A stretch of 63,876 nt of DNA, counting the filler, from Octopus bimaculoides (taxonomy: Eukaryota), in NCBI RefSeq assembly GCF_001194135.2. It is 11 parts of 10 records of this genome, joined end to end, with 100 filler letters (N's around TTAATTAATTAA, not from the genome) between each part and the next. Parts side by side here need not be neighbours in the genome. Positions count along the whole stretch, not along the records: positions 10,017 to 31,397 come from NC_068981.1; 10 more parts are not named here. One strand, given 5' to 3'. Made by a program: the position numbers and the translations under genes. The first letter of the stretch is position 1; every line of letters starts with the position of its first letter. Shown in pieces: positions 1 through 63,876 of this stretch. Below the pieces are notes generated by a model. That model was not told where the DNA came from. It saw only the letters and a program-made list of their open reading frames with translations, and did no database searches.

Positions 1-1494
1 ATATATATGTATATATATATATATATATATACATGTACACAAACGAAAACGCCCATACTCACACTTGCACACATACATGTCCTTTATGGTTTTTTAGCGT
101 TCAAAGGAGAACTTATTTTTTCCCTTTGCGACTTGTCTGCATATAATAGACATACCTATTATCAAATATACGTTACCAGAAACATCTGAGGAAAACTGAA
201 GTCCAATTAACGAGTATTAGATTTCCATGAAAAAAAAAACAATCGCTGAAAGTGAATATTGAAACCTGTTACAGTAAATGGTAATGAGGGGAAAAAATAT
301 ATTTATTTCTAATTTTATTTGGACGATTTCGCTGCAATTAGCGTCTTGGTTTTAAACGTATAACTAGTTATCTCCACTGGAAGTTATTGAAAGCTAATTA
401 CCTGAACGTGGCATGGATATGAAACATATGGGTAATTGGAAATATAATTAAATCAGGAAGATGATTACATAAATAGATTACTATTGTATAGATTAGTAAA
501 ACGTGAGTTAAACTAATGACGCATAGATTATATATATCACTGAGGGCTAGTGCAATGATCATTCAACTTATGCTACAGATAACAACCAAATTGACTGCAT
601 TTTATATAATATTCACTTCAAGGAAAGCGAAGAAAATATTGATTGATGATTTTCTGGTTAAAAATATTTCTTTTTACTTTGCAACAGATAGGTTTTATTT
701 GATCACAAGTCAGATCGACAAGGTCTGACCAGGACCGAAACTGCATTAAAGATATATTGTAACAGCTTACATTTCGCGATGACAGTCTTCAGACAGGCAA
801 ACAATTTCGAAAGCGAAGATAAATGATTAACTAATTCGACTGTTTACACTGTAGTTAAATGTTGCTTTTGTTTTGCCACATGCTGGCCCTTGCCAAAGTG
901 ACTAATGATCAAAATTATAAACGGTATATTTGATTCTTCTTTCGTTGTTGTTTGGAGTAGTACACAGGCTGCAAGTGTACTTTTTAAGTCGTTGGATCAA
1001 AGTAATTAAGTGGGACTAGGCTGCTATTTCTAGCGATCACACAGAACAATATTGGAATGGTAGCACTAAAATCAAAGTTGGATGAGTGATGTCGATACTT
1101 TAATGAATATTGGGTGCTTGACATTCTTCAGGTCTAACGACAACTTATTCAGTTCAGGGTGGAAGCGTGGCTTACACAGAAAGTGAAAAAGAATAATCGA
1201 ATCCAGCAGAACAAATTCATCTTGGATTCGGCGAGACTTGAACTAAGAGGAAAAACAAATGCAAAAAAAAAAAACATTCATTAGAGTAATCTATCAACTC
1301 TAAAATTCATTTCTTACAAAAAAAAAAAAAATATCAACGCTTTTACCAGTGAATATGAATCATGTTTCTTCTAAAGGAAAGCGTTAGCTCCCGAATATTA
1401 GTGTTTCTGACACCCTGTTGATATAACATTACAGTAATATGTTATATCGATTTCAAAGATTGGAAAAAGACCAATAATTTCGCGAGACGTAGTA

Positions 1495-2115
1495 AGTCGT
1501 TTACATCGACACCTCTGTCCAACTGGGGGACATGTATTATCGAGGTCGAAATGATGAAACGCAAAGCTGACCGCGATGGAATTTTAACTCAGAACGTAAA
1601 GAGCGACGAAATGCTGGTAAGCACACTTCCCAGTGTGCTAACGATTCCGTCGGCCCGCCCCTTTTTTTGTTGACATAATAAAGGTTTCAGTTTTTGAGAC
1701 AAGGCCAGCAATATCGGTGGCAGGAACAAGACGATTGCATGCAGCCAAGTGCACAATTATTACTTATGTTATCGTCCCGTAAAGATGAATATCTATAACG
1801 ACCTCAGCGGAATTTTAACTCAGAGCTTAAAGAGGGACAAAATGCAGCCGAACAATTTGCACAGTGTGCTAAGTATTCCGCCAGTTCGCCGCCTTAGAAT
1901 ACATTATATTGATATGTAATTAGAGACAGCTGAAAGAATTTAAATTGATAACACCATTGATGTTTTTTTTCTTTGTTAGAAGATCCACATTAACAGAGCT
2001 GCTACATGCCAAATTCAACCTCGTCGGAGTTACAACTTTGAGCGTAAAGACAGATGAAATGCAGCCGAACAATTTGACCAGTGTGCTAACCATTCCATCA
2101 GATCGCCGCCCGCAA
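1495..2115 (-). mobile_element. Three consecutive decayed copies of SINE family A (head AAGGCGGCGAGCTGGCAGAA)
   Basis: The motif ggaattttaactcagaacgtaaag...cagtgtgctaacgattc...cgccgcc recurs three times. Confidence 0.7.
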
Positions 2116-2169
2116 ATACGAATTTTTATATTTCCTATTTTTCATATATAATTACAGCTTCGTTATCCA

Positions 2170-2830
2170 GAGTAGTTTTACTTTTTAAGAGGACAGTGTA
2201 CGATTTCATTTTGCATTTGTTTGTTATATTTCGAAGACTTGCTAGAAGGTACAGGCAATTTCACTGTCATTTCAATGTTTTAGATCTCAATAATTGGCAC
2301 ACTCTTCACCTACTTCATTTTCCATAGCCGAGCTATTTCGTACTTAAGAGAGTTGTAGTCATCAATCATTCTGACTTTCTTCTTGAATAGGTCAAAGGGC
2401 ATGCCTCATCAGATATAGAGCATATGCGGTGCATCTTGTCCACCACCACTAGGTCCGGTTTGTTATGCTGTAGCACCTAATCCGTCTGAATTGGGAAATC
2501 TCAGACGATTTTGCTAGTCTCCGACTCCACCACTCTCTGCGGTTTTTGCTCATACCACGTCTTGCCTCTCTCTAGCCCCCACTTTTCGCACTTCCTATGT
2601 AGCCCTTTCGCTATCTGATCGTGCCAACACAACTTATATTGGTTTCGGGCAAATTTTGGGCATTCGTTCGTGATATGGGCAATGGTTTGATCCACTCTAT
2701 TTCAGATACCACACAGCGGAGAACTTGCTCATTCCCGAGGTTGACTCTCCACTTCGTAGGTAAAGCTTGGTCTTACGCTTCCAGTATAGTGCTCTCAGTC
2801 CATTTTCTTAATGTTACTTTCATCAGTCAA
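2170..2830 (-). mobile_element. R4/Dong-like LINE 3' fragment (CCHC plus REL endonuclease region)
   Basis: DQTIAHITNECP...WHDQIAKGLH...WYEQKPQRVVESETSKIV*DFPIQTD...HNKPDLVVVDK, the PD-(D/E)xK endonuclease region. Decayed. Confidence 0.8.
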
Positions 2831-3489
2831 TCCCACCTATTTTTTTCCGCAATTCTGTTGTGGTTGCGTGGAATTGATTGTGTAATTATTATAATCATCA
2901 TCATCATTATCATCATAAACATGTTCATAATCATGATCATGATCATCACCATTATTAGTGACAATGATAGTTGTCATCATAATCACCATTATAAGTGGGA
3001 ATGATAGCTGTGACTTCCCTGTGATTGGAAAAAGATGTCTGTCGATTGCAGGATATAATTCTTTCATTGTTCTGTTTCTTCATCATTGTCTCACTCGTGA
3101 CTTCATATCTTAACTCTAGTTACATTTACGCAGACATCACGAATAGATGCAGTTTCTTTTATTTTTATCTTTTTCTTTAAGTCTTTTCCTTGAAACATAC
3201 ATCGAAACCGACAGGACTGATCATCGTCATTATTATTATTATCATTATTATTTTATGTTTGACTTTTGTTTTGCATTTGTACAAGTTGGATCCAAGTCTC
3301 ACCCAGAGACCTCAAGAGACAACAAGTTAGAAGTTCATGTAGGTGTTATTCCTAGGGTACCATATATTTGTATTTGTACAGTTTTGTTCAAGTGAATGTT
3401 TAAGAAACCATAAGAAAATTATGTGTTTGTTTTAAAATTTGAGATCACATAGACAGTATTTTACGTAGGATATGGGCAGTTCCCATGAG

Positions 3490-3589
3490 NNNNNNNNNNN
3501 NNNNNNNNNNNNNNNNNNNNNNNNNNNNNNNNNTTAATTAATTAANNNNNNNNNNNNNNNNNNNNNNNNNNNNNNNNNNNNNNNNNNNN
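3490..3589. other. Artificial scaffold join (44 N + TTAATTAATTAA + 44 N)
   Basis: The same linker occurs at 3534, 9961, 31442, 36961, 52037, 55258, 56956, 58262, 60596 and 62284, always centred in a 100-bp gap. Confidence 0.95.
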
Positions 3590-4879
3590 ACAATGCAATA
3601 TTCTTTTTGTTTTTCAATTGTTACATGTTATTTAATCACATGTTGCTTCAACCCATTTTGTCTGTCTTGTACTGTGAATGAAGAGTGTATGCCTTGCTAC
3701 ATGTGTAAGTGAGCTGATTGAATGTAAGTACCAGTGATCCTAAAAGAAGATCAAAAGACAATGCGGCATTCCTTTTTCATCATATCAGAGTAATTCACTG
3801 TAAACATTATTAAGATTAGAATAAAAAATATCCTCCTACCACAAAAAAAAAAAGTTTAGCTCGTCGAACACACTGCGTAGCGGTATTTCTTCCAGCTTTT
3901 TACGTTCTGGGTTCATGTCCGACCGAGGTCAGCGTTTCCTTTCATTCTTTCAGAGTCGTAAAAATAAAGTACAAGTGGAAATAAAGTACAAGTTAAATGC
4001 TGTAGTCGATATAGACTTAACCACTCCCTTCAAAATTGCAGGCTTTCTGCCGAAATTATAAAGAATTATTATGAAACAGGCTGAAGAATATAAAGGAACG
4101 GTTACTGTTGGGAGACTCAATTGTTAGAGTCAAATTCATGGTAAATTTCGTGGCGACACAGTTTAGCCGAACGGTTAAGAAGTTTAGTCCGTAACAACGT
4201 ATTCTTCGGTTCAATTACTCTGCGCATCAGAGACAAAACATCGAGGACATAACATTTTTATTTATTAATATAATGATTCGTGACAAAGTAGCGTTTATTT
4301 TGTTCTACTGAACTCATTCATTGAATTCAGTGCATTGAGGTATACGGCTAGTATATGTGTGTTTATAAAGAAACACGTTTACATATATGTGTGTGTGCAT
4401 GTGTGGAAAAGCAAGCGGGAGAACAGATATATTGATAAAATATTCGGTGTATGTATGTGTATTTTCATGAAACCGTTTATGTACATTTGAATCACGACAG
4501 AATATATCGTCTTTATTTAGTGTGCCAAGAGTAATTATCCTTGATTACGGTCAGTAAATCTCATGGTTTAACTGCTAATTGAGCTTGCATAGCAGACTCG
4601 ATTCTGTTACAATTTACACCACGTACATGCACTCACACACACACGCGCGCGCGTACGTATATACATACACATACTCATACATACACAGGCACACACGCAT
4701 ACACCCAAAATACACGCACGCATAAAAACCTCTCTCACTGTCTCGCTCTTTGTACATACATATGTGTAATGTCAGTCAGTTGGCAGAATCATATGACCCT
4801 TGGATAAATTCCCTTCGGTATTTTACCAGCTACTCTCATTGTAAGTTCGAATCCTTCCGAGTTCAAATGTACCTTTCTT

Positions 4880-5276
4880 TACTCTTTTACCTGTTTCAGT
4901 CATTTGACTGCGGCCATGCTGGAGCACCGCCTTTAGTCGAGTAAATTGACCCCAGGACTTATTCTTTGTAAGCCTAGTACTTATTCTATCGGACTCTTTT
5001 GCCGAACCACTATGTTACGGGGACGTAAACACACCAGCATCGGTTGTCAAGCGATGTTGGGGGTACAAACACAGACACTCAAACATATACACACACATAT
5101 ATATACATATATACGACGGGCTTCTTTCAGTTTCCGTCTACCAAATCCACTCACAAAGCTTTGGTTGGCCCGAGGCTATAGTAGAAGACGCTTGCCCAAG
5201 GTGCCACGCAGTGGGACTGAACCTGGAACCATGTGGCTGGTAAGCAAACTACTTACCACACAGCCACTCCTGCGCC
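4880..5276 (-). mobile_element. tRNA-derived SINE, family B (head GGCGCAGGAGTGGCTGTGTGGTAAG), full length
   Basis: A and B boxes, internal (TA/CA) tract; high identity to 59740-60129, 39763-40149 and 28620-29041. Confidence 0.85.
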
Positions 5277-5395
5277 TATATATATTACTCAAGTCGATAA
5301 ATAAATTACAATCCTAATGCGTATCGCTCTGCCTGTCTCTCTTTCCTTCTCTCTCTCTATATATATATCTCTCTCTCTCTCTATCTCTCTCTTTA

Positions 5396-5441
<46 letters not shown>

Positions 5442-7113
5442 TATTGTATGGAGGAAGTCAACTCGTGACCGCGTAAGACCACTTGCTTCCTCTTCTCAGC
5501 AAGTCCGTGCGCATGTTTGAAGAGACCAAGAAGTTCCTGTATGTAAATTTGTTTTGAGCGGGTAAAGTGTTGCACAACACTGAACCCAGTTTTCAGTGCA
5601 ATCAGCTATAAAACCAGCGACACAACAGAGGTTGAAACGATCAGAAACCAACTGCACTTATGTTCTTTTATGCGAGTCTACTTTCTTCTAGAATGAAGAT
5701 TTAACGAGAAATAAGGTTGTCCTTCACTAGGAGTGCTGAAACTGTTACGTCTTGGATGTTCCATTGTCTCAAGGATGTAAGTCTCAAGATGAACCCCCTC
5801 TCGACGTATGCTACGCCTAAAAACCATCAACGAATGGTATATGATTCATACTGATTCCAAGTTATATTTGATCGCTGGTTATACATGCAATATAGCTATG
5901 TATTTTCTGGACCCAATTCTTATTCACAACAATGAATTTTGTGATTGCACTGTACATTTAAAAATCATCAGTTATCCAAATATATCTTACTACAATCCAT
6001 TGCACATTTATTACCGAAGCTTTTATTACAATGTTGAATGTTATTTCACTGAAGGTCGGTGTATTTTTAAGCTTATAATTATGATCTAATGGAGTAAGGT
6101 ACCTTAAACAATTTTTAATGTTATTTCCCAAATATAACAAATAAGCTAATTTTATATAAAAATTCTATTCCAAAAACCGTATAAGAATTTTATCGTTTTT
6201 TTTTTTGTTATTTTAAATATATATATATATATATATANNNNNNNNNNNNNNNNNNNNNNNNNNNNNNNNNNNNNNNNNNNNNNNNNNNNNNNNNNNNNNN
6301 NNNNNNNNNNNNNNNNNNNNNNNNNNNNNNNNNNNNNNNNNNNNNNNNNNNNNNNNNNNNNNNNNNNNNNNNNNNNNNNNNNNNNNNNNNNNNNNNNNNN
6401 NNNNNNNNNNNNNNNNNNNNNNNNNNNNNNNNNNNNNNNNNNNNNNNNNNNNNNNNNNNNNNNNNNNNNNNNNNNNNNNNNNNNNNNNNNNNNNNNNNNN
6501 NNNNNNNNNNNNNNNNNNNNNNNNNNNNNNNNNNNNNNNNNNNNNNNNNNNNNNNNNNNNNNNNNNNNNNNNNNNNNNNNNNNNNNNNNNNNNNNNNNNN
6601 NNNNNNNNNNNNNNNNNNNNNNNNNNNNNNNNNNNNNNNNNNNNNNNNNNNNNNNNNNNNNNNNNNNNNNNNNNNNNNNNNNNNNNNNNNNNNNNNNNNN
6701 NNNNNNNNNNNNNNNNNNNNNNNNNNNNNNNNNNNNNNNNNNNNNNNNNNNNNNNNNNNNNNNNNNNNNNNNNNNNNNNNNNNNNNNNNNNNNNNNNNNN
6801 NNNNNNNNNNNNNNNNNNNNNNNNNNNNNNNNNNNNNNNNNNNNNNNNNNNNNNNNNNNNNNNNNNNNNNNNNNNNNNNNNNNNNNNNNNNNNNNNNNNN
6901 NNNNNNNNNNNNNNNNNNNNNNNNNNNNNNNNNNNNNNNNNNNNNNNNNNNNNNNNNNNNNNNNNNNNNNNNNNNNNNNNNNNNNNNNNNNNNNNNNNNN
7001 NNNNNNNNNNNNNNNNNNNNNNNNNNNNNNNNNNNNNNNNNNNNNNNNNNNNNNNNNNNNNNNNNNNNNNNNNNNNNNNNNNNNNNNNNNNNNNNNNNNN
7101 NNNNNNNNNNNGT

Positions 7114-7158
<45 letters not shown>

Positions 7159-8083
7159 CATATATATATATATATGCATATATATATATATGTATACATG
7201 CACACACACACACACGCACGCACATATATTTGACTTCTACATTTATACACTTATATATATTATCGTATGTTTGTTGTACATAAATATATCAAAACGTGTA
7301 CGTATGTGTATATGTGTGCCTATGTATGTGTGTATGTATGTATATATGTGTGGACGTGTTTGAAGGAGTAAGTTTGTGTCTGTATGTGCGTGTGTGCGTG
7401 CGTGCGTGTGAGCGGTTGTTGTGTGTGTGCATGTTCATGTGTGTGTGTGAGAGAGAGAAAGGGACACTTTGAAAAAGTTATATCTTGTATTCCACATTGC
7501 TTCATCTTTACTAATCAAAATTTTTAACCGTGTCAGCCATCCTCATTCGTCTAAGAATGTCGGAAAATTTTCGATAACAACAACTCTTACCTACTCTTCA
7601 CAATAACAAAACGACAACCATGCAGTGTGTAAGTTAGAAGAGCTCCAACTTTCAAGCAATGTCAGTAACAAACGTATTCTTGATTTTGTTCAACTTACTC
7701 TGTTTGTAAAGTAATATTGATGTGATTTTAGTAGAAACAAGATGGTTGCTTACTTAATAACACTGAATCATTTTCATATAATAGATGAGTCATTGAAGAG
7801 AGTGTGAAATTGTTTGTTGGATATTGAAAATTGGAACAAATAAAAGTAATAAATATAGAACAATAAAGGCTTTGTATTGTGTTATTCGTTGAAGCTAAGT
7901 TTTTAATCATTGACTCGGCGTGAAGTTTACAAAGATTTCTACCTCTACAGATACTTAAGTTGCGATAAAACTTAGATAAGACATTGCATGATGCTAGACT
8001 TAGTTAGTCTTACTGTTGAGTTCATAAATACATTATTTGTTTTTTCCTCTGAGGAAGATGTGGAGTCATAAAAACTCAAATAC

Positions 8084-8110
8084 CACGATCTGGAAATCTT
8101 CCGCCATCTT
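8084..8110 (-). other. AAGATGGCGG (YY1/Kozak overlap): candidate first coding exon MAEDFQIV of an unidentified gene
   Basis: Canonical AAGATGGCGG with ATG at 8107, eight codons, then a possible donor GTG|GTATTT at 8084/8083. No downstream exon was identified. Confidence 0.3.
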
Positions 8111-8634
8111 TGTCGACTCTTCTGTTGTTAGTTTTCTTCTGTCGTATTTTTCAAGGTCGGGGTTATGGAGATATTCATCAAAGGGTAATAACTGTTGATT
8201 TATAGATGAAGGAAATCAAATAATTTGAAGATAAATTGCAAGATCTTGATATCGCGGTGTGAGTGAAGGTTGTTATTCTAATTTGAGAGAGGCTCCTTTG
8301 GATTCGTTGCCCGACACCAAAAAAAGGTCGAGTTACTGACTTCCTCTACACTATTTGCTGGTCCTAGAATTGGGAATCTAGTCCATGATAGTATTTCAAA
8401 TTTTAAGGCGGAAGCTGGCAGGATTGTTACAGCGCCGGACAAAATTCCGCCAAGATCACCTTTGTGTTTCATCACTTTCAGTGTTGATAAAATAAGCACC
8501 AGTTGAGCATTTGTGGTCGATGTGATCGACATACCGCCTCTCCCGAAATTGCTGACTTTGTGCCAATATTTCAAAATATTATTATTATTGAAGGTAGCTC
8601 GCAGGTAGAATCATTAGCACCCCAGGCAAAAAGC

Positions 8635-8709
8635 TACTACTACTACTACTACTACTAGTAGTAGTACTACTGCTGCTGCTGCTGCTACTACTACTACTAC
8701 TACTACTAT

Positions 8710-8768
<59 letters not shown>
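8635..8768. repeat. (ACT/GCT)n trinucleotide microsatellite
   Basis: Seen directly. Confidence 0.95.
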
Positions 8769-8772
<4 letters not shown>

Positions 8773-9680
8773 AGCTTAGTCTATATCTTGTGAGGAGGAG
8801 CATCTCTCTTTCGGTGTCATTAAAATAAAGTACCATTACTGGGAGCCAAGTAATAAATTAACCCCCCCCCCCAAAAAAAAAACTGTTAACCCTGTGCCTA
8901 AATCAGAAAATATTATTTTTAAAGGAGTGATTAGTAGAAGAACTCATAAAATGCGCTGGAAATAAAAAAAAAAAAGCATCTTGCAGTATTTAGTTATGTT
9001 CCTGCCGAGGTCGATATCGCCTTCGATTCGTCCAGGATTTATTTAAAAACCGAAAAGTGTCTTTCAAGTACTGTGGTCAATTCAATCGATCCTGTCCTTC
9101 TCTAGAATTTGTGTCCATGTGCCTTTGTTAGAAAACTATTATCATCATTGTTAAGAAAACACAATAGTAAATTATTATCATCAACACTATTCAGAACTCT
9201 CTACTCTTCCTCTTCATCATCAGATATTATCATTATTATCATTATTATTATTATTATTATAAACGTTGTTGTTGTTGTTATTGTTATTATTATTATCACC
9301 TGAACCCAGTCTCCTGTTTTAGTATCAACTTGTCCGGCGTGGCCACTTACCTTCGACCATTGTGACATATTTCTATAATTATTCAGTCATGCATAAAACA
9401 TCAGAACAGTGCATCTTCTCATGCAGAAAATGGTTTATTGCTAATCAAACATCACACCTATTTGTCAAACACCTAATATTCCTTACTTTACTTACATTTT
9501 ACTTTCTCTCTTACTTCCTTCCTTCCGTAATTTCTTCTTTGCTTTCATTCTGCCCTTCACTCATTCTTTCCTTCTTGCTTTTTTCCCCATTGATCTTACT
9601 TCAAGCTCTTTCAAGCAATAACATCGATCGATTTGACACTCAAACTTTCTTTAACATTAATATTTACAGACATACATACG

Positions 9681-9712
<32 letters not shown>

Positions 9713-9803
9713 GACATACACACAGATACACACATACATTCATATACATATATACGTATTCATACATACACACGCACACATGCATACTTATATATACATA
9801 TAC

Positions 9804-9843
<40 letters not shown>

Positions 9844-9883
9844 ATCTATATATATATATATAGATATGTACATGTGTATGTAT

Positions 9884-9916
<33 letters not shown>

Positions 9917-10016
9917 NNNNNNNNNNNNNNNNNNNNNNNNNNNNNNNNNNNNNNNNNNNNTTAATTAATTAANNNNNNNNNNNNNNNNNNNNNNNNNNNN
10001 NNNNNNNNNNNNNNNN

Positions 10017-10075
<59 letters not shown>

Positions 10076-10213
10076 CACATACAAACATACATATACATGT
10101 ATATACATATATATATATACACACATTTATACAGAAGCATTTTTATATATATAAAATGTTATATACACACACATATATATATATATATGTATATATACGT
10201 GTGATTATATATA

Positions 10214-10244
<31 letters not shown>

Positions 10245-10873
10245 TACACATGAAAAGAACTTTGTAGTGTTACAAATAATACTGGAAAAAGTGGCATAGA
10301 CTGAACAAGAAAGAAATTTACAGGAAAAATGAAAATGCAGTAGAAATGTCACGCACAAGTGTGATCCCTTCGTTAGCCATTAATTGTAAGTCATTGCAAT
10401 TTTGACACATCCAATTGCGCAGTCTTTTCATTTCGCATGTAAAGTTCCTTGTTGTCCATCTATGCCACTTTTCCCAATATACATACATGTATGTGTGTAT
10501 ATGCATATGTGTGTGTATACATAGAAGCATACTAAGATGAGCATGTGTATGTATATATTTATAAATATATGAAAATATGTGCAGCTGTGTTTGTGTGTGT
10601 GTATATATATATACATGCATATACACATATATATACACACACACATAAATCTATGTGCATATATACACACACACATGTATGTATGTGCATATATACATAT
10701 ATATATATATGCATGCACACTATATTGGTACATATACACAATGTACGCACGCACACATCTACAGGTGTATAGGTTAAAAGTGAATGCAAGAGTGAAATTA
10801 GTAAACAAAAATAATCGTAAGTAGAAAACTAAAAAAAATATACATCCACACACACACACCATATATACATAAG

Positions 10874-10905
<32 letters not shown>

Positions 10906-11631
10906 NNNNNNNNNNNNNNNNNNNNNNNNNNNNNNNNNNNNNNNNNNNNNNNNNNNNNNNNNNNNNNNNNNNNNNNNNNNNNNNNNNNNNNNNNNNNNNN
11001 NNNNNNNNNNNNNNNNNNNNNNNNNNNNNNNNNNNNNNNNNNNNNNNNNNNNNNNNNNNNNNNNNNNNNNNNNNNNNNNNNNNNNNNNNNNNNNNNNNNN
11101 NNNNNNNNNNNNNNNNNNNNNNNNNNNNNNNNNNNNNNNNNNNNNNNNNNNNNNNNNNNNNNNNNNNNNNNNNNNNNNNNNNNNNNNNNNNNNNNNNNNN
11201 NNNNNNNNNNNNNNNNNNNNNNNNNNNNNNNNNNNNNNNNNNNNNNNNNNNNNNNNNNNNNNNNNNNNNNNNNNNNNNNNNNNNNNNNNNNNNNNNNNNN
11301 NNNNNNNNNNNNNNNNNNNNNNNNNNNNNNNNNNNNNNNNNNNNNNNNNNNNNNNNNNNNNNNNNNNNNNNNNNNNNNNNNNNNNNNNNNNNNNNNNNNN
11401 NNNNNNNNNNNNNNNNNNNNNNNNNNNNNNNNNNNNNNNNNNNNNNNNNNNNNNNNNNNNNNNNNNNNNNNNNNNNNNNNNNNNNNNNNNNNNNNNNNNN
11501 NNNNNNNNNNNNNNNNNNNNNNNNNNNNNNNNNNNNNNNNNNNNNNNNNNNNNNNNNAATGCTTATTACAGTGTTAATGTTTTGTCTTGTCTTTTATTAA
11601 TATAATAATAATAATATTATTATTATTATTA

Positions 11632-11662
<31 letters not shown>

Positions 11663-11876
11663 GTGATGGTGGTGTTATATGGAGTTAATGGAAACTCCAA
11701 TGAGTGTTGGATTTTGTTTGTGTTTTGGGTTCAATAACCATGAATTTTGATGAAAAATAAACCCCAGTCAACATGGTATGAAAAGTCAATTGGTAGTTAT
11801 ATTTTATTTGACGCCGTTAAATGTGGATGGCTATTTTTTAGTTTGTTTTGGGTTTTTTTTCTTTTTTTAGGTTTTT

Positions 11877-11932
11877 TTTATTGTTATTTCATCTCCAATG
11901 ATAGGAAATAAATTTCAGTAAAATTTTTTATT
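11877..11932 (-). terminator. Candidate NIPBL polyadenylation signals (AATAAA at 11932-11927 and 11882-11877)
   Basis: Two minus-strand AATAAA hexamers 330-385 nt past the stop codon, within an AU-rich 3' region. Confidence 0.4.
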
Positions 11933-12261
11933 TTTGTTTTCAAAATTTTAGCACAAAAATAATTTGTTTTACCATATTTTCAATCAGTTTGTTATCCTTT
12001 TATATATATATATTTATATATATATATATATAATTAACCATTTTGTAATTCTGCATATAACAGTGATCATTTTACAATGTTTCATGGTATTTTTAGCCTC
12101 CAATGATAGAAAATTAACCAGTCCAGAATGTATACCCCGACCCCTCCAAATCCCTCCCAACAGACAATTCCAACTCATAACCCTAACCCAAACCACTTCT
12201 GCTGTTGCTCTTGATCTCAACTATTTTAGTGATTTGCGTTCTAGTAATGAACAACAATGAA

Positions 12262-15200
12262 TCAAGCAATGAAATCAGGATCTTCATCGCTGTCGCCATC
12301 ATCTTCGCTATCACTCAGACGACGGCGTTTCTTACGCATCTTCTTCTTAACAGGAGGTTTCGGAGTTAACTTGGGAGAGGGTTTGATTTTCTTTTTCCTT
12401 TCAAGTAAAGAAGCATAATGCTGGTTACGAGGGGTGTGATGAAATGAGGGTTGTTGCTGGCTTCGAGGTTTGATCCCATCGGAGCCATCGGAAACTTTGT
12501 CAGAGACTTGCACTTCAGTGACTTCTTTAGACTCAAGATGATTCTCAGCTCCTTCAGGTACCGAGTTCTTTGCATGTGGAATGGTTTTGGCATTGTCATC
12601 AGAGTCGTCATCATCTGGAGGGTCAATACTCAACATTAAATGTTTGAAGTCAAGGAATTCTTCAACCAATTTTCGTTTCTCTTCATCACTGATAATATCT
12701 GATGGCTTTTTCTTTAGTAACTCAATAGTTGAGCTTGGTTGAAAATCTATAGCATATTTCCTTGCCAAAGGCTTATCATAAACTTTAGCTGCTTCTGCTG
12801 GTGAATAACGATGGACTTTCGTGTCGGTGAAACCATATAACTCTTTGAGATGCTGTTTCAGGACAAGAAGCAGTACACATCCTTGAGAGATGCGGCAAAT
12901 CTCCTGCAGCGGCATCACGTTCTCAGGTAATCTTTCCATGATGCTTTCAATTTCTTCATCATCCTCATCATCAAATGTTTCCCCTTTCTTTCTGTCAATC
13001 TCCTTCCTTGGTAGAAGACATTCTTTGAAAGACTGTAGCAGGTTAGAGCCAGACACTGAGACAATGATGTCTATTTGATGAATGATAAATAATGGTTCGT
13101 CTTGAGATTGGTAAGCGAAAAAGGCAAGGTTATCAGCTATATACAGGAGTTCTTCAAGTGATGCACGTGCCGAATCATCAAACAGGTTCAAAAGAGAAGT
13201 GAGTAATGCTCTTCGATAGGTTCGGTTAGCTCGAAGAACTGTATAAAGGAATGCATTTAAACTAAGATGGACAGCATCCTGGGTCCTAAGGCCTCGAACT
13301 GGCTCTGAAGGATCTTGAATGATACTTTGGAATTTATATGACATCTTTACACCTTGTAGAGCCTTCATATGAATGAACCCAGGATACTTCTTATCAATAT
13401 CTTGAAGTTGTTGATCTGATCTCACCCTCACACTTGGATCTGCTTCTGTTCCCATTGTTATTAAATAGGGAACACACTGTACAGGGTGAATGAGACCCTG
13501 GCGAAGAACAAGCTGAATAATATCAAGAGCAGACTGTCGTACCTGGAAATTGGCACAAATGAAAGATTCAAGCACTTGTTTCAGGTACACCTGTATGATG
13601 GTGCTCGCCATTCCTGATTGTAAATCTCCCATGTCTCGTAGATCTTCTGCTTTACATTGTTTTCTCCATTCGGCATCAGCTATGATCATCTTGGTTTCTT
13701 CTTCAACCAGATAGCTGTGCAGATTTCGCAATGCTTGGATCTTCAGCTTTACAGCTGCTTCACTGTTTGTAAAGAGATAATAATAGAGTCCTTTCAGTGT
13801 TTTTCCAAGCATATATTCATAATGACGGACACACATGAAGCCAAGCCCGGTCAAAGCTTTTACACGCACTTCCTCGTCTTCGTGCTCAATAAAATAGTAC
13901 AGAACATCAAATACTCGGTCTTTTATCGGAACTTTTGCTTTCGTCTCTCCCATCTCCTTGGAATCAAAATCAAAATGACGGCACAAAAGGCCAACAGTGA
14001 AAAGTGACCGCAGCAATGTAGGTCTTCTCTTTTGAAGGGTTGGATTGTTAGAATTTTCTTTGTGGTCAGCCATCAACTTAGAAAGAACTCCAAAGAATTT
14101 TTGGAAACAATCTTTAACAAGTCGATAATTATGACTGACATTATTAACAACGGCACCAAGGCAACTGACACAGCTCTGTAAAACCATCATCCCATGTTTT
14201 AGAATCAACTTCATCATGTCTTCCTCAAGTTGTGCCAAAAACGTTTCACTCGGATGGTCCATAAGAGGCACCACCATTTCAAGAATACGTGCAACGAAAT
14301 GCAGCACCATAACGTCACCTTGTGTGTTACATCTGATATTTAAATATGGCTGAAGTGTTATTGCATGTTGAACCATGAGATCAGGTTTAATCTTACTGAA
14401 GAGATGTAGTGTGGTCAAACATGCTATCAAACGCTGTGGATGAGAAGTATTATCGCCATCCACTGACTTTTCTTCTAAACTCATGACATTTTCAACAAGG
14501 CAGTTAACAATTTGCTGAGAAGCCAACAAAGCACTCTTATTATAGTGACCGTCATCATCTTTTTTTAACAAATTTTCCAGCAAATGTTCAAAGAACTCCA
14601 AACCACTGTCTTTACAGGCAGCAACAACTTCTGTAATATTCACAACACGTCTCAAAAGTCTGGAAGAGTCTTTCTCTCGTAAAGGACAAAACCACATCAT
14701 TTGGAAAACCTCGTTGACTAGCTTTTTTATGCCTTCTTCATCATTGACTCTGCGGATCATTTTCACACACATCTCAGGTATTTTGTTAAAATCAGGTTGT
14801 CCGAGGCAAATGTCTTTGAAAATCTTTATCACTCTTTTCCGTACACTGATACCTGTATCGAGAATTCGATCACATAACATGTCGTAATATTTAGGGATCA
14901 ATTCAGGCTTGATCAGTATGAACTTTCCAACAAGTTCTACAGCCGCTTCTCGGACAGATGTCGACTGATCTAGAAATCTCCCGTGTACTCCACGCTGCAT
15001 ATCATCACGCGCCAGAATTCCAGGGTCAGCTTCTACAACCGCTGTTAAACATTTCATGGCCTTTGTTCGTACTGCCACAGCTGTTTCACTGAGCACACGC
15101 AAAATTTGAGTCAGGTATATGTCAAAACTCTGAGCAAACGGTCTCTTAGAGCTGAGGTAGCGTGCTACAAGGCATGAATCTTCAGCATCTAATCTACACT

Positions 15201-18200
15201 GTAACTGTCTCATGTTGTTTGCTGGCTTGTTGGGGATTTCAATGATTGTCATTAGAAAGGTTTTCCCTTTCTCTGCAATCTCTAAGGTTTGGTTCACTTC
15301 TTCAACCCTTTCATCTTCATCTTCTTCTTTGAGTTGTGAAACTTTCTTTTGTAATTTCTCTGCTTCAACAGTAAGATCCCGATACCACTGGGCAATGTAA
15401 AACTGTCTTGCAAACAATAATGCTGGGTCACTTTGTCCATTCTCGGCCAAATAATACAACATGGCCTTCTGTAAACTTTGTGTCTGTTTTATTTCATCAA
15501 GACTTTCCTTACTGCCTTCCTTCTTAAAGTCATTCTCTTCAGTCACTTCATTGTCTATTTTTGAAATAATTTCCTCTATCATTTCTGGGTTCGTCTGACT
15601 AGTGACGGCATCACTGCGAAGACGAGCAGCAACTATGCCTAAATATTCTAATGAAGCAACTCTCAATGACATATCTGTAGATTTATTGCTGAACTGCTGT
15701 ACAAGAATTCTCCCAAGAAGACTAAGCAACAATTCTGAAGCTGGCCATTCTGGCTTGTTCACTGTAGATAGTAAATCCTGAACAAAGTTTTCAAAAAGGG
15801 GCCGATAGTCATCTTCGCTTTTGGCAGTACATTTCTTAAGAAAGACAGAGAGGAAGTTATAACCAGTTCTCATGGCTGTCTCATATGATGTTACAATAAT
15901 GACATCATCATCTGCTTCCCTTTTTTTCCTCTCCAATGATTTTTTATCTATTACAGGTTTCTCATCAATACAAATTTCAGACGCGACAGATTTTCGTGAA
16001 GGCAATTTAATGACACACTGGATCAACTGCAAGGCAAGCGCTGTCACCATTTGTATGGACTCGTCAGCATTTAGGCGATAGTTGCGGAGGTTCCGCTTGG
16101 TGGATGGTAGTCGAGCTAAAGAGGCAAAAATATCTTCCAAAATAAGTTGTCTGTGTTTATCGTACTTACAAAAAATATTTGTTACCAGCTTCATTGAATT
16201 TAACTGCATTTCACTAATGTTCTCAACAAAAAAAGGGGACACACTTAATGTAGACACTTGCAAAATGACAGTGTCTGTCAGTTCTTGAATGTGCAACAAC
16301 TCACTCAGAGCCTTGATGAGCTCACAGAGTTTATTATATAAAGTTATTGTAGCTTTGTGCTTTACTGAGTGGGTACGAGCTCGTTTGGATTTCAGGTTAC
16401 CTTGGTAACCTCCTTTTGCATGAGGATCTATTTTATATACAGGATCAAACTCTGGGTAAATTGTATTCTGAAGCTGCCACTTACCAAATAGAATGATTCT
16501 TTCAATAACATCATCTAAATACACCTGCTTTGGCATTTCTGGAGCAGTGATTATGTAAAGAGCTGCTAGAGATGCATCCATACTCCTCATCACTCGCTCC
16601 ATCATCATTTCTCTCCACATTACAGACTCTTCGTCATCTTCATCTTCGTCTTCTTCAGGTCTTATATTTGGTGCCAACTTCACACCATCTCGTACATTCC
16701 ACTGAAGTATTGTAAGTAACTTTACAAGTTTGTCGGAGGGAATTTGATTCGTTACTTTCTGGGCTTTCAATTTTGCTGCCTCCCCACAAATTTCGGCAAG
16801 AACCTGTCTTGCAATAAGGGATTCTGGTGGACATTCCGTGTCGTCATCGTTTGGATCAAGAGAACCAAAATCAATCTCCTCCGCACTGTCAAATACGTAT
16901 TCCACTGACTGAGCAAATTTTCTAAATGTTGGACTATCAAATAACTCCTCGGAACTTAATGCCCTCTGATTCATACGTTTGTGTCGCTTCCGACGTTTTT
17001 TCCGAGCTGATTCATCCATTTCCTCCTCTTCGTCACTTGAGTACAATCTTTTTGTACTTTTTATTTTTTTCATCGTGTCACAATCTGTCCTAATTCTTCC
17101 TCCAGAGACAACAGACTGAAGTGTTTTGGCATCTAAAAGTTCTAACACCACAATGGGCTTAGAATTTTTAGCAACTAAAAGGTCAACTTGCTTACTAAAA
17201 GATATCTCTTCGACATCCTCTGGTTTGATTTGCCTTTGTTGTTGTTGCTGCTGCTGCAGCAGAAAATCCTCCTGTAGAACCATAGGGTAGGGGGGACACT
17301 GCTTTGCTTTATCTGTTTTCTCCGAAGACATGTTGCGTGTTCGTCGTTTACACAGCTCCATATCTGCCTCTACACAGGAAGAACTAGCAGTGGCTGTGAA
17401 TGATGCAGGTAATCTGCTACTCTGGTGGAAATCTCCACTACAAGAGGCAGAATCTCCCTGTAGGCCAAACTGCAACTGGTGCAGAGACATGTTATCTGAT
17501 CCACTCTTCCTGCGACCAGACATGTCCGGACAAATGTTCATACACTCAGGGGAAGGCTTGCTCTCAAAAGATTCACTGCACTTCGGTCCTAAGGTAGATT
17601 TGGCACTACTGGTTCGCCTCTTACAGGAGTAAGCAGACCCTGCAGATTCAGGTGGAGATAATACATCTAAATTGATGTGTTCAGCCACTGCAGCCAGAGG
17701 GGGTGACACAGTATTCTGATCAAATCTTTGATTTTGAGCAAAATGTTGAAACTGTTGTTGTTGCTGCTGCTGTTGATACAAATTTGGTGAAAGAAAATTA
17801 GCATGAGATGAATATTGAGAGTTTGTTGGGTATCGTGGTGATGAATCTGACTGTATTGGTTGCAGTCTGGGAGAAACATTATTCTGATTTAGATGATATG
17901 GCATGGTAAAATGACCCGAATGGTATTGTGGAAGAGGTGGTTGCTGGCTTTGAATAAGTTCATGAGGGGGTTGTGGGTGAAGTAAGTGCTGCTGTTGCTG
18001 CCTGGTTTGAATGAAGTTTGCAGACTGCTGCTGCGATAGGTTCTGATGGGGTGTTCGACTGTCAAAACCTCGAACATCAAATCCACTGCCACTACTACTA
18101 CTACTGCTACTACTACTACTACTACTACTACTGGCAGTGGAAGTAGTTGTAGTAATGTTACCACCGACACCAGCAGTAGTGGTGGTAGCATTGTTAGTTT

Positions 18201-18585
18201 TAGTATGAAAAACACTGGGGTTCTGTCGAAGAACCATTTTTAACAGATCAGGGATATCTCCTTCTATGGCATCACTTGCTAAACTGTCTTTTAATTCAAT
18301 GTGATCCGTAGAAGTTTGTTTCAGAGCATGAGCAAGCTGCTGAGCTAGTGTTTCATCGTGAGTCTCAAGTATTTTACGAGCGTCATCAGCAATTTTCGGA
18401 TTAAAGAGGAGACTTTTATTGTGCATAGCTGGGGAGAGAGGTGTTGGCAGGGGAAGCTCAGGCAGTAAGTCTGTAAGACTAGTTACTCCTGCCAATGTTA
18501 TAATAGGAACACTTGGAATTTCGCCGTTCATCATGCGATTCAATACATCGCTTCTGCTACATGCCACTACATCTTGAACAACCAT
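12262..18585 (-). CDS. NIPBL: Nipped-B-like protein (Scc2/delangin, cohesin loader), single coding exon, 2107 aa
   Basis: Uninterrupted 6324-nt ORF with no Ns. The segment MNGEIPSVPIITLAGVTSLTDLLPELPLPTPL...STDHIELKD matches the conserved NIPBL N-terminus (human MNGDMPHVPITTLAGIASLTDLL...STDHIELKD). It is followed by a low-complexity Q/S/T region, a basic NLS-like KKRRKRHKR, and a long HEAT-repeat body with NIPBL-typical segments (DIFASLARLP, VRTKAMKCL, DQSTSVREAAVELVGKF, RILDTGISVRKRVIKI, QGLIHPVQCVPYLI). The conserved start is M19 at 18531. Confidence 0.97.
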   Translation of the reverse strand: MVVQDVVACSRSDVLNRMMNGEIPSVPIITLAGVTSLTDLLPELPLPTPLSPAMHNKSLLFNPKIADDARKILETHDETLAQQLAHALKQTSTDHIELKDSLASDAIEGDIPDLLKMVLRQNPSVFHTKTNNATTTTAGVGGNITTTTSTASSSSSSSSSSSSSSGSGFDVRGFDSRTPHQNLSQQQSANFIQTRQQQQHLLHPQPPHELIQSQQPPLPQYHSGHFTMPYHLNQNNVSPRLQPIQSDSSPRYPTNSQYSSHANFLSPNLYQQQQQQQQFQHFAQNQRFDQNTVSPPLAAVAEHINLDVLSPPESAGSAYSCKRRTSSAKSTLGPKCSESFESKPSPECMNICPDMSGRRKSGSDNMSLHQLQFGLQGDSASCSGDFHQSSRLPASFTATASSSCVEADMELCKRRTRNMSSEKTDKAKQCPPYPMVLQEDFLLQQQQQQQRQIKPEDVEEISFSKQVDLLVAKNSKPIVVLELLDAKTLQSVVSGGRIRTDCDTMKKIKSTKRLYSSDEEEEMDESARKKRRKRHKRMNQRALSSEELFDSPTFRKFAQSVEYVFDSAEEIDFGSLDPNDDDTECPPESLIARQVLAEICGEAAKLKAQKVTNQIPSDKLVKLLTILQWNVRDGVKLAPNIRPEEDEDEDDEESVMWREMMMERVMRSMDASLAALYIITAPEMPKQVYLDDVIERIILFGKWQLQNTIYPEFDPVYKIDPHAKGGYQGNLKSKRARTHSVKHKATITLYNKLCELIKALSELLHIQELTDTVILQVSTLSVSPFFVENISEMQLNSMKLVTNIFCKYDKHRQLILEDIFASLARLPSTKRNLRNYRLNADESIQMVTALALQLIQCVIKLPSRKSVASEICIDEKPVIDKKSLERKKREADDDVIIVTSYETAMRTGYNFLSVFLKKCTAKSEDDYRPLFENFVQDLLSTVNKPEWPASELLLSLLGRILVQQFSNKSTDMSLRVASLEYLGIVAARLRSDAVTSQTNPEMIEEIISKIDNEVTEENDFKKEGSKESLDEIKQTQSLQKAMLYYLAENGQSDPALLFARQFYIAQWYRDLTVEAEKLQKKVSQLKEEDEDERVEEVNQTLEIAEKGKTFLMTIIEIPNKPANNMRQLQCRLDAEDSCLVARYLSSKRPFAQSFDIYLTQILRVLSETAVAVRTKAMKCLTAVVEADPGILARDDMQRGVHGRFLDQSTSVREAAVELVGKFILIKPELIPKYYDMLCDRILDTGISVRKRVIKIFKDICLGQPDFNKIPEMCVKMIRRVNDEEGIKKLVNEVFQMMWFCPLREKDSSRLLRRVVNITEVVAACKDSGLEFFEHLLENLLKKDDDGHYNKSALLASQQIVNCLVENVMSLEEKSVDGDNTSHPQRLIACLTTLHLFSKIKPDLMVQHAITLQPYLNIRCNTQGDVMVLHFVARILEMVVPLMDHPSETFLAQLEEDMMKLILKHGMMVLQSCVSCLGAVVNNVSHNYRLVKDCFQKFFGVLSKLMADHKENSNNPTLQKRRPTLLRSLFTVGLLCRHFDFDSKEMGETKAKVPIKDRVFDVLYYFIEHEDEEVRVKALTGLGFMCVRHYEYMLGKTLKGLYYYLFTNSEAAVKLKIQALRNLHSYLVEEETKMIIADAEWRKQCKAEDLRDMGDLQSGMASTIIQVYLKQVLESFICANFQVRQSALDIIQLVLRQGLIHPVQCVPYLITMGTEADPSVRVRSDQQLQDIDKKYPGFIHMKALQGVKMSYKFQSIIQDPSEPVRGLRTQDAVHLSLNAFLYTVLRANRTYRRALLTSLLNLFDDSARASLEELLYIADNLAFFAYQSQDEPLFIIHQIDIIVSVSGSNLLQSFKECLLPRKEIDRKKGETFDDEDDEEIESIMERLPENVMPLQEICRISQGCVLLLVLKQHLKELYGFTDTKVHRYSPAEAAKVYDKPLARKYAIDFQPSSTIELLKKKPSDIISDEEKRKLVEEFLDFKHLMLSIDPPDDDDSDDNAKTIPHAKNSVPEGAENHLESKEVTEVQVSDKVSDGSDGIKPRSQQQPSFHHTPRNQHYASLLERKKKIKPSPKLTPKPPVKKKMRKKRRRLSDSEDDGDSDEDPDFIA

Positions 18586-18809
18586 CTTTTAGTATTCCTG
18601 CTATGGTAATTCCATCAAATTGGTCCCCAAAATTGTCATTTAAAACACAAACGCAACTGCTGACACTGCCCAAAAACTGGTTCTTCGTTAATGGCATAAA
18701 GACAATTTTCATTCACTGAGCTTTTGAAAAATTCTGTTGAAAGTATTGTTGTACTTGGCACTTCACTGATTTTTGACAGTTAAAACTTATGTCATCGATA
18801 TATACAACG

Positions 18810-18817
18810 GATTGGCT
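18810..18817 (-). promoter_or_regulatory. CCAAT box (AGCCAATC), possible proximal NIPBL promoter
   Basis: Good NF-Y consensus about 230 nt upstream of the ATG. A single motif. Confidence 0.25.
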
Positions 18818-19409
18818 GGAGTTCAATATTTGTTTGGAGAGCGGTAGAGGGTTTTAACGTATCTGCTTTGTTTTTCGATTAAAATAAATCAGAATCAGAA
18901 ATGAAAAATAAGGAAGCTTCAGAATAATTCTAGCCAAATTTCTGTTACTTGAAAGTATGAAAGTTTGATAAAAACATGTGTAAAATTTATTCAACGTTTG
19001 TTAAGAGTTTAGACAAGAATTCCGTTCAGAGAATCTTCCTTAAAGCAACGATTTAAAAAGTAAAGGATTTAAAGAGTACAAACTATTTTACTAAACTCTT
19101 TATGAATGATATTTTCGTCCTGGTGTGTTTCCATAATTATCTTTTAAAAATAAGTGTAAGTTGGAGGTAGATAAGAGAAACAGGAAAGTAGGAATTGATT
19201 ACAATACAAACGGGATTCAAAACAAACCCGATGTCAATGTCGCTGGAGGTTGCAGGTTCAATCCTGTTACGGTTATATCAAAAATGTAGAAATGCCTAAT
19301 CCTTTAGAACAACTTTGATCGGCCGGGGACGTTAACAATAGTAAATTTACTGCTGATATTCCGTGTCCGAGTGAGAAACTATAAAACCATCATCTCCGAC
19401 TGTGGTCTT

Positions 19410-19417
19410 ACTTCCGG
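19410..19417 (-). promoter_or_regulatory. ETS/GABP-type motif CCGGAAGT
   Basis: Exact core, 0.8 kb upstream of the NIPBL ATG. A single short motif that could be chance. Confidence 0.25.
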
Positions 19418-20121
19418 TTTAAGGTCAGCTGAAGCAACTTAATCAGTTCTTAGTTATATTTAGTCAGTTTCTTATTTCGGGACGTTTATTTATTTATTTA
19501 ATGCTGCTACTACAACTTCTAGTGGTGGTGGTGACAGTGATAGGTGAATTTGACTTAGTCCGTGATGAAGTGAGATCGATTTCAAGACACGTTATATCCG
19601 AATGAAATAAGAACGGAACTGACATATAAACATTAATCTCTCCTCACAACTTTAGAGATGTAATAAACTATAAAACACGTTGGTAGAGAATAAAAAAACG
19701 GGGATGATAAAGATAAAATGTCTTCAAAAATGAGAGGAAAATGTTATTTGAAAAGAGAGATCAGGGTATCCCGGCATAAGTCTTTGATAGGACGTATGTT
19801 ACATACTTGTAAATATCAATTCAACTGAGAACGATGGGAAGGAGGAGGAGGAGGGAGAATTGCACTGTTGAGTATTTTAGATGTTTATATATATTATATA
19901 TATGGATATGGATTTGGTATGTGGAAATGGAGAAGATAATCAGTGTTTCGATTCTGGAGGTCGCAGTGGTCAATTGTAGTATTCCTAGTGCGATTAAACT
20001 ACATTGGTCGGTTTGTAGCGTTTTCTTTTTAAACAGAAGATCAAATAATGTCGGTGGAGAGAAGCAAAACAGAATGCCAGGAGAAAAAGACAACAATTAT
20101 TGAGAAATGAGAAAACATTAC

Positions 20122-20370
20122 CTGAGGTCTGTAGCGACAGTTTTTGTTTGTATTTTTTTCTATTGTGTTTGTTTTTAATGAAGAAGTAATGTGGCGATGT
20201 GTTTGTTTTCGTTCACATCCTCTTCGTTTCATAAACAAACACACACACACACACACAGTCTCACATTTATAGACTCACAGCCATGTTCACACACACACAC
20301 ACATACACCGATGAACACTCACACACACACGCTCACTTCTCGCTTTCACATACACAATATGGCGTCGTGG
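20122..20370 (-). other. Candidate non-coding first (5'UTR) exon of NIPBL
   Basis: Strong minus-strand donor CCTCAG|GTAATG at 20122/20121, about 1.5 kb upstream of the CDS, next to a local CpG cluster and a YY1-type motif. The 5' boundary and the acceptor are not determined. Confidence 0.45.
20356..20364 (+). promoter_or_regulatory. YY1-type motif AATATGGCG in a CpG cluster (candidate NIPBL promoter)
   Basis: Matches AAnATGGCG and lies at the upstream edge of the candidate first exon. Confidence 0.4.
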
Positions 20371-21656
20371 TGGCGGTGTTGGACAATTAAAGTAGAGTTA
20401 CTGTTTTTTAACTTCTTTGCTCTGTTGTGCTTGGATGTTCCACTTGTGTAGACTTATAAATAAAGAATCTTTTGATAGATATCAATACAGTTTGTAATGA
20501 AAACAATAGATCAGACCAATATTCTCCTCGCTCAGTCTTTTCAAAATATTCAGTGTTGATCCGTATCAGAGAGTGTAACACCCTACCAGGTTTTACGGCC
20601 ACCACCAAACTCCAAACAATAACAGCAACAACAAACAGACATCAAATAGAATAGTTCAGGTTTTAAATCAATAATCAGTCCACATTGTTCCTGTCTAATT
20701 CTTCTCATCATCGTTTCGTTAACGTTTCTTCTTCCTCGTTTTTTGATGTTTTTCTTCAAAACTAATGTTGTTAGAATCGCCTATTTTTCTGGACTTTGTC
20801 CGGGTTCTTCGCTTATTATTTCCATTCCTATAGAGAAAGTAAACATCCAGGAGTTGGTTGTATGGTAGGGCTGCAGAGATGGGACGAGTGTTAATTAAAA
20901 GATAATGAGAAGATAAAAGGAGCGAGTCGGGTAGGAGAGACGGTGAGCAGCCATTGTTGACNNNNNNNNNNNNNNNNNNNNNNNNNNNNNNNNNNNNNNN
21001 NNNNNNNNNNNNNNNNNNNNNNNNNNNNNNNNNNNNNNNNNNNNNNNNNNNNNNNNNNNNNNNNNNNNNNNNNNNNNNNNNNNNNNNNNNNNNNNNNNNN
21101 NNNNNNNNNNNNNNNNNNNNNNNNNNNNNNNNNNNNNNNNNNNNNNNNNNNNNNNNNNNNNNNNNNNNNNNNNNNNNNNNNNNNNNNNNNNNNNNNNNNN
21201 NNNNNNNNNNNNNNNNNNNNNNNNNNNNNNNNNNNNNNNNNNNNNNNNNNNNNNNNNNNNNNNNNNNNNNNNNNNNNNNNNNNNNNNNNNNNNNNNNNNN
21301 NNNNNNNNNNNNNNNNNNNNNNNNNNNNNNNNNNNNNNNNNNNNNNNNNNNNNNNNNNNNNNNNNNNNNNNNNNNNNNNNNNNNNNNNNNNNNNNNNNNN
21401 NNNNNNNNNNNNNNNNNNNNNNNNNNNNNNNNNNNNNNNNNNNNNNNNNNNNNNNNNNNNNNNNNNNNNNNNNNNNNNNNNNNNNNNNNNNNNNNNNNNN
21501 NNNNNNNNNNNNNNNNNNNNNNNNNNNNNNNACTAATACTCCTCCGTTCCAAATTTACTGGACTTAAATTAGAAACTGTTATTAGATCGCTCTCTATGGA
21601 AAGCGAGGGAGAAGCCAATTATATGTATGCATATACACATATACATACATACATAC

Positions 21657-21687
<31 letters not shown>

Positions 21688-22471
21688 CAGACATGTTGCT
21701 TCAGGTGGTGAGGTTCCAGTTCTGGAGTTGTGGGAAGTGTTGAGTCATCCCTCAAATTTACTGGACTTAAATTAGAAACTGTTATATCATAATAAGAATT
21801 CTCTCATTATGTGTTTACTGTGAATTTTTTGGCTTATTCTATTGTCAACATGTGTTCGAAGCTAAGTTTTAAGAACAGTAAAAAATTGGTATACTTCGAT
21901 AGGAGTGGTAACAACTGAAAACTAATGTATTTAAGCCGCTAATATATTTTTAAATTAAGAGCAATTAAAAATATAACACTGGGAGCAATTAGATATAATA
22001 AAGCGGATACTGCTTGCTGCACTTCAACAACAGTGTCAGAAGTCTGGTATTGATGGTCATAAATAAACTAGCCATAAACCCAACTTGAAAACTATTATAA
22101 ATATTTTCGTTGGTGCAATACCTTGTAAATTTCGTCATGCATTTTATTTATTGTTATGATATATGAATCAGGTGCATTTATTTCTAATTTGATTTTACAA
22201 AGAAAATATGTTGTCAGTTGTCTAGCATCGATCCCAGATTCAATCCAACAGCATGTCACCTTGGGCAAACGTCTTTTATTAGCTTCAGTTCGACCTAAAC
22301 CTTGTGAATAAAATGAGTAGGCAATACTAATGTCTGTGGAATACTCAGACGGTTACACTTATAGTCAGTGAGTGAATAATTCACCTGATCAGACTATTAG
22401 ATCGCTCTCTATGGAAAGCGAGGGAGAAGCCAATTATATGTATGCATATACACATATACATACATACATAC

Positions 22472-22506
<35 letters not shown>

Positions 22507-23084
22507 CAGACATGTTGCTTCAGGTGGTGAGGTTCCAGTTCTGGAGTTGTGGGAAGTGTTGAGTCATCCCTCAATTACTATCAATTATTCCCAGGTCTGT
22601 TCTGACCTAAAAAACTCAGTTATGTCACCTTTGATCATAAAGCCATAATAAAACTAGTTGTTGTAGAATGAATCAACAGAAAGGGGTCCAAAGTCTGCAA
22701 TACAGCTGCTTAATCTAGAGAGGGTGGTGTCTTCCAGTTTGCCAAAAGAAATTTGTCCATATGTTTGCATTTGATGAGAATTTCTAATCTAGAATTCAAC
22801 AGTGGAGTGGAATTCTTAAATCTAAAAATCTAAAAAGGATATGCGACCTTTCAGCAATGCATAAGTTGCATTTCTTATATTCATGCCATATTAACATATG
22901 GCATGAATTTTTCTCTGATTTTCCACTTGATTGTATATTGCATGGAGTTGGTCTTCAGAGGCCATATGTGGTTAGCCAAATTAGTGGCTTTACTTTTGTT
23001 GATGTACTGGAAAGAAGATCTTACCTTAATAGAAAAGTAAACTATACAAAACATACATATATATATATATATATATCAACGGAG

Positions 23085-24115
23085 ACAATTGAAGTAACAG
23101 CAATAGAACCCAATCGACAACCAAGCATGTGGAAATATGTAGGGGCAAAGGAAGGCCCCTTCAGAACCCACTTTAATAAACCACAAGTCCTCCTTCAACA
23201 TCCCAGAGAGACATAACACCACAACCATAGCCACGCACTCCTGAGCTTTGAAAGTACCATGGAGTACAGATGAAATGGAAGATCATAGAAAGATACAAAC
23301 CATACTTCAATAGCAACAGGAAGTGCAGATTATACCTGGCTGAGAAGAGAGCAATTTTAAAAAGTACCCAACACCCAGATGTTTACCTAAATAGCAAGAG
23401 TGAGGTGTTTAATCCAAGCCCACATGAAAGGAAGTACAATGTATTGTACCTATGCACCCCACCATGACTGCAATCACAGGTCCCTTGCCTCAACCTTCCA
23501 CCAATGCCCTCAGGCCCAGCAAAAAGAGATTGATCAAAGCCCATACCAATGCACCCATGTACATAAACACACACACACACACATGACCCTATAAGATGGA
23601 CACCCAACAAAATAAACTGTCTCCCACCACCCCAACACATACCCCTTCACACAAATTGTACACATATACACAGACCCCACCACACATACATTACACATCA
23701 CGCTTACATACACCCCCACCCTCCTGACTTTATTTTTTACAGAAAGAAAACAGACCAACAAACACAGCTATATATACCTACATCACCCAAAGAATTATAC
23801 ATATAACACTGCTACACATACCCCATCCCCTTGGGAGCACCACATTAATAATACACACTTTCCCCACTTCAAGATAACTCTTGCTAGCTTCACCCAACCA
23901 AGGGACATAACTCCTAACTTAATTGCTAACCCTTTTTCATTGCACCACCTTTTTCACAGCAGCCACTGACTGGTTGTGCTAATCCACCTCTGACAATAGA
24001 GAGCAGTCGCCATATTCCCTTCCATATCGGCTAACTCTGATGAGTGTAAAGTTATATAATCGGATTGTTACCTAACACTCCATTCTTTACATGAAACCGA
24101 CTGATAAGATAAGCC
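23085..24115 (+). mobile_element. Penelope-like element, 3' portion: decayed GIY-YIG endonuclease plus 3' region with a hammerhead-like motif
   Basis: The frames KYVGAKEGPFRTHFNK and KWKIIERYKPYFNSNRKCRLYLAEKRAILKS...LNSKSEVFNPSPHERKY match the C-terminus of PLE GIY-YIG domains. CTGATGA...GAAAC occurs at 24037-24097. Both ends abut (TA)n. Confidence 0.75.
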
Positions 24116-24449
24116 ATGATATATATATATATATATATATATNNNNNNNNNNNNNNNNNNNNNNNNNNNNNNNNNNNNNNNNNNNNNNNNNNNNNNNNNN
24201 NNNNNNNNNNNNNNNNNNNNNNNNNNNNNNNNNNNNNNNNNNNNNNNNNNNNNNNNTATATATATATATATATTTATATTCACTCGCAGCTTTCAACTGA
24301 AGATTTTAAACATTTTTTTTTTACTTTCTTTCTCAGTCTTTTCCTTCTTAGAAACAATAACAATTTTCGCTTTATTTTTTGGCAGAATAATTGATTACAG
24401 AAAATTTTGAGCCTCTCTCCCCCTTCTTCTCTCTTCCCCCAGTTTGTGC

Positions 24450-25345
24450 AACAGGCATGCAGTCCTCCTTGGAATCTGTGCTGGAAGGACAAACAAGGAG
24501 ATTTCAGACATCCACAAAGGCAGCAGAAGGATGGCAGAAAAGGTCAAAAAGAAGCTGGAAGATTCAGGATTAAACAACAAGGCAACAGGAGAGAGAGAGG
24601 AAAATTCATGATCAATGATCTAATGCCATCAGAGCGTCAGAATTCATCAGTGACATCCAGGATATCATCAACAATGATCCCAGCAAGTCAATGCATACCA
24701 TTGCATGGGAGAAAGATGTAGACGAAAAGCTCATCAGGCTGGTGGTGCATGAGGACATTTGCCATTTTTCATACAAGATGAGGAAGGGGCAATTCCTATC
24801 CCAAGGTAATGCAGGAAAAGTGACTCAAGCACACCAAGAAGCTGATCAACAAGTTGAAGCACCCACTGGAGTCAGACATGCCATGGTTCCGCTCTGACAA
24901 GAAGAATTTCTGCCAAGACCAGATCAACTCCCATAACAACAGGTGGTTCACTATCTTACCTATGAACATGCCCAGAATCATGCAGACGAAATTTCCAGTG
25001 ACAATCATGGTCTACAGTATTGTCAGCAGTGCAGGTGACACCATACCACTCCACTTCTTCCCTGAGAGCCTTAGGCTGAACACCAATTGCTACACCTGTG
25101 TTTTGGATGAGGCAGTAAGGCCCTGGATCAACTGAGTAGCTGCTGGGAGGCCATACATGTGGCAGTATGACTCTGCGCCCTGTCACACCAGCCAGAAGAC
25201 CCAGGCCTGGCTATCAAAGAATTTCTTCAATCACACAATACCTGACATTTGGTCTCTCAACTCGTCTGACTGCAACCCCCATCAATTTCTTTGTGCAGGG
25301 GTGTGGTGGAATGAGAGACCAACAAATCCAGCTGCAACATAAAGG
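24450..25345 (+). mobile_element. Decayed maT (DD37D, Bmmar1-like) Tc1/mariner transposase
   Basis: Frameshifted peptides: DPSKSMHTIA...VVHEDI..FSYKMRKGQFLS; WFRSDKKNFCQDQINSHNNRW; MQTKFPVTIMVYSIVSSAGD; WQYDSAPCHTSQKTQAWL...WSLNSSDCNP. Confidence 0.85.
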
Positions 25346-25386
25346 ACACCAAGAAATTTGGAATTGTGTAAATGTATGAATTTTAA

Positions 25387-25417
<31 letters not shown>

Positions 25418-26010
25418 CTGCCTTTTATAGATAAGATTAAATAAGCAATTAATCCTTTTTACTATAGACACAAGGCATGAAATTTGGGAGAGGGGGATAA
25501 TCGATTGCATCAACCCCAGTGCATAACTGGTACTTAATTTATCAACCCCGAAAGGATGAAAGGCAAAGTTGACCTTGGCGGAATTTGAGCACAGAATGTA
25601 GAGACAGGCAAAATACCGCTTACCAGCCCTGGTCAAAACCATCCAACCCATGCCAGCATGGACAACGGACGATAATGATGATGATGAATGCTGGCTACCA
25701 CCACAAAAGGGTAATAACTATCCCAGCTATATTTCTATCTTTACTTGTCTACATTCTGCTTAAGCCGTTGCAGGGTTAATCCTTATACACAGCAACTTGT
25801 TTGATCTACAATTGTTTGAAATACCTTTTGAATCCCATTTCAGTTGATCAATCATTGTTAAAGGAGATACTGAAGTTTAAAAAGCTGTTTCAATAATTCA
25901 TTTTCAATAAAGATCCGCTTAAACTTTTGGTGGTAGACAAAAGCAAATGTAAAACCTGCTGGAAAAATAGATTAACGCAACTGAAAAAACCAGAGGCAAA
26001 TTTGCTGGTT

Positions 26011-26320
26011 GGAAGTTAATAGTTATTTATTATTAACAGAAAATTAATCATCTTTACTTACAGCTGTTTCAATAAATACTCAGTAAATACTAGATAAATA
26101 TTTATATGACCTGAGCTACACTGAATCTATGAACATAATTAATCTGCTACACTGAATCTATGAACACATATAAAACATCCAAAGGTATATTTTTTTTTCC
26201 TCTGAAGATATTATGCTCAGGTCATATTAATATAAATTTAATATTTACTGAGTATTAATTGAAACAGCTGTAAGTGAAAATGATTAATTTGCTGTTAATA
26301 ATAAACAATTATTAACTTCC
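26011..26320. mobile_element. MITE-like foldback element with about 105-bp inverted arms
   Basis: 26011-26116 is the reverse complement of 26215-26320 with about a dozen mismatches; the spacer contains a 21-bp tandem duplication. Confidence 0.75.
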
Positions 26321-26850
26321 CAATCTCCATTTTCTTTTTCTTCTTTTATATGAATATAAATTATATGTTTTTATATATATATATACCTATTATTTTAAGG
26401 AAATTAATTCCTCCAAAATACTAGATATTGGACCAGTATTTCCTTGGATGAAACCATCCCTTCACAAGGTTAACATATCCTCTAATCATGCGTATGTGTA
26501 TGTATATNNNNNNNNNNNNNNNNNNNNNNNNNNNNNNNNNNNNNNNNNNNNNNNNNNNNNNNNNNNNNNNNNNNNNNNNNNNNNNNNNNNNNNNNNNNNN
26601 NNNNNNNNNNNNNNNNNNNNNNNNNNNNNNNNNNNNNNNNNNNNNNNNNNNNNNNNNNNNNNNNNNNNNNNNNNNNNNNNNNNNNNNNNNNNNNNNNNNN
26701 NNNNNNNNNNNNNNNNNNNNNNNNNNNNNNNNNNNNNNNNNNNNNNNNNNNNNNNNNNNNNNNNNNNNNNNNNNNNNNNNNNNNNNNNNNNNNNNNNNNN
26801 NNNNNNNNNNNNNNNNNNNNNNNACATACATACATACATACATACATACA

Positions 26851-26912
<62 letters not shown>

Positions 26913-27280
26913 TAGCAGAAAGCACAAGGATGTGGAAACAGCATCGACCTGTTTAGAAATAGGAGCTAAATCCCTAATATACAACCACCAGAAAGCACCA
27001 AATACCAGAAAATCAACAGTAGGCAAGGAAACGGTCAAAGAATCAAGATAGTAAAAAAGCACACCTTTAAAGAATACACCCTTCAGACATCCTATACCAT
27101 GGTTTTAGGTTCTGGCCCGTGAGCCTCAGCCTTCATCAGTATGGGTCACTGGTGAAAATACTAAGTCCATCACATTATAAATCTGCCTGTGTTATGGCTC
27201 GTTTTGAGTTGAACCAATCCACATGGTGCAAAATATATATATATGTATATATATATATATCATCATCATCATCATCAACA

Positions 27281-27595
27281 TGATCATCATCATCGTTTAA
27301 CGTCTGCTTTCCATGCTGGCATGGGTTGGACGGTTTGACTGGGGACTGGTGATCCAGATGGCTGCACCAGGCTCCAATCTGATCTGGCAAAGTTTCTACA
27401 GCTGGATGTCCTTCCTAACGTCAACCACTCTGAGAGTGTAGTGTGTGCTTTTACGTGCAACCAGCACGAGGGCCAGTCAGGTGGTACTGACAACAGCCAC
27501 ACTCAAATGGTATTTTTACATGTCACCTGCACGGGAGCCAGTCCAGCGGCACTGGCAACGCCCTCGCTCGAATGTTGCTTTCCACATACCACCGG
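27281..27595 (-). mobile_element. RTE LINE 3' end with (GAT)n tail
   Basis: catcatcatcgtttaacgtctgctttccatgctggcatgggttggacg..., near-identical to 56341-56626. Confidence 0.75.
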
Positions 27596-28619
27596 CACAT
27601 ATATATATAAGCAAAAAATATTGAAGTACATGGCTTAGTGGTTAGGGTGTTGCACTCATGATTGTGAGATTGTGGGTTCAATTTCCAGGCCAGGTGTTCA
27701 TTGTGTTCTTGAGCAAAGCACTTCATTTCACATTGCTCTGCGATCATTTCATCTCACATGTGGCCCATAGTATACTTGTACAGGTAATGTCTATTTGATG
27801 GCAGGAGTGAGCTTATGCATACATAAGAAAGGTGAGCAACTACAGTTGCTCACCAGTAAAGGCTGCGGGGGTGCCGACGGAGGCCCCAGCTCCCAAAGAA
27901 GACAAAAAGAGAAAAAGGAAAAGGGGAAAAAAGAACGGGAGATGGGTGGTGGAAGCCATTGTAATGCCGACCAAACCCGAAGCCCCTCCGGTGGGAAATG
28001 TGCCACCGGAGAGGGAGACTCTGTCAGAGGGAATTGTGCCACTGACAGAGCAGTGCGAGGTCTCCCTGCTAGGAAGAGGAGTTATATGTTCTCCTGTACC
28101 ATGAGGGAGGGACTATTGACAGTTACTTGAACCATGAGTGCGGCCAAGAAAGGAACTACTTGGCGTGTGCGAGTAGTTCAAGATGGCCTCCACAGGTGGC
28201 TGCGGAGGTCGTGACGAGAAATATCGTGACAAAAGTCAGGAGTAATTTTGACAAAGAGAACTTCGTCGACCTCACCGTGAACTCCGACCTAACAATGAAA
28301 TTTTGTCTGGCAGGAACAGGTTATTTGTGAGGGCTCCGCAGTGGGGTGGATTAGTTGTGTTGCAGTATTGTAAATTGATTTTAATATTGTAAATTGATTC
28401 TATTGTAAATTGATTTTAATGTAAGAAAGGTAAAACCTTAATGTGTGTTTTAAAAGAAAAAAAGGACAATGTTTTCGGGAGGCGGCAATCGGTGGGCGTC
28501 ATTCGTTCTCCCCCATCTTATATCATTTTGTTGTCGTTCATGCTCATTAATGTTTGTGTCCAGCCCGCAGCTACTCCCCTTTCTATGTACCGCTCTTGTA
28601 GCGAATTAAATGAAATAAA

Positions 28620-29041
28620 GTAGCTTGCTTACCAACCACATGGTTCCGGGTTCGGTCCCACTGTGTGGCACCTTGGGCAAGTGTCTTCTACTATAGCCAT
28701 CGGGCCGACCAAAGCCTTGTAAGTGGATTTGGTAGACGGAAACTGAAAGAAGCCCGTNNNNNNNNNNAAAGCCTTGTAAGTGGATTTGGTAGACGGAAAC
28801 TGAAAGAAGCCCGTCGTATATATGTATATATATATATGTGTGTGTGTGTTTGTGTATCTATGTTTGTCCCCCCAACATCGCTTGACAACCGATGCTGGTG
28901 TGTAACTTAGCGGTTTGGCAAAAGCAAACGATAGAATAAGTACTAGGCTTACAAAGAATAATAAGTCCTGGGGTCGATTTGCTCGACTAAAGGCGGTACT
29001 CCAGCATGGCCACAGTCAAATGACTGAAGCAAGTAAAAGAG
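28620..29041 (+). mobile_element. SINE family B, 5'-truncated, with a gap-flanking duplication
   Basis: Same body sequence as 4880-5276. Confidence 0.8.
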
Positions 29042-29149
29042 TAATTATACCCAATAAATTACTTATACATCTACAATACATTTTTAAAAATACAATTCCT
29101 AATGATATTTAATTATAAAAGTACAATAAGATACCTTTATCATATACAT

Positions 29150-29226
29150 CAAATGGCAATGGAGGTCCAGTAGAATAAGATAGGAATCAAAGGGATCCAT
29201 GGGCAAAAAGTGATTGAGAACCACTG
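29150..29226 (-). mobile_element. Possible hAT/Charlie-type terminal remnant
   Basis: The minus strand begins CAGTGGTTCTCAA followed by ...ATGGATCCCTTTG, typical of hAT ends. The other end was not found. Confidence 0.35.
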
Positions 29227-30084
29227 GTTTAAACCATTGATAATTGATCATTCTTGGCTGTGTGAAGAATATATGTGTCTTCAGTTATACATTATTAATG
29301 AGTAGGTTTGAGGTGACAATTCATATCTCTGATTTGCATTTTAGACCACCAGAAAATAAATTATCTAAAACACAAAAACAAGGTATAATTATTTTTTGAA
29401 TGAAAATCTACAAGAAACCACCAAATGTTATTACTAGGATTGTAACAGAAGCAAACATAAAGCCAGTCTTCTGTGGACAATAGGTTAATCTTAATAATCA
29501 CTTATGAACAGACAGGATGTGTTATAAATGTTGTGTGATTGGTTTCTAGTTGTGTCATAATAATGTATTCTGTTGTTGAATGAGATGTGGTAGACTAAGA
29601 CCTATTGGTTTCAAAGTTTGGTACAAGGTTAGTAAGTACGAGGGTGGGGGTAAGTCAATTATGTCATCAACTCCAGTGCTGAACTGGTATTTTTTTTATC
29701 AACCCCAAAAAAGAGGAAAGGAAGAAGAAAAAAATCAACCTCAGTAGGATTTGAACTCAGAGATTAAGGATGAACGAGATGCTTCTAAGCATTTTATGGG
29801 GCATGTTAGCAGTTCTGCTAGCTTGTTAACTTGGTAGCGTCAGACATATTACATGATAGATTTGAAATAACTGAACATGGCTGGTAAATGTTTAGGTCCT
29901 ACACGGACAAGACTTGTATGTTTAATACTTTCATTATCATGAATGTCTATGAGCAAATTACCAGCACCCTGGTGTATTTGGTTTTTACGTTGCGTGGCTG
30001 TTCCATCAACCGAACATCAGCTTGGCTGTTCCATCAACCGAACATCAGCTTGGCTTGTGGTCATACAACTATGAATAAGTTATA

Positions 30085-30313
30085 TTGGGTTGTCCGGAAA
30101 GTTCGTGCCGATTTATAGTAGCTTACCTTTCGACTTATTTGCCATGAAACCACCTCAATTCTGCGAAGAGGGTATTTTCAAGTTAAAGGAAAGATGGAGA
30201 AGCATTGTGCAACAAAATGGTTCATATCTGGTTGATTAAAAATGTAATGGTAAGTATTTATTGACCCTTTTTCTTTCCTTTAAAAATCGGCACGTACTTT
30301 CCGAATAACCCAA
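30085..30313 (+). mobile_element. Internally deleted mariner (mini-element) with both TIRs and TA target duplication
   Basis: TTGGGTTGTCCGGAAAGTTCGTGCCGATTT ... AAATCGGCACGTACTTTCCGAATAACCCAA form a 30-bp inverted pair flanked by TA. The interior encodes the mariner C-terminus EEGIFKLKERWRSIVQQNGSYLVD*. Confidence 0.9.
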
Positions 30314-31094
30314 TACTTCTGGGAGAGTTACTCCCCTGTGTAATTGCATATACAGTGAAAGGAATATATTAAGTTAAGGATGTCGGGTAAAGGAGATAAG
30401 TAAGTCTAAAGGTTAGCACCTAATTTAGTAGAATGAAGATCAAAAAGAACTCCTTCAACACAATAAATTAATATTATTGAGTGACGTTTATAGACAGACA
30501 GCTCCATCAGAAGCTTCTTATGCTAGGCACAGAATTCTGTCAAGGGCAACAACTTTGTTCTACCAACGTTTTCACTTACAAAAAATCAACTTCGAAGCTT
30601 TTCCATAATAAATTCTGCAGATGCAGATATGATTGACTGGTTAAGTAGTATCCTTCAGTTCCTGTAGTCATGAGTTCGATCCCACTGTGCCCTATTTTAA
30701 ACAAGTTTCTTCTTCAATAGCCTTGAATTGAAAACTGGTGTTATATTATGTATTTGTGTACAGTAATATAAATACTTCAAACCTGTTGATAGAAACCAAC
30801 CCAGGACTGCCAGTGATTCTATGAGACAAACCTCTGTTTTCAAGTGTTTAGAATTCTAACTTCCCATCAAAATTTCATGCTTATTAATGTTCTAAGCTCT
30901 AACTTTGAAAGAGAAATTTCTTTTAATATATTCTCTGTTATTTTGAAAATTAAATGAAGTTATGTGTCTATATATAAAACTGATACTTTCACTATTATAT
31001 GGTTTCAATTTCAATTACTTTCACTATGTATTTATAACTTTATTGCTTTTGACCTAAATAAATATATTTATGTATGTATATATATATATATATA

Positions 31095-31397
31095 CAGGGT
31101 GGGGCATAAATACTGTTACAAAATAAAACACAGATTTATCCCGACAAAAATTTATTTAACAACCCACTATTACAAAATATGCTTTGCAAATGCCCAAGGA
31201 ACAATATGGTGTAACTTTTATTCAAAATGTTTACCTCGTGCCTTCACAACACTACGAAGTCTTTTTGGGAAGTCATCTATAGCAGCACGCACAACATCTA
31301 AGGGTATTTTATCCCAGCACTTGGTCAATTTTTTCTTTAGAGCTTCAATATTTTGGCAAGGAGTAGAGCAGGCTTCATTCTCCAGAATTGACCACAA
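31095..31397 (-). mobile_element. Tc1/maT transposase C-terminal fragment with terminal TA-CAGGGTG
   Basis: The minus frame reads WSILENEACSTPCQNIEALKKKLTKCWDKIPLDVVRAAIDDFPKRLRSVVKARGKHFE*, followed by a TIR-like end at a TA. Truncated by a gap. Confidence 0.8.
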
Positions 31398-31621
31398 NNN
31401 NNNNNNNNNNNNNNNNNNNNNNNNNNNNNNNNNNNNNNNNNTTAATTAATTAANNNNNNNNNNNNNNNNNNNNNNNNNNNNNNNNNNNNNNNNNNNNCCC
31501 TTGGCAAACAGGACACAGTCGTGTGTCGATAAGCCAGCTGGAGGAGATGTCCTCCTGGGGCTAAAAGCAACAGTAACATCCACCCCTAGGGGTCAGCCAC
31601 ACTTAAGTGGCAATATACTAC

Positions 31622-31666
<45 letters not shown>

Positions 31667-33307
31667 CAGAGAGAGAGATACATAGAGAGAGAGAGACAGA
31701 GAAAGACTACTTGTGACGGCGGAAGAGGTAGAACTCAATATCTTAGGAAATATACGACTGTGTTTATTGTATAATGCAAGCGTGGATATTTACATTCCGG
31801 ATATTGAGTTTGTTTGTCGACGATACGATGAACGTCACACTTCTATGGCCGCTATAAGTCCGGTGTTCATTGCACTATCGATTTGTAAGTATCATTCTTT
31901 GTTCTCAAAATATAATCTTTGCACCTACTTGATGTGGTATCATCTGTAATTTCAATGTTAGATATAGCTCCAAGTCAAAATACAATCATTTGTCACATTC
32001 CTATTTTATGTTCTAGAATTATGGTATTTCCTAGAGTGGAAAGTTTTAGTCTACCGATGTGAACTTTGTAGCCACGTCCCTAAAAGTGTCTTTAGAATCA
32101 CAATCTGTGAAAAGTTGCTTTTTGGTAACTACAATCCGTAAACTTATAACAAATATATATAAATTCAGATATGCTAGTGTGGTTAGGAATATCGCTTTGG
32201 ATATTTCCAATTTGCAGTTTCGCTGTCACGCTAGTTGAGCAATACATTTGAATGGAAAAAAAATGTGTACATGCAGACGTTTGAGTAGCTCGTCCTGTAT
32301 AAATATGTTTGTGTGCATCAAACACACATACACACACATACACACACACAAACACACTTAGGTACATATCGTGTACGATGTGGAATATATAACGAATGGC
32401 ATACACGATAAATTATAAACTCTTCATTTATTGCAATATCCCTCGCGGAGAGAAAATGTGGAACAAAAATAATAATTATTAGCAGTAATGGATATGAAGG
32501 AAAGATTATTCATAAACGTTAAGTTTTTCATATTTCAATTAATATGTTTTGGAGCAAAAGATTAATCTTATTTTTGATTTGGAACCAAAGAAATCTATAA
32601 CGCACATGCTCAACAAAATAGCAATACTTTCTCGTTTCCCAACAGACATGAGCAATTTAACAGGAAGAATTTATTACATTCATAGCCAAGTTGGATTTGT
32701 AACATAAGACTAATACAAACAATTGTGAGAAAATATTACAAAGCACAAATGGCAGGCATTTTGATAATGGAGATATAAATGACGTAGACGATAAATTATG
32801 AATATGATTATCTCAATACATACATTAAACGTAAACAACTATAAATTCATGTGCACCATATCTTCTGAGCATTACTGTGATAGTAGCCACTGGAAATAAC
32901 TCATAACGTCTTTTATATTAATCATAATATATTTTGTTGCGCACACATATTTAAATTTAAAAAAACTACCATCTGACACTTACTCAGAGAGTTTCGCAAT
33001 TTCCATGGATACTCAAACTACATCATATCTAAATAGCCAATAGAACAGGTATCTCACTTTCCGTTTCAATTTTGGTTTTACACTGACATTTTCATGCAAC
33101 CTTCATTTCATGCGCTACACTCACTCTCGTTGTGTCCCTCTGAGAATATACTTTACGTTCACTCCCATCGGGCTTCTACATTATGATATTTTACAATATT
33201 AAACACAATGACAACTGACATTTTACTTGATTGTGTTAATGTTACGAAGTATTTTTGCAGTACAGAATCTATGGAAATCGTCACAGGCAAGAAAAAAAAC
33301 AAGAAAA

Positions 33308-33354
<47 letters not shown>

Positions 33355-34111
33355 AAATCATTATGGCAGATGATATGGAAACAAAATAAAGATAGGAATA
33401 TGTGATATCCATAGGAGCACCAAAAACAAATTAAAAATGTTCTAAACTGAAATGAATTTGCTGAAGACCACCATTTCAGTAACATGTCTTTTAAACTGAA
33501 ATGTGATATCCTGGGTAATGGTGATGTAGAATACTGAGAACGCAAGAAAGTTATTGTACGTTTTTGTTTGATTTTGTTTGCTTTTTCTTTTTGTCTTTTT
33601 TTTCTTTTTTGTTTTTTGGTCACTCTTCATCTCTAGTTTCCGAATTCCATTGATATAACTTGTGAATTATATTTCCAATTTCCATAAAAATGGATCAGAA
33701 AATTATGGACACAATTGTTTTCCTGGGGTTAAGGAATATGCTTCTGAACTACTTGGCCTTAAGTCAGATTCCTTTACCGGACAGCAGGCGAAAGTATGTG
33801 ACCTTTTCGCCTCGAGTTGATCAGAGGCATATGAGTGGAAGTTGGTAGAGATAAAATCTGAAAGCAAATAGTCTATATAAAGCCTGAATCACTATTAAGG
33901 GCTAAGGACAAAGCGGCTTACACGGGTTGTTGAAGCAGTTACAAGAATGAAACACCGTGCAAAATTTCACTCCGAAAAGAAAACAAGTCCCTAGTAGGAT
34001 TACCTACGAATATTCTATGTCATCATTTTCTGGTGAAGGAATGTAAATGATGTCCAAGCCGTAAAACCAGCTCTCTGTGTACCTAGCCGATAATTCACAT
34101 TCAAACAAATG

Positions 34112-34170
<59 letters not shown>

Positions 34171-35586
34171 NNNNNNNNNNNNNNNNNNNNNNNNNNNNNN
34201 NNNNNNNNNNNNNNNNNNNNNNNNNNNNNNNNNNNNNNNNNNNNNNNNNNNNNNNNNNNNNNNNNNNNNNNNNNNNNNNNNNNNNNNNNNNNNNTATATA
34301 TATATATATATATATATATCATTCAATAATCCAAATGGAAGCAATGCAAGCGGAGACTAGAGGAATATAATTAATAACCACCCACAAGCCCGGGCAGTAG
34401 CGGAAATCTAACAAAAGTTCATGATTCATGACTACATACAAGCAATTCCCTGTCCATCGTATCCCTGGAGGAATTAAATTTACAAACCCCTCATAGTTTG
34501 GGTCTGCCGTTAGCCACTTTCACTCAACCGTCTCGGCCTTAAATATCGATACAAAAAATATTGTCACATGACATTACAGCACGGATGTATCGGGGAAGTG
34601 CATTAAATGATCCGATTCAGAAGGCCGTTCCTTAATCTGTTGCTTATAAATGACTGCGAAATATTCCTTAAGCCACTGTCACCCTTCCAAATGGTCGATC
34701 GCAATGTGTAATGTAATCCTGGTCGTCCGATATTTAGAAAAAAATCGTGATTGTCATAGGTGGAATTATATTGAATATATTTGTTTCCAGAGTTCTGTGA
34801 AGGTGCTAAATATCAACTAGGACAAATATAGTTTATATGAACCAATAAGTTAGGCTATTCCAAATCACTCGCTTTCCCGACAGTATCTTAAATCTTACAG
34901 TTATAGTCTTCAAATAGTAAGATGATATATCAGATAACGTAGTTCAGTTCTGGGTGCACTCTAACTGAACAAAACAGAGGATGATCATTTCTGGAAAGTG
35001 TTTTATCTAAGGAGATAAAACTAACCTGACATTAATGAGCAGCATAAACATAGAGAATGTATTTACTTGTATAGCAACAAAGTTTAGATATTTGGGCTTG
35101 ATTTCTCATTATGTAAAACATGACTGATTTATGTCCGGAACAAAACTATATCTAAAGGAATGCTATAGCTCAAATCTATTGGTGAGTTGTTCAAAATTTG
35201 TATACATGCGGAAGAAAAAGAATAGTTTTAGTATTTACTGCATTGTGTGAATAATTTGCGTATATTCAGCAGAGGATATTTTGAGTTCAAAGAGGAAACG
35301 TTATTTATGATACAGTTCTTTACGTTATTACGTTATTTACGATAAATTGAATTGCTTCATATTTGATGGTAACGATTTTGAGGTATTACTTTCAGCTATC
35401 TATTTTTATTTGATGCTTCCATTAGTAAAGAAATGCGCCAGCGTCTAAAGTCTGCTTAGGACCAATCTCAGCCCCCCCCACCTAGATGAGATTGACAAGG
35501 TAGTATTTGTAATCTGATGCTGAACAAATATATCAAAGTACTCGGTATTTCGGAGGTTTCCTACTGTATATACATCCTTCATACAT

Positions 35587-35629
<43 letters not shown>

Positions 35630-36392
35630 NNNNNNNNNNNNNNNNNNNNNNNNNNNNNNNNNNNNNNNNNNNNNNNNNNNNNNNNNNNNNNNNNNNNNNN
35701 NNNNNNNNNNNNNNNNNNNNNNNNNNNNNNNNNNNNNNNNNNNNNNNNNNNNNNNNNNNNNNNNNNNNNNNNNNNNNNNNNNNNNNNNNNNNNNNNNNNN
35801 NNNNNNNNNNNNNNNNNNNNNNNNNNNNNNNNNNNNNNNNNNNNNNNNNNNNNNNNNNNNNNNNNNNNNNNNNNNNNNNNNNNNNNNNNNNNNNNNNNNN
35901 NNNNNNNNNNNNNNNNNNNNNNNNNNNNNNNNNNNNNNNNNNNNNNNNNNNNNNNNNNNNNNNNNNNNNNNNNNNNNNNNNNNNNNNNNNNNNNNNNNNN
36001 NNNNNNNNNNNNNNNNNNNNNNNNNNNNNNNNNNNNNNNNNNNNNNNNNNNNNNNNNNNNNNNNNNNNNNNNNNNNNNNNNNNNNNNNNNNNNNNNNNNN
36101 NNNNNNNNNNNNNNNNNNNNNNNNNNNNNNNNNNNNNNNNNNNNNNNNNNNNNNNNNNNNNNNNNNNNNNNNNNNNNNNNNNNNNNNNNNNNNNNNNNNN
36201 NNNNNNNNNNNNNNNNNNNNNNNNNNNNNNNNNNNNNNNNNNNNNNNNNNNNNNNNNNNNNNNNNNNNNNNNNNNNNNNNNNNNNNNNNNNNNNNNNNNN
36301 NNNNNNNNNNNNNNNNNNNNNNNNNNNNNNNNNNNNNNNNNNNNNNNNNNNNNNNNNNNNNNNNNNNNNNNNNNNNNNNNNNNNNNNNNNNN

Positions 36393-36916
36393 GGTGGGGA
36401 AGGCATGGGTGGAGTGTGGGTTAGGCTGAGGGTGGGGTAGAAGTAGGGGCATGTGGGTACGGGTGGTGGTGGTGGGTGTAAGGAATTGGATGGGGTGGAG
36501 TGGGAAGGTAGAGTAGGAGTGGGATGAACTTATGAGGGGGGTTGACGATGAAGAGAGAAGGGGAAGGTGGATGTAAGAAAGGGGGAAGGCGGGTATGGGA
36601 GGAGGGAGAAAGAGAGGAAGAGAAAGAGAGTGAGAGAGAAGAGAGTGAGAGAGAAGAGAGTGAGAGTGAGAGAGTAAGAGAGAAGAGAGTGAGAGAGAGA
36701 GGAAGAGAGAAGAGTGTGAGGGTAAGAGAGTAAGGGTGAGAGAGTAAGAGAGTAAGAGAGAAGAGAGTGAGAGAGAGTAAGAGAGAGGAGAGAAAGAGTA
36801 GGGGTGAAGAGAAGTGGGAGTGAAGAGAAGTAGGAAGAGAAGTAGGAGTGAAGAGAAGTAGGAGTGAAGAGAAGTAGGAATGAAGAGAAGTAGGAATGAA
36901 GAGAGGTAGGAGTGAA
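36393..36916. repeat. G-rich and purine-rich tract ending in a 16-bp tandem repeat (TGAAGAGAAGTAGGAG)n
   Basis: Seen directly; bounded by gaps. Confidence 0.85.
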
Positions 36917-37016
36917 NNNNNNNNNNNNNNNNNNNNNNNNNNNNNNNNNNNNNNNNNNNNTTAATTAATTAANNNNNNNNNNNNNNNNNNNNNNNNNNNN
37001 NNNNNNNNNNNNNNNN

Positions 37017-37286
<270 letters not shown>

Positions 37287-37303
37287 GTTGTCATGGAATT
37301 TAC

Positions 37304-37429
37304 CTCGAATATATATCTCCGACACAGTTTCAGGTTTCTCTTTAACCTCCATTTCAATCTGGATATGAGGCTTAAAATATTCATATCCTTCTCTTAAGAT
37401 GAATGTTTTGGGTGGTGCCTCACCATTGT
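37304..37429 (-). CDS. LRRC71: LRRC71-like coding exon 3 (DNGEAPPKTFILREGYEYFKPHIQIEMEVKEKPETVSEIYIRG)
   Basis: Acceptor ctctctgtttccag|, 126 nt, phase 1 to phase 1, donor GAG|GTAAAT. YEYFKPHIQIEM...VSEIYIRG matches human LRRC71 YVFFRPTIQVELE...VKEIYIRGW as recalled. Confidence 0.88.
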
Positions 37430-38876
37430 CTGGAAACAGAGAGTTATTCATAAGTATAGCTCACTAAAAGGAATCTCTATGAAGTTGTTAAACTGGCTAG
37501 AGATAGCAGCCAAATCTTCCTCAGAACAAATACTCTACTGCCTTTGCACATCAGATATTGTATTCTTAGATACTCTATGTCTGTGAAAGAAAAATTGCTT
37601 TGACCATGGATCTTCTCAAACAGGTCAAGCCTAAAGCTAAACAATAGCAAGAACACTACAACAACCCACATCGACAATGTAGCCTTTACATGATCACTTG
37701 ACCTGCTAGATATAACAGCCAAATTTCTCCCTGCTGTTATTTTACATATATTTTACTATGGCCATGTGGTTAAGAAGTCTGTTTCACAACTACACATTGT
37801 AAAGTTCAATCCTCCAGTGCAGCACCTTGCGTAAGAATGTTCTTCTGTAGCTTGCAGTTGATTAAATCTTTGTGAGTGAAATTTAGCTTATCGTTGTTCC
37901 TCCTATTCCTGATGGCATATTCAGTGATGTTTCTGTAGCAATTTCAGTACTGAAGGCAGTTTCTAGCCTCCAGCTCCATCCCTGCTCCCTTTCTTAACAG
38001 GGCCTGGGATCAACTCCATCAGATATCAACTCAGGATTTTGAAGTGATGTAGAAATCCATGACTCTGGATAATATCTCATTCCATGTACTGTCAACTGCG
38101 GACAGGATGGTCATATATGGTATGTTAGAGCCTGGTGAGCCTGGGATTCATAAATAGCAGGGTTGTTATGGCCAGTAGTAATGAGTAAAGTCACTAATAG
38201 ACAGAACTGTATTGAATCCTTTAGGAAGGACTGTACATATTTTATTGGGGTAAACATCATAGATCCACTGGATCAGGGCTGACCTGGGGTGAAACAACAA
38301 CAAAAACAATAGCAGTAAGAACAACAATGATGACCACCACAACACAATCTGTGCAACATTAAGGCAATTCACAATCCTGAACAAAACAATTATATATATA
38401 TATATATATATAGTTATGTGGAGAGTGGAGAAACAAACACAAGAAGAAGCAAGTCAACCGGGCTATATATATATATATATNNNNNNNNNNNNNNNNNNNN
38501 NNNNNNNNNNNNNNNNNNNNNNNNNNNNNNNNNNNNNNNNNNNNNNNNNNNNNNNNNNNNNNNNNNNNNNNNNNNNNNNNNNNNNNNNNNNNNNNNNNNN
38601 NNNNNNNNNNNNNNNNNNNNNNNNNNNNNNNNNNNNNNNNNNNNNNNNNNNNNNNNNNNNNNNNNNNNNNNNNNNNNNNNNNNNNNNNNNNNNNNNNNNN
38701 NNNNNNNNNNNNNNNNNNNNNNNNNNNNNNNNNNNNNNNNNNNNNNNNNNNNNNNNNNNNNNNNNNNNNNNNNNNNNNNNNNNNNNNNNNNNNNNNNNNN
38801 NNNNNNNNNNNNNNNNNNNNNNNNNNNNNNNNNNNNNNNNNNNNNNNNNNNNNNNNNNNNNNNNNNNNNNNNNNNN

Positions 38877-38928
<52 letters not shown>

Positions 38929-38929
38929 C

Positions 38930-39154
38930 CATCAGGAGTTTCAACAGTCTCTATTTCTGCTTCTGGTACTTGGTTGGTTACTTTCTGTGGACTCTTTACT
39001 TTATCAACCTTGCTGTCAATGGAAACAATATTGTTTGGTTGGCTCTGAGAAGGCCATTTTGCTCTTGGTACAATTTCAGGAACGACACTGACAGAATTTC
39101 TTTGGCAGATTTCCTCAAAATCAACTATAAAATTTCCTGTACAGATGTAGGGTT
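38930..39154 (-). CDS. LRRC71: LRRC71-like coding exon 2 (EPYICTGNFIVDFEEICQRNSVSVVPEIVPR...ETPD)
   Basis: Strong acceptor (ttcttcctttatttcag|), 225 nt open, phase 1 to phase 1, donor GATG|GTAATC. The peptide resembles human LRRC71 EEYQCSGVLETDFAELC...PKVVNRPRP as recalled. Confidence 0.85.
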
Positions 39155-39762
39155 CTGAAATAAAGGAAGAAAAAGGTGGAAAAAATATTGCTTATTCTTT
39201 CTGTCTTTGTATTTGTCTTAACCAGTATAAATTTATATTTTTTGTGAGGGTAATAAAATATCAGCATGAGTATTATCTTTTTCACCAAGTTATTGTGTGA
39301 GGAAAATATTTTAGACCATACAAGGAATTTTATTTTGATTAATTGCTTTAAGTCCTGTTTGGACAGATAGTACACTAAACAGTTGATAGGATAAATAAAT
39401 ATTTACATTTTGTTTATTTGTCTGATTGTTGCGCATGCCCACAGAGTTGTGAAAATTCATTCAGCATTGTGAGTTAATTTCATAAGTTGTTTGTGATTCA
39501 AATTATAATGTCTGAAGAAGTGAATGGATACTAAATTTATTGCATGAATTGCATAATTTTGTATGTAATATGAAATAAATAGGGTTCATCCACTGAAACA
39601 TGAGAGGTTACAACAGGTAGGCAAAAATTCAAAAAGTGGCTGACAAAATGTAAACATAAGTTGTGCACAGTGAATTGTATGCTGATAAATGGAAAAGAAA
39701 AATAAAGAGACTGATGTTTTGGATGAACAAATTATAAGCCATATGACTTTTATACATAACAT

Positions 39763-39919
39763 AGGTGCAAGCATGGCTGTGTGGTAAGAAGCTTGCTTCC
39801 AAACCATATGGTTGTTGGTACAGTTCCACTGTGTGGCACCTTGGGCAAGTGTCTTGGGCCAACTAAAGCCTTGTGAGTGAATTTGGTAAAAGGAAACTGA
39901 AAGGAGCCCATCATATATG

Positions 39920-39954
<35 letters not shown>

Positions 39955-40149
39955 TTGTAGCCCATCACTGCTTGACAACTGGTGTTCGTGTGTTTATGTT
40001 CTTGTAATTTAGTGAATCAGCAAAACAGACCCATAGAATAAGGGCTGGGCTTAAAAGAAAAACTACTGGGGCCAAGTTATTTGACTAAAAATTCTTCAAG
40101 GTGGTGCCCAAGCATGGCCACATTCTTATGATTGAAGCAAGTAAAAGAG
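39763..40149 (+). mobile_element. SINE family B in an LRRC71 intron
   Basis: Diverged full-length copy. Confidence 0.8.
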
Positions 40150-40279
40150 AGCAATATTTGATCCAGTCGACATTTTTTATTTTTTCTGTCACCATTCCCT
40201 GAGTATATGTTTTTGAATCTCAGCATGTGTGTTCCTGTGTCTTTGTGTCATGTGGTGGTGGTGGTGGTGGTGGTGGTGG

Positions 40280-40365
<86 letters not shown>

Positions 40366-40479
40366 CCTTGCGTATGCACATACATGTCTGTCAACATCTC
40401 TTTAGCAGCTCTTTCTGTGTGTTCTTGTACTCGTCCTCAATCATCACTTCTACCTCTCGACCATGTTTAGCTGAATGCT

Positions 40480-40690
40480 ATGTGATCCTGGTCACTTACC
40501 AATTTGGATGTGATCAGGATCATATAGAAACACAGTGCACTTCAAACTCACAAGAGAAATGGACAGAGAGTTAGTTGTGGTTGCTAAGTTTACCATGGGT
40601 GAAGAATATACCACTCAATATAGACATGTGGTTAGTGACTTCATAGAAAGTGTTAGACACAAAGTCAAAAGATCACATGTAAAAAAGGGA
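40480..40690 (+). mobile_element. RTE-type LINE AP-endonuclease fragment
   Basis: The peptides LVTYQFG and DRELVVVAKFTMGEEYTTQYRHVVSDF resemble the RTE endonuclease end (ITY.SG...GEEC..QHRLVV.DF). Confidence 0.5.
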
Positions 40691-40699
40691 TGTAAATCA

Positions 40700-40738
<39 letters not shown>

Positions 40739-41358
40739 TAGGTAATGAAAAATTATAGAGGTGAACTCTTTTCAAGAAACAACAGCGTAGGGCACAATTT
40801 ATTGAGAGATTAGATTAAAGTATTAATTTGAAAGAGACAAGTTCCAAGGTCAATAATACTCCTTATCAAAGCTGACACATATCTAAACATGGAGGGCATA
40901 TATAAGCCATTATAAGCACGCGAACACATAACATATAAAAACATATATATACATATAATAGAGTAATTCTGTGCCCAAATCAAAGTTGGATAAGTAATTG
41001 CATAAATATATGCAGATAGATTAAGAAGACCAAGCTTGATGAGATAACAGTTCACAATAATCGAAAAGGGAAGTCCCCAAATGAATTCATTAAATAGAAA
41101 GAGTCTTACGGCCATTTCTGGGAATATGCAAAGAAATGTGTAGGTAAAACCTTTTGAACTTCAGGAATCCACATATCCTTCATCAGAGAATATGTACGGA
41201 TTTGGAATTTTTAAACAGAATCATAAAATTATTCGTTAGCAAATAACATGGAATCCCAGAACTTATGAAATTTTTATACCTGTATACAATTATTTTTACA
41301 ATTTCATGAATAATTTCATGATTCTGTTTAAAAATGAAATGAAATAAAGATAAATTAC

Positions 41359-41485
41359 CTGATCGCTTGTCTGTGAGTTCATCAGATTCTCCTGCAAGGG
41401 TCTTGTCTTTACTTCTGTCTGACTTTTTGTCTTTAACATCTTTTTTCTCTTTCTTGCTTGACTTTTTCTCTTTCCCTTTTTCCAT
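41359..41485 (-). CDS. LRRC71: LRRC71-like, first coding exon (MEKGKEKKSSKKEKK...ELTDKRS; full exon 41494..41359)
   Basis: Acceptor tctgcttctatttggtcag| before 41494; ATG at 41485 in context acaATGG; donor CAG|GTAATT after 41359. Ends in phase 1 and joins the next exon in frame. Confidence 0.75.
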
Positions 41486-41562
41486 TGTTAAACACTGACC
41501 AAATAGAAGCAGAGTCATATTAGACTATATATATACCTTTGTGTGGGTGTGTATACATATAT

Positions 41563-41609
<47 letters not shown>

Positions 41610-42734
41610 GCCATATGGTAAAAAAGTTTGTTTTACAACCACTTGGTTTCTGGTTTGAACCCACTGCCCAGTACCTTAAGTGAATGTCATTTACTGTAAA
41701 CTCAGGCTGACCAATATTTTGTTTAATTTGTTAGATGGAAACTGCACAAAAGTCTGTTTCCCCACTCTCGTCCCCTCTTTTCCCACTCTCGCCCCCTCTT
41801 TCCCCACTGCACAGCTCATGCTCATTTTCTATTCGCTCTCCTTATCAACAACCAACATGCTGATGTCTACCAGTCTCTCTTCCATTACTCCCTCCTACCA
41901 GTTTCTCACACCCCTTTCTCTCTCTCTCCCTTCTCCTTATCAGTTATATTTGTTTCGGATGAATGTGGAGAAGTCAGAGACAAGACAACCTCTTTAGTGC
42001 TGGCTCCACAGTAAAAATGCAGCCAGTAGACTCAGTAAAGTAGTCAGTAAATGAATGGTGCAAACATAGGATAGGGAGGACATGACAACCTTCCTAGTGC
42101 TGGCAATATGTTAAAATATACCTAATTTATTTTGTAAAATGGTTGGTGTTAGGACAGAAATTGAGATATAGAAGTCATGCCAGAATAGAGTGTATGAGAA
42201 CGCTATGGTCCTCTAGCTCATCTAAGAGAGGATTAACTGTAAATATGAAGTAATACAGATAATGATAATCCATCTAACCCATGCCAACATGGAAAGCTAA
42301 CAGAAAATTATGATATATGTATGTGTACACTAAATCATTCAGTTGCTTGCCTTTGGGTCCCATAAACTGGCAAATTGATGAAATAAATATCAGACTGAAA
42401 TTAGTATTGGAGTTGATATGATTGACTAAAACTCTTGAAAGTGCTGCCCCAACATGGTCACAGTCTAATGACTGACACAATTAAAAGAATACAAGTATAT
42501 CTCATGGGATCCAAAGAAACTAGCAATGGTCTGTGATATTCATCTGTTACCAGGTTAAACACCTGACACTTCAGTGCCTTTAAGAGAGTCCAGTTTGTTG
42601 CAAGAATTCAGGTCAGATCTCTGATCTGAGGATAATTTCCTCTCTTCGTCCCTTTGCTCTCAGAGGTCCTGTAAAACTTCCTGGGCTTTGCTCTTACTTC
42701 CATAAACAGATCAGCAAATTACTGGTTTTGAATT

Positions 42735-43415
42735 TGGGTACAAGGCCTGCAATTTCGTGGGAGGGGGTAAATCGATTACATTGACCCAAGTGTTGAACTG
42801 GTATTTATTTTAATGAACCCAAAAGGATGAAAGGCAGAATCGAACTCAGCAGTATTTCAACTCAGAACTGCTGCTAAACATTTTGCCTAGTGTGCTAACA
42901 ATTCCTTTTCTACTCTAGGCACAAAGGCCGAAATTTTGGGGGGAGGGGGCCAGTCAATTAGATTGACCCCAGTACACAACTGATACTTAATTTATTGACC
43001 CCAAAAGGATGAAAGGCAAAGTTGACCATGGCAGAATTTGAACTCAGAATGTAAAGACAGACAAAATACCTATTTCTTTACTGCCCACAAGGGGTTATAC
43101 ACAGAGGGGACAAACAAGGGCAGACAAACAGATTAAGTCGATTATATCGACCCCAGTGCGTAACTGGTACTTATTTAATCGACCCCGAAAGGATGAAAGG
43201 CAAAGTCGACCTCAGCGGAATTTGAACTCAGAACGTAGCGGCAGACGAAATACCGCTAAACATTTCTCCTGGTGTGCTAACGTTTCTTATTTCTTTATTG
43301 CCCACAAGGAGCTAAACATAGAGGGGACAAACAAGGACAGACAAAGGGATTAAGTCGATTACATTGACCCTATTTCGCCCAGTGCGCTAATGTTTCTGCC
43401 AGCTTGCAGCCTTCA
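42735..43415 (-). mobile_element. Nested or tandem cluster of SINE family A copies
   Basis: gaccccgaaaggatgaaaggcaaagtcgacctc.gcggaatttgaactcagaa recurs three times. Further copies lie at about 3870-4060, 8404-8575, 8925-9100, 25455-25620, 29620-29830, 62400-62770 and 63620-63830. Confidence 0.8.
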
Positions 43416-43427
43416 ATAATAATAATA

Positions 43428-44535
43428 GTATCAAAAGAGGAATTTTCCAGGGGGACTCGTTGTCCCCTTTAACATTTGTTCTACATTTGATCCCCCTCAG
43501 TATAGTATTAAGCAAGGCAAAGGCAGGGTACAGTTCAGAAATAGTAATGGAAAAATTAACTGTTTGCTCTATATGGATGATCTGAAGTTTTTTAGTAAGA
43601 ATGAAAAAGAGATAGATTCCTTAATACAGACTGTAAGACTCTTCAGCAAAGATATTGGCATGGAATTTAGCATAGATAAGTGTACAATATTAGCCATAAG
43701 AAGGGGACAGGTAGTCAACAGTGAAGGCATCCAATTACCAGTTGGCCAAACATTAAAGTCATTGAAAGAAGGAGAGAGTTGTATCAAGGAGTATTAGAAT
43801 CTGACAAAGTATTAACTACAGAAATTGAAATGAAAATTGAGGAGTACATCAGAATGGTAAGGAAGCTAATGGTCTGAATCTAGTAAAGGCTGTAAATACT
43901 TGGGCAGTATCATTACTTAGATACTCAGCAACTTTTGTAGATTGGACAAAAACTGAATTAGCAAAGCTAGACAGAAGAACTAGGAAGGAATTCAATATGA
44001 ATGGATGACTCCACCCAAGAACAGGAGTAGCAAGATTATACCTACCTAGAAAGGAAGGTGGAAGAGAGTTGATATTAGTAGAAAACTGCATAGAGTTAGC
44101 TAGAGTAGATATAGACTCCTATGTAGGTAATAGTGAAGAAAGTTTATTAAAAGCTGCTAGAATCACAGCAAGATATAGGGAAACCAAAATACCAAACGAA
44201 CTTAAAAACCAGAAAAAAAGAATAGAAATTATCTGATTGGCAGGAGAAGGCGTTGCATGGTAGATTCCTAAAGATAGTTTCAGTAAATACTAGTAGTGAG
44301 ACATGGTTATGGCTGCAGAAGGGAAAGCTGGAGAGAGAGAGAGAGAGAGAAAGTTTGTTAGTAGCTGCACAAGTTCAAGCATTAAGGGTTAATTGGATAA
44401 AAGCCAAAATAGACGAAAACCAAGTAGATTCCTAATGTAGATTATGCAAATCAAAAGAGGAAAGCATTACTCATATAGTAAGTGGATGTAGCATGCTGGC
44501 ACAGAAAGAATACAAGAAAAAACATTCTAACATTG
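43428..44535 (+). mobile_element. R4/Dong-like (restriction-like endonuclease) non-LTR retrotransposon fragment: RT C-terminal half to the CCHC knuckle
   Basis: GIFQGDSLSP; LLYMDDLK; FSKDIGMEFSIDKC; LHPR...RLYLPRKEGGR; LHGRFLK; ESLLVAAQVQAL; [18 protein letters not shown]. Contains stops and frameshifts. Confidence 0.9.
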
Positions 44536-44619
44536 CCAATAGCACCTTTCATGGGAGAGTATCATTTTCAGAAAACATGACTCTCCCACATTTTTTAGTT
44601 GAGGAAAACAATACACTTC

Positions 44620-45965
44620 AAGGCGTACTTCCATACGTGTTGCCTCCACCGAATTTGTTGCCTCATAACTTCCAGAAAAATGGTTATTTTTTAATGAAAT
44701 TTTCTACAAATACACTTCAGGTAGTTTAGATTTTGATTATATCGAAGTATGTAGTGAAAAAAATTTCAGAGGGTTAGGTAAGGAGTTTCAGAAAATTCTC
44801 ATGAAACAGCTTTCTTTACTTATAAATTTCAGAATAATGGGTAATTTTGTAAAAACCTACACTTTGTTTTCCAAGCTGAGATTCGAAACGGAATCTAAGG
44901 ATTCTCGCTCGTCTGATCCCCTACTGGCCAAACAGGCGCGAAAGAAATTTCTTTGTCCTGTCAAAAAATGATGGATGAATTTCTCTTCGACCTATGACCC
45001 GAGCTGTGTCATTTAAATTTCAAGTGGACAGGAGGTGACCAACATAAGTAGAAATTACTCCTGTAGTATGTCTGTCCTTCTAGCTGTCATGACCATTATA
45101 AATACAGCAATCTGTCAAGGGACAGCAGAGAGAGCCATCACCAAGCAGGCAGCCAGCGACTAACTTGCGCCAGTCATGCAGTCAATATGGAACCACATAT
45201 TCAGCATGTAGCAGTCGCAGAACATAAACAGACACCACTGAATGACCAACGCACACACAGACACAAAACATGCCCGGTTCTACCTCATCACATCGACACA
45301 GTATTTCTCCTGTTTATTTTCTTCTTCACCAACTCGAAGCAATTTGGTAATGTCATGCAGTGAATTTTTTGGTGTATACAACAAGTAAATGCAAGTGTCG
45401 ATTAAAGAAATTATTTAAACTACAATCCATCTGCTGCCTCAACATCTTTTGCTACACCATTCCCACTACAATTTTATAATGAAAGTTTCTATAAATAGCT
45501 TTCACAGTGTGTAGATTACGATTATATTGGAATTTGGTGTGAAAAAAATTTGATGGACTCGTATACATACACACTGATACATGTTACATATATCTACAAA
45601 ATGAAACTAGAAATTTCGAAAAAAAATTGTAATGTATGTCAATATGTATATGTACGTGCTCACTGTTTTTCTTTTCATATTAAATTCCATTATAATCACA
45701 ATCTACACACTCTGAAAAATATCTGTAGAAAATTTCATTAAAAAATACTAATTTTTCTGAAAGTTATGAGGAAACAAAGCCAATTCGTGCAAATTTTCAG
45801 AAACTCCTCTCCCCACCAACAGAAAAATGTTTTCACAACAAATTCCAATATAATCGGAATCTACATCGTTTGAAGCGTATTTATAGAAAACATGATTTTA
45901 AAATAACCATTTTTCTGGAAGTTAAGAGGAAATAAACTCGGTGAGAGGTACACGTGTTGGTATGC
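44620..45965. mobile_element. Unclassified 1.3-kb element with long, internally repetitive terminal inverted repeats
   Basis: About 44630-44850 aligns to the reverse complement of about 45700-45960 (cctc.taacttccagaaaaatggttatttt..; gtagatt..gattatat.g.aa). An extra direct subunit lies at about 45470-45560. Confidence 0.65.
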
Positions 45966-46489
45966 ACAGGTAAGCACACTTCGACATGCAAATCGCTGTT
46001 ATTGTTGTTGTTGCTTAACCCCAGATCAGTCCAGATTCTGCAGAACTGTGTTCAAAGTACAGCATACCTAACGCAATATCATCCAGCGAGGCCTTCCCAT
46101 TTTAAGACTGTAATGTGTTAAGGTGGATTTGGCTGTTATTTCTAGCTTGTAGAGTAGCCTCGTATAAAATGCTTCCTTCTTTGTTGCATGCATGCTTGTG
46201 TGTGTGTGTGTGTGTTGTGAGTGTGCGTGTGTGTTGCGAGGGTTGTGGTCACACACTGAACTGGTCACTTACATCAGGTTTGGATTGGACCACAATATGA
46301 AGCTGACGATACAATGATGTGTCTATGTGTGTGCGTGTGTGTAGCTTTGTTCTTACCCTCAAGAATATACATACTCAAATGCATACACAAAGTAAAAGCC
46401 AAAAAAAAAAAAAAGCTGCATCAACTCACGGTCTTTCGTGTTTCGCGGTTGACAGTAGCGCACAATATATTGTCATCAATAAACTCGTG

Positions 46490-46504
46490 GTAACTAATGG
46501 CAAC
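46490..46504. promoter_or_regulatory. RFX X-box (GTAACT-AAT-GGCAAC), candidate LRRC71 promoter
   Basis: One mismatch to GTNRCC(N0-3)RGYAAC. It sits in a CpG-richer patch directly upstream of minus-strand donors ACC|GTGAGT (46430/46429) and AGG|GTAAGA (46357/46356). Confidence 0.5.
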
Positions 46505-48485
46505 CGCTGTAAAGTTATCGGTAGTTATTTCCCTTGCATCAATTTCCCCAGTATCCAGACTTCATGTCACCGTGATCAGTCAAGTACATAAAACTAAGTT
46601 GCTATCGTTGTTTAGCTCCGTGAGAGAGTCTACATTTGATTAAAAGCGTTCCACCCATGACTTCCCCGTTTTATTTTAAGACAACGTAACTAGGACCACA
46701 TTATTCGATACATCCCTTCTGTCATAAAGTTATGATTTTAGAGAAATTTGGCTGCTATTTCTAGAGGCTTTCTCATTGGACTCCTGTTGTTTTGCCGCAA
46801 ATCAGTCCCAGTCGAACAGATCCGTGATCAGACATTCCAGCCATGGCCATCCATTTTACTCTTTATGAGTATCTAAGACTGACTTGTCAAATGTTACTTC
46901 CCTATCTTACCAACTGAACAAAATATGCTTCACCGAGGAGGCGTAATAAGACCGAAACATGCTTTTTACTTTCACCAGTTGGCTTTAAAGATTAGATTTG
47001 CTCCATTCCGTATTGTCCAAAAATTCGATCGCTTAATCTTATCAGAATCATCCTCTTTTATTGCTGTTTACAGATTTTATTCACTATGAGAAGTCTTTGA
47101 TCTTTCACAAGTTGTAGGATTCGTAAAGCCAAAGTTTAACTCGCTTTCCAAGGCATATCAGTGATTGAGACAACACGCCTCCCACCCTGAACGGGGCACC
47201 CGTCTGTTGCTTACTTCACAGTTATTGCCGGAATTCATTTAACACTGAGTGGAATGGAGCAACAGAAAGGAAATGCTTCACTCAAGTGCATCACCTACTC
47301 TGATAATTGAAGTTCCGATCGTAAGATCGTGAGTGCAACAAACTAAACACTAGGCCATGCACCTTCGCTGAGAGGGAGGGGTTGTCTACTAATTGCTTGA
47401 ATAATCTCGGTTGAGGGAACTTTTTCAATTCAGTGTTTCTATATTAGTATTTAGTATGCTTCACTGAAATATTTTCCCTCTGCTATATTGTTGATATATA
47501 TATATATCTATATAAGGGCATTACTACAGAATAATGCCACACACTAGACTTCCGTAATAAAAATGCCCTTATATAAATATGAATAAATAAATATATTCTT
47601 GGGAATAAAAAAAAGATGGATTTTTTTTTTCCCTTATGAGTTTTTTTACGCTAGCTTCTTTGATAAAATTCTTGTAAAAGATTTTNNNNNNNNNNNNNNN
47701 NNNNNNNNNNNNNNNNNNNNNNNNNNNNNNNNNNNNNNNNNNNNNNNNNNNNNNNNNNNNNNNNNNNNNNNNNNNNNNNNNNNNNNNNNNNNNNNNNNNN
47801 NNNNNNNNNNNNNNNNNNNNNNNNNNNNNNNNNNNNNNNNNTATATATAAATGTATGTATGAACAATATTCCCCTATTTCTTTTTATACTTGATCAATTC
47901 CTCACTTAGTAACTAGGGTGAAGAATATTTTGCTGAAAAGGTCTCATATGACCAAAACATATCTGTTACTTTCAGCAATTGGCATTAAAGACCCTAACCA
48001 CTCGAATCTGTATTACTAACAGAAACAGAATCACAACACTCTCTTTGGTATAGACATGCGGGCATACACACATTATGCATGAATATGTGTCTATGTAAAT
48101 GCATACATGCCTACTTATCTACCAACCTATCTAATCTACCTACCTTCACACACACACACACATACATACATACAATGTTTACAACTGTATGTGTATCTGA
48201 CTGACCTTCACGTGTATACACATATATTTCTAAAAATGATGAAATTATAGCTGCTGAAGATATAAATATCCTGGATTTCTTTATTCTTTGTTTTGACTTC
48301 AAATTCCTCTGATGTTGACTTTGTCTTTTATCCTTTCTGGATAAAAGTACCAGTTGAACATTAAAGTCGATATAATCGACTTATCCCCTCCCTGTGCCAA
48401 AAATCCCAAACCCTTATTAATCGAAATCTCTATAGTTTTACTTAGTTCAATGGGGAAGCTTTATGGTTACATATATATTAGTGCA

Positions 48486-48848
48486 TGTTGGCACTCCGTC
48501 GCTTACGACGTCGAGGGTTCCAGTTGATCCGATCAACGGAACAGCCTGCTCGTGAAATTAATGTGCAAGTGGCTGAGCACTCCACAGACAGGTGTACCCA
48601 TAACGTAGTTCAGCATGACACAGTGTGACAAGGCTGACCCTTTGAATTATAGGCACAACAGAAACAGGAAGTAAGAGTGAGAGAAAGTTGTGGTGAAAGA
48701 GTACAGCAGGGTTCGCCACCATCCCCTGCCGGAGCCTCGTAGAGCTTTAGGTGTTTTTGATCAATAAACACTCACAACGCCCGGGAATCGAAATCGCGGT
48801 CCTACGACCGCAAGTCCGTTGCTCTAACCATTGGGCCATTGCGCCTCC
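48486..48848 (-). mobile_element. tRNA-derived SINE, family C (head GGAGGCGCAATGGCCC)
   Basis: A/B-box-like head at the right end; near-identical to 58361-58750. Confidence 0.85.
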
Positions 48849-49973
48849 ACAATATTAGTGCATAATCATTATAAGAATGTTGAATATTTTTGATCGTGAC
48901 TTTTAAAAGTTATCTCCCTTGATTTCTTTTATTTTTAATTTTAGTAACTGAAAAGGATTTTTTCACCTTCTAATTGCATTGATAATCTCAGGAGAGGAAT
49001 TTTAGTTCTGTTACTAAGTTGTAACAGGCCTCTGTTAGTTAATAAAAGTATTGGTGTGACATCTGTGTTGATGCTAGTGGTAGCCATCCTGGATCTGTTG
49101 GTTGTGGTACTCTTGTATGTTAGTGGATTACAGTTCTGAGTCTGAAATTAATGCAGCAAGGTTCAGATGCTACACAGTCCTCTGCACCATGCACAAAAAC
49201 GATTGTTACTCAGCTGCTGACCTTAAAACTGCATCTGGATGGGATTTGGTTGTTCGAAGTAGTATGCACTACATTTGCATATTTTCGTTTTTGAGCAGGT
49301 AGTGCACAATTTTTTTATATATGAATATATATGAATGCATGCATGTATGTATTTGTGTTCATATGCTGTTGATGTATTATGACAGACCTTGGGCAACAAG
49401 GACAGATCAGTGATGATGGATAATAGAAGGACTGATTGATTTACCAAAGAATTAGTCAAACAATTGTTTAGTTAATTGGGTAATTAACTAGTACTTATAA
49501 AAGGGAATGACAAATAGAACCAATGTATGTTTTTTTTTATTTGGAAATATGAGTTCTCCCCTACTCATAGAGTTTCTGTTTAGTACCAAGTCAAGATGTT
49601 CAAGTTGTGACTCTGTCATCTTTTATTCAGACAGAGTATCTGTAGGATTTCATCATCTGAAGTCACCTTCTTTTCTTTGGTGATATAAGGGTTAATACGT
49701 TTAGCAGGCCGAGCTATTGGAATGGGACTTGCCTAAATAACACAGTTGCATGTATATGAGTATGCAATACAGAATTAAAACAAGACTTATAATTAATTAT
49801 GGATGGAAATTTATAGTTTTAATTACATAAACAACTATATAGTACAGTAATAATTGAATGGAATATCAAGAAAGACAAAGGAAAAACAATATGGATGTAT
49901 AAGTGTGTATCTGTGCATGTGTGTGTATGTGCACGCATGTATGTGTGTGTGTGTGTTTGTATATACGTATGTA

Positions 49974-50019
<46 letters not shown>

Positions 50020-50861
50020 CGTATGTACACATGTATATATGGGTTTGTATATATATGTGTGTGTGTGTGTGTGTATAAGATGAAAACAGAATCCAAGGAG
50101 ACTGGTGGTGGTCTGTGTTGGCAAGACTTGTATTATTTGGAAAAAGTAACAGAAAGAGGGCAGCAAAATTGGAGTGGAATATCCTACGTTTTGGAAAGAG
50201 TCTTTCTTCAGAGAAAAGTTGACAAGAAGGAAAAGAAAGAAAGACAGAAGTGTTTTGCAGCCTTTCTTTGAAAAACTGGTTACAACTGATGGAGAATCAA
50301 AGACATCATTAGTTTCCTACATAGACAAGAAGTAAAATGAGAAACTTGGAGTCTGAGAGAGAAGGAAAGGGAAATGAAATGAAGAGGAGAAGCAGGTGAA
50401 GGTGAGAAAAACTGGGATGAGAGGGTGGAGCAGAAAGGAATGAATTACTGAATTAAGAGGAGGTAGTAACACCTACCTCTATATTAACAAAACTATAACG
50501 ACCACTAAGCCTTAGTCATAATAACACATTATCCAGAACTTCTGTTGCACATCTTCCAAAACTCACTCATTGCATCACCTGCAAACTGCACAGTGCTCTT
50601 TATTTTGGGGAAATAAGCTGTCACCTTACTGATCACTTTCAGAAGCATATTCAAAGCACACAAATATGTTGACTTTACCATCCACTTCGACATAATAAGT
50701 GTTCTGTTCCATTATACATTTATTACTATGCAGGATATCCACACACCATGGATCCATATGCTCAAGAAAACAGAACAAACAGCATTTCATATTCAAACTC
50801 AAAGCCAAATCACAAACAGATTTAAACGAACATTTGTGCCAGTGACACATTAAAAACAATC

Positions 50862-51006
50862 AGTACATTCTGTAAAGTGGTTGGCATTTAGAAAGGACAT
50901 CCAGCTGTAGAAACCACGCCAAACAGGCTGGAACCTAGAGCAGCTCTCCTGCTTGCCAGTTCTAGTCAAACTGTCTAACCCATGCCAGCATGGGAAACAG
51001 ACATTA

Positions 51007-51044
<38 letters not shown>
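50862..51044 (+). mobile_element. RTE LINE 3' end, opposite orientation, with a long (GAT)n tail
   Basis: ggcattagaaaggacatccagctgtagaaac...ccatgccagcatggg...(gat)n; reverse complement of the family above. A shorter copy lies at about 25620-25686. Confidence 0.7.
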
Positions 51045-51049
<5 letters not shown>

Positions 51050-51418
51050 ATTCTACTCCTAAACCGTGTCTTAGTTTAGTAATTCTCTTACCTTTTAGCT
51101 CCCCTCTCATCCCAATTTTCCCTTACACATCGACCTTATTTACTTTTCTGTCTCTTACTCTCCAAATTTCTCACTCCTACCATTTCTTGTCTACAGATGA
51201 AGATCATGTCTTATGTTTCCCATCAGTTGCACCCAGTTTTTCAAAACATAGAGGATGCAAAACTCTGGTGTCATTCTTTTATTTCTTTCCCGTCAACTTT
51301 ACTTTGAAGAAGGAACAGATCTGAAACATTGACTATGCCAATCCACATGGCAATTCTATTCATTCTGTTGCTTTTTCTTTACAAACAATACACACACTCG
51401 CATATTGTGTGTGTATAC

Positions 51419-51472
<54 letters not shown>

Positions 51473-51579
51473 TACACTTATACAGATATACAAAAATTGA
51501 ATTGTGTCAAACAAATGAGAAACAAGTGCTCAATACATGTTCTATATATGATATATTGAAACGGAATTTTTTATTTCAT

Positions 51580-51610
51580 GACTCAAGTTTCACACCACTG
51601 CGATCTTCAG
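51580..51610 (-). ncRNA. Decayed minimal hammerhead motif
   Basis: CTGAAGA-TCGC(AGTG)GTGT-GAAAC-TTGA-GTC followed by AATAAA. Core nucleotides are intact; stems I and II are weakened. Confidence 0.35.
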
Positions 51611-51925
51611 GCAAGAACTGTTACGAACTGTTCAACTCTTTGGAAGGAAAAAAAGATGAAGTCTAATGGCAGAATACAAACCTGCAGCTATCATATCTGT
51701 AGGCTGCTTTCAACCCTTTTCCCATTCAAGGGGTTTTTAACTGAATATATTACAAGTTATTATGTATAGGTGCATCCACTTTGAGACTCACCCATAAAAT
51801 AATATATTTCACATTTTCTCGAAGTATCTACAAATATATATTTGTGTATACACATATTCACAAAAAATATGTATATATACATATACGTGTGTATGTATAT
51901 ATATATAGATGTTACTTATACTGAT

Positions 51926-51992
<67 letters not shown>

Positions 51993-52645
51993 NNNNNNNN
52001 NNNNNNNNNNNNNNNNNNNNNNNNNNNNNNNNNNNNTTAATTAATTAANNNNNNNNNNNNNNNNNNNNNNNNNNNNNNNNNNNNNNNNNNNNTATATATA
52101 TATATATATATATCTTTTACGTGTTTCAGTCATTAGACTAGGGTCACGCTGGGGCATTGCTTTGAAGGAATTTAGTTGAACGAATCGCACCCAGTTACTT
52201 TTTCCTTTAAAGCCTGGTATTTATTCTATCGGTCTGTTTTGCCGAACTACTCAGTTATAGGGATGTAAACACACTAACACCGTTGTCAAGCAGTAATGGA
52301 GAACAAACACAAACACAAACACACAGATATATATATATATTAATAAGGAGTAACTATTAAGAAGAGAATATCTATATAGATATCATTATTATTATTATCT
52401 GCAGTAATATAAATAGCTGATAATAATAACAACAACAACAACAATATAGGTGGTTGCATTAGATAGTTGCAGACTTAAAATTTATATCAATCATAAGGGC
52501 TCAGGAGGTGCCTACCTGTTGTATATTCTGTCGTATATTTTCGGTCTCAATGACGGTTTTAACACCTCTATCTTGCAGGATATACATAACGATAACTATG
52601 AAAGTGACCGTGCTTTACCAGTAAGCTACTAGTTTTAACCGTTCG

Positions 52646-52681
<36 letters not shown>

Positions 52682-52716
52682 CCTCGCGATAAAACGTAGC
52701 CGACCCAGGAACTAAC

Positions 52717-52762
<46 letters not shown>

Positions 52763-52933
52763 AACACACCTTCTATATCTGTGTTCCATCTTGTTTATCT
52801 ACATATATATGTATATATATAAACAAAATCGATCACAATTTCATGATTAATGCCAAGTTTCTTTGCGAATTTGCAAGCTGCCTTGACAATAAAATGTGAT
52901 TTTTTTGCTATATTATTATTATTATTATTATTA

Positions 52934-52965
<32 letters not shown>

Positions 52966-53049
52966 TTATCTTTATCACAGGTTTTGTTGGAGCTCCTGGA
53001 ATCTTGAATGCGTAGCGAGCTTACTACATGCAGCCTACGTTACCATGCT

Positions 53050-53520
53050 ATTATTCGTTCTTTTCAGATATCAAATACTTTCCTGATTATTCTGGCCGTA
53101 CCAAGGAGGCAAACATTTTGTAACAGTTCTACTAGGTACTCTATTGCAATTTCTTTTATATTTCTCTTGATGCCTTCTGATACTGTTCCCAAGGACCCAA
53201 CAATAATTGGCACTATCTCCACCTTCATTTTCCATAGCCGTGCTATTACGTACTTAAGTGGGTTGTATCCATCTATCTTTTTGCCTTTCTTCTTGACTAT
53301 TCGTAGGTCAAAGGGGCATGCAACATCAACTATATATTATATGTGTGGTGCCCATTGTCCGCCACCAGTAAGTCCGGTCTGTTATGCTCTAGCACCTGAT
53401 CTATAGCGATTGGGAAATCCCAGAGGATTTTGCTAGTCTCCGACTCTGCCACTCTCTGTAGTTTGTACTCATACCACGTCTTGCCTCTCTCTCTCTAGCC
53501 CCACTTTTCTGCACAGCTTG
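53050..53520 (-). mobile_element. R4/Dong-like LINE 3' fragment, same family as 2170-2830
   Basis: Clear nucleotide similarity to 2440-2600 (ttttgctagtctccgactc..ctcataccacgtcttgcctctctctagccccactttt); peptide ESETSKILWDFPI...HNRPDLLV. Confidence 0.8.
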
Positions 53521-53879
53521 TTATCATTTTACTTTTCAGAGCTCTTGGTCTTACTTGCTCTGGTTGATTCTGCGAGAACGAACTACAACCTGTTGTCAGA
53601 GGTCTCACAGGGTCTCTTTCTACAAATGTTGTAAAGCGATCTTTTGCTACTGTTATATCTGTCTTTTGAAAACAGTTTTCGCTCTGACAAATATTGTTAT
53701 ATTCCGAAGTCGTCGATAGAGTGTTTCTATCTAACACTATTCGACCTTCAGTCGTATAGTGTTATTATCCTCAAAAGGTTGGATCGTTATAACGTTCACT
53801 CAGTATCACATTATATTTATTATATCAGCAGAGACACGACTATCAACACAGTCTACTACAGTATCTGCGACTTTCCTGA

Positions 53880-54480
53880 CCCTTTTTTCCTGTCGACCGG
53901 CTACTGGTCTATTTATAATGGCTGGCTACTACCACTTTTTACTTTCTTATTAACTTTCTCGTGAAAGAAGTTTATTACTGTATATGAGGTTGGTTGTTTA
54001 CACCTCACGAGCTCAGCTACTTTGTGTAGCTGTCCACTACTATTTAGTAATAATATCCATTTACCGGACCTGCAAAATTCATATGCAATTGGGACCATAG
54101 TATTTCAACTTCCGGCTAAGGCTCCCATTTTGTAGTAGATAGTTTCGCTGCCAGCACACATCCTCTGCAGCCTTTTCAACTTCCTTCTTCATGCTTAGCG
54201 AGTATACGAAACTTCGCACCAGCGCTTTCGTTCTAGAGGTGCCTGGATATCCCACATGGAACGCTTTTAGCATCTCTTTTGAAATGTCTGTGGTATGACC
54301 ATCCTCTGACCGTACACCATCACATATAGAGTACACATTCATATCTTGGCAGTTCTTTGCATCAGACCTTTGTTTATTTAAATTTTGCCGACTAGTTTTC
54401 TTTGTCTCATTAATAAATTTGTCATTTCTCGCGTTTCTTATAATTTCTTCTATTGGTAGTTCATGCACGATGTTCCACAT
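53880..54480 (-). mobile_element. Ty3/gypsy integrase remnant (HHCC zinc-binding region)
   Basis: LKAFHVGYPGTSRTKALVRSFVYSLSMKKEVE is a decayed form of LH.GHPG..RMKALARSYVWWP.M..DIE. Downstream sequence is degenerate. Confidence 0.65.
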
Positions 54481-55790
54481 CACATTTTTTTGTTTCAGTT
54501 CATCAACCTTGTTCAATCGTTTGACTGCTCCGTTTATGCTATTGCACAAAAGGCTTGTGGGTGTATCGCATAAATTAAATTTCTTCATACATTCGGTGCC
54601 AAATGAATTCCTGGATTTTTCAACACATAAACATTCACTTTTTTCTTTCGAACTTTCCTGTGAAATATAATTTCCTTCCCGTAACACCATACGTTATTTT
54701 GTTTCAACTACATAATTTTGGTTTACCCATTTGTTTCCATGTTTTATCGTTTATGATTGTGATATCACTTCCCGTGTCCAACTGCCTTTTGACACTAGCG
54801 TTTTCAGTTCTCACATACACGACTTTTCTGTTTGCTGTAGTCACAACTTTTCCTGCTGACAAACTATTTATTTATTTTTGTTTTGTTTGTTCTATTTTCC
54901 TATCATTCTAGTTTTGCAGTGCGATTTTATATGTCCCTATAAACCCGCAGCGAAAACACTTTGCTTTTTTACACGGACAATCTTTTTTCAGGTGCATCCC
55001 ACCACATGCAATACATGGGTCTACATATCGATATTTTTTTCTGTTTTTCCTGCAACACTTTATTTGTCTTCCATTATTTTTGCACTGCTCTTATATGAAA
55101 AGACACTTTCCGTTGCATTTATTCTGTGCCATGCCTTTAATATCCTGTCACACTCCTCTGAGAATTTCTACAATTTAAAATCCTGGTTCATTTCAAGTTT
55201 TGATAAAATATTCNNNNNNNNNNNNNNNNNNNNNNNNNNNNNNNNNNNNNNNNNNNNTTAATTAATTAANNNNNNNNNNNNNNNNNNNNNNNNNNNNNNN
55301 NNNNNNNNNNNNNTATATATATACATACACACATACACTTGCGTTCCCTTTTTGTATATTCTCCCACATATATTTACACACACACACAATGTATGCTTGG
55401 AATATATATAAGTATCCTTTAGTACCTTTTTCGAGCAAGTTGCCTTGCTTCTTCTTCACATGCAAGTCTCCTAGCCAGCTCTTCAAGGGCAACTTTTAGT
55501 TCCTCTTGCCATTCTTTTTCCTATATGAATGAAATATAGACAGCATACATTTTAGGGACCTGTATCATTTTTGTGACAGAAATGAATTTTTCTAGTTACA
55601 ATAGTGAAATAAGAATTTATTGTAAAGAAAACCATAATTTTCAAGCAAAACCCAACAAGTACTATCTACTAATATACATCTGGAAAGTAAGTAGACACAT
55701 CATAATATGTGCGTGTATGTGTATATATAAATATATATATATACTTTATTATTAGAGTTGCAAAAACATCATAATAATATCCCCCAAAAT

Positions 55791-55877
55791 TGCTACTTAG
55801 AGTTTCACATTCCTGTGCATCGAGCAGTTGTGGATCACAACTGCCCGATGAACAAGAATGTGAAACTCTGAGTAGCA
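55791..55877. ncRNA. 87-nt palindrome formed by two inverted Penelope-type minimal hammerhead-like motifs
   Basis: 42-bp arms with 4 mismatches and a 3-nt loop. The right arm reads CTGC-CCGATGA-ACA(AGAA)TGT-GAAAC-TCTGA-GTA-GCAG. Confidence 0.55.
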
Positions 55878-55996
55878 GATTTTTGGGATATTGCTGTGAT
55901 GTTTTTCAAGCTTTCATAATAAAACATATTACTCTGCCACCAGTATTTGAGTACTATTTTTTCCCACCTTGTTTCACATTTATGTGCTTACTCTGG

Positions 55997-56046
<50 letters not shown>

Positions 56047-56107
56047 CACACAGCATAAACATAGACATATTTCCAAACATATGAACTCATAGGCACACAC
56101 ACACATG

Positions 56108-56151
<44 letters not shown>

Positions 56152-56340
56152 TATACATTTAAATTTTCATAGAACCTTTTACCATCTCTCTGGTACCTTA
56201 AGAAAAAGAAGAGAAAAATGGAAAAAATGGTAAAAAAAAGAGATAACTGCACCCATCCTAGAACTGACTTCTTGGAGAGGTCACCATCCTTGAACTTATT
56301 TCAATAGAATAGTAAATGACTAAATAAATAAATGAATCAT

Positions 56341-56626
56341 CATTATCATCATCATCGTTTAACGCCTGCTTTCCATGCTAGCATGGGTTGGACGATTTGA
56401 CTGAGGACTGGTGAAACCAGATGGCAACACCAGGCTCCAATCTAATTTGGCAGAGTTTCTACAGCTGGATGCCCTTCCTAACGCCAACCACTCAGAGAGT
56501 GTAGTGGGTGCTTTTACGTGTCACCCGCACGAGGGCCAGTCAGGCGGTACTGGCAACGGCCACGCTCAAAATGGTGTCTTTTATGTGCCACCCGTACAAG
56601 AGCCAGTCCAGAGGCACTGGCAACAA
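56341..56626 (-). mobile_element. RTE LINE 3' end with (GAT)n tail
   Basis: Dispersed copy of the 27281-27595 sequence. Confidence 0.75.
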
Positions 56627-56667
56627 TGGAAGTAAAAATTGAAGGGGGGGGGTCCCTCCCCCACTCT

Positions 56668-56672
56668 CTACC

Positions 56673-56747
<75 letters not shown>

Positions 56748-56770
56748 ATATATATATACATATATATATA
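56668..56770. repeat. (CTAT)n/(TA)n microsatellite; other GATA arrays at about 21657, 22472 and 57420
   Basis: Seen directly. Confidence 0.9.
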
Positions 56771-57344
56771 AGGTTGAGGAGGGTATTGGATTTAACCAAA
56801 CCCAAGAGTATACAGGTAATACCGAGTAAGTGCTGTATACCGACTAGTTTGTCCCAGTCGTTGTATGAACAGGATTGGGGATTATAAGTCGTATATTAGT
56901 GTGTGTATATGNNNNNNNNNNNNNNNNNNNNNNNNNNNNNNNNNNNNNNNNNNNNTTAATTAATTAANNNNNNNNNNNNNNNNNNNNNNNNNNNNNNNNN
57001 NNNNNNNNNNNGTGTGTGTGTGTGTGTGTGTGTGTGTGCACACATAGACAGATAAAATCTAAGACTGATGGCTTTTCTTTCTTTAGTAAAGTTTTTCTAA
57101 TTTTCCCCAAAATATTTCGTGGTAATATAAACATTTCCGGGGAATTATAGCACTCTAATGTATATGTTTTGAGTTCAGATTTAAACAATTTGGTGTGTTC
57201 GAAACGTTTCGCTTAGTTCCTTTTTCTTTCCTCCCGGCTTTTAAAATGTTTTTTATCACTTTTTTGAGACTCATTGTTTCTTTAGAAAATTGAGATATAC
57301 TTTCAATGCTACTTTTGTCGCACATATATGTATGTATGTTTTTA

Positions 57345-57385
<41 letters not shown>

Positions 57386-57435
57386 CGTTCGTTAGTTAGC
57401 TATATAGGTAGATTGATAAATAGATAGATAGATGA

Positions 57436-57490
<55 letters not shown>

Positions 57491-58360
57491 TAAACGTAAA
57501 AATAGTTGAATTTTGCTTTCAGTTTTCTTCTCCTTAAGTTGTTTTCTCGGAAAACATTGTCGTTGACTTTTATTCAACGGAAAACACTAATACTACTCGA
57601 TTAAATATACTTATTTCTAACAATTAATGCATTGTATATCTTTTTTTAAATATGAAAAATAGAAGAATTTATATATTTATTATTCGATAAACTTATCTCT
57701 AAGGAACTGTATTAAAATTTGCTATATTTGTCTATTCATGTTAAAAATTAGTTCGCCTACAATACAAACATATTTTCAGAAAGATAGGAAGTAGCAAACA
57801 AATATCTTACATTTCCTTTTCTTTTTTTCGTGTGAATAAGCCTTAATTTATTTATCAAATATAGGGAAAGATTATAATTTGAAAGCAAATATACGGATCA
57901 CTTCATTGGTCATAAATTTCCCGAAATATTTTATCAAATATTTATTTTTCCAAGACACAATACCAATGCTCGAGGAAATGACTATGATTGATTGAATAGT
58001 TACTGATTTCTGCAGATGAAAAAAATGAACAAAAAATGCAAAGTCAGCTTTCATGTCAATTCGGGGCAATGCATAAGTTTATATACAACACTGAAATAGA
58101 TATTATATCAATTTTGGGGCCATACAAGTATAATCAGACACTGAATAAAGAAGTATTACTATCCAAGTATGATTGTATGTTTATATGTATGTGTGTATGT
58201 ATGTACGTAAATATATANNNNNNNNNNNNNNNNNNNNNNNNNNNNNNNNNNNNNNNNNNNNTTAATTAATTAANNNNNNNNNNNNNNNNNNNNNNNNNNN
58301 NNNNNNNNNNNNNNNNNAATATATACACACCCTTTATACACACGTACTTTTATATATGTA

Positions 58361-58750
58361 TTGTTGTTGTTGGCACTCTGTCGCTTACTACGTCAAGGGT
58401 TCCAGTTGATCCGATCAACGGAACAGCCTGCTCGTGAAATTAACGTGCAAGTGGCTGAGCACTCCACAGACACGTGTACCCTTAACGTAGTTCTCGGGGA
58501 TATTCAGCGTGACACAGAGTGTGACAAGGCTGACCCTTTGAATTACAGGCACAACAGAAACAGGAAGTAATAGTGAGAGAAAGTTGTGGTGGAAGAATAC
58601 AGCAGGATTCGCCACCCCACCCCCTGCCGGAGCCTCGTGGAGCTTTAGGTGTTTTCGCTCAATAAACACTCACAACGCCCGGTCTGGGAATCGAAACTGC
58701 GATCCTATGACCGCGAGTCCGTTGCCCTAACCAATGGGCCATTGCGCCTC
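58361..58750 (-). mobile_element. SINE family C with (CAA)n tail
   Basis: Dispersed copy of 48486-48848. Confidence 0.85.
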
Positions 58751-59059
58751 TACACTTTTATATATATACATATACATTCATACATATGCGTACATACATA
58801 CATAAGTCTGTGTGCGTGCGTGTGTGTGTGTAACAGTGGTTATGTGGTAAGAAGCTAGCTTTCCAACCACATAGTTCTGGGTTCAGTCCCAATGCATGAT
58901 ACCTTCGGTTTGACCAAAGTCTTGTGAGTGGATTTCATAGAGGGAAATTGAAAAAAGCCTGTCGTATATACAGGGTGGTCCGAAATTAAGGAAACCGAAG
59001 TTTCGGGCTTTAATAAGTGTCTTTTTGTTTCAGACTAAATAATTCAGTTTTATGAATTA

Positions 59060-59380
59060 GATAATCGGGCTCACAATCATGAGGTTGTTAGTTCGATTCC
59101 CGGACCAGCCTGTGTGTTGTGTTCTTAAGCAAGACACTTTCTCTCACATTGCTCCAGTTTTCACTCAGCTGTAGAAAGGGGTTGCGTCGTCACTGGTGCC
59201 AAGCTGCATCGGCCCCTTTGTCTTTCCCTTGGACAACGTCGGTGGCGTGGAGAGAGGAGACCGGTATCCATGGGTGATTGCTGGTCTTCCATAAACAACT
59301 TTGCCCGGACTTGTGCCTCGGAAGAGAACTTGCTATGTGCATTTCATGGTCATTCATGACCGAAGGGGCCCTTTTTTTAA
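59060..59380 (+). mobile_element. tRNA-derived SINE with a central conserved domain (family D)
   Basis: B box GTTCGATTCC, then ttgtgttcttaagcaagacacttt..ttgctccag and a 3' tail ...catggtcattcatgaccgaaggg. Related heads at about 27630-27830 (+) and 47200-47370 (-). Confidence 0.6.
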
Positions 59381-59739
59381 TGTCAATTATATTTAAACTA
59401 ACCCCACGTTATAGGTCAATGCGTCAATATAGTACAAAATAATTGCCAAAGATTCACAGAGTTTGAACCTGGAACTATATAGTTCTGAAACGAGACCATT
59501 TGGCATACATGTCTATGCCCACATATATATNNNNNNNNNNNNNNNNNNNNNNNNNNNNNNNNNNNNNNNNNNNNNNNNNNNNNNNNNNNNNNNNNNNNNN
59601 NNNNNNNNNNNNNNNNNNNNNNNNNNNNNNNNNNNNNNNNNNNNNNNNNNNNNNNNNNNNNNNNNNNNNNNNNNNNNNNNNNNNNNNNNNNNNNNNNNNN
59701 NNNNNNNNNNNNNNNNNNNNNNNNTATATACATATACTC

Positions 59740-60129
59740 TTTACTCTTTTCAGTCATTTGACTGCGGCCATGCTGGAACATCGCCTTTTAGTCGAACAAA
59801 TCGAACCCAGAGCTTATTCTTTGTAAGCCTAGTACTTATTCTATCAGTATCTTTTGCCGAACCGCTAGGTTACGGTGATGTAAACACACCAGCAATGGTG
59901 TCAAGCGATGTTGGGAGACAAACACAGACACACAAACTTATACAGACACACACACATACATATATACGACGGGCTTGTTTCAGTTTCCATCTACCAAATC
60001 CACTGACGAGGCTTTGGTCGGCCCGAGGCTATAGTAGAAGACACTTACCCAAGGTACCACGCAGTGTGACTGAACCCGGAACCATGTGGTTCGTAAGCAA
60101 GCTACTTACCACACAGCCACTCCTGCGCC
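59740..60129 (-). mobile_element. SINE family B, full length
   Basis: Near-identical to 4880-5276. Partial copies also lie at about 52108-52320 (-) and 58835-58968 (+). Confidence 0.85.
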
Positions 60130-60511
60130 TATATATATATATGTGTGTGTGTGTATTACTATTTGTTTTTATATATATATATATATATACACTCATTAAT
60201 ATGTGTCTATGTTCGTATCAGCATTTGACATGAGTCCTGTACACAATGAATATAGAGTTTATCCACAAGGGACTGGAGACGTCGACCAGAGACCAGTCAT
60301 CTGATATATACCGGAGGACCACACAGTTCGTCAGAAGACATACATAGATGCCGCTTACGGTAGGATGGTAATAATTATAACAAAAACCAAAACAACTTCG
60401 ACAATAACTTTGATAGGGGTATAATAGTCACAGCAGTGGCGATCTTAATAGCAAGAACAGCGTCATAGACAAGAGGTAGGTTTATTACTCCAAAAGGAAA
60501 ATAAGGAAATA

Positions 60512-60551
<40 letters not shown>

Positions 60552-62204
60552 NNNNNNNNNNNNNNNNNNNNNNNNNNNNNNNNNNNNNNNNNNNNTTAAT
60601 TAATTAANNNNNNNNNNNNNNNNNNNNNNNNNNNNNNNNNNNNNNNNNNNNATATATATATGTATATGTACATATATATATACATATACATATATATGTA
60701 TATATATACATATATATATACATATACATATATATGTATATATATATACATATATATATATGTATAGTATATGTATATGTATATGTATATATATATATAT
60801 GTATATATATATATGTAGATATATATATACACAAACACCTATAGATATGCATATATATATATGTATGCATATTTATATATATATATATATATACACACAT
60901 AGATTTATACATATATTACGGAGTTGTATATACGCATACTGTCTTTATCTGCCTCTTTCTTTCTCAAACGTTTACACACAGACACACACACTCACACCTA
61001 CACTCAGACGCACATGCTTGCACATACATAAATCCACAGGCATCGTGACATAAGAGCATACACAATCAGGCAACATCCTTTTTCAGGCAAGACATAAAGG
61101 TGTACTTGCTTACGACATTATTACGGTAAGATTAAAATATACAAAAACTGGAGTAAAGAAAAAGAAAAACCAAAGAATCAGACACCAATTCGAAGACACC
61201 CACCTCAAAAAAACAATAAAATAACAAAAGTAAAAATGAATCACTACCGCCATGTTGAATTCTTGGGCCGATTCATATAATCTGTTATTAATAGGATAAA
61301 TAATCGTGAAAGCAAAGCTATCAACAAACCCTCCAAGATAAAAGCAGGAGTATATTGTTTGAGTATTATGCTGTTTTAAGTTTCATAAATCACATATGGT
61401 TTACACGTGAATGCTTGCATGCTGTGTAAATATGTAATGAAATTGTATACCTTGCATGTCACGCCGAGGAGACGGTCTGGTACAGCTGAAGACACTCAGA
61501 ACATAAAAAGATGAATCCAGTTGGAATTTCGAAAGCTACACGTTCATTGTTTTTGCTTGAACTTGACAATGACGCGTTGAGGTCTTCATTCGCAGCACGT
61601 TTTCTGTCAACGAAGTATATGAAAGGTTCGCCGAAGTCGCCAATCGCGAGCGAGTATAACCAATTACTACGTACTGAGATTTCGCGATGTGGGAACTCCC
61701 AGCAGACTTAGACTCTCTCTCGGTACTCCCACACTCGGCACAGCAAAGAATCGAGGGATATGACAGAGGGCAGCACTAACAGTAGGCTGATACTCATATT
61801 CAGCTGAGTAGAAGAGTTTAAGAGTTTTTATTACTTATATAATAAACTACTTGTTCGTTCGCCCGTTATACATTAGTTAGTTAGAGAGATGGAGATGGAG
61901 TGAGTGAGAGAAAGGGAGGAGTGAAGAAAGAAGAAAGGAAGAAGTAGAGAAAGGGGATTAATATTAATACACTTAGGCCAAATGCGCCACGTGGTCAGCT
62001 GAAGGTAGAGGCAAAGAACGAGACAAAAAGACGACGAGAGAAAAGAGGGAGAGAGAAAAGAGGGAGAGAGAAATGTTAATGACGTGCGGAGAAGGAATAC
62101 TTATTACGTGGTTAAAAAGTTAGCTGAAGGGAAAGGTAGACAGACAGAGATGGACTGGGGAGACTTGTGTAAAGAGCTAGTCTGGACTACATTTTAGAAT
62201 ATCT

Positions 62205-62239
<35 letters not shown>

Positions 62240-63876
62240 NNNNNNNNNNNNNNNNNNNNNNNNNNNNNNNNNNNNNNNNNNNNTTAATTAATTAANNNNN
62301 NNNNNNNNNNNNNNNNNNNNNNNNNNNNNNNNNNNNNNNCTTTGTATACTTTACCCCAGTGTCACTTTGATGGCATGCACTGCTCTCTCGATGATGACGA
62401 TAATCCTTTCTACTACAGGGACAAGGCTTGAAATTTGTGGGGAGGGGACTAGTTGATTACATTTACCCTACTGTTTCATTGGTACTTAATTTATTAACCC
62501 TCAAAGGATGAAAGGCAACGTCAACCTCAATTTGAATTTGAATTCAGAACATAAAGGCAGACAAGATGCCACTAAGCATTTTGTCCATTATGCTAATGAT
62601 TCTGGCAACTCACTGCCTTAATAATAATAATAATAACTATGATGATTTCAAATTTTGGAACAAGGTCAAGAGTTTTAGAGAAAGGCAAACCATTTATATC
62701 AACCCCAGAGTACAGCTGGTACTTATCCTATTGATCCTGAAAGAATGAAAGGCAAAGTTGACCCTGGCAGACCCTGGCATATAATAATAATGTGTAACAT
62801 ATAGAAGATTGCAATGCTATGCACCACACACGCATTATGTAGAACACTTTCAATTCAGTAAAAGATAATAAAACCAAAGCAAAACACTCTGCATACCCAT
62901 GGCATACAGCTGCATTCAATAGTGCAGTGAAAGCACATAGCAAAAAGGAGACTACTAGAAAACAATAAGAACAATAGTAATAGTAATAGTCATTTTGAAA
63001 ACTATGGGATGCAACATGTCTCATTTTAAATAGATAAAAGGCAGATATGCTCAGTAATAAAACTATGTAAACAAATAAAGGTGAATTTTGATTTGTGAGT
63101 CTCAGGTGATCATAATGTGAAGGAAGCTTTAGCACATGTCCAGAGATGGTGTTCTGCCAAAAAGTTAACATCAAACAGACAGACTCTTAATGTCACTGCC
63201 CAAGCAAAAAACAAAACCAAAAGAAAATGGTGGACAAATGACAACTACATTGAAGTACTATATGCATTCTGCACTGCAAATCTATATCCGAAACACACAG
63301 GGATAATAAAACAAGCATGAAATACCAAGAAGAAGAAATACTGATATAAGGAACACAACTTGCACTATCCACACAGTGCACAATACAAACACTAATACAA
63401 CGAAAGACTGCAATTAGACCCATAACAAAACAAANNNNNNNNNNCAAACACTAATACAACGAAAGACTGCAATTAGACCCATAACAAAACAAACTAATGC
63501 AGTACAATATCAGGAAGGGTTTGCACTCCCCCCAAAAAGAACACACAATGCTACACACACCCCAGCAACATCGAGGTGTAACAGGTGATGCAGTAGAAAT
63601 TTGCCTGATACTAAGGCACAAGGCCTTGAAAATTTTTGGAGGAAGTGGAGCTAGTTGATTACATTGACATCAGTGCGTAACTGGTACTTATTTCATGGAC
63701 TCCGAAAGGATGAAAGGCAAAGGCAAAGTCAACCTCAGTGGAATTTGAACTCAGAATGTAGTGGCAGACAAAATACTGCTAAGCATTTCACCTGGCGTGC
63801 TAACAATTCTGCCAGCTCGCCACCTTCATAATAATAATAATAATAGTAGTAATAATAATAATAATAATAATAATAA

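What the first reader, a model, noticed from the sequence alone, without database searches (positions are those of the whole stretch)
12262..18585. Full-length NIPBL/Scc2 cohesin loader encoded by a single intron-free 6.3-kb exon
Seen: 2107 codons with no stop, gap or intron, from the MAU2-binding N-terminus through the HEAT body to the C-terminus, in a region where the neighbouring LRRC71 has kb-scale repeat-filled introns. Known: human NIPBL has 47 exons and Drosophila Nipped-B is also multi-exon; the gene is essential and dosage-sensitive (cohesin loading, loop extrusion, Cornelia de Lange syndrome). Inference: this is either a LINE-mediated retrogene that kept function, possibly replacing the parent, or wholesale cDNA-mediated intron loss. 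No TE insertion interrupts the ORF although TEs saturate the flanks, which argues for purifying selection. I cannot tell whether this has already been reported.
Basis: partly seen in the sequence, partly recalled or inferred. Interest (0 to 1): 0.8.

Follow-up and report, generated by a model that had tools for sequence, protein, structure and literature searches.

The report
Intronless octopus NIPBL retrogene, parent retained

Summary
Window 12262-18585 (minus strand) is one 2107-codon ORF encoding a full-length NIPBL/Scc2 cohesin loader (Pfam Nipped-B_C and Cohesin_HEAT; E=0 to human NIPBL structures).

It is not an assembly artefact. Genomic DNA contigs from three independent studies, and from a second species, carry the CDS at single-copy depth.

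The intron-free state is not octopus-specific. Argonauta hians and the cuttlefish Acanthosepion pharaonis have the same uninterrupted ORF, whereas the scallop gene has about 44 coding blocks over 27.8 kb.

The gene is transcribed with no splice joints in the CDS. It is under strong purifying selection (dN/dS about 0.08, 0.04-0.05 in the HEAT body). It is no more diverged from outgroups than other molluscs' NIPBL.

New point: genomic and RNA contigs reveal a second NIPBL gene in the same animal. Its exons end at ancestral exon boundaries (one followed by GTAAGT), it is spliced in RNA, and it differs from the window gene mainly at synonymous sites.

So this is an old functional retrogene coexisting with its parent, not a replacement.

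Retroposition versus in-place intron loss could not be separated by synteny. I found no publication describing it. Kind: known (functional retrogene); case: apparently new, moderately interesting.

The parts
12262..18585 (-). Complete intron-free CDS of NIPBL/Scc2 (2107 aa plus stop)
   Evidence: ORF, translation, Pfam, PDB. RNA contigs 12006-18120 are colinear with the genome with no splice joints. Single-copy DNA contigs.
18241..18531 (-). Conserved N-terminal motif (aa 19-115), the region that binds MAU2/Scc4 in characterised NIPBLs. It is preceded by a coleoid-specific 18-aa extension, MVVQDVVACSRSDVLNRM (18532-18585).
   Evidence: Multiple alignment with 22 animal NIPBLs. The assignment to MAU2 binding rests on established knowledge of NIPBL and was not tested here.
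17026..18195 (-). Low-complexity, presumably disordered linker (about aa 131-520) with microsatellite-encoded poly-Ser/Thr and poly-Gln tracts
   Evidence: Translation. Read pile-ups and slippage joints at 18085-18133 and 17236-17775. A 6-nt in-frame insertion at 17986 in the second species.
12943..17013 (-). HEAT-repeat body (aa 525-1881) homologous to the solved part of human NIPBL
   Evidence: phmmer against PDB: 6wg3_E, 6wge_E and 7w1m_E at E=0, 1674-1683 bits. Fungal Scc2/Mis4 chains at 1e-16 to 5e-50.
14929..15054 (-). Cohesin_HEAT repeat (PF12765), aa 1178-1219
   Evidence: Pfam E=2.1e-13, 50.9 bits against a cut-off of 21.
13063..13608 (-). Nipped-B_C domain (PF12830), aa 1660-1841
   Evidence: Pfam E=2.4e-51, 174.9 bits against a cut-off of 26.4.
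11636..12261 (-). 3' UTR (minimum extent), including an A-rich tract about 330-430 nt after the stop
   Evidence: RNA contigs 12006-18120 and 11636-11972 have depth similar to the CDS. Homology with Argonauta runs 535 nt past the stop. Sequence.
18586..20961 (-). Transcribed upstream leader or promoter-proximal region, cut off by the assembly gap at 20962. The last 35 nt before the ATG are conserved in all four coleoid sequences. A possible splice acceptor AG lies at 18599-18598.
   Evidence: Continuous RNA coverage 18586-20961, but zero depth at 21861-22189. Depth drop and read ends at 18598. 65-71% identity to Argonauta over about 1.8 kb. Alignment of the -80..-1 region. Libraries are unstranded, so the strand is inferred.
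13021..13115 (-). Stretch matched at 86% by an exon of the second, intron-containing NIPBL gene, which lies elsewhere in the genome. The exon's 3' end coincides with an ancestral exon boundary.
   Evidence: DNA contigs of 1481 and 1363 nt, and RNA contigs of 5588 and 5251 nt, carry the same 13 mismatches. DNA continues into GTAAGTATTTTT; RNA continues into a different exon. The scallop exon maps to 13167-13021. All 4 placed mismatches are synonymous.
13230..13368 (-). Further stretches matched by the paralogue: 13230-13263 in RNA contigs, and 13301-13368 in a DNA contig of the second species. The upper end equals the start of an ancestral exon.
   Evidence: The scallop exon aa 1590-1657 maps to 13368-13168.
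18473..18549 (-). Stretch (aa 13-38) matched at 87% by exon 1 of the paralogue. The match ends 4 nt from the ancestral exon-1 boundary and starts upstream of the ancestral Met.
   Evidence: DNA contigs of 1021, 914, 1021 and 297 nt in four runs. Scallop exon 1 maps to 18585-18469. Alignment.

Best explanation
The window gene is a functional, ancient retrogene of the cohesin loader NIPBL/Scc2.

Origin (inferred): in the stem lineage of coleoid cephalopods, before octopods and decapods split, a fully spliced full-length NIPBL mRNA was reverse-transcribed and inserted into the genome. It included a short piece of 5' leader. All of the more than 40 coding introns were removed at once.

Shown here:
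- The copy is transcribed.
- It has been kept under strong purifying selection in both coleoid lineages.
- It evolves at the same rate as the single NIPBL of other molluscs.
- The intron-containing source gene was not lost. It is still present, spliced and expressed in octopus, and also looks constrained at the protein level.

Inferred from homology: the protein does the canonical job. Its N-terminus binds MAU2, and its HEAT hook engages cohesin and DNA and stimulates the cohesin ATPase for loading and loop extrusion.

Speculative: coleoids therefore run two NIPBL genes. A division of labour between a compact intronless copy and a long multi-intron copy is plausible, by tissue, developmental stage or speed of expression.
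For: Identity:
- Pfam Nipped-B_C and Cohesin_HEAT.
- E=0 to human NIPBL structures.
- 60-65% identity to molluscan NIPBLs.
- N-terminal motif conserved.

Intron loss:
- Octopus CDS is 6324 nt for 2107 aa.
- Argonauta gene range is 6366 nt for 2121 aa, in one tblastn HSP.
- The cuttlefish genome has one open frame 18345-24653, 2102 aa, beginning MVVQDVV.
- Scallop has about 44 coding blocks over 27.8 kb.
- The coleoid proteins form one clade inside Mollusca.

Real genomic DNA: single-copy contigs in three DNA studies plus a second species.

Expression: even RNA coverage, RNA contigs colinear with the genome, and no splice joints in the CDS.

Constraint:
- dN/dS is 0.077 for Octopus-Argonauta and 0.075 for cuttlefish versus a second decapod.
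- The HEAT body gives 0.046 and 0.041.
- Synonymous sites are saturated between octopods and decapods.
- Identity to Lingula, Lineus and amphioxus is 61.0, 62.0 and 55.7%, against 62.5, 61.6 and 57.0% for scallop.

Parent retained:
- Exon-sized matches occur in separate single-copy DNA contigs.
- They end at ancestral exon boundaries: 13021 and 13368 exactly, 18473 within 4 nt.
- One is followed by GTAAGT in DNA, but by a different exon in 5.2-5.6 kb RNA contigs. Those contigs have depth 52.8 and 79.9, against 36.4 and 43.5 for the retrogene.
- The placed differences are all synonymous. A neighbouring 30 nt is only 19/30 identical yet encodes YVADNLAFF versus YIADNLAFF.
Against: - No retroposition hallmarks survive: no target-site duplication, and only an unconvincing A-rich tract after the stop.
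- Synteny with the ancestral locus could not be examined. No neighbouring gene lies within 10 kb in any of the three cephalopod loci. In-place cDNA-mediated intron loss combined with a DNA duplication is therefore not excluded.
- Only about 250 nt plus three 30-nt ends of the paralogue were seen. Its full length, coding integrity and chromosomal position are unknown.
- Its protein could not be retrieved from either protein library.
- Whether Argonauta and decapods also keep the paralogue is unknown.
- Nautilus was not available, so the older bound of the event is open.
- RNA libraries were unstranded, and the 5' end of the transcript is unresolved.
- Protein function was not assayed.
Confidence: 0.78

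Rival explanations
1. Retrogene replacement ('orphan retrogene'): the intronless copy took over and the multi-exon parent was lost.
For: No second cephalopod NIPBL appears among the 120 best protein hits. The retrogene evolves like a single-copy orthologue.
Against: A second NIPBL locus exists in octopus, with ancestral exon boundaries and a GTAAGT donor. It produces spliced 5.2-5.6 kb RNA contigs at depth equal to or higher than the retrogene, and its differences are synonymous. Its absence from the protein list is uninformative: even the window's own protein is missing from that collection, and only 120 of 287 hits are shown.
Confidence: 0.05
2. In-place wholesale intron loss: a cDNA recombined with the ancestral locus and erased all introns. 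The intron-bearing gene is then a separate DNA-level duplicate made earlier.
For: cDNA-mediated intron loss is an established mechanism (reviewed in PMC3652778). Synteny could not be tested. The 35 nt before the ATG are conserved across coleoids, which fits either model.
Against: It needs two events, a duplication plus complete conversion across more than 40 introns and 6.3 kb, where retroposition needs one. Sequence upstream of -35 and downstream of the stop is not conserved between octopods and decapods. That is as expected if only the mRNA body was copied into a new place.
Confidence: 0.13
3. Artefact: cDNA contamination or misassembly placed a transcript into the scaffold between gaps.
For: Assembly gaps (N runs) lie on both sides, at 10906-11557 and 20962-21531.
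Against: Genomic DNA contigs from three independent studies and a second species contain the CDS at single-copy depth. They continue into non-coding flanks: 18109-19533 and 11641-12026. Two other species' gap-free loci show the same structure.
Confidence: 0.01
4. A young or decaying retrocopy (processed pseudogene) that happens still to be open.
For: It is intronless and flanked by repeats.
Against: It is shared by octopods and decapods, with saturated synonymous divergence. dN/dS is 0.04-0.08. It has no stop in 2107 codons in any of four species, and it is expressed.
Confidence: 0.01

Closest known systems
NIPBL / Nipped-B / Scc2 / Mis4 cohesin loader family
   Same: Same domain order and full-length homology: N-terminal MAU2-binding motif, disordered linker, HEAT hook with Cohesin_HEAT, and Nipped-B_C. 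It is 54% identical to vertebrate NIPBL over about 68% of its length, and 60-65% identical to other molluscs.
   Different: The gene structure differs: zero coding introns, against about 44 coding blocks in scallop and 47 exons in human (my knowledge). It has a coleoid-specific 18-aa N-terminal extension. It is one of two NIPBL genes in the genome.
Functional retrogenes that coexist with their parent (for example mammalian PGK2, and many Drosophila and mammalian cases reviewed in PMC5470649)
   Same: It is an intronless copy of a multi-exon gene, expressed and under purifying selection, with the parent retained.
   Different: The CDS is very long for a full-length retrocopy (6.3 kb). The age is great, since it predates the octopod-decapod split. 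The copy, not obviously the parent, evolves like the canonical single-copy orthologue. The gene is an essential, dosage-sensitive chromatin factor (my knowledge). No tissue bias is known yet.
Retrogene replacement / orphan retrogenes (amphioxus SYCP1, PMC5803294; human orphan retrogenes, PMC3548309)
   Same: A single-exon retrocopy of a multi-exon, essential chromosome-biology gene appears to carry the ancestral function.
   Different: In those cases the parent is lost. Here an intron-bearing, spliced, expressed paralogue persists in octopus.
Zebrafish nipbla/nipblb (two NIPBL genes from whole-genome duplication; my knowledge)
   Same: An animal lineage that keeps two NIPBL paralogues.
   Different: The teleost pair arose by DNA-level duplication and both genes keep their introns. 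Here one copy is mRNA-derived and intronless.

Membership tests
NIPBL/Scc2 cohesin loader | C-terminal Nipped-B_C domain (PF12830) | tested here: met
   aa 1660-1841, full profile 1-186/186, 174.9 bits against a cut-off of 26.4.
NIPBL/Scc2 cohesin loader | Cohesin-type HEAT repeat (PF12765) within a long HEAT body homologous to solved NIPBL/Scc2 structures | tested here: met
   PF12765 at 50.9 bits. aa 525-1881 align to human NIPBL 6wg3_E at E=0. Chaetomium, S. pombe and yeast Scc2 chains also match.
NIPBL/Scc2 cohesin loader | N-terminal MAU2/Scc4-binding segment | tested here: met
   The motif MNGEIPSVPI.TLAGV.SLTDLLPELPLPTP... aligns column for column with 22 animal NIPBLs. Binding itself was not assayed.
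NIPBL/Scc2 cohesin loader | Biochemical activity: stimulates the cohesin ATPase, loading and loop extrusion | not testable with these tools
   Inferred from homology only.
Retrogene (RNA-mediated gene duplicate) | Lacks all introns of the source gene within the copied region | tested here: met
   0 introns in the 6324-nt CDS, against about 44 coding blocks in scallop. RNA shows no splice joints in the CDS.
Retrogene (RNA-mediated gene duplicate) | An intron-containing source gene exists, or existed, at another locus | tested here: met
   Separate single-copy DNA contigs carry exon-sized matches bounded at ancestral exon borders with a GTAAGT donor, and RNA is spliced. The chromosomal position was not determined.
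Retrogene (RNA-mediated gene duplicate) | Poly(A) tract at the 3' end and flanking target-site duplications | tested here: inconclusive
   Only a degenerate A-rich tract 330-430 nt after the stop in an AT-rich region. No direct repeats could be expected after this much time, and they were not systematically searched for. The 3' flank is not conserved between octopods and decapods.
Retrogene (RNA-mediated gene duplicate) | Located outside the ancestral syntenic neighbourhood | not testable with these tools
   No neighbouring genes lie within 10 kb in the octopus, Argonauta or cuttlefish loci. tblastx of the flanks gave only low-complexity matches.
Functional (not pseudogenised) retrocopy | Intact ORF in several species, dN/dS well below 1, and transcription | tested here: met
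   Intact in four coleoid sequences. dN/dS 0.075-0.077. RNA coverage in all RNA runs examined.
Orphan retrogene / retrogene replacement | Parental multi-exon gene lost from the genome | tested here: not met
   An intron-bearing, expressed paralogue is present in organism A and in a second species.

The most novel reading that the evidence does not exclude
Coleoid cephalopods have run two cohesin loaders for hundreds of millions of years. The compact intronless retrogene became the principal, canonical NIPBL. The multi-intron parent diverged towards a specialised role, for example one restricted by stage or tissue. The split may be tied to the very long introns and reorganised 3D genome of this clade: an intronless loader can be made quickly, without transcribing a giant primary transcript.
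Probability: 0.25. Interest if true: 0.7.

Novelty: new member of a known kind. Interest (0 to 1): 0.55.

Why it matters
NIPBL is the rate-limiting, dosage-sensitive factor for cohesin loading and loop extrusion; heterozygous loss causes Cornelia de Lange syndrome in humans (my knowledge).

A lineage that has kept a full-length, 6.3-kb mRNA-derived copy alongside the original gene is a natural experiment on three questions:
- How dosage and regulation of the loader can be partitioned.
- How long a retrocopy can be and still stay functional.
- Whether intron-free expression of a chromatin organiser has advantages in genomes with huge introns.

It also bears on annotation. The cuttlefish gene model for this locus is evidently wrong at its 5' end. 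Anyone studying cohesin or 3D-genome biology in cephalopods also needs to know that there are two loader genes.

Tried and rejected
1. Synteny. The look-up of encoding contigs with 10-kb flanks shows no other called gene near the octopus, Argonauta or cuttlefish loci. blastn and tblastx of the flanks gave homology only between the two octopods (a leader of about 2.4 kb and about 0.5 kb of 3' UTR), plus repeats and low-complexity noise. RNA laid on 21532-31397 shows only multi-copy repeat pile-ups and no neighbouring exons.

2. Hoping that P0014 (54% identity, Logan contig) was Nautilus. A neighbour-joining tree places it with caenogastropods.

3. Retrieving the paralogue's protein.
- A chimeric 101-aa probe carrying its two specific decapeptides returned only short exon-level ORFs of other animals.
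- A full HMMER scan of 1.84 billion representatives with aa 900-2000 returned no sequence containing its peptides.
- The exon-ORF results indicate that cephalopod paralogue exons are not in that collection.

4. Re-laying RNA contigs on 12262-17200 at 80% to map more paralogue pieces.

5. The listing of cluster members reports that the window protein is not in that collection.

6. Pfam on nine flank ORFs that look like transposase remnants by eye: no hits.

7. Resolving the 5' UTR.
- No joint was reported within 18200-19870 or within 19913-20961.
- A filter blocked 19873-19912, so a joint spanning the two stretches could not be seen.
- Candidate donors near 20122 and 20003 are unsupported.

8. 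Literature. Six searches combining NIPBL, Nipped-B, cohesin, intronless, retrogene, cephalopod, octopus and coleoid found nothing on this gene.

Full report
**1. The observation.**
- The window piece (10017-31397) contains one long ORF at 12262..18585 on the minus strand: 2107 codons from ATG to TGA. It has no internal stop and no N run inside it; the nearest gaps are 10906-11557 and 20962-21531.
- A stop-free run of this length is not a chance event, at roughly 1e-44 by my arithmetic.
- Pfam finds Nipped-B_C (aa 1660-1841, 174.9 bits) and Cohesin_HEAT (aa 1178-1219, 50.9 bits).
- phmmer against the PDB aligns aa 525-1881 to human NIPBL chains 6wg3_E, 6wge_E and 7w1m_E at E=0. It also reaches fungal Scc2/Mis4.
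- The N-terminus carries the universally conserved motif MNGEIPSVPI.TLAG..SLTDLLPELPLPTP. In characterised NIPBLs this is the MAU2-binding region (established knowledge).

**2. Source and genomic reality.**
- The exact protein is encoded on record CM046601.1 of assembly GCA_001194135.2. To my knowledge that is the Octopus bimaculoides chromosome-level assembly; the tools themselves only say 'organism A'.
- Because gaps flank the gene, I checked raw evidence. Logan contigs from genomic DNA runs of three independent studies each contain a 6107-nt contig covering 12008-18114. Its depth (59.6, 12.6, 5.3) matches the neighbouring unique contigs 18109-19533 and 11641-12026.
- A second species ('organism B') has a 6076-nt contig with 164 differences and a 6-nt in-frame insertion.
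- Contigs break only at microsatellites. The intron-free CDS is therefore genuine single-copy genomic DNA, not a cDNA contaminant.

**3. How widespread the intron-free state is.**
- The closest database protein is Argonauta hians 'nipped-B-like protein A' (89% identity). Its gene occupies 6366 nt for 2121 aa and aligns to its locus in one tblastn HSP.
- In the cuttlefish Acanthosepion pharaonis, the annotated model (1884 aa over 14.6 kb) looked multi-exonic. But the octopus protein aligns from aa 1 to 2068 in a single HSP.
- That cuttlefish locus holds one open frame, L003:18345-24653, of 2102 aa. It starts MVVQDVV directly after a stop codon. The published model has replaced the true N-terminus with two dubious upstream mini-exons.
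- A second decapodiform sequence (Logan contig L006) has the same ORF.
- By contrast, scallop (Pecten maximus) NIPBL is split into about 44 coding blocks over 27.8 kb.
- In a neighbour-joining tree the four coleoid proteins form one clade inside Mollusca.
- So the loss of all coding introns happened once, before octopods and decapods diverged. It is not general to molluscs. Nautilus could not be examined.

**4. Is the gene alive?**
- RNA-seq reads and RNA contigs cover the whole CDS evenly. Contigs 12006-18120 are colinear with the genome. The only 'joints' are slippage artefacts in the (ACT)n, (CAG)n and (TA)n tracts.
- Nei-Gojobori dN/dS is 0.077 for Octopus-Argonauta and 0.075 for cuttlefish versus the other decapod. 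The HEAT body gives 0.046 and 0.041.
- Between octopods and decapods, synonymous sites are saturated (pS about 0.8) while pN is 0.155.
- Over 1606 ungapped columns the octopus protein is 61.0, 62.0 and 55.7% identical to Lingula, Lineus and amphioxus. Scallop gives 62.5, 61.6 and 57.0, and oyster 61.1, 60.0 and 55.2.
- The intronless gene thus evolves no faster than the single NIPBL of other molluscs. That argues it performs the canonical function (inference).

**5. Transcript ends.**
- 3' end: RNA depth like that of the CDS continues at least to 11636. Homology with Argonauta runs 535 nt past the stop.
- 5' end: RNA coverage continues without reported joints through 18586-19870 and 19913-20961. 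It falls to zero at 21861-22189. Transcription therefore starts in or just beyond the gap at 20962-21531.
- Depth drops four- to five-fold at about 18598, where reads end. An AG sits at 18599-18598, 12 nt before the ATG. The same AG|GAAT is present in Argonauta and the second decapod.
- 'Single exon' is shown for the CDS only.
- The leader is 65-71% identical to Argonauta over about 1.8 kb. That is above the roughly 56% I would expect at neutral sites given dS=0.66 (my calculation).
- Only the last 35 nt or so before the ATG are conserved with decapods.

**6. The unexpected result: the parent gene is still there.**
- When genomic DNA contigs were laid at 85% identity, other contigs of 1-1.5 kb appeared at about single-copy depth. 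They matched only exon-sized pieces of the CDS: 13021-13115 (13 mismatches in 95) and 18473-18549 (10 in 77). This was seen in all three runs of organism A and in organism B. Organism B also showed 13301-13368.
- Mapping scallop exon borders onto the octopus CDS places ancestral boundaries at 13021, 13368 and 18469. These match the ends of those pieces: two exactly and one within 4 nt.
- A close-up shows that in DNA the match ending at 13021 is followed, on the gene strand, by GTAAGTATTTTT, a canonical splice donor.
- RNA contigs of 5588 and 5251 nt carry the same 13 mismatches. Past that point they continue into a different coding sequence (GIFMKNNSNQ, against CLLPRKEIDR in the window gene). 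So the intron is spliced out.
- The RNA contigs are colinear with a second match at 13230-13263, and their depth is 52.8 and 79.9, against 36.4 and 43.5 for the window gene.
- All four mismatches that the tool placed are synonymous third-position changes. The next 30 nt are only 19/30 identical, yet encode YVADNLAFF versus YIADNLAFF.
- In the 95-nt piece the paralogue is 86% identical to the window gene. The cuttlefish orthologue is 81% and scallop 79%. This is compatible with an old split in a shared codon-usage background.
- Exon 1 similarity begins at codon 13, upstream of the ancestral Met. This suggests the copied mRNA included part of the parent's leader.
- Conclusion (shown): octopus has a second, intron-containing, spliced, expressed NIPBL gene.
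- Conclusion (inferred): it is the descendant of the ancestral locus, the parent, and is itself under protein-level constraint.

**7. What could not be settled.**
- I could not obtain the paralogue's full sequence. Neither a chimeric probe nor an exhaustive HMMER scan of cluster representatives returned it. A longer re-laying missed it.
- Its absence from the 120 listed hits is not informative. The window's own protein is also missing from that collection, and 167 hits were not shown.
- Synteny could not be assessed.
- No poly(A) relic or target-site duplication is recognisable. There is only an A-rich tract 330-430 nt after the stop.
- Hence retroposition (one event) is preferred on parsimony over duplication plus in-place cDNA conversion. 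This is not proven, and LINE involvement is untestable.

**8. Comparison with what is known.**
- The protein is a member of the NIPBL/Scc2 family on every sequence criterion tested.
- The gene belongs to the known class of functional retrogenes that coexist with their parent (reviewed in PMC5470649).
- It does not meet the defining feature of retrogene replacement or orphan retrogenes, namely loss of the parent (PMC5803294, PMC3548309).
- Three things are unusual:
  - The length of the intact copy, a 6.3-kb CDS.
  - Its age.
  - The nature of the gene, and the fact that the copy rather than obviously the parent behaves like the canonical orthologue.
- Six literature searches found no mention of it. 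The gene models themselves are in public annotations.

**9. Verdict.**
The window holds an old, functional, coleoid-wide NIPBL retrogene. The parent was not replaced in octopus.
- It is a new member of a known kind, of moderate interest.
- It would become more interesting if the two loaders prove to have divided the ancestral role.

Noticed in passing
L003:10001-24653 (Acanthosepion pharaonis locus): The deposited cuttlefish gene model (P0003, 1884 aa) starts with two small upstream exons (10001-10090, 17873-17992) and joins the ORF only at 19182. It skips about 280 codons of an uninterrupted ORF that begins at 18345 with the same MVVQDVV start as octopus. This is probably a mis-annotation.
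   Followed up: yes
window 12854: T>C on the plus strand (A>G in the mRNA, Gln1911Arg) in 4 of 21 reads of one RNA run and 0 of 17 in another. It is absent from DNA contigs. It could be an A-to-I recoding site of the kind common in octopus, or noise.
   Followed up: partly
window 15281: T/G difference (Glu1102Ala). G appears in all or most reads of two RNA runs and in two RNA contig sets, and T in two others. It looks like a non-synonymous polymorphism between individuals.
   Followed up: partly
window 17236-17775, 17986 and 18085-18133: The disordered N-terminal linker is encoded by microsatellites: (ACT/AGT)n for Ser/Thr and (CAG/CAA)n for Gln. These break every short-read assembly and vary in length; there is a 6-nt in-frame insertion at 17986 in the second species.
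   Followed up: partly
window 17026-18585 (codons 1-520): Synonymous divergence between Octopus and Argonauta is less than half that of the HEAT body (dS 0.38 against 0.85), even though the protein there is less constrained (dN/dS 0.155). It may reflect repeat composition or an RNA-level constraint. Unexplained.
   Followed up: no
window 19521: A 12-nt (GTG)4 insertion polymorphism in the transcribed leader, in one RNA contig set. An adjacent G>T at 19522 is seen in nearly all reads of two runs.
   Followed up: no
window 24400-25350 and 31218-31397: ORF fragments that by eye resemble mariner/Tc1 transposase remnants (for example ...WQYDSAPCHTSQKTQAWL..., ...KCWDKIPLDVVRAAIDDFPKRL...). Pfam gave no hit at E<=0.01. 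RNA and DNA pile-ups show the surrounding blocks are multi-copy.
   Followed up: partly
window 10906-11557, 20962-21531, 24143-24256, 26508-26823, 28758-28767: N runs that are also in the public record (L001 holds 3138 N). Most are bordered by (TA)n or (CA)n-type simple repeats, so they are assembly gaps at microsatellites. The one at 20962 hides the likely promoter or transcription start of the gene.
   Followed up: partly
window 18586-18620 and homologous positions in L002, L003, L006: A 15-nt motif TTTGATGG(A/C)ATT(A/G)CC, 20-35 nt upstream of the ATG, is conserved in all four coleoid sequences although the rest of the upstream region is not. It may be retained parental 5'UTR, or a regulatory or splice-related element.
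   Followed up: no
window 11830-11940 (minus strand): An A-rich tract (AATAAAAAAAACCTAAAAAAAGAAAAAAAACCCAAAAC...) lies 330-430 nt downstream of the stop. It is tempting as a poly(A) relic of the retrocopy, but the region is AT-rich and the event is very old, so it carries no weight.
   Followed up: no
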